Shown here: positions 1 to 34,912 of the stretch, in pieces
Layout of the letters: every line of letters starts with the position of its first letter
Position numbering within the stretch: position 1 is the stretch's first letter
NCBI GenBank assembly: GCA_000999395.1
Contig: LCOM01000015.1
Location: 1 to 34,912, forward strand
Reading direction: 5' to 3'
From: Parcubacteria group bacterium GW2011_GWA2_47_7
GTDB taxonomy: Bacteria > Patescibacteriota > Minisyncoccia > Phycocordibacterales > UBA6899
Length of the DNA: 34,912 nt
Program-made: the position numbers and the translations under genes
The notes under the pieces: model-generated
What the model saw: the letters and a program-made list of their open reading frames with translations, nothing else
The model's database searches: none
What the model was told of the DNA's origin: nothing

Positions 1-373
1 ATGTTTGTGCCTCCCAAAGCATGTCGACTTCTGCGGGCGCGATAATGAATTGTTTATTGACGGTGAGTCCCTCAGTGGTGATAATGACAACATCAATAGT
101 GACTTTTTCGCCAAAGTCCCCCGTACGAAGAGTAAGCGATGTTTCTGCTGTTCCATTCTTTATAGGCTCCTTGTTGACATACCACGTGATATTCGCCGTT
201 CCTAAATTCACCGCGTACGAATTCATGGTCACGAGGACGCTTTCATTTGCCCCCGGCGTCTTTGGGGTTGTTGAGAAGGTAATGAGATCAAAAGCCGCAA
301 AAACTGTTCCCGGTAATAACACCCATAAGAGTGGAAATAAGGCAATAAGGAAAGATGTTTTTATAGAACTCAT
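1..373 (-). CDS. secreted protein of unknown function, N-terminal part only (ORF runs off the left edge)
   Basis: Absent from the ORF track because it has no stop in the window. ATG at 373..371, and my hand translation stays open to base 2: MSSIKTSFLIALFPLLWVLLPGTVFAAFDLITFSTTPKTPGANESVLVTMNSY... The N-terminus is signal-peptide-like. The ATG overlaps the TGA of the upstream gene (ATGA at 370..373), suggesting translational coupling. Confidence 0.6.
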   Translation of the reverse strand, partial: MSSIKTSFLIALFPLLWVLLPGTVFAAFDLITFSTTPKTPGANESVLVTMNSYAVNLGTANITWYVNKEPIKNGTAETSLTLRTGDFGEKVTIDVVIITTEGLTVNKQFIIAPAEVDMLWEAQT

Positions 374-843
374 ATTTTAGATAATACTTTCTTGCCAATC
401 TTATTTAGGGCGACCGCGACTGGAACTTTGCTTAATACTTTATCGGCAATTCGTCCCACCATAAATGCGACTACAAACGTGAACGCGGTGAGTGGAAGAG
501 CATTCAGTATGGGTATAGCATCTATTATACCGCCTATACTCACTACCACAAGTCGTAAAAAGAATTTCCCGCCAATAATGTAGAAATAAATAAGGAAGGT
601 GAAATTTATGAACAAAAGCGTTATTTTGTTGATGATTTCACTAAGTACACCTAGTGGTATTCCGACCGGTGCAAGAACGACTGATGTGCTTATCACGGTA
701 CCAACAGCATCGAGCAGCACACAAACTATATCGACCAAGTCTTTCCCTATCGCAAGTCCGAGCACCAGAAAGAAAAAAAGGTATCCCCCACGAAGTTTAG
801 CTTTTGTGGGTTTTTCGATAGTTTTTTCTTCAGTGTTTGCCAT
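370..843 (-). CDS. small polytopic membrane protein (about 4 hydrophobic segments), unknown function, last internal gene of the T4SS-like locus
   Basis: 157-aa ORF with a charged N-terminus (KPTKAKLRGG) followed by long hydrophobic stretches. The antisense + strand ORFs here have low-complexity, junk-like translations. A -10-like TATAAT (850..855, minus sense) lies 6 nt upstream of the ATG. Confidence 0.6.
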   Translation of the reverse strand: MANTEEKTIEKPTKAKLRGGYLFFFLVLGLAIGKDLVDIVCVLLDAVGTVISTSVVLAPVGIPLGVLSEIINKITLLFINFTFLIYFYIIGGKFFLRLVVVSIGGIIDAIPILNALPLTAFTFVVAFMVGRIADKVLSKVPVAVALNKIGKKVLSKI

Positions 844-1138
844 ACCTATATTATAGCGTATCGTCGCTCAAGAGTGGTCTTTTTATTCGAAAACTGTTGA
901 TAAAATAAAGCATTGGTTCCTGTAGAAAAATACTCGTAGTGAGCTATTTTTGAGCTCATATTTTGGTAAATCGTTGGTTCTGCGATATTCACCCCAAGTG
1001 AGCAATGAACATGTTTATGCCTTCTAGTGGCAAATACGCAATGCACTGCTTGTTTGTCAAAATTTCCCTAAAAACAATTTTGCATTTTATGAGTAAGCAG
1101 CAAAAGTCGTGAAACAATGACTTGATACTTCAATATTA

Positions 1139-2815
1139 CTACCCCTGCGCGGCAGCGAGTTCTTCCTTCGCCTTTGCGATTGCGAGCATTTGGGCGGGAT
1201 CAGAGGAGACAATCTGGTCTTCAGTGTAGGAGGCATAGATTTTGATGGCGACATGTTTGAGGCCTGCAAAAAAGAGTCCCTCTCCAACTCCTGACTCAAG
1301 AAGTAAATACTTCTCTTCATCGGTGAGATGAAATGTTTGTTGGACGAGGTCGATCGTGGTTGGTGATTGTTTCAGTAGTATTTGAATCGATGAATTAGTG
1401 AGGATGGGGAGGCCGTAGGGCGAGCGAAGGAAGTCATTCACATCCTGAGTTATAGTAGCGATACCGAGGTAATATTTGCGTCCACGTTTGGCGAGACCGA
1501 AAAGAAATGATGCAGTATCTTCGGACTTCATCATCCACCATGCTTCATCAACAACAAGGAGTCGCTTGCGCATCTCCTTGCGGATCGCGGTCCAGATGTG
1601 GTGCGTAATGATGTAAACGGCGACTGGCTTAAGTTCGTCTTCCATGTTGCGCACCGAGAAGACGGTGAAACGCTTGGTGATGTCGACGTTGGTTGGCTGA
1701 TTCAAGAATCCAGACCATGTTCCCCTCGTATATTTTTCAAGTCGCTGGAGCAAAGACTCAATAGAATCTTCTTCCGGAGTGAGTCCTCCGAGCATAATGC
1801 GGAAAAGGCCCACGAGAAAGATGATGTTTGAGCGAAGCACATCTGCCCCGGTCTCATCTTCTCGCGCCGGAGGAAGGTCAAATGGGTTGATGTGGTGTTC
1901 CGAGGTGAGCGAGATATTGAAGTATCTTCCGCCCGTTGCCTCCGCCAAGAATCCGTACTCTTGTTCTGGGTCGATTACGATGACATCGGCATCAAACATG
2001 AGAGTACGAAGGATTTCAAGCTTCGTTGTATAGGACTTTCCGGAACCAGACACAGCAAATGTGACCGAATTGTAGTTTGGCATTGAAAAACGGTCAAATA
2101 ATACTAGTGATGCATTGTGGCGGTTGATTCCCCAAAGAATTCCCTTGTCTGAAGTGAGGTCAAATGAAACAAAGGGGAAAATTGAGGAAAGTGGGGCAGA
2201 ATTGAGCTTGTAGTGCACTTCAAGTTCGTCGGTCATAAGTGGGAGGACGCTTCGATATCCCTGCTCCTGCTGGAAAATAGCTGGTTTGAGATAGACTAAT
2301 TTTGCATCAAGAATGGATTTGAGTTCGCTCTCCGCCTTATTGAGCTCTGCGCGGTCGTTGGCATAGACGGTAATATACACACCGACATCAAAGAGACGTT
2401 CTTGTGCTTGCTGGAGCTTGTCTCGCAGATCTTCGAGGTCTTGGTAAGCGACATCGAGGACAGGATCGCGCACAAAGCCCTTTCGCTCGCGTTCGTTTAT
2501 CTGACTCTGCACTTCGGCGACTTTCTTTTGAAAAGAGCGTAGTGCAAGCTCGGTCTCGACGGGGTGAATCATGATTGAGACATCGTAGACTTTATCGAGA
2601 TTGATGACCGGAGTGAACCAATCTTGGGAGAGGAAGCGAGGGTACGAAATAACAAAGAGTGTACGGGCAATCTTGTCTCCGATATAGATGTCTTTCGGGG
2701 TTATCTTGACCGCAGCGGGTGCAAGAATATCCTTCATATCAAGATTGGTTGATTCAAAGATGTCTGAGGGGAGCACTCCGGTATTTAAATTTTCAAATCC
2801 TTTATTTTCAGACAT
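1139..2815 (-). CDS. virB4: VirB4/TrbE/PrgJ-family type IV secretion ATPase (C-terminal ATPase part)
   Basis: 558 aa. Walker A FAVSGSGKSYTTK; DPEQEY and NPFD motifs; Walker B LLVVDEAWWMM; RKYYLGIATITQDVNDF. The N-terminal APAAVKITPKDIYIGDKIARTLFVISYPRFL matches the mid-region pattern of Gram-positive VirB4 homologues. Confidence 0.85.
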   Translation of the reverse strand: MSENKGFENLNTGVLPSDIFESTNLDMKDILAPAAVKITPKDIYIGDKIARTLFVISYPRFLSQDWFTPVINLDKVYDVSIMIHPVETELALRSFQKKVAEVQSQINERERKGFVRDPVLDVAYQDLEDLRDKLQQAQERLFDVGVYITVYANDRAELNKAESELKSILDAKLVYLKPAIFQQEQGYRSVLPLMTDELEVHYKLNSAPLSSIFPFVSFDLTSDKGILWGINRHNASLVLFDRFSMPNYNSVTFAVSGSGKSYTTKLEILRTLMFDADVIVIDPEQEYGFLAEATGGRYFNISLTSEHHINPFDLPPAREDETGADVLRSNIIFLVGLFRIMLGGLTPEEDSIESLLQRLEKYTRGTWSGFLNQPTNVDITKRFTVFSVRNMEDELKPVAVYIITHHIWTAIRKEMRKRLLVVDEAWWMMKSEDTASFLFGLAKRGRKYYLGIATITQDVNDFLRSPYGLPILTNSSIQILLKQSPTTIDLVQQTFHLTDEEKYLLLESGVGEGLFFAGLKHVAIKIYASYTEDQIVSSDPAQMLAIAKAKEELAAAQG

Positions 2816-2820
2816 AGGTA

Positions 2821-3465
2821 TTACATCACCGACGACTCAAGTTCGCCAGGGTTAAATTTCTTGTAGAAGAGCTCAGTTATTTCTTCGGTGCCAAGACGAA
2901 TAGTGCGTAGGTCGCAGCGCGCCAGACCCTGCTCAACGATTGATGCGCGTTGTTCGAGCTGTACCCGCGCTTCTTCAAAAGAGCGGGTCTCGTCGGCGGT
3001 CATTTTTTTGTGTGCGGTCTTTTTTCCAAAAAGCCCAGAAAGAGCGCTCTCGGCACCGGCCTTGGATACATTTGATCCTCCGGAATAGGGAATTACGATG
3101 AAGAAGTTTTTAGACATGATGTTGGTGCGGCTGGTGAAATCACGAATGAAAGAAACGTATTCGTGTACTTGAATCTTCATTGCATCAATAAGCTGCGCTT
3201 TCTCTCTCTCTTCGAGCATTTTGATGTACGGTTGTATATCGAGTCGTTTCGATTGAATAGATATCTGAATAGGAAATTCAAGAGAATTCAGTACGTTTTG
3301 AAACTGCATCAAAATTGCCCCTTGCTCGTCGCCGGATTTTAATCCAAAGTTGAGCGAACTTGTCATCAGCATCATACGCAGATCTCCGTTGTTTAGGACA
3401 ATGACACCATTTCGGATGTCACGGATTGGGATAAAGTCTTGCGTTGGTTTTCCTGGGGTGGGCAT
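2821..3465 (-). CDS. VirB4 N-terminal-domain-like protein (separate ORF directly upstream of the ATPase)
   Basis: TQDFIPIRDIRNGVIVLNNGDLRMMLMTSSLNFGLKSGDEQGAILMQFQNVLNSLEFPIQISIQSKRLD resembles the N-terminal region of Gram-positive VirB4/PrgJ-type proteins as I recall them. I chose the ATG at 3465 (MPTPGK...) because the longest ORF (start 3549) would overlap the upstream gene by 70 nt. The start is uncertain. Confidence 0.55.
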   Translation of the reverse strand: MPTPGKPTQDFIPIRDIRNGVIVLNNGDLRMMLMTSSLNFGLKSGDEQGAILMQFQNVLNSLEFPIQISIQSKRLDIQPYIKMLEEREKAQLIDAMKIQVHEYVSFIRDFTSRTNIMSKNFFIVIPYSGGSNVSKAGAESALSGLFGKKTAHKKMTADETRSFEEARVQLEQRASIVEQGLARCDLRTIRLGTEEITELFYKKFNPGELESSVM

Positions 3466-3479
3466 GAGTTTATTATAGC

Positions 3480-3935
3480 TTATATGAGAGCTGAATTCGA
3501 GTGCGGATTTTCGGGCTCCATCTTCTCGTTCTTGAGATTCATACTCCACGAGAGATCACTGAGTTTATTTCCTGCCCCCGAAATGGGTAATGTGCCGACG
3601 TGTATGGTCGTTTGAAAATTATTAAGGTCAAGCTCGGTGGGCAAAACCCGATTGTCTCTTCGTTTCCATACATAGAGTCGCGCACTTTTGATATAGGTGA
3701 AAGCCGATTCAATCATGTTCGCAAAGGGTTTCTTGTTCGGTTTATAGAATCCGAGCGCTCCTCCAAGTGCGAGAAACCCAAGGCCAATGATGTATTCGAA
3801 TCCAAAAAAACTAATAAAATAGTAGCTCATGTATGCGAGACCCACACTTCCTGCAATATAGAGAAATTGTTTTATTGTGAGTGGTCCGATGACCTTATCC
3901 TCAACATCAAGAAATTGTGGTATTTGGAATTGCAT
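3480..3935 (-). CDS. PrgI-family / VirB3-like small membrane protein
   Basis: 151 aa. The N-terminus MQFQIPQFLDVEDKVIGPLTIKQFLYIAGSVGLAYMSYYF fits the PrgI-family signature (short polar lead, GPLT.+Q, then two TM helices). It sits directly upstream of virB4, as in Gram-positive conjugation loci. Confidence 0.6.
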   Translation of the reverse strand: MQFQIPQFLDVEDKVIGPLTIKQFLYIAGSVGLAYMSYYFISFFGFEYIIGLGFLALGGALGFYKPNKKPFANMIESAFTYIKSARLYVWKRRDNRVLPTELDLNNFQTTIHVGTLPISGAGNKLSDLSWSMNLKNEKMEPENPHSNSALI

Positions 3936-4095
3936 AGATCAGTAGTTAGTGGTCATCAGAAAAGAGGATTCTCGTCAGACTACCGCAGAATTCAGTATAT
4001 AATATCTCATTAAAATAAGTAACCGCGCAGCAACACTTTTCTCTCGGTGCACGCTTCCCGATCTCTAGTGACAAAGGACTAGTGACTGACCGCTA

Positions 4096-4569
4096 CTACA
4101 CTGGCTCCCGATACGAGTCGGTAATTTTTGGCGCAGCATTCGAAGGTGGGGGTGGAACAGAGAGTGTCGGACTGACTTCGGCATTTTCCTCTGATACGGG
4201 ACGGCTTATACGGAAAGCTCCACCGAGCTTCTGTTCCAGAATGCTTCCTTGTGGCGGTGGTGGAGGGATTGGTGTTGCGAACGAGATATCACGAGGGGCA
4301 GACACGAGACCGTCTGGTACTGTTATTTCCGACATTTTTTTTCCTAGATGAATTTCCGACAGCGCATCTTTTACCTCTGCAAAAATGTCATGATTGATAT
4401 CTTGGGCGATTAAAATCGCAGTCTTCTCTACTTTGGTGAGTTCGTATTTTTTTCCGATTGCCACAGTTTTGTCTTGCCGCTCACCCGCCTGCAAAAGCTC
4501 CTTGATCTCCGGAGGGAGTGTCGGGGATATTTTCCCTATTTGTTCTACTGTGATGTCATCAATGTCCAT
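4096..4569 (-). CDS. hypothetical protein with a proline-rich C-terminal half
   Basis: 157-aa ORF, 12 nt downstream of the VirB6-like gene on the same strand. It contains PPPPP tracts (ATPIPPPPPQG, SVPPPPSNAAP). I recognise no family. Confidence 0.5.
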   Translation of the reverse strand: MDIDDITVEQIGKISPTLPPEIKELLQAGERQDKTVAIGKKYELTKVEKTAILIAQDINHDIFAEVKDALSEIHLGKKMSEITVPDGLVSAPRDISFATPIPPPPPQGSILEQKLGGAFRISRPVSEENAEVSPTLSVPPPPSNAAPKITDSYREPV

Positions 4570-4581
4570 GGTTTTCTATTA

Positions 4582-7500
4582 TTATATGGCTGCGTCATCC
4601 TCTTCCCCACCCACATCGTCAGTTGATGATTCACCATAAGACGAATCCGATTTCTTTGCCTTCTCCCACTCCGCTCTCATCTCGGCTTCCTTTATCTCTG
4701 CTGCTTTGTGTGCCTTTTCCAAATCCCCAACCCTACCGGCTAAATGGGGAGTTTTTGCTCTCGCATCGTCTGCCGCGGCCTTTGTCGCTGCTGTTGCCTG
4801 TTGAGCCTTCGTGTATGCGGACTCCTTTACATCCGTATCTGTCTTTCCGCCGAATATCCTTGCACCCTCGGTCGTTCTCATGTATTTCTTTCCAGCGGTT
4901 GTGCCTTTGAACGTGATCGTCTTGTCTGTTCCATCCGCATTTTTGATAATGTTTCCTCTTTCGTCTCTGACGCTCATACTCCCCCCTGCAACCTTCACAC
5001 GTAACTCGGCTAAGCTTTGCTGGGTTTTCGAATCCCCGAGATCCCCCTTGATCTGTTCATGATATTTTGCCATTTCCTCAAGATGTTTTTGAGTGTAATT
5101 GGTGGCAAGCGTATCTTCATTCCTGAGTTCAATGGGGAGTCTCGCAACTTCCTTCGGCTTCATCCCACCGAGAATATCCTGAACGGCGCTATCATGATCT
5201 TCTTTGAGTTTCAGTTTCGCCTCGCGTACCCACTCAGTATCTTCGACGGCCTGGAGTTTATCAAGTTCATTCATTTCTGACTTATATTGATTAACCCTAT
5301 TTCCTAATTCATCTCCTAGTTTTACTTGTAAATGCCCTGTGTTCAGTTTTGACTGAGTGATGAGGTATCCGCGTCCGTCCTCAGTTCCTTCAGTCATGAC
5401 AGTGTGCGTCATGTCCTCTTTCGTTTTTTGGTCAAAGAGTTCAGGGTTTGAGTTGACGTGCATAAGTGCGGTGCGTCCCATTGCTGCCATGATCTCGGGG
5501 TGTTCTGTGATCAGTTTCTGACTCACAGTATCTTCGAACTCCTTACCGCTTAATTGTTTTATCGAGTCTCCGAGTGTGTCCATGTGATCACCTAACGTTT
5601 TCTGAAGTTTTTCAATTTCCTCAACACTTGCGGTCGCTCCCTTTGCCTTCTCGTCGGCAAGTTTATTTTTGGTGGCAGTAATTTCATCAAGCAGAGGCCC
5701 TTTTTGATTTCCGTCAGTATCGACGTACTCTTTATTGCCTACAATCTTTGTATGTTTCTCTATTGTGCTTTTTCTATCGAGTTCTTTCTTTAGATCCTTG
5801 TTGCGTTTCTGGTCGAGTTCAACACCTGTATCTTCCAAGAACGTCTTCTGTGCCGTCACATTAGCACCATAACGGGATTTTGATTTTTCGATGAGCTCCT
5901 TCTCTTTTTCTGTTCCGCGATAGGATGCTCCCTCTCGTGATCTGATGGCACCAAGTTTTACTTTTGCTGCTGCGCCGTCTACCCCGCCTGCTGCAATTCG
6001 ATCCTGCAGTGCCTTCACCTCGTCTGGGTCTGCTTTGTATTTCGTGATAACTGAGCTCCCGACCGCGCCATGCGTTTCATAGCTTCTCTTACTTCCCTGC
6101 CCAGCATTCACTCCGGCGGCGCCCATTGCACCAGCGATGCCAAGACCCTTCATTGGTGCATTGCGTACATCAAAGGTTCCCTTACTTGCCGCCTGTGCTG
6201 AGGCAAGTTTAATGTTTGCCATTTTCTTTTGAGCCCATGTTCCGTTTGCTGCAAGGCGATTTTGCTCCGCCACCCAATCCTTGTCTTGCATTTTGTTTTT
6301 ACCATACCGACCTCCCGTTTGGCGGCCGGCAGCCGCAATTCCCGTAAAGCCAGACCTCACTCCCTTGCCCAATCCTTTCTTTGCCCACGCCCCCGCAGTA
6401 CTTCCTGCACCGCTACTCACGCTGTTTGCGACAGAGAGCGCTCCGAGTAAAAGAATAATAAGGAGGATAAAATTGTAGAAAATACTGTAGTTAGCCGCAT
6501 TTCCGGTAAATGCCGCAGCAAGACTTGATGTCGTGCCACCGGTAAGTATCGTTGCATCAATACCATTGATGATGAGTGAGTCGAGATAAAGCATTGCAAG
6601 AAAAGCCGGTGCAACAAAAGTGCTTCCGATGAGTTTTGTAAGCCATTTATTGCCCCACCCACCTCCGACGGGAAGCGCAAAACCCAAAAAAGCAAATGGC
6701 GATACGATCATAAGAAAAAGAAGAGTCACCGTGCGGATGATCATCATAATGGCACCTGCAAGAAAAACGTAACCAGCAATGAACATGACGATAGAGCCCC
6801 CAAGATAAATGAGCAGCTTGTTTGTTTCTGTAAATTTTACACCACCTGGATCAGAACCAGTCTGGTCTATGCTGTCAAATATCGTCTGCATGCGAAATCC
6901 TTTCAGGAAGTTCTGAGCCACACTCGGTACTGTGCCGGAAGGCGACCCTGAGATGGCTGGAACAGGAACAGTGATTTTCTCCCAAAAACCCATTGCGAGA
7001 ACATTTCCCGCATCAATCACCACTTTTGTGGCGAAGAGACTGAAGTTGATAAGAAGGGCGGCGATGATAAGGTGGGCAACCCAGCGCTTGGTACTGCCTC
7101 CGCCCATGCCGAGAATGGTTTTGATGGCGATGTAGAGAAGCGCAAAAATGAAGAACATATTCGAAAAATCACGCACGGCAGTCCATCCAACGTTGACAGC
7201 AGCAAGATTTGCATATGTCGCGGAATTAATCGTTCGTTCGATTGAAAAGTCTAAAATGGTTGCCATTGATTCCATAAAGAATCCAGCCATTTTGGAGAAT
7301 AGCCAAGCGAGTCCCACTATGGGCTTCATTAAGACCGTCCCAAGACCATCTGCAACCCAATCGATGAGTGTACCCCCCGCATTTTTTAATGTTTTCCACC
7401 AAGACTCACCCTCTCCTACTGTGGGTGTTATATCAATACATGTTTCTGAAGGAGCTTTTGCACTATTACACGCGGCTATGGTTGAAAAACAGCTAGCTGT

Positions 7501-7677
7501 TTTTGTCGTTTTAATACAGAAATTACCACCCGGCCCGGCGGGAATGGGGGCGGTAGCAGTGATTGCCGCGATTGCAACGCCGACAGGAAATAGAACTTGC
7601 AATGCAATGCCAGACCCAATGAGGAATGCAATCAATCGACTTTTCTTTTCTCTGTGTAGTGTGGGAGTTTTAAACAT
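4582..7677 (-). CDS. VirB6/TrbL-like polytopic membrane protein with a long (~560 aa) charged C-terminal extension
   Basis: 1031 aa. An N-terminal TM/signal segment is followed by a Cys-containing extracytoplasmic stretch (NFCIKTTKTASCFSTIAACNSAKAPSETCID). Residues ~110-470 hold roughly 7-9 hydrophobic helices. The rest is a Lys/Glu/Ala/Gly-rich hydrophilic tail ending in an acidic tip (GGEEDDAAI). The VirB6 call rests on topology and context only. Confidence 0.6.
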   Translation of the reverse strand: MFKTPTLHREKKSRLIAFLIGSGIALQVLFPVGVAIAAITATAPIPAGPGGNFCIKTTKTASCFSTIAACNSAKAPSETCIDITPTVGEGESWWKTLKNAGGTLIDWVADGLGTVLMKPIVGLAWLFSKMAGFFMESMATILDFSIERTINSATYANLAAVNVGWTAVRDFSNMFFIFALLYIAIKTILGMGGGSTKRWVAHLIIAALLINFSLFATKVVIDAGNVLAMGFWEKITVPVPAISGSPSGTVPSVAQNFLKGFRMQTIFDSIDQTGSDPGGVKFTETNKLLIYLGGSIVMFIAGYVFLAGAIMMIIRTVTLLFLMIVSPFAFLGFALPVGGGWGNKWLTKLIGSTFVAPAFLAMLYLDSLIINGIDATILTGGTTSSLAAAFTGNAANYSIFYNFILLIILLLGALSVANSVSSGAGSTAGAWAKKGLGKGVRSGFTGIAAAGRQTGGRYGKNKMQDKDWVAEQNRLAANGTWAQKKMANIKLASAQAASKGTFDVRNAPMKGLGIAGAMGAAGVNAGQGSKRSYETHGAVGSSVITKYKADPDEVKALQDRIAAGGVDGAAAKVKLGAIRSREGASYRGTEKEKELIEKSKSRYGANVTAQKTFLEDTGVELDQKRNKDLKKELDRKSTIEKHTKIVGNKEYVDTDGNQKGPLLDEITATKNKLADEKAKGATASVEEIEKLQKTLGDHMDTLGDSIKQLSGKEFEDTVSQKLITEHPEIMAAMGRTALMHVNSNPELFDQKTKEDMTHTVMTEGTEDGRGYLITQSKLNTGHLQVKLGDELGNRVNQYKSEMNELDKLQAVEDTEWVREAKLKLKEDHDSAVQDILGGMKPKEVARLPIELRNEDTLATNYTQKHLEEMAKYHEQIKGDLGDSKTQQSLAELRVKVAGGSMSVRDERGNIIKNADGTDKTITFKGTTAGKKYMRTTEGARIFGGKTDTDVKESAYTKAQQATAATKAAADDARAKTPHLAGRVGDLEKAHKAAEIKEAEMRAEWEKAKKSDSSYGESSTDDVGGEEDDAAI

Positions 7678-7683
7678 ACAATC

Positions 7684-9225
7684 TTATTGTCCTGAGTATC
7701 CGGTGTCTACAGAATCATTACCGTCAGTTACAACAACAGCAGTACTTGTTGGGTCAAACTTCATTTCATCATAAATCATAAGCATGGTTCCTTCTGCCCA
7801 TTCACGAGTATCTTGATGAACACCAAAATACGCGATATCTATGGCGTCATAAAATTCTTTAATTAGTTCTGTTACAGCAGTCTGACTTATTTGTAGTGGG
7901 GTCGTATCGTATCCAAGCAATCCTGATTGAGCTATTTCCGTTGTTTGATTCTCGGACGCGTTTCCTGCGCCCGCATCAAGAGTTTTTGTGTCACGTACTT
8001 GCTGATTACCACTTCCCGCTGAGTCTCCAATACTGCGCCCTATTTCGCCGGATGGTGTGACTGCCGTTGAGTTTTGCTGTTCAAGGCAGTAGGGATCATC
8101 AGGTCTCCCTGAGCACTCTTTTGCACTCGACCAACCAGTTGAGATCATATCACCCTTCTTCGCTTCCTCTTGGGCAATCATTCTGTTTTGAGCCATCATA
8201 TCTCCTAGCGTTGCTGCGCCAAGGGGTGAATTGGGTGCATCGCGAAGCATTGTGCCAAAGGTCATAAATCCACCTCCCTTACTAGCTGGATCATCATAGT
8301 TTTGCATGAATTTCTGTGAATCACCAACATTCATGTAATCAGTAAAATTTGATTGCGTGATAGACATTGTATAGTTGAACGGGTCTTCGGCCAGCGAACG
8401 TTCATTATTTGCCATATTGGCCACCGTATTAGTGCGCCAGTCGGGAAATATCCCCCATGAGCCAGCGGGATTTCCTGAGGTTGGGTCTGCGGCAGCTTGG
8501 TCAAGTGCGTGGTCAAGTTGACGTGACTTTACGTCGTAGATACTTTGAGATGGATTTGTATAGTAAAGGGCATTGGTTGAAACAGCACCATTGTTGTTCA
8601 CCGTATTTCCTTGGTTCCCATAATTTATGTTCGCCGCGGAAATCTTATTCATTAGCTGATTGTTGAGCTGTGCGGTCTGTGCGTCGGCAATATAGGACTT
8701 GAGTAATTGATGTATCTGAAGAGAAAGTCCAAGTTTTTGCCACTCTACTTGTTCTGTAAGGAGGCAGCGGAGAGATTGGCTGTAGTTGACTTGAACATAG
8801 CCTCCGCCTTTCGGGATTGTCTTCGGAAGCGGAGTTGGATATAGGGCGGTGGCGTCCGATGAGCTTGCCCATGGACCATAGGTATAGGCAAATGCATCAT
8901 ATATACCATGTCCAGGTCCAGCATCAATATTATCCCCCCTCTTGCACTCACCCCCCGCCTCTGCCATCGTTAGGTCGTAGTCCGTAATGAGGTTTTTCAG
9001 AGAATCCGGATCATTCTTGAGGATATTGTCCATATTCTTTGCATAGGTATCGAATTTTGTCGCATATGCACCAAAGTCGGAGATGAGTTGAGCATCATTG
9101 ACGGGCACGTATTGCGCGCTTGCAATTGTGGGCGCAATGAAGAGTAGTGCAAAACAGGAAACGGTCACATAAAACATATTTATCAACAATTTCCCCGCAT
9201 TCATTTTTTTATTATACATGGTCAT
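7684..9225 (-). CDS. secreted protein of unknown function (signal peptide, Asn/Gln/Ser-rich)
   Basis: 513 aa. N-terminus MTMYNKKMNAGKLLINMFYVTVSCFALLFIAPTIASAQ is a signal peptide with an ASA-Q site. There is a 6-nt gap to the downstream VirB6-like gene. Confidence 0.6.
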   Translation of the reverse strand: MTMYNKKMNAGKLLINMFYVTVSCFALLFIAPTIASAQYVPVNDAQLISDFGAYATKFDTYAKNMDNILKNDPDSLKNLITDYDLTMAEAGGECKRGDNIDAGPGHGIYDAFAYTYGPWASSSDATALYPTPLPKTIPKGGGYVQVNYSQSLRCLLTEQVEWQKLGLSLQIHQLLKSYIADAQTAQLNNQLMNKISAANINYGNQGNTVNNNGAVSTNALYYTNPSQSIYDVKSRQLDHALDQAAADPTSGNPAGSWGIFPDWRTNTVANMANNERSLAEDPFNYTMSITQSNFTDYMNVGDSQKFMQNYDDPASKGGGFMTFGTMLRDAPNSPLGAATLGDMMAQNRMIAQEEAKKGDMISTGWSSAKECSGRPDDPYCLEQQNSTAVTPSGEIGRSIGDSAGSGNQQVRDTKTLDAGAGNASENQTTEIAQSGLLGYDTTPLQISQTAVTELIKEFYDAIDIAYFGVHQDTREWAEGTMLMIYDEMKFDPTSTAVVVTDGNDSVDTGYSGQ

Positions 9226-9231
9226 ATGTTG

Positions 9232-9456
9232 TTATTGAATAGGTGGCACTGCGTATGTTGTCTGCGCAATGATATGAGTGAAGGGATACCCCGGTTCATT
9301 TTCGGTGAAAACAATTCCATGAGTGCTCAGGAATGAAACGACTTCGCTGTATCCTTTTGTTACATCAAGCCGAGTTTTTGTATATGTTTGGTATCCCGCG
9401 GCTCCGTTTATTGGGTCTGAAAAAAGATGTTGCATGCCGAGAAGCCCTCGCGACAT
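9232..9456 (-). CDS. small hypothetical protein (start uncertain)
   Basis: The ORF track gives a GTG start at 9474 overlapping the upstream stop. The first ATG is at 9456 (MSRGLLGMQHLF...). It sits between two operon genes with 6-14 nt spacers. It could also be a frameshifted tail of the upstream gene. Confidence 0.35.
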   Translation of the reverse strand: MSRGLLGMQHLFSDPINGAAGYQTYTKTRLDVTKGYSEVVSFLSTHGIVFTENEPGYPFTHIIAQTTYAVPPIQ

Positions 9457-9470
9457 ACCGTCGTAGCCGT

Positions 9471-10097
9471 TCACGATAATGTCTTCAGTCCATCCGCAAG
9501 AATTTCCTCTTCGGTGCGAAGTGAGTGTACCGAGGTATATTTATCAATAATGATGCCGAAGGCATTTCCATAGGCACGAAGTGCTTCGGGGCTATTATCT
9601 CCGGTGATATTGAGATCTGCATATTCATTGGTGGGTGTATATTTTTTTGGGTTAAAGCCCTTAATGAGGTCACGATAAGTGGTTTCACGAATTTCATCAC
9701 CCTGTGCAGCGAGAAACTTCGTAAAAAATTCTTTGCGGAGTCCGTCAACATCGGTCGAGGAGGTCGCAAAGTTCGGATCTTGGATTAAGACGAGTTTATC
9801 ATTTGGGCCAACTATCGTTGGGTTTCTTCCCACTGCGACCTCGATTCCGTCCAGCGTTCCATCTCCATCGCTGTCCGAATTGAGGGGGTCGCTTCCATAG
9901 ACATTCTCTTCCCAGTCTGAGAGTCCATCATTATCGGAATCAATTTCCGAAAAGTCCACAGGTTCATTTGTGTCTACTTGCTCGGAATCTTGTTTGTAGA
10001 TTGGTGTACGATTCATAAAAAAACCAACACCAATGATGGTGAGCGCAAAAAGGCCACTGAGTATCAAATTTTTGTGTGGAAAGTTTGAAAAGTCCAT
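9471..10097 (-). CDS. membrane-anchored protein with thrombospondin type-3-like Ca-binding Asp repeats; first gene of the T4SS-like operon
   Basis: DSDNDGLSDWEENVYGSDPLNSDSDGDGTLDG is a TSP3-type D-x-D-x-D-G repeat. There is an N-terminal TM segment (LILSGLFALTIIGVGFF). I chose the ATG at 10097 because AGGAGG lies 6 nt upstream (10104..10109 on the complement). The track start at 10112 is an upstream in-frame ATG immediately 5' of, and abutting, that SD (the SD forms its next two codons). Confidence 0.7.
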   Translation of the reverse strand: MDFSNFPHKNLILSGLFALTIIGVGFFMNRTPIYKQDSEQVDTNEPVDFSEIDSDNDGLSDWEENVYGSDPLNSDSDGDGTLDGIEVAVGRNPTIVGPNDKLVLIQDPNFATSSTDVDGLRKEFFTKFLAAQGDEIRETTYRDLIKGFNPKKYTPTNEYADLNITGDNSPEALRAYGNAFGIIIDKYTSVHSLRTEEEILADGLKTLS

Positions 10098-10127
10098 GGG
10101 ATTCCTCCTCATTGAAAATGCTCTATC

Positions 10128-10136
10128 ATTGTAACA
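10128..10136 (-). promoter_or_regulatory. extended -10 promoter element TGtTACAAT for the T4SS-like operon
   Basis: The minus-strand sequence reads TGTTACAAT about 30 nt upstream of the ATG at 10097, with the AGGAGG SD in between. No good -35 is visible. Confidence 0.45.
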
Positions 10137-10163
10137 ATAATAGAGAAAAAAAGGTTGAAAAAT

Positions 10164-10172
10164 TTACCGCAT
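10164..10172. promoter_or_regulatory. perfect DnaA box (TTATCCACA / TGTGGATAA)
   Basis: The + strand reads TGTGGATAA, about 30 nt upstream (minus sense) of the predicted operon -10. Confidence 0.4.
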
Positions 10173-10266
10173 TTGTGGATAAGTAGTATTTATAGTGGTC
10201 TCCTAAATGCCAACCGTTATCAAGGAAGAAGCGTGGTATTAATGTGAGTGACAATAATTGTGAAAC

Positions 10267-10291
10267 AAAAAAGCGGAGCATATTGCTCCGC
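10267..10291 (-). terminator. rho-independent terminator of the 10311..10883 gene
   Basis: The minus strand reads GCGGAGCAATATGCTCCGCTTTTTT: a 7-8 bp GC-rich stem, a 4-nt loop and a T6 run. Confidence 0.75.
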
Positions 10292-10310
10292 CATTGAGTG
10301 CACAAATGAA

Positions 10311-10883
10311 CTAACGGCCGAAGAGTCCTCGCAATGCATTTCCGAGGAGGTTTTCCACAGGATCGTTTCCCTTAGGAGCAATTCCTTGTGACGATCCGGT
10401 TACTGGGTCGGCATTTTGCGTGCCCGCGAACTGCCGTGCCTCATCGCTTGCGTACGTAACTGAACTACCATTCTGATGACTATTGTCAAAAATAGTCCAG
10501 AGTACGAGCTGTCCATTGTCGGACTTGAAGATTCGTTCGATAAGCCCAGGACCACCCGTCCGAGCTACGCGAATTCGCCAAGCAGACTGATGGTCGACGG
10601 AACGTATATCGAAGCATCGTCCCCCTGTATTTTTTCCCGGAACATAGTTTCCATCCTGAGTGCACATCTCGCCCTCTGGGTTGATGGCAATAAATTGTTT
10701 CGGCAAAAAAGGCTTCGCGTAATGACTTCTCTCAATCATGTCAACAACACGCGAAGTTTTATCCGCACGGTTTTGACTACGTTTAATTTCTGCCGGATTG
10801 CAACTGCTGCCTCGGCATGCCAACGACGGCAGAGACAATGTCATACCCAGTATCGCAACTAAAAGAAAAAGAAATTTCTTCAT
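10311..10883 (-). CDS. secreted protein of unknown function
   Basis: I chose the ATG at 10883 (MKKFLFLLVAILGMTLSLPSLACRG..., a signal peptide) because AGGAGG lies 5-6 nt upstream. The longer track ORF (to 10949) adds a non-signal N-terminus and overlaps the predicted promoter. Confidence 0.7.
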   Translation of the reverse strand: MKKFLFLLVAILGMTLSLPSLACRGSSCNPAEIKRSQNRADKTSRVVDMIERSHYAKPFLPKQFIAINPEGEMCTQDGNYVPGKNTGGRCFDIRSVDHQSAWRIRVARTGGPGLIERIFKSDNGQLVLWTIFDNSHQNGSSVTYASDEARQFAGTQNADPVTGSSQGIAPKGNDPVENLLGNALRGLFGR

Positions 10884-10921
10884 TAGGAACCTCCTGTGTT
10901 TAAAGCAACTTTCCAGATGTA

Positions 10922-10949
10922 ATCCTAGCACAAACAGACAAATTGTCAA
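10922..10949 (-). promoter_or_regulatory. sigma70-like promoter TTGACA-16-TAGGAT
   Basis: On the minus strand, TTGACA (10949..10944) and TAGGAT (10927..10922) are separated by 16 nt, about 40 nt upstream of the ATG at 10883. Confidence 0.55.
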
Positions 10950-11041
10950 CTTTTTTACAAAAACGCGAGTATTTACAACAAAATTGAGACAAAATGAATA
11001 TTGATTGTTATAATTTATCGATATAGTCGTTTAACTACAAC

Positions 11042-12136
11042 ATGATGCAACTTCGAATATCTATTGTTATTGGATTTTTGTGTGGTTTGGTTTTTAATGT
11101 TCCCATTGCACTTGCCGTCACCACGCAAGATTGCGTTGCATTGACACGCAATCTTTCTTTGGGGATGAGCGGGAGCGACATTCAACTTCTTCAGCAGGTT
11201 TTGAATAGGGATCAGCGAACAACACTCGCTATGACTGGTCCCGGCTCGCGTGGGATGGAGAGTCAATATTTTGGACCGATCACAAAGCGTGCGGTGATTG
11301 CATTCCAAGATATGTATGCCGACGAAGTGCTCACTCCGGTTGGGCTTACTGCGGGGAGTGGTTATGTTGGAGTATTTACTCGCGCAAAGCTTGCGACGTT
11401 GTGTCTTATCGGTGGGGAAATATCACCGGTAACATCCATCGCTACTCCGCACGTCGCGACACCAGTGGTCATCACGCCTTCCTTGCCTATTATGAAGGCA
11501 ACAACAACGCCGACTTCTTCGGCAGCATCAGCAAGTATTCTTGAATCAACTATTACTGCTGTTTCAGGTGGATTTCATTCGGATACTCCTGTATTGATGT
11601 ATCCTTCAGCTTATACCGCAGAGCGTGGCGCGACCGTGGGCATCTTTACCCTTGGGCTTTCTGCTGATGGGAATACTGTGCATATTGGTGATTTTACAAT
11701 TTCCGATGTACCACAAAATAGTAATGGACAGCTTTCATTCGTCGTTCCGGATAATGCGCCAAGTGGAAAACATGAACTTTGGATAAGTAGCAGTAAGGGT
11801 GTAACAAATAAATCATTCCTTATTATTACCGATCTAGCAGTCTCACCTCCTGAGATAGAAAGCATTACTCCTGAGGAGGGCTTTTGGGGTCAAGTAATAA
11901 CGGTGACGGGCTCAGGATTTCTTCCTGAGGGGAATGAAGTACGTATCTCATACGGAGTAATTGAGAACATCCCTTCGTCTGATGGAAAAACCCTTCAATT
12001 TGCGGTTTCTCCTAATATTCCCGGTCTCCAGATCGGTGAAGATCGCCCTGAATTTGATATTCGCGATCAATATTGGTTCACGGTGCTGAATGATAATGGC
12101 ATGAGCAAGCCGATGGTCTTTATACTAAAGGTATAG
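11042..12136 (+). CDS. secreted peptidoglycan-binding (PG_binding_1-like) protein with C-terminal IPT/TIG-like Ig domains
   Basis: 364 aa with a signal peptide. LSLGMSGSDIQLLQQVLNRD...YFGPITKRAVIAFQ matches the PG-binding domain pattern. ITPEEGFWGQVITVTGSGF and TVGIFTLGLS... resemble IPT/TIG repeats. Confidence 0.7.
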   Translation: MMQLRISIVIGFLCGLVFNVPIALAVTTQDCVALTRNLSLGMSGSDIQLLQQVLNRDQRTTLAMTGPGSRGMESQYFGPITKRAVIAFQDMYADEVLTPVGLTAGSGYVGVFTRAKLATLCLIGGEISPVTSIATPHVATPVVITPSLPIMKATTTPTSSAASASILESTITAVSGGFHSDTPVLMYPSAYTAERGATVGIFTLGLSADGNTVHIGDFTISDVPQNSNGQLSFVVPDNAPSGKHELWISSSKGVTNKSFLIITDLAVSPPEIESITPEEGFWGQVITVTGSGFLPEGNEVRISYGVIENIPSSDGKTLQFAVSPNIPGLQIGEDRPEFDIRDQYWFTVLNDNGMSKPMVFILKV

Positions 12137-12169
12137 GGGTGCTTTTTAAAAAGATATATACTATACACA

Positions 12170-12592
12170 ATGGAACATATCAAAAAAATACAAAAGAGAG
12201 TAGAACAAGCAACTCGGATGAGTACACGATTTTTGTTTGCGTTCGTTATTCTTGTCCTTGGGGTGATTGCCGCTTTCTCTATATCTGTGCAGACATCTAC
12301 TGCGGGACCAGGACAACCCTTCGGGGGAATGATTAGCGCTGTATTTACGTGTACATGCTCAGGGAATTTTGCGATCTATTTTACTGATTTAACGATTTCT
12401 CCACCAATTGCATTGCCGCTTATTTATCAGCCGGGTGGGACAATCACGTATCAGTTCGGACCACCACTCAGCGCCGGTCGGTGGATGCTGGGGACGTGGA
12501 CATCGGGAGGATCATGTCGCTATTGGGTAGGAAAATTTTGCTCCGTTTTGCCCACCGCTGGCACCATGTACATGGTTGGGACTTCAATGTAG
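12170..12592 (+). CDS. small membrane-anchored or secreted Cys-containing protein, unknown function
   Basis: 140 aa with a TM/signal segment (FLFAFVILVLGVIAAFSISV) and conserved-looking Cys residues (FTCTCSG, GGSCRYWVGKFC). A TATACT hexamer lies 7 nt upstream of the ATG, and a terminator follows. Confidence 0.55.
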   Translation: MEHIKKIQKRVEQATRMSTRFLFAFVILVLGVIAAFSISVQTSTAGPGQPFGGMISAVFTCTCSGNFAIYFTDLTISPPIALPLIYQPGGTITYQFGPPLSAGRWMLGTWTSGGSCRYWVGKFCSVLPTAGTMYMVGTSM

Positions 12593-12619
12593 TGGAACTC
12601 GACTACTATCGAACAATGA

Positions 12620-12652
12620 CACCTACACAAGATTCTTGTGTAGGTGTTTTTT
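12620..12652 (+). terminator. rho-independent terminator (shared by convergent genes)
   Basis: CACCTACACAAG-att-CTTGTGTAGGTG is a 12-bp perfect stem followed by TTTTTT. The last ~9 codons of the convergent rsmA reading frame are encoded within the hairpin. Confidence 0.8.
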
Positions 12653-13343
12653 GCGTAGTGTAGCTATTTCGGTCGCAAGTGCTATCCACATTTCGATTGG
12701 TAAATCCTCTCCTCGAATTTTTGCGTCGATATGTAGTTTGGTAAAAAGTGTGAGTAACTCATCCTTCGGATACGGAAGACCGAGAGAAAGATTACCAAGA
12801 AGCATTTTTCGCTTGGCGCGAAAACCTGCTTTCATGATAGAAAAAAAATCCTTTTCTTGAAGTGTACCCAGTTTTTCCTTGCCGATATTTTTGATGATGA
12901 GTATGGCGGAATCGACTTTTGGGATGGGATCGAATGCTTCGCGCGACACCTTTCCAGCAATATGTGGATCACCGAATACTTTTATCGATAACGAGAGGAT
13001 GCTTTCTTTTTTATCATGAGAGACAATTTGCTCCGCGACTTCTTTCTGGACAGCGGCTCTTGCCTCCTCGATGCTGCCTTTTGCAGCAATGAGCGGCATT
13101 CCGGCCTGGGCTCCGTCAATGCCTATTGCCGTAATTTTGACGCCTGTTGCCGCTATTGCCTTTTCCGTCTGCCTGAAGTTCGTCCGCATTAAGAAGCGCA
13201 TTGGTGAGGGCGCCCTCGCCGGGTCCAACTTCAACGACGAGATCACCAGGAAAAATATCTGAGACATCGACAATATGCGCCACCACCTCCTTTGAGCGAA
13301 GAAAATTTTGCCCCAATGATTTTTTTGCATGCACCGGACTCAT
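12623..13343 (-). pseudogene. rsmA: 16S rRNA (adenine1518/1519-N6)-dimethyltransferase RsmA/KsgA, apparently frameshifted and internally shortened
   Basis: The frame starting at 13343 gives KKSLGQNFL...[16 protein letters not shown] (the KsgA N-terminus with its SAM motif), then nonsense and a stop at 13116. A second frame gives VQKEVAEQIV...ESILSLSIKVFG...FDPIPKVDSAILII...GFRAKRKML (the KsgA C-terminal half). Only ~45 codons separate GPG from QKEV, versus ~95-100 in E. coli KsgA. Confidence 0.6.
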
Positions 13344-13430
13344 GTATACACTTTGCCATAGAATACAAAAAAATTCTATGACATCTCAAACTCCCGGTCG
13401 TTCGACAACGAGTTGGAGGTCGTATTATTG

Positions 13431-15455
13431 TTAGATGTAAACGACGTCGTCATTGTCATCATCCCAACCCAAGAGGCTTACACGCTTCCCATCCTTCACT
13501 CCGTTTTCGTTCACGAATACGTCGCCCTCGCGTGATTCATTCATCAAGAGTCCTGCGTCAATGTCATTGAGAAATTCTGATGGAATATTTACCGTCCTGC
13601 TCCCGAAGATGGTACGAAATGATGCGTAGGTAAGAAATACTTTATTCGCCGCACGTGTGAGGGCGACATAAAAAAGCCGACGCTCTTCTTCACGCTCAGA
13701 CTGGTCCTTGCTCTCGTCTTGAGAGCGACGTGAGGGAAACAGGTCCTGCTCCATGCCAGTGATAAAGACGTTGGGGAATTCTAGTCCTTTTGAAGCATGA
13801 ATTGTCATGAGGCGTACTGCGTCAGTCTCACCCTTCATCGTGTCTTGATCAGACTCAAGTGCGACATCGGCAAGAAATTGCTCGATACCCTCTTCCCCAT
13901 CAAAAACATCATAGCGCGTGGCGACTGAGACGAGCTCTCGAACGTTTGCGAGGCGTTCCGTGTCCTCCTCATCTCCGTCTGCGAGCATCGATTCGATTCC
14001 CGTTTCTTTGATAATGTAGGCAATGAGTTGTGATGGTTTCATTGTCGTCCCCGCAAGTTTTATCCGATCGAGAAGAGCATAAAATTTTGCAATCTTTTCG
14101 CGCATGGCGGCAGGTAGTTTTTCGGTGTTGCCAGCAAGAATTTTTGCGAGAGTCACTTTTCCAACACCACGTGCGGGGATATTGATGATGCGCTCAAGGT
14201 CAAACGGAGAATTGGGATTTTGCGATGCCTTCAAGTAGGCAAGCACATCTTTGACCTCCTTTCGCTCATAGAATCGTACTCCGAGTACTTGGTACGGAAT
14301 ACCCGCAAAGAGCAGTGCCTCTTCGAGTACGCGAGACTGAAAGTTCGTGCGATAAAGCACTGCAATATCAGACGGATGTGCACCTCCGGAACAAAGTGCG
14401 GCGATACGCATTGCGACAAATCGAGCCTCGTCCGTCTCATCATATCCAGCGAAGAGTGAGAGTTGCTCCCCTTTTACATTTTCAGTAAATAGATTTTTTA
14501 TTTTGCGCATCGTGTTTTTGGCGATGACGCCATTTGCCGCAGAAAGAATATTTTGGGTTGAGCGGTAGTTTTGTTCGAGCAGAATAACACGGGCACCGGG
14601 GTAGTCCTCTTCAAAGTTGAGTATGTTCGCGATGGATGCTCCGCGCCAGCTGTAAATATTTTGATCACTATCTCCCACGACGCAGATATTTTTTTTCTCA
14701 CCAGACAGGAGTTTCACGAGTTGGTACTGCACTTGATTGGTATCTTGGTATTCATCGACATGGATGTATTGCCACTGTGTTTGGTAATAGCGAAGAATAT
14801 CCTCATGCGATTCCAGCAGTTTCACTGTTTTTTCGAGAAGGTCATCAAAGTCCAGCACATTAGCATTGCGTAGCGCATCTTCATAGAGTACAAAAACTCT
14901 TTTGAGTGTCTGTGCGAGATAGCGATTATTCGTCGTGCTCTCGATAGTTTCTGGTGTCCCGAGATTTCCTTTGTGTCTAGAAATAAGTCCTTGGATCTTG
15001 CGTGGCTCAAATTGTTTTGGGTCTATCCCCGCCTTGAGCATGGATAGCTTGATGAGTTTTAGCGATTCGTCCTGTGCGAGAATGCTTGCGCTACGGGGAA
15101 TTCCAATGGCCGTCCCTTTCTCGCGCAGAATAGAAATACCGAGGCCGTGAAAGGTGCCGATGAACGGAAGATCTCTCCGGTACCCAATGTGGCTTCCATC
15201 TCCCCCCACACCAAGAAGTGAAAAAACGCGCTCGCGCATTTCTTTGGCTGCCTTGTTGGTGAACGTGATGGCGAGAATGGCACCTCCGGGAACTCCTCCC
15301 TCTATGATGTGCCCGATGCGATGTGTCAGGGTTTTGGTTTTACCCGCCCCTGCTCCCGCGACAATGAGGAGTGGTCCGTCGGTCGCCAAAACAGCCGCCT
15401 TTTGTGCGGGGTTTAAATTTAAAAGTAGATCTTTGTGTGTTTCTGCGGAATACAT
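13431..15455 (-). CDS. pcrA: ATP-dependent DNA helicase, UvrD/PcrA (SF1A) family
   Basis: 674 aa. LNPAQKAAV; GPLLIVAGAGAGKTKTLTHRI (motif I); ITFTNKAAKEMRER; IGTFHG; IHVDEYQDTN; VVGDSDQNIYSWRGA; LEQNYRST; LYRTN; TIHASKGLEFP; RLFYVALTRA. Confidence 0.9.
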   Translation of the reverse strand: MYSAETHKDLLLNLNPAQKAAVLATDGPLLIVAGAGAGKTKTLTHRIGHIIEGGVPGGAILAITFTNKAAKEMRERVFSLLGVGGDGSHIGYRRDLPFIGTFHGLGISILREKGTAIGIPRSASILAQDESLKLIKLSMLKAGIDPKQFEPRKIQGLISRHKGNLGTPETIESTTNNRYLAQTLKRVFVLYEDALRNANVLDFDDLLEKTVKLLESHEDILRYYQTQWQYIHVDEYQDTNQVQYQLVKLLSGEKKNICVVGDSDQNIYSWRGASIANILNFEEDYPGARVILLEQNYRSTQNILSAANGVIAKNTMRKIKNLFTENVKGEQLSLFAGYDETDEARFVAMRIAALCSGGAHPSDIAVLYRTNFQSRVLEEALLFAGIPYQVLGVRFYERKEVKDVLAYLKASQNPNSPFDLERIINIPARGVGKVTLAKILAGNTEKLPAAMREKIAKFYALLDRIKLAGTTMKPSQLIAYIIKETGIESMLADGDEEDTERLANVRELVSVATRYDVFDGEEGIEQFLADVALESDQDTMKGETDAVRLMTIHASKGLEFPNVFITGMEQDLFPSRRSQDESKDQSEREEERRLFYVALTRAANKVFLTYASFRTIFGSRTVNIPSEFLNDIDAGLLMNESREGDVFVNENGVKDGKRVSLLGWDDDNDDVVYI

Positions 15456-15463
15456 TAGCCATC

Positions 15464-15472
15464 ATATTAGCA
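15464..15472 (-). promoter_or_regulatory. extended -10 TGcTAATAT, 8 nt upstream of the helicase ATG (leaderless-type)
   Basis: The minus strand reads TGCTAATAT-gatggcta-ATG. There is no SD. Confidence 0.45.
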
Positions 15473-15679
15473 CCTATTGGCAAGATTTTCCTAAACTGAA
15501 AATAGTCATATTTTAAGCCGTTTTTCACTATATGTTAGGGAGGGTGGGAATATCAAGAATATGGCTTAACGTAGCCCGCAAACAGCCTCATGAATCGCAA
15601 TAATTTAGAATAGTTATATATATAGCCATATATTGAGTGCTGCGATTTTGCAAATCTATGAGTTTTGTATGAAAAATGA

Positions 15680-15709
15680 TTGACCAATCTTGATCGGGTT
15701 GGATATAAT
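15680..15709 (+). promoter_or_regulatory. sigma70-like promoter TTGACC-18-TATAAT
   Basis: TTGACC at 15680..15685 and TATAAT at 15704..15709. It would give a ~130-nt leader to the LysM-M23 gene. Confidence 0.5.
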
Positions 15710-15845
15710 CTTTTTATACGGTTGTCAAACAGAAGCATAGATGAACGATGTCCTGGAGGCACAGAAACACGAAGACGCGTATACATGAAATAGGCTTATC
15801 GCATCTAAAAAAATACAAATACCGAGTCTTCGTGATTTACGAAAC

Positions 15846-16886
15846 TTGGTTATAGGCAAACCAAAACAAAAGCTTTCTTGGAAAAAGCTACCCTTTTTTA
15901 TGCTTGCAGTACTGATTGTCCCCGGAGCCGTCGCCTATGCCGGCTTTTTTTCTTTTTTTGGTGATATCTACAGTAAGGTAATTACTCAGGAAAAGACGAT
16001 TAATTCCCAAAATGTAGTGTTACTTGCTGCCGTTGGCGGACCAGATTTTTCCTTTGAAACCCATTTTTCCGATATTAATACGGTCGGAGAGAGTGCGATT
16101 CTTCCCGAGGTTGGTCCAAGTGGCGGACTTTCAGACGTTGATGGTCTAGACAGTAATCATGGTCAAATTAGTATTTATGTCGTCCATGAGGGGGACTCAC
16201 TCTCTTCTATCGGAGAGATGTTCGGAGTATCAGTAAACACTATTCTGTGGGCCAATAGCCTTCAGCGTGGCACAAAGATTCAAATCGGACAAACACTCGT
16301 GATACTTCCCGTTTCTGGAGTGAAACATATCGTCAAAAAGGGAGACACCCTTGCATCGATAGCTAAGAAATATAGTGGGGATATTGATGAAATTCGTTCA
16401 TATAATGGCATCGAAGATGGCGCGCTTGTGGTAGGAGATGAGGTCATTATTCCGGATGGCGAAGTTGCCGCACCGGTTGTCGTCGCGACGAAATCGACTT
16501 CTGCAAAACTCAGTTCCGTCAGCGGTCCGGCAATTCCAGGTTACTACCAGGTTCCGTTCTCCAATTATCGCAAAACTCAAGGCTTGCATGGGTATAATGG
16601 CGTTGACCTTGTTTCCACTCTTGGTTTGGGTGCACCAGTTATGGCGGCCGCGAAAGGGACTATTATTATTTCACGGCAAGGAGGCTATAACGGTGGTTAC
16701 GGAAGCTATGTGGTTATTCAGCATGGCAATGGCACGCAGACCCTTTATGGGCATCTTCAGTCTGTAGCGGTCTCGACAGGTGAGATTGTCGCACAGGGTC
16801 AGACAATCGGAAAGATGGGGAATACTGGTCGTTCAACCGGCCCACATCTGCATTTCGAGGTTCGTGGTGCAAAAAATCCTTTCTGA
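15846..16886 (+). CDS. LysM-domain M23-family peptidoglycan endopeptidase
   Basis: N-terminal TM segment and two LysM repeats (HEGDSLSSIGEMFGVSVNTILWAN; KKGDTLASIAKKYSGDIDEIRSYN). M23 motifs are GVDL..., YGHL and TGRSTGPHLHFEV. The TTG start at 15846 is uncertain (alternative ATG at 15900). Confidence 0.85.
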   Translation: MVIGKPKQKLSWKKLPFFMLAVLIVPGAVAYAGFFSFFGDIYSKVITQEKTINSQNVVLLAAVGGPDFSFETHFSDINTVGESAILPEVGPSGGLSDVDGLDSNHGQISIYVVHEGDSLSSIGEMFGVSVNTILWANSLQRGTKIQIGQTLVILPVSGVKHIVKKGDTLASIAKKYSGDIDEIRSYNGIEDGALVVGDEVIIPDGEVAAPVVVATKSTSAKLSSVSGPAIPGYYQVPFSNYRKTQGLHGYNGVDLVSTLGLGAPVMAAAKGTIIISRQGGYNGGYGSYVVIQHGNGTQTLYGHLQSVAVSTGEIVAQGQTIGKMGNTGRSTGPHLHFEVRGAKNPF

Positions 16887-16913
16887 TATTTGCGCTGATT
16901 TATAGAAAATAAA

Positions 16914-16948
16914 AACCAGCACTGTTTTCCGTCGTGCTGGTTATTTTT
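16914..16948 (+). terminator. rho-independent terminator of the M23 peptidase gene
   Basis: AACCAGCAC-(11-nt loop)-GTGCTGGTT followed by ATTTTT. Confidence 0.7.
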
Positions 16949-16972
16949 GATTATACGCAATCCTACCTTTTT

Positions 16973-16981
16973 TGTTACACT
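16973..16981 (+). promoter_or_regulatory. extended -10 TGtTACACT, 7 nt upstream of the GTG at 16989
   Basis: TGTTACACT-agtagga-GTG, in frame with the downstream ORF. The track start (TTG at 16947) lies inside the preceding terminator T-run. Confidence 0.4.
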
Positions 16982-16988
16982 AGTAGGA

Positions 16989-17624
16989 GTGAAAAAAATA
17001 ACTTTTAATAATGAAAAAATAGGATTAACTCGAGAGGAGCTCGCAATTTTTTCAAAACTCAATTCCCCAGAAAAAATTCAGACTTTTGTATCCGCTATAC
17101 CGCACAATTTTGAACCGGACGGAGACTCATGTATGTCGGTCCGTGAGGTGCTCGCGACGCATCGGGCGCACTGTATCGAGGGTGCGATGGTTGCGGCTCT
17201 GGCGTTCTGGATCCATGGTGAGCGACCGCTACTTATGGACCTTGTCGCCGGGAAGGGGGATTTTGACCATGTTGTGACACTTTTTAAGCGGGACGGATGC
17301 TGGGGTGCGATATCGAAAGGTAATCATGCCTATACGCGGTATCGTGATCCGGTCTATCGCACCTTACGTGAGCTCGCGATGTCCTACTTTAATGAATATT
17401 ATGACACCAATGGTGTAAAAACTCTGCGCGAGTATTCCCTCCCCTTTGATATTCGGAAGTATAAGCCGGAGGTGTGGATTACCGGAACGGGAGCCTGGGC
17501 GATTGCGGAAGACATTGGTAGTGTTCGGCATTTCGCATTGCTTCGCCCACATCAGGCGCATTCATTGCGAGATATCGAAGACGTAGAGAAAAGAGCGGCG
17601 GAAATAACCGTTATCAATGTATAG
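16989..17624 (+). CDS. hypothetical protein, possibly transglutaminase/papain-like fold (Cys...His)
   Basis: Candidate catalytic residues are a Cys in HRAHCIEGAMVAALAF and a downstream DFDHVV. The fold call is pattern-based only. The GTG start at 16989 was chosen from the promoter geometry. Confidence 0.45.
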   Translation: MKKITFNNEKIGLTREELAIFSKLNSPEKIQTFVSAIPHNFEPDGDSCMSVREVLATHRAHCIEGAMVAALAFWIHGERPLLMDLVAGKGDFDHVVTLFKRDGCWGAISKGNHAYTRYRDPVYRTLRELAMSYFNEYYDTNGVKTLREYSLPFDIRKYKPEVWITGTGAWAIAEDIGSVRHFALLRPHQAHSLRDIEDVEKRAAEITVINV

Positions 17625-17671
17625 CTACTCAGCGTATTCTAGGTGGTGAAGCCTATATGTATGCGGGAGGT

Positions 17672-18442
17672 CTATTTTGCGGTCATCGGTTTTTGTGCAC
17701 TGTGGCGCGAGAATACTCCTGTCATAAATGAGTACTCCTCGATATTCTCAAATCCTATTGCGCGAAGTAGCTCTGTCATTTCCGCTGGGGTGAGGTATCC
17801 TTTGATCGATTCGCTGAAGTACGTCACACACTGACGGCTCTCTTCCGTGCTTCTCATCAGTGTGGCAGTTAAATTAAGAAAAAGAGGAAGATACCACATG
17901 TACGGTTTTTCAATAATGATGGAACTCGGTCGTAGCATATCGCTGTGGTAGAATACCCCACCAGGTTTGAGTACGCGATAAATCTCACGAAAGACTTCCA
18001 CGACGCGCAGATGTCGCGTTGAGAATTGAAGAGTAACGGCATCAAAGCTCGCATCATCGTACGGCAATGTGTGCACATCCCCGACTGTTGCGTCGATAGT
18101 AAGGCCAGTCTTCGCGATAACGCGCTGACCCTCCTCAATCATTTCCGCACTACGATCAATCGCGAGAACGGTGGCATTCGGGTTATATTTGAGAAGGCGA
18201 CGAGCAACTTCATGTGTACCCGTGCACACATCAAGCACAATGGCCCCTTCAGGGAGTTTGATGTTCTTTACAAATCGGTCACTCCAGAGCGACATGAGTC
18301 CGAGTGAGGCAATAGCATTGCCCTTGTCGTAATATTTAGGGACGTCCGCAAAGACTTTGGGGATGAGATCTCTCCAAATTGCTCCGAATTGCTGCTCACG
18401 TACTACATCCCTATCCTCAAAGACTCCTATATTTGTATTCAT
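17672..18442 (-). CDS. class I SAM-dependent methyltransferase, UbiE/COQ5-like
   Basis: 256 aa. VLDVCTGTHEVA (motif I), YDDASFDAVTLQFSTRHL and LKPGGVFY fit the UbiE/MenG-type pattern. Confidence 0.75.
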   Translation of the reverse strand: MNTNIGVFEDRDVVREQQFGAIWRDLIPKVFADVPKYYDKGNAIASLGLMSLWSDRFVKNIKLPEGAIVLDVCTGTHEVARRLLKYNPNATVLAIDRSAEMIEEGQRVIAKTGLTIDATVGDVHTLPYDDASFDAVTLQFSTRHLRVVEVFREIYRVLKPGGVFYHSDMLRPSSIIIEKPYMWYLPLFLNLTATLMRSTEESRQCVTYFSESIKGYLTPAEMTELLRAIGFENIEEYSFMTGVFSRHSAQKPMTAK

Positions 18443-18663
18443 GCCGGCTTTTTTACATAAATAATGAGACGAAAAGAATTAGTCCGAAAACCAACCTTCT
18501 CGCCAAGTGCGTCATTGGCGCATCGCGCATAACTGTATTCAGCGTATCATATTTTTTTGAACCCCCCTATGCCAGGACAAATCCTATTAAAATGCGCGAA
18601 ATTAACACCCCTGAACAGATAGTATTCCCAACGTTTTTTAAATGTCTTAGAAACAGCTGCTTC

Positions 18664-19623
18664 TTACGAAACTTGTTTTTGAATGTTTGTCTCACTTAAT
18701 TTCTTTATTTCATTTTTTAATTCAATAATGCGAAGTTCTCGTCCCATCATAAATGTATTCATTTTCTCCAGCTCATTCACTTTGTTTTGCAATTCGTCGC
18801 TGGAATGCTTTATCGACGTTAAGTCTTTACCGACAACAAAAATACTACTGATGATTCCATCACTGCCGGTAATAGGTTGAAATGTTTCCAAGCAAGTTTC
18901 CCTATTTGACCCCTCTTTTGTATGCTGTATTTCGAGAACAGAAATAATCCCTTTTTTTGCTTGTTCGAAAGCGTCGATAAATTTTGATTTATCATTTTCA
19001 ATGATCGAGTCGGTGAGTTTAAAATCCTTCTTATCTTTCTCGTTTCCGAGAGAGTGTTCCGTCACCCCCGCCTTATTGATGTATAAAATATTTCCTTCCA
19101 AATCTAGAAGCTTTATACAATCAGGGGACATTTCAGTGAGGAGTCGATATTTTTCTTCGTTCTCTCTCAGTTGATTTTCAATTTTCTTCTGCTGAGAAAT
19201 ATCCCTGACTGTTGCCTGTAAAAAGGCATATTCTTTTATTTGCACTTTTGTCAAAAGAACCGTGGCGAAAAAATCTTCCCCAGTCAACCTTCGGTGTGTC
19301 CATTCAAAGAAATTTGAGCCATCACGCATCGCAATTTCTATGGCTTCCTTGGCTTTATCACTAGACAAGCGTCCGTCCGGCTGTTTTTCTGGTGATAATC
19401 TCCATGGCTCGGCAGAGGTGAAATCAAGCTCATTATTTGCCCCGAACATTGATAGTGCCGAGGGATTTCCAGATGTAAATTGCCATGTCGGAGGCTCGAG
19501 TGTCATCAACGCATCTTTGGAACTCAGGAATAATTGCCTAAGTCGAATCTCGCTCTCTCGCAGATCGGAATTAGTATCGGCCTGTGTAGCGTGTCCTATC
19601 TTCTCTATTTGGTTATTTCCCAT
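18664..19623 (-). CDS. tandem PAS-domain protein with a C-terminal coiled coil and no recognisable output domain
   Basis: 319 aa with two PAS-like blocks (LRQLFLSSKDALMTLEPP...; YRLLTEMSPDCIKLLDLEGNILYINKAG...), then ELQNKVNELEKMNTFMMGRELRIIELKNEIKKL. Confidence 0.7.
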   Translation of the reverse strand: MGNNQIEKIGHATQADTNSDLRESEIRLRQLFLSSKDALMTLEPPTWQFTSGNPSALSMFGANNELDFTSAEPWRLSPEKQPDGRLSSDKAKEAIEIAMRDGSNFFEWTHRRLTGEDFFATVLLTKVQIKEYAFLQATVRDISQQKKIENQLRENEEKYRLLTEMSPDCIKLLDLEGNILYINKAGVTEHSLGNEKDKKDFKLTDSIIENDKSKFIDAFEQAKKGIISVLEIQHTKEGSNRETCLETFQPITGSDGIISSIFVVGKDLTSIKHSSDELQNKVNELEKMNTFMMGRELRIIELKNEIKKLSETNIQKQVS

Positions 19624-19653
19624 ATTTGGTATTAGTAAGTAACTTTCGTTTGC

Positions 19654-19662
19654 ATTGTATCA
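19654..19662 (-). promoter_or_regulatory. extended -10 TGaTACAAT upstream of the PAS gene
   Basis: The minus strand reads TGATACAAT 30 nt upstream of the ATG at 19623. Confidence 0.4.
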
Positions 19663-19870
19663 TGGGTCGATTAAATAAAGCCTAAGGTGTACCATCTCAA
19701 AATTACACATTGACAGAAAAAAATGACTGAAAATGAAGTTCTGCAATATGCTACAAAAAATGTGGGTCTACGGAAAGCATTCTCATGGGGTAGACGGGCG
19801 ACAAATATTTTTTTGCTATTCCGTAAATGTTTTTTGATTTTAAAGGAAAAACAAATTCTACCGCCCTGCT

Positions 19871-21427
19871 CTATGCAAAAAGTCTTTTTGGACGATACTG
19901 GAGTGCTTCGAGAATGTGTGCCTCCTTGATAAATCGAGATTCGTCGATGTCGGCGATGGTGCGGGCGAGCTTGATGATGCGATGGTATGCACGTGGGGAG
20001 AGATCAAGGCGCTTGGCGCTTTCGTTTAAAAGTGTCACAACAGAGTCATCGAGCTTAATGTACTTGTCGAGTGCATGGACGCTCATCTTTGCATTTTGCG
20101 TAATATTGGTGTCGGCAAATCGTTTTGCTTGATGATGACGCGCACGAGCGATGTCAGCCTGCAGTTGCTCTATCTCTTTTGTATCTTGCTTTCGTTTTCC
20201 TGGGGCGAGTGTGTCGTGTGCCAGTCGAGGGACTTCTATCCACAGGTCAATGCGGTCGATGATGGGCCCGGAGATCTTTCGCTGATAGCGGGCAATTGCA
20301 CCCGGAACACACACGCACGGCTTCTTGGTGTCTCCCCAATATCCGCATGGGCACGGGTTCATCGCGGCAATCAATATAAATTCTGCGGGAAATCGCTCGG
20401 AGCCTTTTGCTCGCGAGACATGCACAAAGCCTTCCTCGAGTGGTTGGCGTAGGGATTCGATGACACGTTTATCAAATTCAGGGAATTCATCCAGGAATAA
20501 TACGCCACGATGGGCGAGCGTTACTTCACCGGGCTTCGGTATTGCGCCACCGCCGATGATGGAAACATATGAAGAAGTGTGATGTGGTGAGCGCATCGGA
20601 GGGGTGGTGACAATCTCTCCCGTGAGGGCACCCGCCACAGAGTGAATTGCGGTCACCTCAAGTGCATCCTTCTCCGAGAGCATGGGGAGGAGTTCCGTGA
20701 ATGCTTTTGCGAGCATCGTCTTCCCCGTGCCCGGCGGTCCCCACATCGCGATATTGTGTCCACCAGCCGCGGCGATCATAAGTCCGCGCTTCGCACTTTC
20801 TTGCCCACGGATGTCACTCCATGAACGATGTGTCACCTTGTTACCCGATTCCTCAAGAGGTGTTTTTTCTTGAGGGGTGATGCGTGTTCGCTTTTTCTCA
20901 CCTTTTATTTCCGGCGTGAGATGTTCGATGACTTCCTTGAGCGAGGAGACAGGATAGACAGTGACCCCCGAGACGAGTGCCGCTTCACGGGCATTGTCTT
21001 TGGGGACGAAAATTTCTGTCACACCAAGTTGTTTTGCCGCACTGGCAATAGCGAGTGCTCCGCGAACGGCACGCACGTCGCCATTCAGTGCCAGCTCTCC
21101 TGTGAAGAGTTTGTTTTCTGCGCTGAACTTAATGTCTTCGGTCGCAAGAAGATAGCAAAGTGCAATAGGCAGGTCAAAAGAGGGTCCCTCTTTTTTTAGT
21201 GACGCGGGGGCGAGAGCGACAGTGATCTTTTGATTACGCTGTTTTGGGGATTTGTATCCGCTATTTTTTATGGCTGCACTCACGCGGTCACGCGATTCCT
21301 CAACCGCCTTATCGGGAAGGCCGACAATCGTAAATGCATGCAGGCCCTTTGTGAGATCAGCCTCGATGGTGATGCGGTGCCCCCCGGAGAGTGTTGGTTG
21401 TATGGAATAGAGTTTCGCAAAGGCCAT
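19871..21427 (-). CDS. comM: YifB/ComM-family Mg-chelatase-like AAA+ ATPase
   Basis: 518 aa. Lon-like N-domain (VGLPDKAVEESRDRV), Walker A MWGPPGTGKTMLA, Walker B VLFLDEFPEF, CxC zinc-like MNPCPCGY, and C-terminal RAYHRIIKLARTIADI. Confidence 0.9.
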   Translation of the reverse strand: MAFAKLYSIQPTLSGGHRITIEADLTKGLHAFTIVGLPDKAVEESRDRVSAAIKNSGYKSPKQRNQKITVALAPASLKKEGPSFDLPIALCYLLATEDIKFSAENKLFTGELALNGDVRAVRGALAIASAAKQLGVTEIFVPKDNAREAALVSGVTVYPVSSLKEVIEHLTPEIKGEKKRTRITPQEKTPLEESGNKVTHRSWSDIRGQESAKRGLMIAAAGGHNIAMWGPPGTGKTMLAKAFTELLPMLSEKDALEVTAIHSVAGALTGEIVTTPPMRSPHHTSSYVSIIGGGAIPKPGEVTLAHRGVLFLDEFPEFDKRVIESLRQPLEEGFVHVSRAKGSERFPAEFILIAAMNPCPCGYWGDTKKPCVCVPGAIARYQRKISGPIIDRIDLWIEVPRLAHDTLAPGKRKQDTKEIEQLQADIARARHHQAKRFADTNITQNAKMSVHALDKYIKLDDSVVTLLNESAKRLDLSPRAYHRIIKLARTIADIDESRFIKEAHILEALQYRPKRLFA

Positions 21428-21438
21428 AGTGAATTACG

Positions 21439-21677
21439 TTATTCCATGTGCACCTTACATGTTGTCGCCGCAGGGTTTACTTCGAGCCTCTGGGCTTCAA
21501 TATCGTTATTGCCGCGCGCTCTTCCTCTTCAGCAGTATCGACGTTGAGGTCCGCAGCCACAGGTTCCCAGTCAGCCGTATTGTCTGGATTTATGCGCCCA
21601 ACTTTTTGTAGTTGTCGCAAAAGGAGTGCTCTCTCAATTTCTAGCTTTTGTTTCAGGTGTGTTGTTTGTATTTCCAT
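21439..21677 (-). pseudogene. DksA/TraR-family-like gene remnant (coiled-coil N-part in one frame, degenerate zinc-finger tail in another)
   Basis: Frame 1 runs from the ATG at 21677: MEIQTTHLKQKLEIERALLLRQLQKVGRINPDNTADWEPVAADLNVDTAEEEERAAITILKPRGSK*. A second frame reads RGRARGNNDIEAQRLEVNPAATTCKVHME*, which resembles C..CG..I...RLea.P.a..C..H with the first Cys pair replaced by Arg. The ~40 residues normally between these parts are missing. Confidence 0.45.
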
Positions 21678-21722
21678 ATGAATTATCATACGCGAAATAA
21701 GCATCAAGGCAACCAAAAATAT

Positions 21723-22664
21723 TTATTTTGTGATTTCCGTTTGTAGAGTACTCACGAGCCCACTGAATGCTTCCTCATTTCCGGCTACGACCAGAGTTTC
21801 CTTGTTGACAACCTTATAGACGATGAGGGTGGTACCGTTTACGTCACGGAGAATGCGAGTATCAGTATTACCAATGCGCTCATCGATGAATTCTCTACCA
21901 ATAAGATTCGCAAGCATGGTTCGTCGATACTCCGGATGGAGCATTGGAATGATGTCGCGGGGCATTGTTTTTTCCCAGTTGAGCATGCTGGCAAAGGTAT
22001 CGGGATATGAGCGCGACCTGATGAGTAGATATCCGGTCAGAGAATTTTGACCCGAATAGACACCGAAGAGTAGTGATTCACTAAGTGAATGAAGGAGTGT
22101 GTTTGGTACGGAGGAAAGCGCAATGGCAGCGAAAACTTCCTGCGTTGTAGCATCTCGAGTCAAGCCTTCGACATCCTTGGTGGTGAATGTTAGTTCACGC
22201 GTTTTACCTACCACTAAAGATGTTTTATTTATTGCGATAGAAATATCTGCCATCACCTGCTCGCGCGGAGAATTAGTAATCAAAATCTCTTCTGAGGCCT
22301 GACGGTCAGGTTTTTCGATTATTGCCCCTACTGCTTCGGTGTTTGTATCTTTTGATTTTGTGCCGATAAGCACATACAGACCAACCCCAATACAAAAGGC
22401 GAGTACAACAAGAAGAATAATAATGATCTTTCCTAAGTGTGATTCCCCGTGCTCGTGAGTGCGCACCTCACCGCGCTTCTCTCGACGCTCTTCTTCCGCC
22501 ATGACGATTTTGGTTTGGGTGAGTTGCTGATTTTTTACTAGTTCATCAACATCATTGCGGAAGGTGCGAAGTGGAGGTACTTTTTCTGAACCGCGACTCC
22601 GTACTGGTTTTTGGGCTGTTTTTTTTTCTTCAAAGATAGGTTTATCGTATTTGATTTCCTTCAT
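21723..22664 (-). CDS. single-pass membrane protein of unknown function
   Basis: 313 aa. A charged N-terminal region, one TM (IIIILLVVLAFCIGVGLYVLI), then a ~200-aa extracytoplasmic domain. TATACT lies 9 nt upstream of the ATG. Confidence 0.6.
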   Translation of the reverse strand: MKEIKYDKPIFEEKKTAQKPVRSRGSEKVPPLRTFRNDVDELVKNQQLTQTKIVMAEEERREKRGEVRTHEHGESHLGKIIIILLVVLAFCIGVGLYVLIGTKSKDTNTEAVGAIIEKPDRQASEEILITNSPREQVMADISIAINKTSLVVGKTRELTFTTKDVEGLTRDATTQEVFAAIALSSVPNTLLHSLSESLLFGVYSGQNSLTGYLLIRSRSYPDTFASMLNWEKTMPRDIIPMLHPEYRRTMLANLIGREFIDERIGNTDTRILRDVNGTTLIVYKVVNKETLVVAGNEEAFSGLVSTLQTEITK

Positions 22665-22843
22665 ACTCTCTATAGTATACCGCCCTTACCTTGTGTGGGG
22701 AAACTATTTTATAAACTTACTTTTTTTGAATTCATCATCTCCGATGCGTGACAATAAAATTTCTACTATTTAGTGCATGTTTTTCGTGATGGTTATGGAT
22801 TCAATAATGACCACAATCGCCATACCGAAGAAGATGATTTAAT

Positions 22844-22871
22844 AAAAAACACCGCACATGCGGTGTTTTTT
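22844..22871 (-). terminator. bidirectional rho-independent terminator downstream of pnp
   Basis: AAAAA-ACACCGC-acat-GCGGTGT-TTTTT is symmetric, with A/T runs on both sides. Confidence 0.8.
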
Positions 22872-22894
22872 ATTTCAGTCTCAATGCACCTTAC

Positions 22895-24517
22895 CTACAC
22901 TCCGGGTTTTGGAGTGGGGACGAAGCGCTTTGGTGCGGTGCCGTTGTCGCCGTCGCGGTGTTCATTGATGACTTTTGCGTCATGCTCATTTGGTTTAATG
23001 AAATTCACATCGGCGCGTTTGATGGAGAGATTTATGCGTCCCTTATCGTCGACTTCTTTCACGACAACGGGAACCTCCATCCCCTCTTTCATGTAATCGC
23101 TGACACGGTCGATACGGAAGGACGCCATCTCGGAAACGTGAACAAGACCTTCTGCGCTAAATCCGATTTTCACAAAAGCGCCGAAGTCCATGAGGCGCGT
23201 CACCACACCCTTGAATATTTCTCCTGCGACATATTCATGTGTCATCTCGGCGATGATATCGCGTGCTTTTTCTGCGGAACCATTCTTGCCGGTGCAGAAG
23301 ACGGTACCATCATCTTCGATATCAATTTCAGCCCCTGTCTGCTCGCGGATTTCATTGACCGTCTTCCCTCCTGAGCCGATGACCATGCCAATCTGGTCGG
23401 GCTTAATCTTGATGACGACAATCTTCGGTGCGTACGCTGAAATATCTGTGCGCGGTGCCGCAATCGCAAGCTTCATTGTTTCAAGAATAGTGAGTCGTGC
23501 CGCCTTTGCTTTTGCAAATGCTTCTTTCAAAATAGGAAGAGGTATTCCGCCGACCTTCACGTCCATTTGAATCGCGGTCACACCATTCTTTGTTCCTGCC
23601 ACCTTGAAGTCCATGTCGCCATGATGATCCTCTGGTCCTTGAATATCCGTAAGCACTTTGTATTTTGATTCCGTTTCCATCATGAGTCCCGATGCGATAC
23701 CTGCGACAGGCTCCGTGATGGGGACACCGGCATCCATGAGCGCGAGTGTCGAGCCGCAGACTGATGCCATTGAGGTTGAGCCGTTCGAGGCCATTGATTC
23801 GGATACAATACGAATCGTATAAGGAAAAATATCTTTTTCGGGAAGAACGGGTATGAGCGCTTTTTCCGCGAGTGCACCGTGGCCGATTGCGCGGCGATTC
23901 ATTCCACCCATGCGTCCAGTCTCTCCGGAAGAGAATGGGGGAAAGTTGTAATGATGCATGTAGCGCTTCTTTCCTTGTACCTCCATACCCTCGAGTATCT
24001 GTGAGTCTTGAGGGCCACCCAAGGTGAGCGCCGAGAGCACGTGTGTTCCTCCACGATAGAAGATTCCTGTACCGTGAAGCACAGGTGAGACACCTCCCGC
24101 CTGTGCGAAGAGGGGTCGTACATCATCAAACCCACGACCATCAGGGCGCTTGCTGTCGTTGATGGCCTTGTCGTGCAGAAGGTCATTCACCATGTCATCA
24201 AAATATGCCTCTGCGAGCTTGTCGCTCATACCCTCTACTTCTTTGACGTAGCCAAGCCACTCTTCCATGAGTGCATATTCACTGGCGCGCCCTGCCGCAC
24301 CCCAGATGGTGCTCTCAAATTTTGCACTAATTTTTTCTTTGAAGAGTGCTTTGATATCCTCACCAACATCCTCAAGTACGATAACACGCTTTGCTTTTCC
24401 GCGTTTCGCTACGATCTCCTTCTGAAATGTTTGTAGTTTCTCGATCTCCTTGCTTGCATAAGCGAGTCCTTCCATGATGACATCCTCAGCAATTTCTTTT
24501 CCGCCCATTTCAATCAT
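22895..24517 (-). CDS. pnp: polynucleotide phosphorylase, C-terminal 540-aa part (end of first RNase PH domain, alpha domain, second RNase PH, KH, S1)
   Basis: MIEMGGKEI...; RPDGRGFDDVRP; HYNFPPFSSGETG; SESMASNGSTSMASVCGSTLALMDAGVPI; DIQGPEDHHGDMDFKVAGT; KH domain IGMVIGSGGKTVNEI; S1 domain GVVTRLMDFGAFVKI...GLVHVSE. Confidence 0.85.
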   Translation of the reverse strand: MIEMGGKEIAEDVIMEGLAYASKEIEKLQTFQKEIVAKRGKAKRVIVLEDVGEDIKALFKEKISAKFESTIWGAAGRASEYALMEEWLGYVKEVEGMSDKLAEAYFDDMVNDLLHDKAINDSKRPDGRGFDDVRPLFAQAGGVSPVLHGTGIFYRGGTHVLSALTLGGPQDSQILEGMEVQGKKRYMHHYNFPPFSSGETGRMGGMNRRAIGHGALAEKALIPVLPEKDIFPYTIRIVSESMASNGSTSMASVCGSTLALMDAGVPITEPVAGIASGLMMETESKYKVLTDIQGPEDHHGDMDFKVAGTKNGVTAIQMDVKVGGIPLPILKEAFAKAKAARLTILETMKLAIAAPRTDISAYAPKIVVIKIKPDQIGMVIGSGGKTVNEIREQTGAEIDIEDDGTVFCTGKNGSAEKARDIIAEMTHEYVAGEIFKGVVTRLMDFGAFVKIGFSAEGLVHVSEMASFRIDRVSDYMKEGMEVPVVVKEVDDKGRINLSIKRADVNFIKPNEHDAKVINEHRDGDNGTAPKRFVPTPKPGV

Positions 24518-24936
24518 GAGACCGCAAGCGCGAGTGATGCACCGTTTACTGCGAGAATATCGGGCTCATCTTTATCGATTGCGAGTACGGTGATGACGAC
24601 CTGCACATCGTAGCGGATACGTCCGTCAAAAAGCGGTCGGATGGTGCGGTCGATAATGCGACCCGAGAGTACCGCTGCATCTGATGGTCGGCCTTCACGG
24701 CGCATGAAGCGACTGCCGAGGATCTGCCCTGCGGCATAGAAACGCTCCTCGTAATCAACCGTGAGTGGAAAAAAGTCTCCCCCTTCTCGCTTCTTGTTTG
24801 ACATCACTGTCGTCGCGAGGATGACGGTGTTTCCGTAACGGAGCATCACCGAGCCATGTGCTTGGTCTGCGAGGTCGTTAAATTCTGCGGTGAGCATCTT
24901 CCCTCCGATCTCAATCTCATATGTTTCTTTTTTCAT
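24514..24936 (-). CDS. pnp: polynucleotide phosphorylase, N-terminal 140-aa fragment (separate ORF)
   Basis: GDFFPLTVDYEERFYAAGQILGSRFMRREGRPSDAAVLSGRIIDRTIRPLF...DILAVNGASLALAVS* matches the PNPase N-terminus. The stop TGA overlaps the ATG of the next ORF (ATGA at 24514..24517). Confidence 0.8.
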   Translation of the reverse strand: MKKETYEIEIGGKMLTAEFNDLADQAHGSVMLRYGNTVILATTVMSNKKREGGDFFPLTVDYEERFYAAGQILGSRFMRREGRPSDAAVLSGRIIDRTIRPLFDGRIRYDVQVVITVLAIDKDEPDILAVNGASLALAVS

Positions 24937-25060
24937 AGAATTTACGGCTTGACATTTTGGCGAATTTCATCGTTGACTGCGACGAGTGGTGCAGAGAACT
25001 TATGAAGAGTAAGTCCGCTTGAGCACACTCGTCTTGTCGCCTTGAATTTCACACAAAATC
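24937..25060 (-). promoter_or_regulatory. structured 5' leader of pnp (copy A of a paralogous leader)
   Basis: About 60-65% identical by eye to 25831..25957. It contains the stem GACGAGTG...CACTCGTC enclosing ACTTA-ctcttca-TAAGT. Confidence 0.5.
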
Positions 25061-25180
25061 TCTAGCCTTTTTGCATTGAGTGGTATCCAGATTCTCGTAT
25101 TGAACTCCATGAGTGAGAGGGTTCAACAAGATGATCCAGACGCCACAACTGATAATAGAGATACTCTATCAAAATCTGAG

Positions 25181-25208
25181 AAAAACAAAAGCCCCGATTA
25201 CTCGGGGT
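25181..25208 (-). terminator. rho-independent terminator of the NYN gene
   Basis: The minus strand reads CCCCGA-gtaa-TCGGGG-CTTTTGTTTTT. Confidence 0.65.
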
Positions 25209-25227
25209 CAGTGTCTCTTAGATTTTT

Positions 25228-25830
25228 CTATAATGAGACCGCGCGCCTCGGGCGTGGACTGCTTCCGCCATCCTTGCTGTTGCGATTATTGCTGTGTGAT
25301 GGGCCACGACGTTTATCCTTGAATCCCATAAGGTAGGCTCCCGGATCATCGGAGAGATCAAAGAAATCGTCAGCAGCTTCACGGAGGCTTGATGAGGCGG
25401 ACTTGCCGAAGGCAATAACCTCGACCTGAATACCCATATTGATTTGCAGGTATTTGACGAGTGGCACAAAGTCTCCATCACCTGAAGCGATAATAATGGA
25501 GTCGAGTTTTGGAGCAAGGGTGATAGCGTCGACCGCGAGTCCGACATCCCAGTCCCCCTTTTTTGCACCACCCCAGAATTCCTGAAGTTCCTTTGAGCGA
25601 GTTTCGATACCAATCTTTGCGAGTGCGTCGAAGAAACCTTGCTCGACTCCCTCCTTAGTGGAAATGACATAGGCCATGGCACGAATAAGTTTTCGCCCTG
25701 CGACGGCATCGGTCAAGATGTTGCTAAAATTGACGCGTGCATCATCATAAAGATTCTTTGCGCTGTGATAAAGATTTTGCGTGTCGATAAAAACGCCAAC
25801 GCGCTGATCTATGTGTTTTGTTACTGACAT
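25228..25830 (-). CDS. NYN/LabA-like (PIN-related) domain protein with a basic Ser/Arg-rich tail
   Basis: RVGVFIDTQNLYHSA...; GDWDVGLAVDAI...; IIIASGDGDFVPLVKYL...; VEVIAF matches the NYN/LabA pattern. Confidence 0.75.
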   Translation of the reverse strand: MSVTKHIDQRVGVFIDTQNLYHSAKNLYDDARVNFSNILTDAVAGRKLIRAMAYVISTKEGVEQGFFDALAKIGIETRSKELQEFWGGAKKGDWDVGLAVDAITLAPKLDSIIIASGDGDFVPLVKYLQINMGIQVEVIAFGKSASSSLREAADDFFDLSDDPGAYLMGFKDKRRGPSHSNNRNSKDGGSSPRPRRAVSL

Positions 25831-25957
25831 AAGTGTGACGATATGCAGATTTTGACGAATTTCTTTGTTGCCGTTGCGCTCTCAGCCGGAGAACTTACGA
25901 AAAGTAAATTCTTTCGGAGATGCTCGATTCGGCGCCTCGAACTTCGTTCAAAATTTG
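25831..25957 (-). promoter_or_regulatory. structured 5' leader of the NYN gene (copy B of the paralogous leader)
   Basis: Blocks shared with 24937..25060, in RNA sense: ATTTTG; GAA(A/G)TTC(A/G)AGGCG; TTACT(C/T)TTC(A/G)TAAGTTCTC; GAAATTCG(C/T)CAAAAT. Central hairpin is GAATTTAC-ttttc-GTAAGTTC. Confidence 0.5.
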
Positions 25958-26012
25958 CAAATCGTTAATTATTTAAAATAAAATAAACCTTTTATAAAAA
26001 TGCGAACAGTAT

Positions 26013-26047
26013 AAAAAATGACTGGAAACAAACAAGCACTGTCATGC
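26013..26047 (-). terminator. rho-independent terminator of rpsO
   Basis: The minus strand reads GCACCGTC-tcgcat-GACAGTGC (one mismatch) followed by TTGTTTGTTTCC. Confidence 0.55.
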
Positions 26048-26057
26048 GAGACGGTGC

Positions 26058-26321
26058 TTATTTGATCCCGAGTTTCTTGACGAGTGAATTATATTTCGCC
26101 TCGCTCTTCTTCTTTAAATATTTGAGGTGGGCACGGCGATCAGAAACCATCTTGAGTAAGCCGCGACGCGAATGATGGTCTTTCTTGTTGTCCTTCAAGT
26201 GCGCTGCAAGCTCGTTGATCTTCTGGCTCAAAATCGCGACCTGAACTTCCGGAGAACCGGTGTCCGTATCGTGACGCTGAGTCTTCACCATGACGACCTG
26301 CTTTTTCTTTGCTGTTAGCAT
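26058..26321 (-). CDS. rpsO: 30S ribosomal protein S15
   Basis: [51 protein letters not shown] is the canonical S15 core. I chose the ATG at 26321 (MLTAKKK, 87 aa) from typical S15 length and the promoter geometry. Confidence 0.9.
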
Positions 26322-26328
26322 GACGGAC

Positions 26329-26337
26329 ATCGTAGCA
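26329..26337 (-). promoter_or_regulatory. extended -10 TGcTACGAT, 7 nt upstream of the rpsO ATG (leaderless-type)
   Basis: The minus strand reads TGCTACGAT-gtccgtc-ATG. Confidence 0.45.
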
Positions 26338-26430
26338 CAAAAGGAAAAAATCCGCAAGCCCCTTTATCTATGGGGTAAATAAGCTGTCTGCGGCAATGTG
26401 AGCGGGCTTTCGCTTTGAATGAACGAGCTA

Positions 26431-26661
26431 CTATTTTTTTTCATCGAGATAGCGCTGAAGTTCTGGATCCGGCTCAGTCGTCGCGGGAAAATATTCTATA
26501 TAGTCTGCCTCCGGAAGAACTTCCCTTGTTCGAGCGTTGATGTCCGCAATACTGAGAGGTATCTCACCATTGGCATCATTGTCGGTAAAAATATTCCCAT
26601 CTCTAATATAGATGACCTGCGATCCGAGGCTCGGTTTTTCAGTGTAGCTTGGGATGGGCAT
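26431..26661 (-). CDS. small acidic hypothetical protein
   Basis: 76-aa ORF, co-oriented with and 6 nt downstream of another small acidic ORF. The overlapping + strand ORF translation looks non-protein-like. No family recognised. Confidence 0.4.
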   Translation of the reverse strand: MPIPSYTEKPSLGSQVIYIRDGNIFTDNDANGEIPLSIADINARTREVLPEADYIEYFPATTEPDPELQRYLDEKK

Positions 26662-26667
26662 GATGGC

Positions 26668-26922
26668 TTATATAACGTGAATATCCGAGCTGTGAATCTG
26701 GTTGTATTTAACGCGAGCAGCCTCAGGTAAGTCGTCAGGGGTTTCAACAACGACATCGCGGACTCCTACATCATCGCCAAAATTTTCTTCTTCCCATCTA
26801 CCATATTGGCCAACACTGGCTGCTGCTGCTTCCGCGAGTGAATCGTCGTATGGCAGCTCAAACGTCTCAGTTACGTCTTCAGGGATTGGACTCACTTGTG
26901 GTTGTTCATTCGATGCTAGCAT
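26668..26922 (-). CDS. small acidic hypothetical protein
   Basis: 84-aa ORF, very Asp/Glu-rich (EDVTETFELPYDDSLAE..., WEEENFGDDVGVRD). No family recognised. Confidence 0.4.
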   Translation of the reverse strand: MLASNEQPQVSPIPEDVTETFELPYDDSLAEAAAASVGQYGRWEEENFGDDVGVRDVVVETPDDLPEAARVKYNQIHSSDIHVI

Positions 26923-27038
26923 AGATTAAGATAGTGTAATCGTATCACCCGTGCGAACTTTGTTCAAGAACTAACGTTATGCACAACCTCACATTGTCAT
27001 ATTGTCTATATAGAGTCTGAGTCAAAAGCGGAATCCCT

Positions 27039-27047
27039 TGATACAAT
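27039..27047 (+). promoter_or_regulatory. extended -10 TGaTACAAT, 6 nt upstream of the xerC ATG (leaderless-type)
   Basis: TGATACAAT-agacat-ATG. There is no SD. Confidence 0.45.
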
Positions 27048-27053
27048 AGACAT

Positions 27054-27995
27054 ATGAATTTATTGGAATGGAAAAGACGGTTTCTTGAATACACGGAAAT
27101 AGAAAAGGGGCGTAGTGTCCATACAGTAGAAAATTACGATCGCTATATTTCACGTTTTCTTGAATATGCGAAACTCGAGAATCCTGAGGACATCAATTAT
27201 GAGGTGGTACGCGAGTATCGACTTTGGCTGAATCGCCAACTTGCCACGGAGGCTCGTCGCGGTGTGCTCGCAACAACGCTAAAAAAACGTACCCAAAACT
27301 ACTATTTGATTGCCTTGCGGGCGTTTCTCAAGTATATGATGCGCCAAGGCGTCGAAGGGGTCATGTCCCCTGAGAAGATTGAACTAGCGAAGGTGTCCGA
27401 AAGAGAATTAGACCTTATCTCGAGTCAGGACCTCGATCGAATTCTCGCGGCTCCCGGCCGTGAAACGCTTTCAGCACTTCGCGATACGGCAATTCTAGAA
27501 CTCTTCTTCTCGACAGGCCTCCGTGTGTCAGAGCTGTGTGGACTTTCTCGCGACCTCGACCTTTCGAGGGATGAGTTCTCTGTGCGCGGAAAGGGTGAAA
27601 AAGTCCGAGTAGTCTTCTTGTCCGATACGGCAAAAGACGCGCTTAAGGCCTATCTCCTGAAAAGGACAGATGTCGATGATGCACTCTTTGTTCAAGTCGG
27701 GCGTGGGGGAGAAAAATCTCAAGCCAAGAAGAAGGGGTCACTCCGCCTCACTCCTCGCTCTGTGGAACGCCTCGTGAAACATTATGCCGTGAAGTGCGGA
27801 ATTTCCAAAAAGGTTACTCCTCACGTTATTCGTCATAGTTTTGCTACTGACCTACTTGAAAATGGTGCTGACCTACGCTCCGTGCAGGCGCTTCTCGGAC
27901 ATGCGAACATTGCGACGACACAAATCTATACGCACGTGACTGATAGTAAGCTTCGTGAGGTGCACAAATTGTTTCACGATAAAAGAAAAAGATAG
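27054..27995 (+). CDS. xerC: tyrosine site-specific recombinase, XerC/XerD family
   Basis: 313 aa. N-terminal SAM-like domain (SVHTVENYDRYISRFLEY); catalytic region RDTAILELFFSTGLRVSEL...; HVIRHSFATDLLENGADLRSVQALLGHANIATTQIYTHV (R, H-x-x-R, H, Y). XerC and XerD cannot be distinguished by eye. Confidence 0.85.
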   Translation: MNLLEWKRRFLEYTEIEKGRSVHTVENYDRYISRFLEYAKLENPEDINYEVVREYRLWLNRQLATEARRGVLATTLKKRTQNYYLIALRAFLKYMMRQGVEGVMSPEKIELAKVSERELDLISSQDLDRILAAPGRETLSALRDTAILELFFSTGLRVSELCGLSRDLDLSRDEFSVRGKGEKVRVVFLSDTAKDALKAYLLKRTDVDDALFVQVGRGGEKSQAKKKGSLRLTPRSVERLVKHYAVKCGISKKVTPHVIRHSFATDLLENGADLRSVQALLGHANIATTQIYTHVTDSKLREVHKLFHDKRKR

Positions 27996-28015
27996 CTAAA
28001 ACGTTCCGTGAAACG

Positions 28016-28031
28016 TGTTTCTCGTGAAACA
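28016..28031. promoter_or_regulatory. parS-like ParB-binding site
   Basis: TGTTTCTCGTGAAACA has 1 mismatch to the parS consensus TGTTNCACGTGAAACA. It lies in the 38-nt xerC-xth spacer. Degenerate relatives sit at 28002..28015 and 27969..27984. Confidence 0.6.
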
Positions 28032-28033
28032 AA

Positions 28034-28822
28034 ATGAGTTATAATCAATACATGAAATTATATTCATGGAATGTAAATGGATTACGCGCCGCACATAAAA
28101 AGGGTTTCTTGGATTGGCTCTATGAGGTAAGCCCCGATATTCTCGGGCTTCAGGAAACAAAGGCGGAGGCGGTTCAGCTGCCTGATGAAGTGCGAAGTCC
28201 AAAAGGATATTTTGCATATTTCTCACACTCAAAAGGACGCAAGGGGTATAGTGGGGTTGCACTCTATTCAAAAATAAAGCCGGATAAAGTGGAATACGGC
28301 ATAGGTGTGAAACATCTTGATGATGAGGGACGAATTATTATCGGACATTACGGTGACCTTGTCTTTTTGAATGTCTATTTTCCCAACGGCGGCGGCGGTC
28401 CCGAGCGTCTGAAGTATAAACTAGAATTCTATGATGCGTTTCTTGTGTATATCGAAAAGCTAAGGAAAAAAGGAAAGAAAATTATTTTTTGTGGAGACGT
28501 AAACACTGCGCATGAAGAGATTGATCTTGCACGTCCGAAAGCAAATGAAAAAAATACAGGATTTTTACCGGAAGAACGCGCGTGGATAGATGAGCTCATC
28601 TATCACGGGTATGTCGATACGTTTCGTCACTTTTATCCACGAAAGGAGGAATCATATAGCTACTGGGATATGAAGACAGCGGCGAGGGAGCGGAACGTCG
28701 GCTGGCGCATCGACTACTTTTTTATTGCTCCCGACCTCGTATCGAAAGTAAAATCTGCTGGCATCTCTCAGGATGTGTACGGCTCCGACCATTGCCCGAT
28801 TTGGCTCGAAATGAAAACTTAA
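28034..28822 (+). CDS. xth: exodeoxyribonuclease III (Xth/ExoA AP endonuclease family)
   Basis: 262 aa. MKLYSWNVNGLRA; LGLQETK; GYSGVALYSK; VYFPNGG; GDVNTAHEEIDL; FLPEERAW; WRIDYFF; GSDHCPIWLE. Confidence 0.9.
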   Translation: MSYNQYMKLYSWNVNGLRAAHKKGFLDWLYEVSPDILGLQETKAEAVQLPDEVRSPKGYFAYFSHSKGRKGYSGVALYSKIKPDKVEYGIGVKHLDDEGRIIIGHYGDLVFLNVYFPNGGGGPERLKYKLEFYDAFLVYIEKLRKKGKKIIFCGDVNTAHEEIDLARPKANEKNTGFLPEERAWIDELIYHGYVDTFRHFYPRKEESYSYWDMKTAARERNVGWRIDYFFIAPDLVSKVKSAGISQDVYGSDHCPIWLEMKT

Positions 28823-28845
28823 ATTACGAAGACGCCGTCAGTTAA

Positions 28846-28874
28846 GAAAAAATCCGCGCCAGTGTGGCGCGGAT
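28846..28874 (-). terminator. rho-independent terminator between convergent xth and the Nudix-like gene
   Basis: ATCCGCGCCA-gtg-TGGCGCGGAT is a 10-bp stem. The T-run (TTTTTT) is on the minus-strand side. Confidence 0.75.
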
Positions 28875-28886
28875 GAAACAGAACTC

Positions 28887-29663
28887 CTATTGCTGGATCA
28901 ATGGCATGAAATTCTCAATCCATGGAGAGCTTCGATAGACGCTTCTCGCGAGAGGGAGCGAACGTCGAAGCATCTTGGTGATGTATTCCGGTAGTGAGTT
29001 TTCGAAGAGGTCGGAAGTCGTGATGATTCCTGTCGCGAGTGCTAGACGTTGCGTTTGTGGAAGCATGTTTCGTTCTCCCCACTTCGGTTTGCCAAGCAAT
29101 TCCTCCGGAGACAACACACGCCGATTCCCGACTTCTCCGTCCTTGGCGCGAAATGCGCTGAGACGTTCGTCGACGATGCCGGCGAAGTAAGCATCAACAC
29201 AGATCTTGCTGTTGATACGTTTCAACTCGCGCGAATTTTTTTCAGAAATCATTCGCACGCCGACCAGCATCACGCTGTCAGGAACAAGCTTTAGTCCGAG
29301 CTCCGCTTCAACTTCGCGGAAAAGGCAGTCTAGGACAGACTCCTCTGCTTCAGTGTCGCCTTCTGCTCGGAATTCACCCATGAACGCTTCTACCCGCCCG
29401 CCACCCAGCGTGTTCTCGGACCTCGAGTCCGAGCGGATATCTTCGCCGCAAATGATACCGCAGTCCTCTCCGAGAGGCCCTCCGGGGATTTCTCTCCCGA
29501 TGAGCATCACCCTCGTAGACGTTGCGACATACACCTGACTTGCACCCTTGCCGTCTGATACGACAATAGATTCAACAGGAAGGTCATCATCTGCATGCTT
29601 TTTGTCTTGCAGTCGACCGAGCTGGTATCCTTCATTTAAAAGAAATGCGGTGTTCTTATTCAC
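28887..29663 (-). CDS. divergent Nudix-like hydrolase (tentative)
   Basis: 258 aa. GTG start with AGGAGG 5 nt upstream. LGGGRVEAF...(insert)...REVEAELGL resembles a Nudix box G-x5-E-x7-REUxEExGU, but with an insertion and one E replaced by A. Confidence 0.4.
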   Translation of the reverse strand: MNKNTAFLLNEGYQLGRLQDKKHADDDLPVESIVVSDGKGASQVYVATSTRVMLIGREIPGGPLGEDCGIICGEDIRSDSRSENTLGGGRVEAFMGEFRAEGDTEAEESVLDCLFREVEAELGLKLVPDSVMLVGVRMISEKNSRELKRINSKICVDAYFAGIVDERLSAFRAKDGEVGNRRVLSPEELLGKPKWGERNMLPQTQRLALATGIITTSDLFENSLPEYITKMLRRSLPLARSVYRSSPWIENFMPLIQQ

Positions 29664-29759
29664 AAGAACCTCCTATAAGCAAAAATGTGTTGAGAATTGT
29701 GGCCTTTTTTCACAAAGAACCTAGTCTTATGATACACATTTTTAGTGTTTTGTCAATCC

Positions 29760-31247
29760 CTATTTCACTCCGTATCTTTTCCGTATCTCACCTACTTCTG
29801 CTTCTTCTTTTTCTTCCTTCTTTTCCTTTCCTGCTTCACCGAGTTTTTCAAGTTCTTTTGAGTCTAGCTTTATCAAGTCCTTAGCGCGACCCTCAAGATA
29901 TTCGGAAGTGTTTCGTTCGGGAATATCGAGGACTTCATTAAAGAGTGCATGGAGAATCCACCCAATCTCTCGCCCCGGCTTAATGTCGAGTATTTTCATA
30001 ATCTTTGCGCCGTCAATCTTCAGCATGCCGACCGACACCGGTGCGCGCATCGCTTCTTCGATCATCGAGTGATATTTGCGCAGTCGATATGGCGTCTCCT
30101 TTGGGCGCCCCATACCGATACGATCGCATGCACGAACATCCATGAGATCCCATACGCGCTCCGGTCCAACATTTGCCACAATGCGACGAACTGCAGAAAG
30201 CGTAATCTTTTCGATGTCCGAAAAAAACAAGTGGTAGCGCACGAGTAGTGTAACGTCTTCGACGAATTTTTTAGGGAAACGCAATCGTTCAAGAATTTTC
30301 TTCGCCATGCGACCACCAACAACGTCGTGTCCGTAGAATGTCCAGTCTTTTTTCTCATCCGACCATTTGCGCGTGTGTGGTTTTGCTACATCATGGAGGA
30401 GCGCTGCCACGCGTACATGAAGTGGCCAACCCCGTTCCTTCGCGTGTTCAAGTGCGCGAAGATTGTGCTCCCACACTTCATAGATGTGGTCACCATTTTG
30501 CTCACAACCCAAACCCGCTTCAAGTTCGGGAATAATATATTTCAACACTCCGGTGCGATGAAGAAGGATAATGCCCTCCATTGGTCGATCAGACATGATA
30601 ATCTTCTCAAATTCATCACGGATGCGCTCCGCGGCAATGTGATCGAGGCGATGTGCAAATTCTACAACGGCACTCATTGTTTCCATCTCAATAGCAAATC
30701 CAAGCTCCGCACCAAAACGTACCGCACGCATGACGCGGAGTGCGTCCTCGTGGAATCGGTCGGATGGCTTCCCCACTGTCTTGATGAGATGTCGCTCAAT
30801 ATCACGCTCGCCATCATACGGATCGATAATTTCTTTTTTTGAAACGCTATATCCAATCGCATTCATAGTGAAGTCGCGTCGCAAAAGATCGTCTTCAAGT
30901 TTCCCGGAGAATATCACTTCATCTGGGTGGCGAAAATTTGTATACGTCGTTTCTTTGCGGTATGGAGTCACCTCAACAACACGCATACTTCCCCGGTTGG
31001 TATCATCTTCCGTGATATCCTCGTTTACAACACCGACGGTGCCGTACTCATTTTCGTAAAAAGTTTTTGGAAAAAGTGCAATAATTTCATCTGGAGTGGC
31101 ATTCGTGGTGATGTCCCAATCTTTTGGTGCGACACCGCGATAGAGGTCACGCACGCATCCCCCAACAAGGTATGCCTCAAAGCCTGCGCGCTCCAGCGTA
31201 CCGGTTACATGAGATATTTCCGACGGAATGGTGAAGTGTCTTGACAT
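29760..31247 (-). CDS. cca: CCA-adding tRNA nucleotidyltransferase with C-terminal HD domain
   Basis: 495 aa. YLVGGCVRDLYRGVAPKDWDITT (pol-beta NT motif); RRDFTMNA; EDALRVMRAVRF; HD region LLHDVAKP...GHD. The tail is Lys/Glu-rich. Confidence 0.85.
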   Translation of the reverse strand: MSRHFTIPSEISHVTGTLERAGFEAYLVGGCVRDLYRGVAPKDWDITTNATPDEIIALFPKTFYENEYGTVGVVNEDITEDDTNRGSMRVVEVTPYRKETTYTNFRHPDEVIFSGKLEDDLLRRDFTMNAIGYSVSKKEIIDPYDGERDIERHLIKTVGKPSDRFHEDALRVMRAVRFGAELGFAIEMETMSAVVEFAHRLDHIAAERIRDEFEKIIMSDRPMEGIILLHRTGVLKYIIPELEAGLGCEQNGDHIYEVWEHNLRALEHAKERGWPLHVRVAALLHDVAKPHTRKWSDEKKDWTFYGHDVVGGRMAKKILERLRFPKKFVEDVTLLVRYHLFFSDIEKITLSAVRRIVANVGPERVWDLMDVRACDRIGMGRPKETPYRLRKYHSMIEEAMRAPVSVGMLKIDGAKIMKILDIKPGREIGWILHALFNEVLDIPERNTSEYLEGRAKDLIKLDSKELEKLGEAGKEKKEEKEEAEVGEIRKRYGVK

Positions 31248-31253
31248 AGTGCT

Positions 31254-31262
31254 ATCTTACCA
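31254..31262 (-). promoter_or_regulatory. extended -10 TGgTAAGAT, 6 nt upstream of the cca ATG (leaderless-type)
   Basis: The minus strand reads TGGTAAGAT-agcact-ATG. Confidence 0.4.
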
Positions 31263-31267
31263 ATTTT

Positions 31268-31296
31268 TTGATTTTTCGCGAGTAGTATTGTAGAGT
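31268..31296 (+). promoter_or_regulatory. candidate promoter TTGATT-17-TAGAGT for tRNA-Arg
   Basis: TTGATT at 31268..31273 and TAGAGT at 31291..31296. The tRNA starts 22 nt downstream. Confidence 0.4.
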
Positions 31297-31317
31297 TTGT
31301 CGTGTAAGTGAAATTAC

Positions 31318-31389
31318 GCTCTCGTAGTGAAATGGATATCACGACTGCCTTCGAAGCAGTTATTGCAGGTTCGAATCCTGCCGGGAGCA
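31318..31389 (+). tRNA. tRNA-Arg (anticodon TCG)
   Basis: Hand-folded cloverleaf: acceptor GCTCTCG/CGGGAGC, D arm GTGA-AATGGATA-TCAC, anticodon arm ACTGC-CTTCGAA-GCAGT, variable TATT, T arm GCAGG-TTCGAAT-CCTGC, discriminator A. CCA is not encoded. Confidence 0.9.
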
Positions 31390-31390
31390 C

Positions 31391-31435
31391 AAAAGCGTTT
31401 AAGAAAATCTCCCCTACAGGAGATTTTTCGCTTTT
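31391..31435 (+). terminator. compound hairpin / terminator after tRNA-Arg (repeat copy 1)
   Basis: Outer stem AAAAGCG...CGCTTTT, inner stem AAAATCTCC-cctaca-GGAGATTTT. T-rich 3' side. Confidence 0.6.
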
Positions 31436-31437
31436 AT

Positions 31438-31552
31438 GCTCGCGTAGGAAGCCAACAGTTTTGCTTCCGAAATGATTCGAAAGGGATTTCGTTATTGAGT
31501 CTGCGAGATCGAAATCCACCCGCGGCGGTAGCCGAGAATCTTGCCGGGAGCA
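31438..31552 (+). pseudogene. decayed tRNA-Arg paralogue (tRNA-like, 115 nt, does not fold as a cloverleaf)
   Basis: Shares with tRNA-Arg the 5' GCTC(G)CGTAG, an ATTCGAA anticodon-loop-like block, GTTATTG, two T-arm-like blocks (GCGAGATCGAAATCC; GCCGAGAATCTTGC) and an identical 3' acceptor CGGGAGCA. Confidence 0.5.
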
Positions 31553-31553
31553 C

Positions 31554-31598
31554 AAAAGCGTTTGAAAAAATCTCCCCTGCAGGAGATTTTTCGCTTTT
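31554..31598 (+). terminator. compound hairpin / terminator (repeat copy 2)
   Basis: Near-identical to 31391..31435 (AAAAGCGTTTGAAAAAATCTCCCCTGCAGGAGATTTTTCGCTTTT), 163 nt downstream of copy 1. Confidence 0.55.
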
Positions 31599-32115
31599 GC
31601 GAGCCATGGCGATGTTTCAAAAAAATAGTCATTCTGACTTTATTGAAACCACAAGGGTGGGGTCTCGTCCTATTTAGAATGCACATAGCCTGCATAAGTT
31701 ACAAAAAACACCAAGAGATATATTTCCTAGCTGTTATTAATGTGGCAGAAAATGTATCAGTCGCAAGGTAACTCCCAATATCGAACCACACCCATCCGCC
31801 TTCCATGGAAGTGAGAATATGCCATATTAACCAGGTCGATGACATTAAAACAAAAAAGAAGACATCCTAAAAAGAGTACCAGCAATGTTTAAAACATATT
31901 TATCCTTCAATTTGCAGCTAGTCAATCCACAAAAAACAATACTCGAATTCAAATTATTGCAAGGAAATTTGGTTCGGATCGTCCAAAAATTTATATATTA
32001 ATGAGAAATTTAAGTTGTCGGAATTAGTGCCTCTGTGTTTCCTGGGGTAATACAGTAGGCCCGATAATTCAGGGTAAAATGGGACCAGTAAGAAGTGACT
32101 GAGGCTACTATTCTG

Positions 32116-32186
32116 TGCGGGCAGGGAGAATCGAACTCCCGTCTCAACCTTGGCAAGGTCGTATTCTACCACTAAACCATGCCCGC
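32116..32186 (-). tRNA. tRNA-Gly (anticodon GCC)
   Basis: The minus strand reads GCGGGCA-TG-GTTT-AGTGGTA-GAAT-A-CGACC-TTGCCAA-GGTTG-AGAC-GGGAG-TTCGATT-CTCCC-TGCCCGC-A. It closely parallels the B. subtilis tRNA-Gly(GCC) layout as I recall it. CCA is not encoded. Confidence 0.9.
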
Positions 32187-32281
32187 AAATTTGAGTATCA
32201 CCATCCTATCGGATATTGCGAATTAATTCAATGTCAACAGAGTGTACATTGCTAAAATATGAGATTATGATCCAACATCCA

Positions 32282-32346
32282 TTATCCACACCCCAGTTGT
32301 ACAATATGTGCATAACTGTGGATAACCCTGTGGAGACTGTGTATAA
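32282..32346. promoter_or_regulatory. cluster of five DnaA-box-like 9-mers (candidate oriC core)
   Basis: TTATCCACA (32282..32290, perfect). The other four are in the opposite orientation: TGTGCATAA (32307..32315, 1 mismatch), TGTGGATAA (32317..32325, perfect), TGTGGAGAC (32329..32337, 2 mismatches) and TGTGTATAA (32338..32346, 1 mismatch). Confidence 0.55.
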
Positions 32347-32476
32347 AGGACAGTCCTATAGACGGTTAGTATGTCCTTTATGAATAAGATAGGGCTACGC
32401 GACCGTGAAATGTCCTAAAAACACGTTACAACGTAACATATTCGCCAACAGTACATGTATCACAGACAAAATAGCG

Positions 32477-32492
32477 CGTTTCACGAGAAACA
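32477..32492. promoter_or_regulatory. parS-like site
   Basis: CGTTTCACGAGAAACA, 2 mismatches to TGTTNCACGTGAAACA. Confidence 0.5.
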
Positions 32493-32507
32493 CTGCATAT
32501 TCTGCTG

Positions 32508-32516
32508 TGATATACT
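32508..32516 (+). promoter_or_regulatory. extended -10 TGaTATACT, 7 nt upstream of the GTG at 32524 (leaderless-type yraN promoter)
   Basis: TGATATACT-gtttcac-GTG. The last base of the -10, the predicted TSS and the start codon all lie inside the parS-like site 32516..32531. Confidence 0.4.
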
Positions 32517-32531
32517 GTTTCACGTGAAAAC
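32516..32531. promoter_or_regulatory. parS-like site overlapping the yraN start
   Basis: TGTTTCACGTGAAAAC: the first 14 nt are perfect, with 2 mismatches at the 3' end. Confidence 0.55.
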
Positions 32532-32916
32532 TCCCACAAAAAAACAAAAGACAGGTAAAATTGGCGAAGATTTGGCTGAAAAGTTTCTTATGAAACGCGG
32601 ATTTAGCATTATTCAGCGTAATTATTTGAAAAAAGTGGGAGAAATAGACATTATTTGTGAGAAGGGCCGTAAGTTGTACTTTGTTGAGGTAAAAACCGTT
32701 TCACGTGAAAACGTTTCTCGTGAAACACTGGATGACTACCGTCCGGAAGACAATCTTCACTCGCACAAGATACAGCGAATGGGAAGAGCCATTGAGATCT
32801 ATCTTGAGGAGCGAAATGTAAAACAAGACTGGGAGATACTCGGTGTCATGATTTTGCTTGATTCTAAGGCAAAACAGGCAAAAATCACATTGCTCGAGAA
32901 TTTTGCGTGGATATAG
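32524..32916 (+). CDS. yraN: YraN/UPF0102-family endonuclease-like protein
   Basis: GKIGEDLAEKFLMKRGFSIIQRNYLKKVGEIDIICEKGRKLYFVEVKT fits the YraN pattern (GE..A..yL...G..i...N.....GEiDii......l.FVEVK). The GTG at 32524 gives 130 aa, typical for the family. The alternative ATG at 32455 adds a Cys/His/Phe-rich 23-aa N-terminus that looks non-native. Confidence 0.7.
   Translation: MKTPTKKQKTGKIGEDLAEKFLMKRGFSIIQRNYLKKVGEIDIICEKGRKLYFVEVKTVSRENVSRETLDDYRPEDNLHSHKIQRMGRAIEIYLEERNVKQDWEILGVMILLDSKAKQAKITLLENFAWI
32697..32712. promoter_or_regulatory. parS-like site inside the yraN coding sequence
   Basis: CGTTTCACGTGAAAAC, 3 mismatches, with a perfect central 12-mer TTTCACGTGAAA. Confidence 0.45.
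32712..32727. promoter_or_regulatory. parS-like site inside the yraN coding sequence, abutting the previous site
   Basis: CGTTTCTCGTGAAACA, 2 mismatches. It shares one base with the site at 32697..32712. Confidence 0.5.
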
Positions 32917-32932
32917 CGTTTCACATGAAACA
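32917..32932. promoter_or_regulatory. parS-like site immediately after the yraN stop
   Basis: CGTTTCACATGAAACA, 2 mismatches. Confidence 0.5.
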
Positions 32933-32976
32933 ATTATTTGCTGACCTTGAGTCTTCGTAATTTTTATATAGAAAAG

Positions 32977-32992
32977 TGTTTCTCGTGAAACG
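32977..32992. promoter_or_regulatory. parS-like site
   Basis: TGTTTCTCGTGAAACG, 2 mismatches. It is the same variant as 28016..28031 and the reverse complement of 32477..32492. Confidence 0.5.
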
Positions 32993-33111
32993 CTTTTGTT
33001 CTGGGTGACTCAAACCGCGTTTAAAGCTTTGAGCAATTACCATTTTTCAATATGGCAAATACTGCCCTGTTGAAAATACTCGTAATACGTAAAATGTTAC
33101 ACGATTATCCG

Positions 33112-33127
33112 TGTTACACGTGAAACG
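33112..33127. promoter_or_regulatory. parS-like site
   Basis: TGTTACACGTGAAACG, 1 mismatch. A half-site TGTTACACG lies at 33095..33103. Confidence 0.6.
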
Positions 33128-33448
33128 GAAATCAAATTGAGTCTTTGTCGTCAGTAATTAAACAAATTTTGATATGATGTGGGTGAATTTGGTTGTGTAT
33201 TAGCGGTTGGTGTTCATTCCACAAGTAAAGTATTCTTCTCTGCACGTTATTTGTGGAGTATGCACTGATGGTAAAGATTGAACAGATTAGAAATATGTTT
33301 TAGTCGTCGGTGATTCAGTTTTGCGTTACGTCTTGTTGTAGTGAGATGTCACCTCTCACATCTATGAAATTTCTGCAGGCAGGGAACTGATTGTCCTTCC
33401 GGATAAATATACACTATAATAGTAAAAAGTGAGTTTTACATGAAGCAC

Positions 33449-33477
33449 TTGCATTATTTCATAATCTGTGATATAAA
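33449..33477 (+). promoter_or_regulatory. promoter TTGCAT-17-(TGa)TATAAA, 6 nt upstream of the ATG at 33484 (leaderless-type)
   Basis: TTGCAT at 33449..33454, a 17-nt spacer ending in TGA, TATAAA at 33472..33477, then aatatt-ATG. Confidence 0.55.
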
Positions 33478-33483
33478 AATATT

Positions 33484-33768
33484 ATGACTGATTCGAAGCG
33501 TACCGAATTGACCCTGAGAGCTAAAGAGATCATTCATGGTTCGCACCTTTCCACTGCGGACAAGACGCTCCTTGAGGGTCGCGTACTGTTTATTGCAGAT
33601 TCGATGCTTGAAATGTTTGTACAGGTCTGTGATGAAGATCCGTTTGGTGTTGATGCCGTCGTAAAGAGTTTGAAAAAGAAACTCGAAGCAGGTGGCAATT
33701 TAAAGAGTATTCACGAAATTATTAAGCAAGAACGTCGGGAGATAGAAGAGTCATTAGCAATAGGATAA
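33484..33768 (+). CDS. small hypothetical protein (94 aa, helical/charged)
   Basis: The only sizeable ORF here, with the well-formed promoter directly upstream. The next ORF starts 6 nt after its stop. No family recognised. Confidence 0.5.
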   Translation: MTDSKRTELTLRAKEIIHGSHLSTADKTLLEGRVLFIADSMLEMFVQVCDEDPFGVDAVVKSLKKKLEAGGNLKSIHEIIKQERREIEESLAIG

Positions 33769-33774
33769 ACGATT

Positions 33775-34912
33775 ATGTCAGAAAAATTTGATGATGTGAT
33801 AATAGGTGGGGTGAATGATTTTGAGCGGCAGAAATCGACCGATGCTATTGAGCCCGCTCCGTCGATGCTGGCAGCGGAAAGAAATGATTTTGCTGTATTG
33901 CCTCGAATCGAGGATTTGGAGGGAGTAGATCAATCTTCTCTTGCAATATATGCTGCGGAATTTCAAGCAAGTGCTTCTATAATTGAGTCACCCGACTTCA
34001 GTGCTGTGGCATATCCACAGAATGGATATTCAAATCAAATGGAAAATGTGTCGTACGATGAATCTCTTCGTGAGTTCATTGGGAAAACAATGTCACCGGG
34101 GATGCTGGATGAGTTAATCGCGGGTGTTAATGAACTTTCGGAAGAGAGAAGGGAGGAACTCAAAGACTTTGTTGGCGGCGCGACGGAGATTGCAGTTATT
34201 GCATCCGAGTCTAATTCACCTGAGTCACATGCCGCACGCGTGAGCACCATATCGACTAGTACGGCACTTGGCGAGCTTGAGAGTGTGGACCACAAGGAAT
34301 CAACCGATGAATTGTCTTACTGGCAAAAACCTGAGAATCGCAAAATTCAACGATTACTTGCTACGTTTATTACGGCAGTTGTTGCTGGCGTTGCTGCAGA
34401 GCCCGCCTTTGCTGGTGGGCGAAATCGAATGACCCCAATGCAGGAGCAAGAGCAATATGAAAGATCGCGAGTAGTAAATGCTGCACGTGCTACGGGAGTT
34501 AATATTCTTTTTGGGGTTGTGCAGCAAGCGTTATCACAGCAGGGAATCAACGTTGACGGGCGTGGACCAGTCAATATCCCAGGAACAGAAATGCCTGGTT
34601 ACGGAGGTGTTGTGACAACTCCACCAGTGTACGGGGGGCAAATGCCACCACCACCTGGTATGAATGAAGGATATCCCATGGGTGGAAGAATGAGTAATGA
34701 GCGTATTTCTATCGAGGCGAAGATCATTCGCGACAGAGAAAGGATTGCAGTGCTCGAGGCGCAAATGAAAGAAGATTATGCTAAGGCAATGCAGACGTAT
34801 GCCGAATTGCGGGTAAACCCCAACGATACGAAGCTCATGAAAACTTATGCGAACCAAAGTGCACGCTATCGGAAGACGCAATTGGACATTATGAAAGCAA
34901 AAAATGATTTTG
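33775..34912 (+). CDS. hypothetical protein, 5' part (ORF open to the right edge): one TM-like segment, a Pro/Gly/Met-rich stretch, then a coiled-coil-like region
   Basis: Absent from the ORF track because it has no stop. ATG at 33775, and my hand translation stays open for 379 codons to the window end: MSEKFDDVIIGGVNDFERQKS...LLATFITAVVAGVAAEPAFAGG...PPVYGGQMPPPPGMNEGYPMGG...ERIAVLEAQMKEDYAKAMQTYAELR... The minus-strand ORFs listed here (34035.., 34347.., 34534..) are probably shadows. Confidence 0.6.
   Translation, partial: MSEKFDDVIIGGVNDFERQKSTDAIEPAPSMLAAERNDFAVLPRIEDLEGVDQSSLAIYAAEFQASASIIESPDFSAVAYPQNGYSNQMENVSYDESLREFIGKTMSPGMLDELIAGVNELSEERREELKDFVGGATEIAVIASESNSPESHAARVSTISTSTALGELESVDHKESTDELSYWQKPENRKIQRLLATFITAVVAGVAAEPAFAGGRNRMTPMQEQEQYERSRVVNAARATGVNILFGVVQQALSQQGINVDGRGPVNIPGTEMPGYGGVVTTPPVYGGQMPPPPGMNEGYPMGGRMSNERISIEAKIIRDRERIAVLEAQMKEDYAKAMQTYAELRVNPNDTKLMKTYANQSARYRKTQLDIMKAKNDF

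What the first reader, a model, noticed from the sequence alone, without database searches (positions are those of the whole stretch)
24937..25957. Paralogous ~125-nt structured leaders upstream of pnp and of a NYN-domain gene
The 5' regions of two adjacent minus-strand genes align over ~125 nt. Conserved blocks, in RNA sense, are ATTTTG; GAA(A/G)TTC(A/G)AGGCG; TTACT(C/T)TTC(A/G)TAAGTTCTC; and GAAATTCG(C/T)CAAAAT.

Both copies can form a central hairpin. It is ACTTA-ctcttca-TAAGT inside GACGAGTG/CACTCGTC in copy A, and GAATTTAC-ttttc-GTAAGTTC in copy B, with a C-G to U-G change in the stem. In both, the 5' AUUUUG can pair with the 3' CAAAAU close to the start codon.

Each gene has its own upstream terminator, so these are independent transcription units sharing a cis element. 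In E. coli, pnp is autoregulated through an RNase III-cleaved leader hairpin. A shared leader on a predicted NYN ribonuclease gene suggests a common post-transcriptional circuit for two RNA-decay enzymes. I am not aware of a described motif like this, but I cannot search Rfam.
Basis: seen in the sequence. Interest (0 to 1): 0.6.

Follow-up and report, generated by a model that had tools for sequence, protein, structure and literature searches.

The report
Dispersed structured hairpin repeat, not leader
The two look-alike stretches in front of pnp and the NYN gene are real, but they are two copies of an abundant, strongly structured hairpin repeat scattered through the genomes of this group of tiny bacteria, not a private control element of two RNA-degrading enzymes.

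Summary
The two stretches (24949-25064 and 25844-25959, minus strand) align without gaps, 71 of 116 columns identical, and both fold into long rod hairpins.

The interpretation mostly fails. A covariance model finds 20 copies in this 0.94 Mb Candidatus Lloydbacteria genome, 59-60 in better-assembled congeners, and copies in 19 of 150 other sampled genomes of the class. Nothing matches in Rfam.

In 107 collected copies:
- All 29 modelled pairs covary, and 94% of cells are paired.
- One strand folds better in 100 of 106 copies, by 11 kcal/mol on average.
- The 3' end of that strand abuts a gene end. In 69 copies it is the stop codon of a gene on the other strand; in 14, both window copies among them, it is a same-strand start codon.

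The neighbours are housekeeping genes (rpsB, rplB, ftsZ, rpoC and others). At orthologous sites the pnp copy occurs in 2 of 19 genus genomes and the NYN copy in 5 of 21. The genus-wide pnp leader is a different hairpin (25080-25144).

Paralogues are at most 78% identical and orthologues up to 97%. I found no target duplications and no link to RAYT-like genes. The family is an old, structure-constrained, strand-specific intergenic element. Its function is unresolved.

The parts
24949..25064 (-). Copy A of the repeat (116-nt model match). The hairpin extends to 24946-25067 through GGC/GCC flank pairs. It lies in the pnp 5' region, and the model match ends 12 nt before the ATG.
   Evidence: R2 115.6 bits, E 1.1e-27; fold; flanks.
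25844..25959 (-). Copy B of the repeat (116-nt model match). The hairpin extends to about 25838-25965. It lies in the NYN 5' region, and the model match ends 13 nt before the ATG.
   Evidence: R2 100.9 bits, E 1.1e-23; fold; flanks.
24514..24936 (-). pnp, N-terminal piece (140 aa, RNase PH domain). It ends in a TGA that overlaps the ATG of the next piece.
22895..24517 (-). pnp, second piece (540 aa: RNase PH, KH, S1). Together the two pieces lack residues 141-191 of the G007 orthologue and are out of frame with each other.
25228..25830 (-). NYN-domain gene (200 aa).
   Evidence: PF01936, E 2.4e-35; orthologue found in 22 of 22 genus genomes.
26058..26357 (-). rpsO (ribosomal protein S15), upstream neighbour.
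   Evidence: PF00312, E 3e-32.
25182..25207 (-). Terminator-like hairpin plus T run after NYN.
25163..25174 (-). Extended -10-like box (TTTTGATAGAGT) kept in the NYN-pnp spacer across the genus. Its promoter role is inferred.
   Evidence: Spacer comparison. Not called by the consensus scan.
25080..25144 (-). The genus-wide pnp leader hairpin. It is distinct from the repeat and lies upstream of copy A.
   Evidence: extracted from 15 of 17 genus spacers by a motif search; the window's own copy, with one changed base, was read by eye. 20 predicted pairs, most of them invariant.
25991..26009 (-). Box conserved in rpsO-NYN spacers of the genus (CTGTTCGCA..TATAAA), upstream of copy B. Its promoter role is inferred.
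   Evidence: Spacer comparison.

Best explanation
The two 'leaders' are two members of an old, abundant family of imperfect-palindrome intergenic repeats. The family occurs in Candidatus Lloydbacteria and, patchily, in related Parcubacteria/Paceibacterota. The conserved part is about 116 nt, and the hairpin reaches about 130 nt with its paired flanks.

What is shown:
- Each copy folds, on one particular strand, into a long rod hairpin. The outer stem is variable but paired.
- Next to a U.G pair sits a bulged A.
- There is a GAA.UUC/GAA.UUC helix with a purine-purine mismatch.
- A conserved purine-rich internal loop (GAGGC opposite AACGAW) is split by a covarying G-C pair.
- The middle stem is variable and the apical hairpin is conserved.
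- Pairing is kept by compensatory change.
- Paralogues are old. Orthologous copies persist at the same gene junctions across species and even across families.
- The copies are polar. The 3' end of the folding strand is pressed against a gene end, and the hairpin runs up to, or a few bases into, the stop or start region.

The window copies. Both belong to the minority class that lies in the sense orientation just upstream of a start codon. In pnp and NYN mRNA they would therefore form a roughly 55-bp duplex that ends 8-10 nt before the ATG.

What is inferred:
- Such a duplex is a natural RNase III substrate, and an RNase III gene is present. It would alter mRNA stability or initiation of these two genes as a side effect of the copies sitting there. 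It would not act as a dedicated, conserved regulon.
- The family as a whole acts as single-stranded nucleic acid (RNA or ssDNA) and is held by selection on structure, not by ongoing transposition.
For: Dispersal:
- The model from the two copies (R1) gives 8 matches at E<=10 in the own genome, 7 of them at E<=2.6e-6. It finds matches in 28 of 61 genomes counting G000, and in 19 of 21 congeners.
- The model from 107 copies (R2) gives 20 places in the own genome at E<=6.6e-4.
- At E<=1e-4, R2 gives 59 matches in G001, 60 in G013, 24 in G127, 16 in G188 and 12 in G136.
- 19 of 150 other genomes sampled from the class have a match.

Structure (107 copies):
- 94.3% of 2991 cells are paired, against 30-39% when partners are slid.
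- 29 of 29 pairs show changes on both sides.
- 0 of 500 shuffles reach any observed measure.

Strand specificity:
- G.U 92 against A.C 20 at pairs whose consensus is Watson-Crick.
- G.U 147 against A.C 12 in the stop class alone.
- The modelled strand is more stable than its complement in 100 of 106 copies, by a mean of 11.3 kcal/mol.

Placement:
- 69 of 107 copies have an opposite-strand stop codon within -7..+10 nt of the 3' end.
- 14 of 107 have a same-strand start within 25 nt of the 3' end.
- On the 5' side the nearest gene is a median 126 nt away, and within 25 nt in only 7 of 100.
- Flanks pair beyond the model: 541 of 848 cells are Watson-Crick.

Age: paralogue identity peaks at 0.62-0.78 per genome, while orthologues reach 0.97.

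Same junctions in several species and families:
- rpsB|tsf in 10 of 18 genus genomes.
- ftsE|ftsX and the ftsW 3' end, shared between Lloydbacteria and genomes of other families.

Not pnp/NYN-specific: copy A in 2 of 19 and copy B in 5 of 21 orthologous spacers. The conserved pnp leader is a different hairpin. RNase III is present.
Against: - No expression data: no RNA run was listed, so whether and on which strand the copies are transcribed is unknown.
- In 57 of 107 copies the folding strand is antisense to both flanking genes, some inside ribosomal-protein operons. No -10 box enrichment was found upstream. RNA-level action of that strand is therefore hard to picture there.
- The 107 copies are not a random sample. 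They are the best hits of a model seeded with two start-class copies, plus the listed hits of five high-copy genomes.
- The alignment was fitted to the model, which favours pairing and G.U.
- Gene calls are my own ORF heuristic.
- RNase genes recur in the start class (pnp, NYN, and RNase J in G055).
Confidence: 0.8

Rival explanations
1. One reading: a dedicated cis-regulatory leader shared by two RNA-decay genes. An RNase or RNA-binding protein recognises it and couples their expression.
For: - Both window copies are in the sense orientation between promoter-like boxes and the ATG.
- The fold is a long duplex of the kind RNase III cuts, and RNase III is encoded.
- RNase J of G055 also has a copy 12 nt before its ATG.
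Against: - Copy A is present in 2 of 19 and copy B in 5 of 21 orthologous loci. G016, sister of G007, has neither.
- 69 of 107 copies abut stop codons of unrelated genes on the other strand.
- Other start-class genes include topA, dnaG, trmD, ppa, rpsB, dinB, an aminoacyl-tRNA synthetase and ychF.
- The conserved pnp leader is another hairpin.
Confidence: 0.07
2. A selfish, non-autonomous mobile element of the REP/REPIN or MITE kind. It is moved as single-stranded DNA by the RAYT-like Y1 (HUH) transposases of these genomes and is tolerated mainly just behind stop codons.
For: - The element is multi-copy and extragenic, with hairpin folding on one strand that includes G.T-type pairs.
- Presence and absence vary at orthologous sites, and the whole hairpin is missing in empty sites.
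- Tandem doublets occur (G000:C19).
- Y1_Tnp genes are found in 21 of 22 genus genomes. Four occur in G000, whose best NCBIfam match is the REP-associated tyrosine transposase at 33-73 bits, below the cut-off of 80.
- REPINs also show compensatory change (PMC3116915, passages read).
Against: - No near-identical paralogues in any of six genomes: maximum 0.62-0.78 over 21-231 pairs each.
- The ends are the least conserved part, whereas REPIN ends are the most conserved.
- No excess of flanking direct repeats over a shifted control.
- None of 10 Y1 loci carries the element. G000's Y1 genes have private palindromes that occur only beside themselves.
- In the class sample a RAYT-like gene is found in 6 of 19 element-bearing genomes against 53 of 131 others. 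G001 has 59 copies and no Y1 match.
Confidence: 0.2
3. A host-selected, chromosome-polar signal that works as a single strand. One version is RNA that ends or destroys transcripts running against the main gene direction just before they enter a gene. The other is a DNA hairpin on one template strand, such as a priming or restart site placed just behind genes.
For: - Strand selection is strong.
- Orientation is nearly uniform within long contigs among the listed hits: G188:C5 9 of 9, G001:C4 10 of 10, G001:C3 14 of 16, G013:C12 8 of 9.
- Two start-class copies on G188:C5 keep that orientation although their abutting genes point the other way.
- In G000, 16 of 20 copies lie on the strand opposite the contig's ORF majority, and 17 of 20 on the strand with negative GC skew.
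- The element persists at the same junctions across families without any transposase link.
- Loops are conserved and purine-rich.
Against: - Nothing here shows transcription, priming or protein binding.
- Orientation relative to dnaA was consistent in only 10 of 15 listed copies on four dnaA-bearing contigs.
- G172:C1 has 3 copies on one strand and 2 on the other.
- Gene direction and replication direction are confounded on draft contigs.
Confidence: 0.3

Closest known systems
REPINs / REP sequences with RAYT transposases (Bertels & Rainey 2011, PMC3116915; passages read)
   Same: - Extragenic, multi-copy, about 100 nt.
- Folds as one long hairpin in single-stranded DNA or RNA.
- Compensatory changes in the stem.
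- Occasional tandem arrangements.
- Long vertical persistence.
- RAYT-like genes are present in these genomes.
   Different: - Here the ends are variable and the inner loops and apex are conserved.
- There are no near-identical copies within a genome.
- No RAYT gene is flanked by the repeat, and the two do not co-occur across genomes.
- The element has a strict polarity, with its 3' end against a gene end.
ERIC, Correia/NEMIS and similar 100-150 bp palindromic intergenic repeats of proteobacteria (recalled; the MITE reviews PMC3184786 and PMC10969869 were seen as search listings and abstracts only)
   Same: - Similar size, imperfect dyad symmetry and location in transcribed spacers.
- Hairpins in mRNA can be RNase III targets or change mRNA stability.
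   Different: - No sequence relation was tested or seen.
- Those elements have conserved termini, often with target duplications, and occur in both orientations.
- This family has variable termini, no duplications and a strong orientation rule.
E. coli rpsO-pnp leader hairpin cut by RNase III in pnp autoregulation (established knowledge, recalled)
   Same: Copy A is a long duplex in the pnp 5' region downstream of rpsO, and RNase III is encoded.
   Different: Copy A is present in only 2 of 19 orthologous pnp leaders. The conserved hairpin at 25080-25144 is the better positional counterpart. No cleavage data exist.
Integron attC sites (recalled)
   Same: - Imperfect hairpins of similar length directly behind the stop codon of a gene.
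- Folding is on the strand complementary to the mRNA.
- Structure is more conserved than sequence.
   Different: - attC sites have conserved core sites at the hairpin foot and lie in arrays of cassettes next to an integrase.
- Here the foot is variable and the copies are single, next to core genes in conserved synteny.
- The recalled core-site motifs are not at the ends. This was judged by eye, not formally scanned.

Membership tests
REPIN / REP-RAYT system | Two highly conserved inverted REP ends separated by a less conserved spacer | tested here: not met
   The column conservation of 107 copies shows the outermost 5-10 columns and the flanks to be least conserved, and the inner loops and apex most conserved. 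The REPIN description was read.
REPIN / REP-RAYT system | Long hairpin with compensatory changes, extragenic, many copies | tested here: met
REPIN / REP-RAYT system | A cognate RAYT gene flanked by or co-occurring with the repeats | tested here: not met
   0 of 10 Y1 loci carry the element. A RAYT-like gene is found in 6 of 19 element-bearing against 53 of 131 other class genomes. G001 has 59 copies and no Y1 match.
REPIN / REP-RAYT system | Population of identical or near-identical copies within a genome | tested here: not met
   Maximum within-genome identity is 0.62-0.78 in six genomes.
MITE | Conserved terminal inverted repeats and flanking direct target-site duplication | tested here: not met
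   The termini are variable. The best flanking direct repeats are no longer than in a control shifted by 150 nt. The flanks are inverted complements instead.
MITE | Presence/absence polymorphism at orthologous sites | tested here: met
   The tree makes loss in G016 the simpler reading.
pnp autoregulatory leader (E. coli type) | Hairpin in the pnp 5' UTR that is conserved with the gene | tested here: not met
   Copy A occurs in 2 of 19 genus loci. A different hairpin is conserved.
pnp autoregulatory leader (E. coli type) | RNase III cleavage and PNPase-dependent decay | not testable with these tools
   Only the presence of an RNase III gene was shown.
Any Rfam 15 family | Match to a curated covariance model | tested here: not met
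   The window at gathering scores gives two tRNAs only. The region at E<=10 gives nothing on the copies. Nine further loci with copies at E<=1 give only rRNA, tRNA, group I introns and two weak unrelated matches.
Independent small-RNA gene | Own promoter at a fixed distance upstream | tested here: inconclusive
   No positional enrichment of -10-like hexamers in 104 upstream flanks. Only a mild AT rise at -21..-16. This was a consensus scan only.

The most novel reading that the evidence does not exclude
The family is not selfish DNA. It is a host-maintained, chromosome-polar single-strand signal of Parcubacteria: a hairpin that forms on one defined strand just behind gene bodies, whichever way the gene points.

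Two forms remain open:
- A DNA hairpin on one template strand that recruits priming or restart proteins after replication passes a busy gene.
- An RNA module that stops or destroys transcripts running against the main gene direction before they enter a gene. The weakened complement in the mRNA would be spared.

On the RNA reading, the copies in front of pnp, NYN and RNase J would make these RNase genes sensitive to the same machinery.
Probability: 0.2. Interest if true: 0.85.

Novelty: new variant of a known kind. Interest (0 to 1): 0.6.

Why it matters
Candidate-phyla-radiation bacteria have tiny, tightly packed genomes. Even so, up to 60 copies of this roughly 116-nt element, about half a percent of the DNA, are kept with strict pairing, strand choice and placement, some inside ribosomal-protein operons.

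The element is absent from Rfam, and five literature searches found nothing on it. Three consequences follow:
- Annotators should not read single copies as gene-specific leaders or riboswitches.
- It offers a well-defined covariance model for a new structured element of an uncultured phylum.
- Its polarity and age raise the question of what single-stranded process it serves.

Tried and rejected
- Rfam: no family.
- Plain DNA search with copy A in the own genome: finds only itself. The repeat finder did not list the pair among the 20 families shown.
- RNA evidence: no RNA holder listed.
- Own promoter: no -10 enrichment.
- Target-site duplication: none above control.
- RAYT link: no adjacency and no co-occurrence. 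The palindromes beside two G000 Y1 genes occur nowhere else in the genome.
- A run of neighbours about 497 aa long looked like a gene family, but they were ORFs cut by the 1.5-kb locus edge.
- An apparent in-frame copy inside a 362-aa ORF (G000:C2) is better read as an over-extended ORF call: no Pfam match and an implausible N-terminus.
- K-turn reading of the internal loop: the register it needs conflicts with the covariation at columns 36/164.
- attC reading: rejected by eye for lack of core sites at the foot and of arrays.
- Mutation bias as the cause of the strand asymmetry: the usual C-to-T excess on the exposed sense strand predicts the opposite sign (reasoning from established knowledge, not a computation).
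- Orientation against dnaA: 10 of 15 consistent, inconclusive.
- Literature: searches returned nothing on such a repeat in Patescibacteria. The paper on REP sequences near stop codons that I recall was not retrieved.
Full report
**What is at the coordinates.** The minus strand carries rpsO (26357..26058), a NYN-domain gene (25830..25228) and pnp (from 24936). Pfam matches are S15 at 3e-32, NYN at 2.4e-35, and RNase PH, KH and S1 for pnp.

The stretches before NYN and pnp align without a gap, with 71 of 116 columns identical. Each folds into a rod hairpin:
- Copy A: -43.5 kcal/mol, z -4.55, 0 of 200 shuffles as good.
- Copy B: -33.0 kcal/mol, z -2.18, 5 of 200 shuffles as good.

A terminator-like hairpin follows NYN.

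**It is a dispersed family.** No Rfam family matches.

A covariance model from the two copies (R1) gave these results:
- 8 matches at E<=10 in the window's own genome, 7 of them at E<=2.6e-6. That genome is 0.94 Mb in 65 contigs and 83% complete.
- Matches in 28 of 61 related genomes counting the own one, and in 19 of 21 congeners.

I collected 107 full-length matches (E<=1e-4) from 93 loci totalling 288 kb. The loci were the best hit of each genome plus the listed hits of G007, G013, G016, G017 and G019. From these I built a second model, R2. R2 gave:
- 20 places in the own genome.
- At E<=1e-4, 59 matches in G001, 60 in G013, 24 in G127, 16 in G188 and 12 in G136.
- Matches in 19 of 150 other genomes sampled across the class.

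Record titles of relatives name Candidatus Lloydbacteria, within the Parcubacteria group / Candidatus Paceibacterota.

**Structure.**
- On the 107 copies, 94.3% of 2991 cells form standard pairs, against 30-39% when partners are slid by 1-3 columns.
- All 29 pairs show changes on both sides.
- No shuffle out of 500 reaches any observed measure.
- The alignment was fitted to the model, which favours pairing, but the margin is large.

Conservation is highest in four places:
- A bulged A next to a U.G pair.
- A GAA.UUC/GAA.UUC helix with a purine-purine mismatch.
- A purine-rich internal loop (GAGGC opposite AACGAW) split by a covarying G-C pair.
- The apical hairpin.

The outer stem is only semi-conserved. 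Pairing nevertheless continues beyond the model into the flanks: 541 of 848 flank cells are Watson-Crick.

**One strand is the folding strand.**
- At pairs whose consensus is Watson-Crick, G.U outnumbers A.C 92 to 20.
- In the copies that abut stop codons, the ratio is 147 to 12.
- Folded as RNA, the modelled strand is more stable than its complement in 100 of 106 copies, by a mean of 11.3 kcal/mol. It holds 434 G.U pairs against 194 (one copy at a locus end was dropped).
- In the eight flank positions the two kinds are equal, 61 against 56.

**Placement (ORFs called by my own heuristic).**
- In 69 of 107 copies, the stop codon of a gene on the opposite strand lies within -7..+10 nt of the 3' end of the folding strand.
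- In 14 of 107, a same-strand start codon lies within 25 nt. Both window copies belong here.
- The remaining 24 include second members of tandem pairs, copies 37-130 nt behind a same-strand stop, and ambiguous ORF calls.
- On the 5' side the nearest gene is a median 126 nt away, and within 25 nt in only 7 of 100 copies.
- The stop codon usually lies inside the outer stem. In G010 the distal arm even mirrors the last three codons of rpsB.

The neighbours are ordinary, often highly expressed genes: rpsB, rpsG, rplB, rplF, rplT, ftsZ, ATP synthase beta, rpoC, greA, efp, ndk, smc, a DEAD-box helicase, argS, pilB, ftsW, nusB.

Start-class neighbours are pnp, NYN, RNase J (G055), topA, dnaG, trmD, ppa, pilB, rpsB, a DinB-type polymerase, a guanylate-kinase-like gene, a class I tRNA synthetase, ychF, an RRM protein, a PHP-domain protein and some unknowns.

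Some genes carry inverted copies at both ends, each with its 3' end facing the gene:
- rpsB in G013, G010 and G004.
- Probably a 637-aa gene on G000:C23.

**Age and dynamics.**
- Within a genome the most similar pair is 0.62-0.78 identical (six genomes, 21-231 pairs each). Orthologous copies reach 0.97.
- The rpsB|tsf junction is filled in 10 of 18 genus genomes and in none of 11 genomes from other families of the order.
- The ftsE|ftsX junction and the ftsW 3' end are filled both in Lloydbacteria and in genomes of other families. nusG|rplK is filled in G188.

At the window's own sites the picture is patchy. The NYN orthologue is present in 22 of 22 genus genomes. Copy B is found in 5 of the 21 loci that include rpsO, and copy A in 2 of the 19 that include the pnp start.

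A tree was built from the three genes. It covers 17 of 22 genomes; G004, G006, G009, G010 and G021 were left out because a gene was missing from the locus. It places G016 (neither copy) as sister of G007 (both copies), inside a clade that also holds G000, G013, G017 and G019. Recent loss of the whole hairpin is therefore the simpler reading.

Empty sites lack the entire hairpin, outer stem included. Flanking direct repeats are no longer than in a shifted control.

**What the conserved pnp leader is.** All NYN-pnp spacers of the genus share an extended -10-like box and a hairpin with invariant arms and a variable tip (window 25080-25144). Copy A sits between that hairpin and the ATG in G000 and G007 only.

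**Mobile element or host element?** RAYT-like Y1 genes are common:
- 21 of 22 genus genomes have one.
- G000 has four, with the REP-associated tyrosine transposase as best NCBIfam match at 33-73 bits, below the cut-off of 80.

But no link to the repeat appears:
- None of 10 Y1 loci carries the repeat.
- The palindromes beside two of G000's Y1 genes occur nowhere else in the genome.
- In the class sample, RAYT-like genes occur in 6 of 19 element-bearing genomes against 53 of 131 others.
- G001 has 59 copies and no Y1 match.

REPINs, as described in PMC3116915 (passages read), have conserved ends and a variable spacer. This family is the reverse. Together with the absence of near-identical copies, this argues against ongoing transposition and for selection on structure at each locus.

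**Polarity.** Among the hits listed (21 further matches were not listed), copies on long contigs mostly share one strand:

| Contig | Copies on the majority strand |
|---|---|
| G188:C5 | 9 of 9 |
| G001:C4 | 10 of 10 |
| G001:C3 | 14 of 16 |
| G013:C12 | 8 of 9 |
| G013:C14 | 12 of 16 |

- On G188:C5, two copies next to plus-strand genes keep the common orientation and thereby become start-class.
- In G000, 16 of 20 copies lie on the strand opposite the contig's ORF majority, and 17 of 20 on the strand with negative GC skew.
- Against a simple replication rule: G172:C1 has 3 copies on one strand and 2 on the other.
- Orientation relative to dnaA fits in only 10 of 15 listed copies.
- Gene direction and replication direction cannot be separated on these drafts.

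**How it most likely works.**

Shown: a strand-specific, structure-constrained hairpin placed against gene ends.

Inferred for the window: both copies are transcribed within the pnp and NYN 5' UTRs. There they form a roughly 55-bp duplex ending 8-10 nt before the ATG. This is a plausible RNase III target, and an RNase III gene is present. The duplex would influence stability or initiation.

Open: for 57 of 107 copies the folding strand is antisense to both neighbouring genes, and no promoter signal precedes it. The family-wide role may therefore lie in single-stranded DNA, or in transcripts running against the main gene direction. No RNA run was listed, so this could not be tested.

**Verdict.** The feature is real and interesting, but it was filed under the wrong heading. 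It is a new, abundant, structured intergenic repeat family of Parcubacteria, of which two copies happen to lie in the pnp and NYN leaders.

Noticed in passing
window 24514-24517 (pnp): pnp is in two overlapping frames (140 aa and 540 aa, with an ATGA overlap). Compared with the G007 orthologue, residues 141-191 are missing. This is either a real deletion with frameshift or an assembly error.
   Followed up: partly
window 25080-25144 and 25163-25174 (-): A genus-wide pnp leader: an extended -10-like box and a hairpin with invariant arms and a variable tip. It was extracted from 15 of 17 spacers by a motif search, and the window's own copy was read by eye. It is the better candidate for pnp autoregulation and has no Rfam match.
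   Followed up: partly
window 25228-26357 and loci L040-L061: The order rpsO, NYN-domain gene, pnp is kept across the genus. NYN is present in 22 of 22 genomes, with rpsO beside it in 21 loci and the pnp start in 19. NYN relatives are found in many Parcubacteria records.
   Followed up: partly
window 31373-31435 and 31536-31598: A 63-nt direct repeat, 94% identical. Its first copy begins inside the 3' end of the tRNA at 31318-31389 and includes a hairpin with a T run. It could be a duplicated tRNA end left by an integrating element.
   Followed up: no
window 28010-28030, 32706-32726, 32971-32991, 33106-33126: Four copies of a 21-nt motif with internal dyad symmetry, 76-95% identical to the reference copy. 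Possibly an operator-like site.
   Followed up: no
window 27054-27995 (+): A tyrosine recombinase (phage-integrase family, E 2.2e-40) lies 1.1 kb from copy B. No link to the repeat was seen.
   Followed up: no
G000:C3:13755-14530 and G000:C7:3382-3812: Two RAYT-like genes are each bordered by their own perfect or near-perfect palindromes (34-51 nt) that occur nowhere else in the genome.
   Followed up: partly
G000:C19:4845-4960 and 4970-5082; also L098, L108, L112: Tandem doublets of the repeat in the same orientation, about 10 nt apart. Those of G000 and G017 lie behind orthologous ABC ATPase genes; those of G016 lie behind a NusB-NUDIX gene and an SLT-domain gene.
   Followed up: partly
L191 (G008), spacer after rpsB: The rpsB|tsf copy of G008 appears broken by extra sequence between its two arms. 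R2 finds no match there.
   Followed up: no
L224 (G188:C5:52103-56884): The 23S rRNA gene of this distant relative carries two group I intron matches, one above the gathering score.
   Followed up: no
L194 (G006), spacer after rpsB: A run of N (withheld or unassembled bases) lies where the rpsB|tsf copy would be, so this genome could not be scored for that site.
   Followed up: no

Follow-up and report, generated by a model that had tools for sequence, protein, structure and literature searches.

Clustered parS-like sites in and around yraN, a predicted chromosomal centromere in a CPR bacterium

The yraN locus and its parS-like sites

[quoted passage not shown] The mechanical open reading frame of yraN opens at ATG 32455; since the homologues are 129–130 aa long and begin with MK, the GTG at 32524 is the probable start codon. 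Seven 16-mers crowded into 651 bp of this locus differ at one to three positions each from the palindrome TGTTNCACGTGAAACA, the origin-proximal parS sequence to which ParB binds across bacterial phyla (Livny 2007, as cited in PMC7333895). All seven were found where a preliminary description of this DNA had put them. They wrap the gene, with copies upstream, over the start codon, in a loop-coding segment (two sites), immediately after the stop and in the downstream spacer, so that two are inside the coding sequence and one covers its start, while the other four are wholly noncoding, as is an outlying eighth site that had not been listed before. No perfect 16-mer occurs among the eight or anywhere else in the window. 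The features are as follows, with no strand assigned unless one is given.

28016..28031: outlying eighth parS-like site, TGTTTCTCGTGAAACA, 1 mismatch
29760..31247, minus strand: cca (CCA-adding enzyme), left bound of the locus
32282..32346: four DnaA boxes, two perfect TTATCCACA and two with 1 mismatch, in the spacer from tRNA-Gly/cca to yraN
32425..32437: GTTAC-AAC-GTAAC palindrome, resembling parS minus one central base
32477..32492: parS-like site 1, CGTTTCACGAGAAACA, 2 mismatches, 47 bp 5' of the yraN GTG start
32516..32531: parS-like site 2, TGTTTCACGTGAAAAC, its central GTG (32524–32526) being the probable yraN start codon
32524..32916, plus strand: yraN, 130 aa from GTG, with conserved GEIDI and EVK catalytic motifs
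32583..32596: decayed intragenic site A, GTTTCTTATGAAAC, 3 mismatches, coding F-L-M-K
32697..32712: parS-like site 3 (intragenic site B), CGTTTCACGTGAAAAC, coding V-S-R-E-N right after the catalytic EVK motif
32712..32727: parS-like site 4 (intragenic site C), CGTTTCTCGTGAAACA, coding V-S-R-E-T in a low-confidence surface loop
32917..32932: parS-like site 5, CGTTTCACATGAAACA, beginning at the first base past the yraN TAG stop
32977..32992: parS-like site 6, TGTTTCTCGTGAAACG
33095..33103: parS half-site, TGTTACACG
33112..33127: parS-like site 7, TGTTACACGTGAAACG, 1 mismatch against the consensus with N at position 5

The half-site had been noted before and is present; the GTTAC-AAC-GTAAC palindrome also exists, one base to the right of the position originally given (32424..32436). 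Spacing within the array is irregular (39, 181, 15, 205, 60 and 135 bp), and no larger repeat unit was found in it. Site 1 carries the TCTCG variant on the opposite strand, and site 6, together with its flanks, repeats site 1 perfectly over 19 nt in the opposite orientation (inverted repeat I3). Sites 3 and 4 have one base in common (32712), an overlap that may block their simultaneous occupancy. In the AlphaFold model of YraN (mean pLDDT 84), the residues coded by these sites run from the end of the EVK-bearing strand into the following low-confidence loop (residues 62–73). The eighth site sits between the stop of a xer-like recombinase gene and the start of exoIII; it is lineage-specific, because a comparable site is present in only one of 24 relatives in which xer and exoIII adjoin. 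Downstream of yraN no gene is conserved class-wide, and orf94 is restricted to the array-bearing clade. Rfam models matched only tRNA-Arg and tRNA-Gly (at the gathering threshold over the whole window and at an E-value threshold over 31200–33600), and a scan of 31200–33600 with promoter and terminator consensus sequences gave no excess over chance.

When 16-mers with up to three mismatches are counted, the window holds 16 strand-matches compared with 1.22 ± 1.31 in 100 shuffles; when the 14-bp core GTTTCACGTGAAAC is searched with at most one mismatch, ignoring outer positions 1 and 16, eight sites are seen and 0.02 expected. The earlier estimate was correct in putting the chance number below one site, but its "far fewer" holds at the stricter cut-off alone. 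At the two outer positions T/A is favoured (57%), in keeping with the 16-bp parS. The rarity of the motif was assessed over some 52 kb of this genome together with about 1.2 Mb of flanking DNA from relatives. It has a single outlier in the 34 kb of the window outside the array, and no site with up to two mismatches occurs in the approximately 21 kb around dnaA on the scaffold.

Conservation in related genomes

The yraN loci of 80 related Paceibacteria genomes, with their flanks, were compared, a step that the preliminary description had proposed, and the sites are kept and enriched at yraN in this set. Within 700 bp on either side of the gene there are 0.86 parS-like sites per kb, as against 0.040 per kb across the other 1.07 Mb. 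The enrichment is thus approximately 20-fold over all flanks (about 21-fold) and approximately 190-fold over DNA at distances above 4 kb from yraN, where only three sites occur in 656 kb of the relatives' DNA (Poisson P for the enrichment at yraN ~1e-224). Perfect TGTTTCACGTGAAACA copies stand at orthologous positions, for example in the relatives L017, L018, L025, L026 and L036; parS recurs at the position of site 2, over the yraN start; and the position of decayed site A reads TTT CTC GTG AAA (F-L-V-K) in relatives, a parS with 1 mismatch. Some lineages also carry parS sites inside the cca coding sequence, which has none here.

Arrays comparable to the present one are found in close relatives, the largest (L015) comprising 11 core sites, or 13 as 16-mers with up to three mismatches, in about 1.1 kb, with seven sites in L018 and six each in L014 and L017. 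The seven-site array is an expansion, within the Lloydbacteria clade, of one to three ancestral yraN-associated sites, a point that, like the embedding of the array in and around yraN, the preliminary description had missed. Chromosomal synteny at the locus is conserved in 65 of the 80 genomes, and one clade has an inversion with a breakpoint at the locus.

Origin, operators and coding constraint as alternative explanations

Since DnaA boxes lie in the cca–yraN spacer and parS-like sites flank them, the spacer itself could be the true origin or a second DnaA-dependent element, which would make the locus a fused origin and centromere. The four boxes fall within 65 bp and, two of them being perfect, are better than those of the dnaA–dnaN spacer of this scaffold (four boxes, all with 1 mismatch) or of the region upstream of dnaA (two boxes). 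Across the 80 genomes, the 250 bp preceding yraN are 10–18-fold enriched for boxes, a cluster 150–250 bp upstream of the gene is conserved, and this upstream window is the densest in DnaA boxes at 37 of 69 loci. The orientation of genes, mostly minus to the left of 32.3 kb and plus to the right, and the inversion breakpoint at the locus also favour such an arrangement. On the other hand, the universal context jag-yidC-(rnpA/yidD)|dnaA-dnaN is some 38 kb away, being represented on the same scaffold by jag-yidC-yidD|dnaA-dnaN 5–7 kb to the left of the window, and in two (L064 and L089) of the four relatives whose locus reaches dnaA–dnaN the densest cluster, of four to six boxes, is in the dnaA–dnaN spacer. 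Mean GC skew over the 80 loci changes only locally across yraN, tracking gene orientation with no lasting change of sign beyond it, and skew and gene orientation averaged over these loci give no clear origin signal. The cluster, moreover, has only two to four boxes, and reading the sequence from 32190 to 32460 revealed no obvious AT-rich unwinding element.

A dnaA/dnaN or rpmH-rnpA-yidC context is a common, non-obligatory feature of origins; here a DnaA-box cluster is present at yraN, and that context is found about 38 kb to the left. On balance we consider a fused origin and centromere unlikely, and the main origin is probably not at these boxes. The original placement of the array next to the putative origin is accordingly right in so far as the array is origin-proximal, with dnaA–dnaN and yidC–jag about 38 kb away (dnaA is 1.5–8.5 kb downstream of yraN in the relatives L064, L089, L048 and L060), and the box cluster is real and conserved, but the boxes that adjoin it are probably not the main origin.

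Genes for a partitioning system were sought around the array. Pfam scans of 29 long window ORFs revealed no ParB domain. Spo0J and Soj, whose suitability as probes was confirmed on solved structures of ParB and ParA, were run by tblastn against all six frames and detected neither ParB nor ParA in the window or up to 10 kb from yraN in the 80 relatives, in agreement with the initial remark that no parB lies in the window. Likewise, neither was found in 52.5 kb of the scaffold (followed to 14,961), up to 10 kb from dnaA in two distantly related genomes, or in the chemotaxis operon that follows yraN in L013, a Lloydbacteria relative; a six-frame search of 91 loci for the motif GERRxxA / GxRRxx[AS] gave only RNase Y-like and NUDIX-like matches. 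In a survey of CPR genomes, the ParBc/K03497 family is present in 1717, compared with 1985 that have GyrB (PMC6744442, Supplementary Data 1).

That no ParB gene was found nearby would also suit a different role for the palindromes, as operators of another DNA-binding protein, be it a transcription factor or a diverged ParB paralogue of the Noc/KorB type, in a regulatory hub that controls cca and yraN together with DnaA. The sites do cover the yraN promoter region and start codon, downstream of the conserved DnaA-box cluster, and those inside cca in other lineages could be accommodated as well. However, the consensus agrees with canonical 16-bp parS out to the T/A at both ends, relatives carry perfect copies, and the core, CACGTG, is unlike CCCGGG, the core of the consensus Noc-binding site (NBS). 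Three conserved intragenic positions and arrays that extend past the stop codon fit promoter operators poorly, and no conserved candidate regulator adjoins yraN. We regard the operator explanation as quite improbable.

The intragenic sites allow selection on DNA to be separated from selection on protein. In the VSRE motif, Arg is encoded by CGT in 26 of 27 cases (background 19%, P = 4e-18) and Val by GTT in 25 of 27 (background 35%), and Ser is never AGY, whereas in the conserved YRPEDN motif of the same protein only 10% of Arg codons are CGT and all six Arg codons are used. Similarly, the Val of the FLVK site is GTG in 15 of 17 cases (background 22%). Where residues have been replaced (VSCE, VTHV, VTRV, VPRV, VSHE), the DNA is still a parS-like palindrome. 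Because the VSRE codons are fixed to the parS spelling and the palindrome is kept in spite of changed residues, the selection acts on the DNA: the orthologous yraN sites are maintained in the 80 relatives by selection on DNA itself. That the likeness to parS is a by-product of constraint on YraN, with the intergenic copies due to chance or small duplications, could appeal to the conservation of VKTVSRE..VSRET and FLVK in the clade and to the three array sites in or on the coding sequence, but it is contradicted by the codon test, by the four array sites and the 28016 site that lie wholly outside it, and by the course of the peptides from a strand end into a low-confidence loop, and is extremely improbable.

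Two further candidates were discarded. The centromere of an integrated plasmid or conjugative element was considered in view of the type IV secretion genes and xer in the window, and was rejected because synteny is conserved class-wide. A plasmid-type (sopC-like) array does not match the irregular spacing, the want of a larger repeat unit or of parA/parB nearby, and the chromosomal synteny.

A predicted centromere and its known counterparts

The array is thus likely to be a chromosomal centromere, a ParB nucleation zone made of parS sites and anchored on yraN, as predicted from the sequence, and its sites are probably bound by ParB in this bacterium. Three attributes of chromosomal parS are found together here: the 16-bp palindrome in eight sites with perfect orthologous copies in relatives, conservation as DNA elements according to the enrichment, codon and palindrome analyses, and an origin-proximal location. 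A canonical ParB whose gene lies elsewhere in the genome would bind each site as a dimer, close at parS as a CTP-dependent clamp and slide to flanking DNA, giving rise to a partition complex that would be moved by ParA and/or would load SMC–ScpAB, the condensin-loading role first proposed for the array. In a very small genome, many close, sub-optimal sites, none of them perfect, might together make ParB load frequently at one spot. Because the sites cover the promoter region and start codon of yraN, bound ParB may also lower expression of the gene.

A broader proposal, which we hold to be rather unlikely but worth stating, is that the centromere of Paceibacteria in general is written into the yraN coding sequence and its flanks, with spill-over into cca in some lineages, and is coupled to the DnaA-box cluster. 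If so, parS constraints would have dictated parts of YraN class-wide (FLVK, VSRE-N, VSRE-T and the start codon), and in some lineages the sites would have multiplied to a density like that seen on plasmids. In a stronger form of this proposal, the yraN module may be the actual origin–centromere unit, or YraN may be a partner of ParB in centromere function.

Although CPR bacteria account for much of bacterial diversity, to our knowledge nothing is known experimentally about their chromosome segregation. A class-wide cca|yraN landmark with parS sites and DnaA boxes would help to orient and check CPR assemblies, and the locus supplies DNA substrates, natural variants TCTCG and CACATG included, for in vitro tests of CPR ParB. 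It would also offer a clean natural example of DNA that both codes for a protein and, by prediction, binds one over long evolutionary time. More generally, the array bears on the question, raised in the field (PMC7333895), of why the number and clustering of parS sites vary when a single site often suffices. Literature searches on parS/ParB in Patescibacteria, CPR, Parcubacteria, Saccharibacteria and Paceibacteria, and on parS with YraN, found no description of the feature.

Among the closest known systems is the chromosomal parS/ParB (Spo0J) type of Bacillus subtilis, which has the same palindrome TGTTNCACGTGAAACA in an origin-proximal position, with several sites within coding sequences and imperfect copies tolerated; as there, the motif is rare elsewhere in the DNA examined. 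Here, in contrast, seven sites are packed into 651 bp instead of being scattered across anything from kilobases to hundreds of kilobases, no 16-mer is perfect, parAB does not adjoin, a single gene (yraN, with cca in some lineages) is the anchor across a whole class, and the host belongs to an uncultivated CPR lineage.

Grouped, origin-near parS sites acting as one ParB nucleation zone are found in Caulobacter crescentus, Pseudomonas aeruginosa, Streptomyces coelicolor and Listeria, in clusters that extend over several kilobases to about 200 kb, usually with parAB inside or beside them. The array is alike in its grouping and predicted role, and differs in having seven sites in 0.65 kb (up to 13 in 1.1 kb in L015) and no parAB found in the 52 kb around it. 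The clustered centromere of C. crescentus (PMC5815017), the four-site cluster of P. aeruginosa (PMC4368675) and the 20–23 sites near the origin in S. coelicolor and Listeria (cited in PMC7333895) provide precedents. The view that so tight an array is unusual must hence be tempered, since tight parS clusters exist, although the density seen here is nearer to that of plasmid centromeres.

Plasmid arrays, such as sopC of F and others, are regular tandem repeats adjoining their own parAB operon. With F sopC the locus shares a density of about 10 ParB-family binding sites per kilobase in one short segment, binding being predicted in our case; it differs in its chromosomal-type parS, irregular spacing and synteny conserved in 65 of 80 genomes.

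Finally, in work attributed to Lin and Grossman in 1998, the B. subtilis spo0J (parB) gene reportedly carries a parS within its coding sequence, so that there too a centromere site is placed within a conserved protein gene whose DNA both codes and binds ParB, the latter predicted here. The host gene in the present case is yraN instead of parB, up to four positions lie in or on a gene of 390 bp (start codon, FLVK, VSRE-N and VSRE-T), and the imprint of the sites on codon choice is documented across 80 species.

The parS-like array and its gene neighbourhood

The window makes up 35 kb at the right-hand end of a 67-kb scaffold from groundwater (Rifle) and is 99.9-100% identical to ENA scaffold_951 except at scaffolding gaps. 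The closest named relatives of the source organism, whose DnaA is KKU79390.1, are Candidatus Lloydbacteria.

Gene order in the window
Leftmost genes, left to right: comM, a 313-aa hypothetical gene, pnp, an NYN-domain gene, rpsO, xer, exoIII, a NUDIX-like gene
29760-31247, minus strand: cca, right of the NUDIX-like gene
Between cca and the DnaA boxes: tRNA-Arg, ~725 bp without annotation, tRNA-Gly (minus strand)
32282-32346: four DnaA boxes, two of them perfect, between tRNA-Gly and the array
32524-32916, plus strand: yraN (UPF0102, PD-(D/E)xK nuclease family)
Right of the array and yraN: a 94-aa ORF (orf94), then a long ORF continuing past the window end

The minus-strand pnp consists of two ORFs overlapping by 4 nt (22895-24517 and 24514-24936), one product being the first RNase PH domain (140 aa) and the other the remaining 540 aa; the split is probably genuine and not an artefact of assembly, since an independent Logan assembly (L008) has it as well. 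Positions 1-10100 hold a type IV secretion/pilus-like cluster (VirB4/TraG-like ATPase, PrgI, TraC-like, T4SS pilin) adjoining jag-yidC-dnaA, a position kept in distant Paceibacteria (L092, L094, L098, L099). A 63-nt direct repeat (31373-31435 and 31536-31598, 94% identical) comprises the tRNA-Arg 3' end with its terminator hairpin and a stray duplicate 163 nt downstream, and resembles a scar left by an element formerly integrated in the tRNA gene. The near-identical strain L002 has a ~42-bp deletion in this region (31559-31601), and the ~500 bp from the repeat to tRNA-Gly (31600-32115) yielded no notable ORF and no Rfam match.

The whole window was scanned for the 16-mer TGTTNCACGTGAAACA with up to three mismatches, and 32200-33400 was also read directly. 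All seven tightly packed 16-mers of the preliminary description were recovered at the same starts, as was a half-site at 33095; the GTTAC-AAC-GTAAC palindrome exists as well, but at 32425-32437, one base away from its earlier placement.

parS-like sites in the window (sites 1-7 constitute the array, 32477-33127)
Site 1, start 32477: CGTTTCACGAGAAACA, 47 bp upstream of the yraN start
Site 2, start 32516: TGTTTCACGTGAAAAC, on the yraN start codon
Site 3, start 32697: CGTTTCACGTGAAAAC, inside the yraN CDS, encodes V-S-R-E-N
Site 4, start 32712: CGTTTCTCGTGAAACA, inside the yraN CDS, encodes V-S-R-E-T; one base in common with site 3
Site 5, start 32917: CGTTTCACATGAAACA, begins at the first base past the yraN stop codon
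Site 6, start 32977: TGTTTCTCGTGAAACG, 60 bp past site 5, in the 567-bp spacer downstream of yraN
Site 7, start 33112: TGTTACACGTGAAACG, 195 bp past site 5, in the same spacer
Eighth site, outside the array, start 28016: TGTTTCTCGTGAAACA
Degenerate extra site, 32583-32596: FLVK position of yraN, decayed to FLMK in the window

None of the window's sites is a perfect 16-mer. The scan returned 16 strand-matches where 1.22 were expected; under the stricter criterion of the 14-bp core GTTTCACGTGAAAC with no more than one mismatch, eight sites were found against 0.02 expected. Taken together with their flanks, sites 1 and 6 (32476-32494 and 32975-32993) are perfect 19-nt inverted copies that bracket yraN 480 nt apart, and could stem from site duplication while the array expanded.

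Conservation at yraN and selection on the DNA sequence

Comparison with related genomes, which the preliminary description had proposed, revealed that parS-like sites are conserved at yraN. An alignment-based scan with one genome per GTDB species gave 80 yraN loci, all from MAGs of Paceibacteria/Parcubacteria type judging by the record titles, some of them deposited as 'Candidatus Saccharibacteria'. Cores with at most one mismatch occur at 0.86 per kb within 700 bp on either side of yraN versus 0.040 per kb in the remaining 1.07 Mb, and only three sites lie more than 4 kb from yraN, in 656 kb (Poisson P ~1e-224). When the loci are anchored on the codons of the catalytic EVK motif, the sites concentrate at three or four fixed places, which include the start-codon/upstream region, the FLVK codons and the stretch directly past EVK. 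The majority of genomes carry one or two sites. Arrays occur in the closest relatives (core sites: 11 in 1.1 kb in L015, or 13 by the looser 16-mer criterion; seven in L018, five of them perfect; six in L014 and L017; five in L013 and L016), so the array of seven sites is an expansion, specific to this clade, of an ancestral parS anchored on yraN.

The small helical protein encoded by orf94 (33484-33768), which has no Pfam family, was detected in L012-L018 alone, the seven closest relatives and the ones with expanded arrays, a co-occurrence that may simply be due to relatedness. In Yonath-/Nomurabacteria-type lineages (L019, L029, L037, L057, L061, L071, L075 and others), parS-like sites also recur at particular positions inside cca, at a distance of 1-3 kb on the upstream side of yraN; one example, close to the 5' end of cca, is CGTTTCACGAGAAAC. 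The cca of the window contains none. In one clade (L022, L027, L028, L033-L035, L041, L046, L090) the block exoIII-xer-rpsO-NYN-pnp-comM is inverted on the opposite side of yraN, which suggests an inversion that had one of its breakpoints at the cca/yraN unit.

Since YraN homologues have 129-130 aa and begin 'MK...', translation most likely starts at the GTG in the centre of site 2, at position 32524. The catalytic motifs are invariant among homologues, so the protein is intact; in an AlphaFold model (mean pLDDT 84), VSRENVSRET completes the EVK strand and continues into a loop of low confidence (residues 62-73), a predicted permissive place. The relatives contain 27 exact VSRE motifs. Their Arg codon is CGT in 26 cases (genomic background 19%; P = 4e-18) and their Val codon GTT in 25 (background 35%); Glu is spelled GAA in 25, and AGY is never used for Ser. 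For the conserved Arg of YRPEDN, elsewhere in YraN, all six codons are in use and CGT accounts for 10%. Where the peptide varies (VSCE, VSHE, VTRV, VTHV, VPRV), the DNA remains a parS-like palindrome, e.g. GTTACACGTGTAAC. These fixed codons, and the palindromes kept despite residue changes, indicate that it is the DNA sequence that is under selection. At a third intragenic site F-L-V-K is spelled TTT CTC GTG AAA, and 15 of 17 cases have GTG for Val (background 22%); the recurrent TCTCG variant there is explained by the His that a perfect site would place in a hydrophobic position. What the data show directly is the sequence of the sites, where they lie, that they are conserved and that their DNA is under selection.

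Position relative to the origin and the search for ParB

A leftward walk along the scaffold reached jag-yidC-yidD/dnaA-dnaN 5-7 kb past the window start, so dnaA and the array are ~38 kb apart. Four relatives have dnaA-dnaN on the downstream side of yraN, at 1.5-8.5 kb. In all cases seen, the array is origin-proximal. The ~21 kb around dnaA, here or in two relatives, contained no parS-like site with two or fewer mismatches.

The DnaA boxes beside the array are real and conserved: in relatives, the 250 bp upstream of yraN are enriched 18-fold in perfect boxes and 10-fold in boxes with at most one mismatch, and this region is the densest DnaA-box window in 37 of 69 loci. We consider it probable that they are a secondary DnaA-binding or regulatory site. 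That they constitute oriC, the main origin, is unlikely, and three observations speak against it: in two of the four relatives with loci reaching dnaA-dnaN (L064, L089) the dnaA-dnaN spacer holds the densest cluster, with 4-6 boxes; the averaged GC skew displays only local effects that track gene orientation; and the cluster by yraN has just 2-4 boxes.

As the preliminary description had noted for parB, no ParB or ParA gene was found in the window. None was found either in 52.5 kb of its scaffold, within 10 kb on either side of yraN in 80 relatives, or within 10 kb on either side of dnaA in two relatives. In a control, the Spo0J and Soj probes used in the search matched B. subtilis Spo0J (6SDK, E = 3e-121) as well as ParB, Noc, KorB and ParA structures of many phyla. 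In the data set of Méheust et al., the ParBc/K03497 family is present in 1717 CPR (candidate phyla radiation) genomes, alongside GyrB in 1985, UPF0102 in 1688, ScpA in 1010 and ScpB in 1006 (PMC6744442, Supplementary Data 1), and a putative ParB is therefore likely to be encoded elsewhere in the genome. The class-wide conservation of canonical parS also implies that some protein reads it.

Putative function and comparison with known systems

By analogy with ParABS biology (PMC7333895), ParB dimers would nucleate on the sites, close as CTP-dependent clamps and slide to neighbouring DNA, and the resulting complex would be segregated by ParA and/or load SMC-ScpAB. Many sub-optimal sites in 650 bp could provide one strong loading point for a very small genome, and, as the sites cover the yraN promoter and start codon, yraN expression could respond to ParB occupancy.

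Judged by sequence, location and conservation, the sites qualify as candidate chromosomal parS, of which our literature search found no published description in CPR bacteria. On the sequence evidence, the array appears to be an unusual, well-documented case of DNA that is both protein-coding and putatively protein-binding. Its density is similar to that of plasmid centromeres, but it lacks their regular repeats and adjacent parAB. Unlike textbook parS, it has ~10 sites per kb, is without parAB in the 52.5 kb of scaffold covered, and is built into a single gene, yraN, to which it is anchored across a class.
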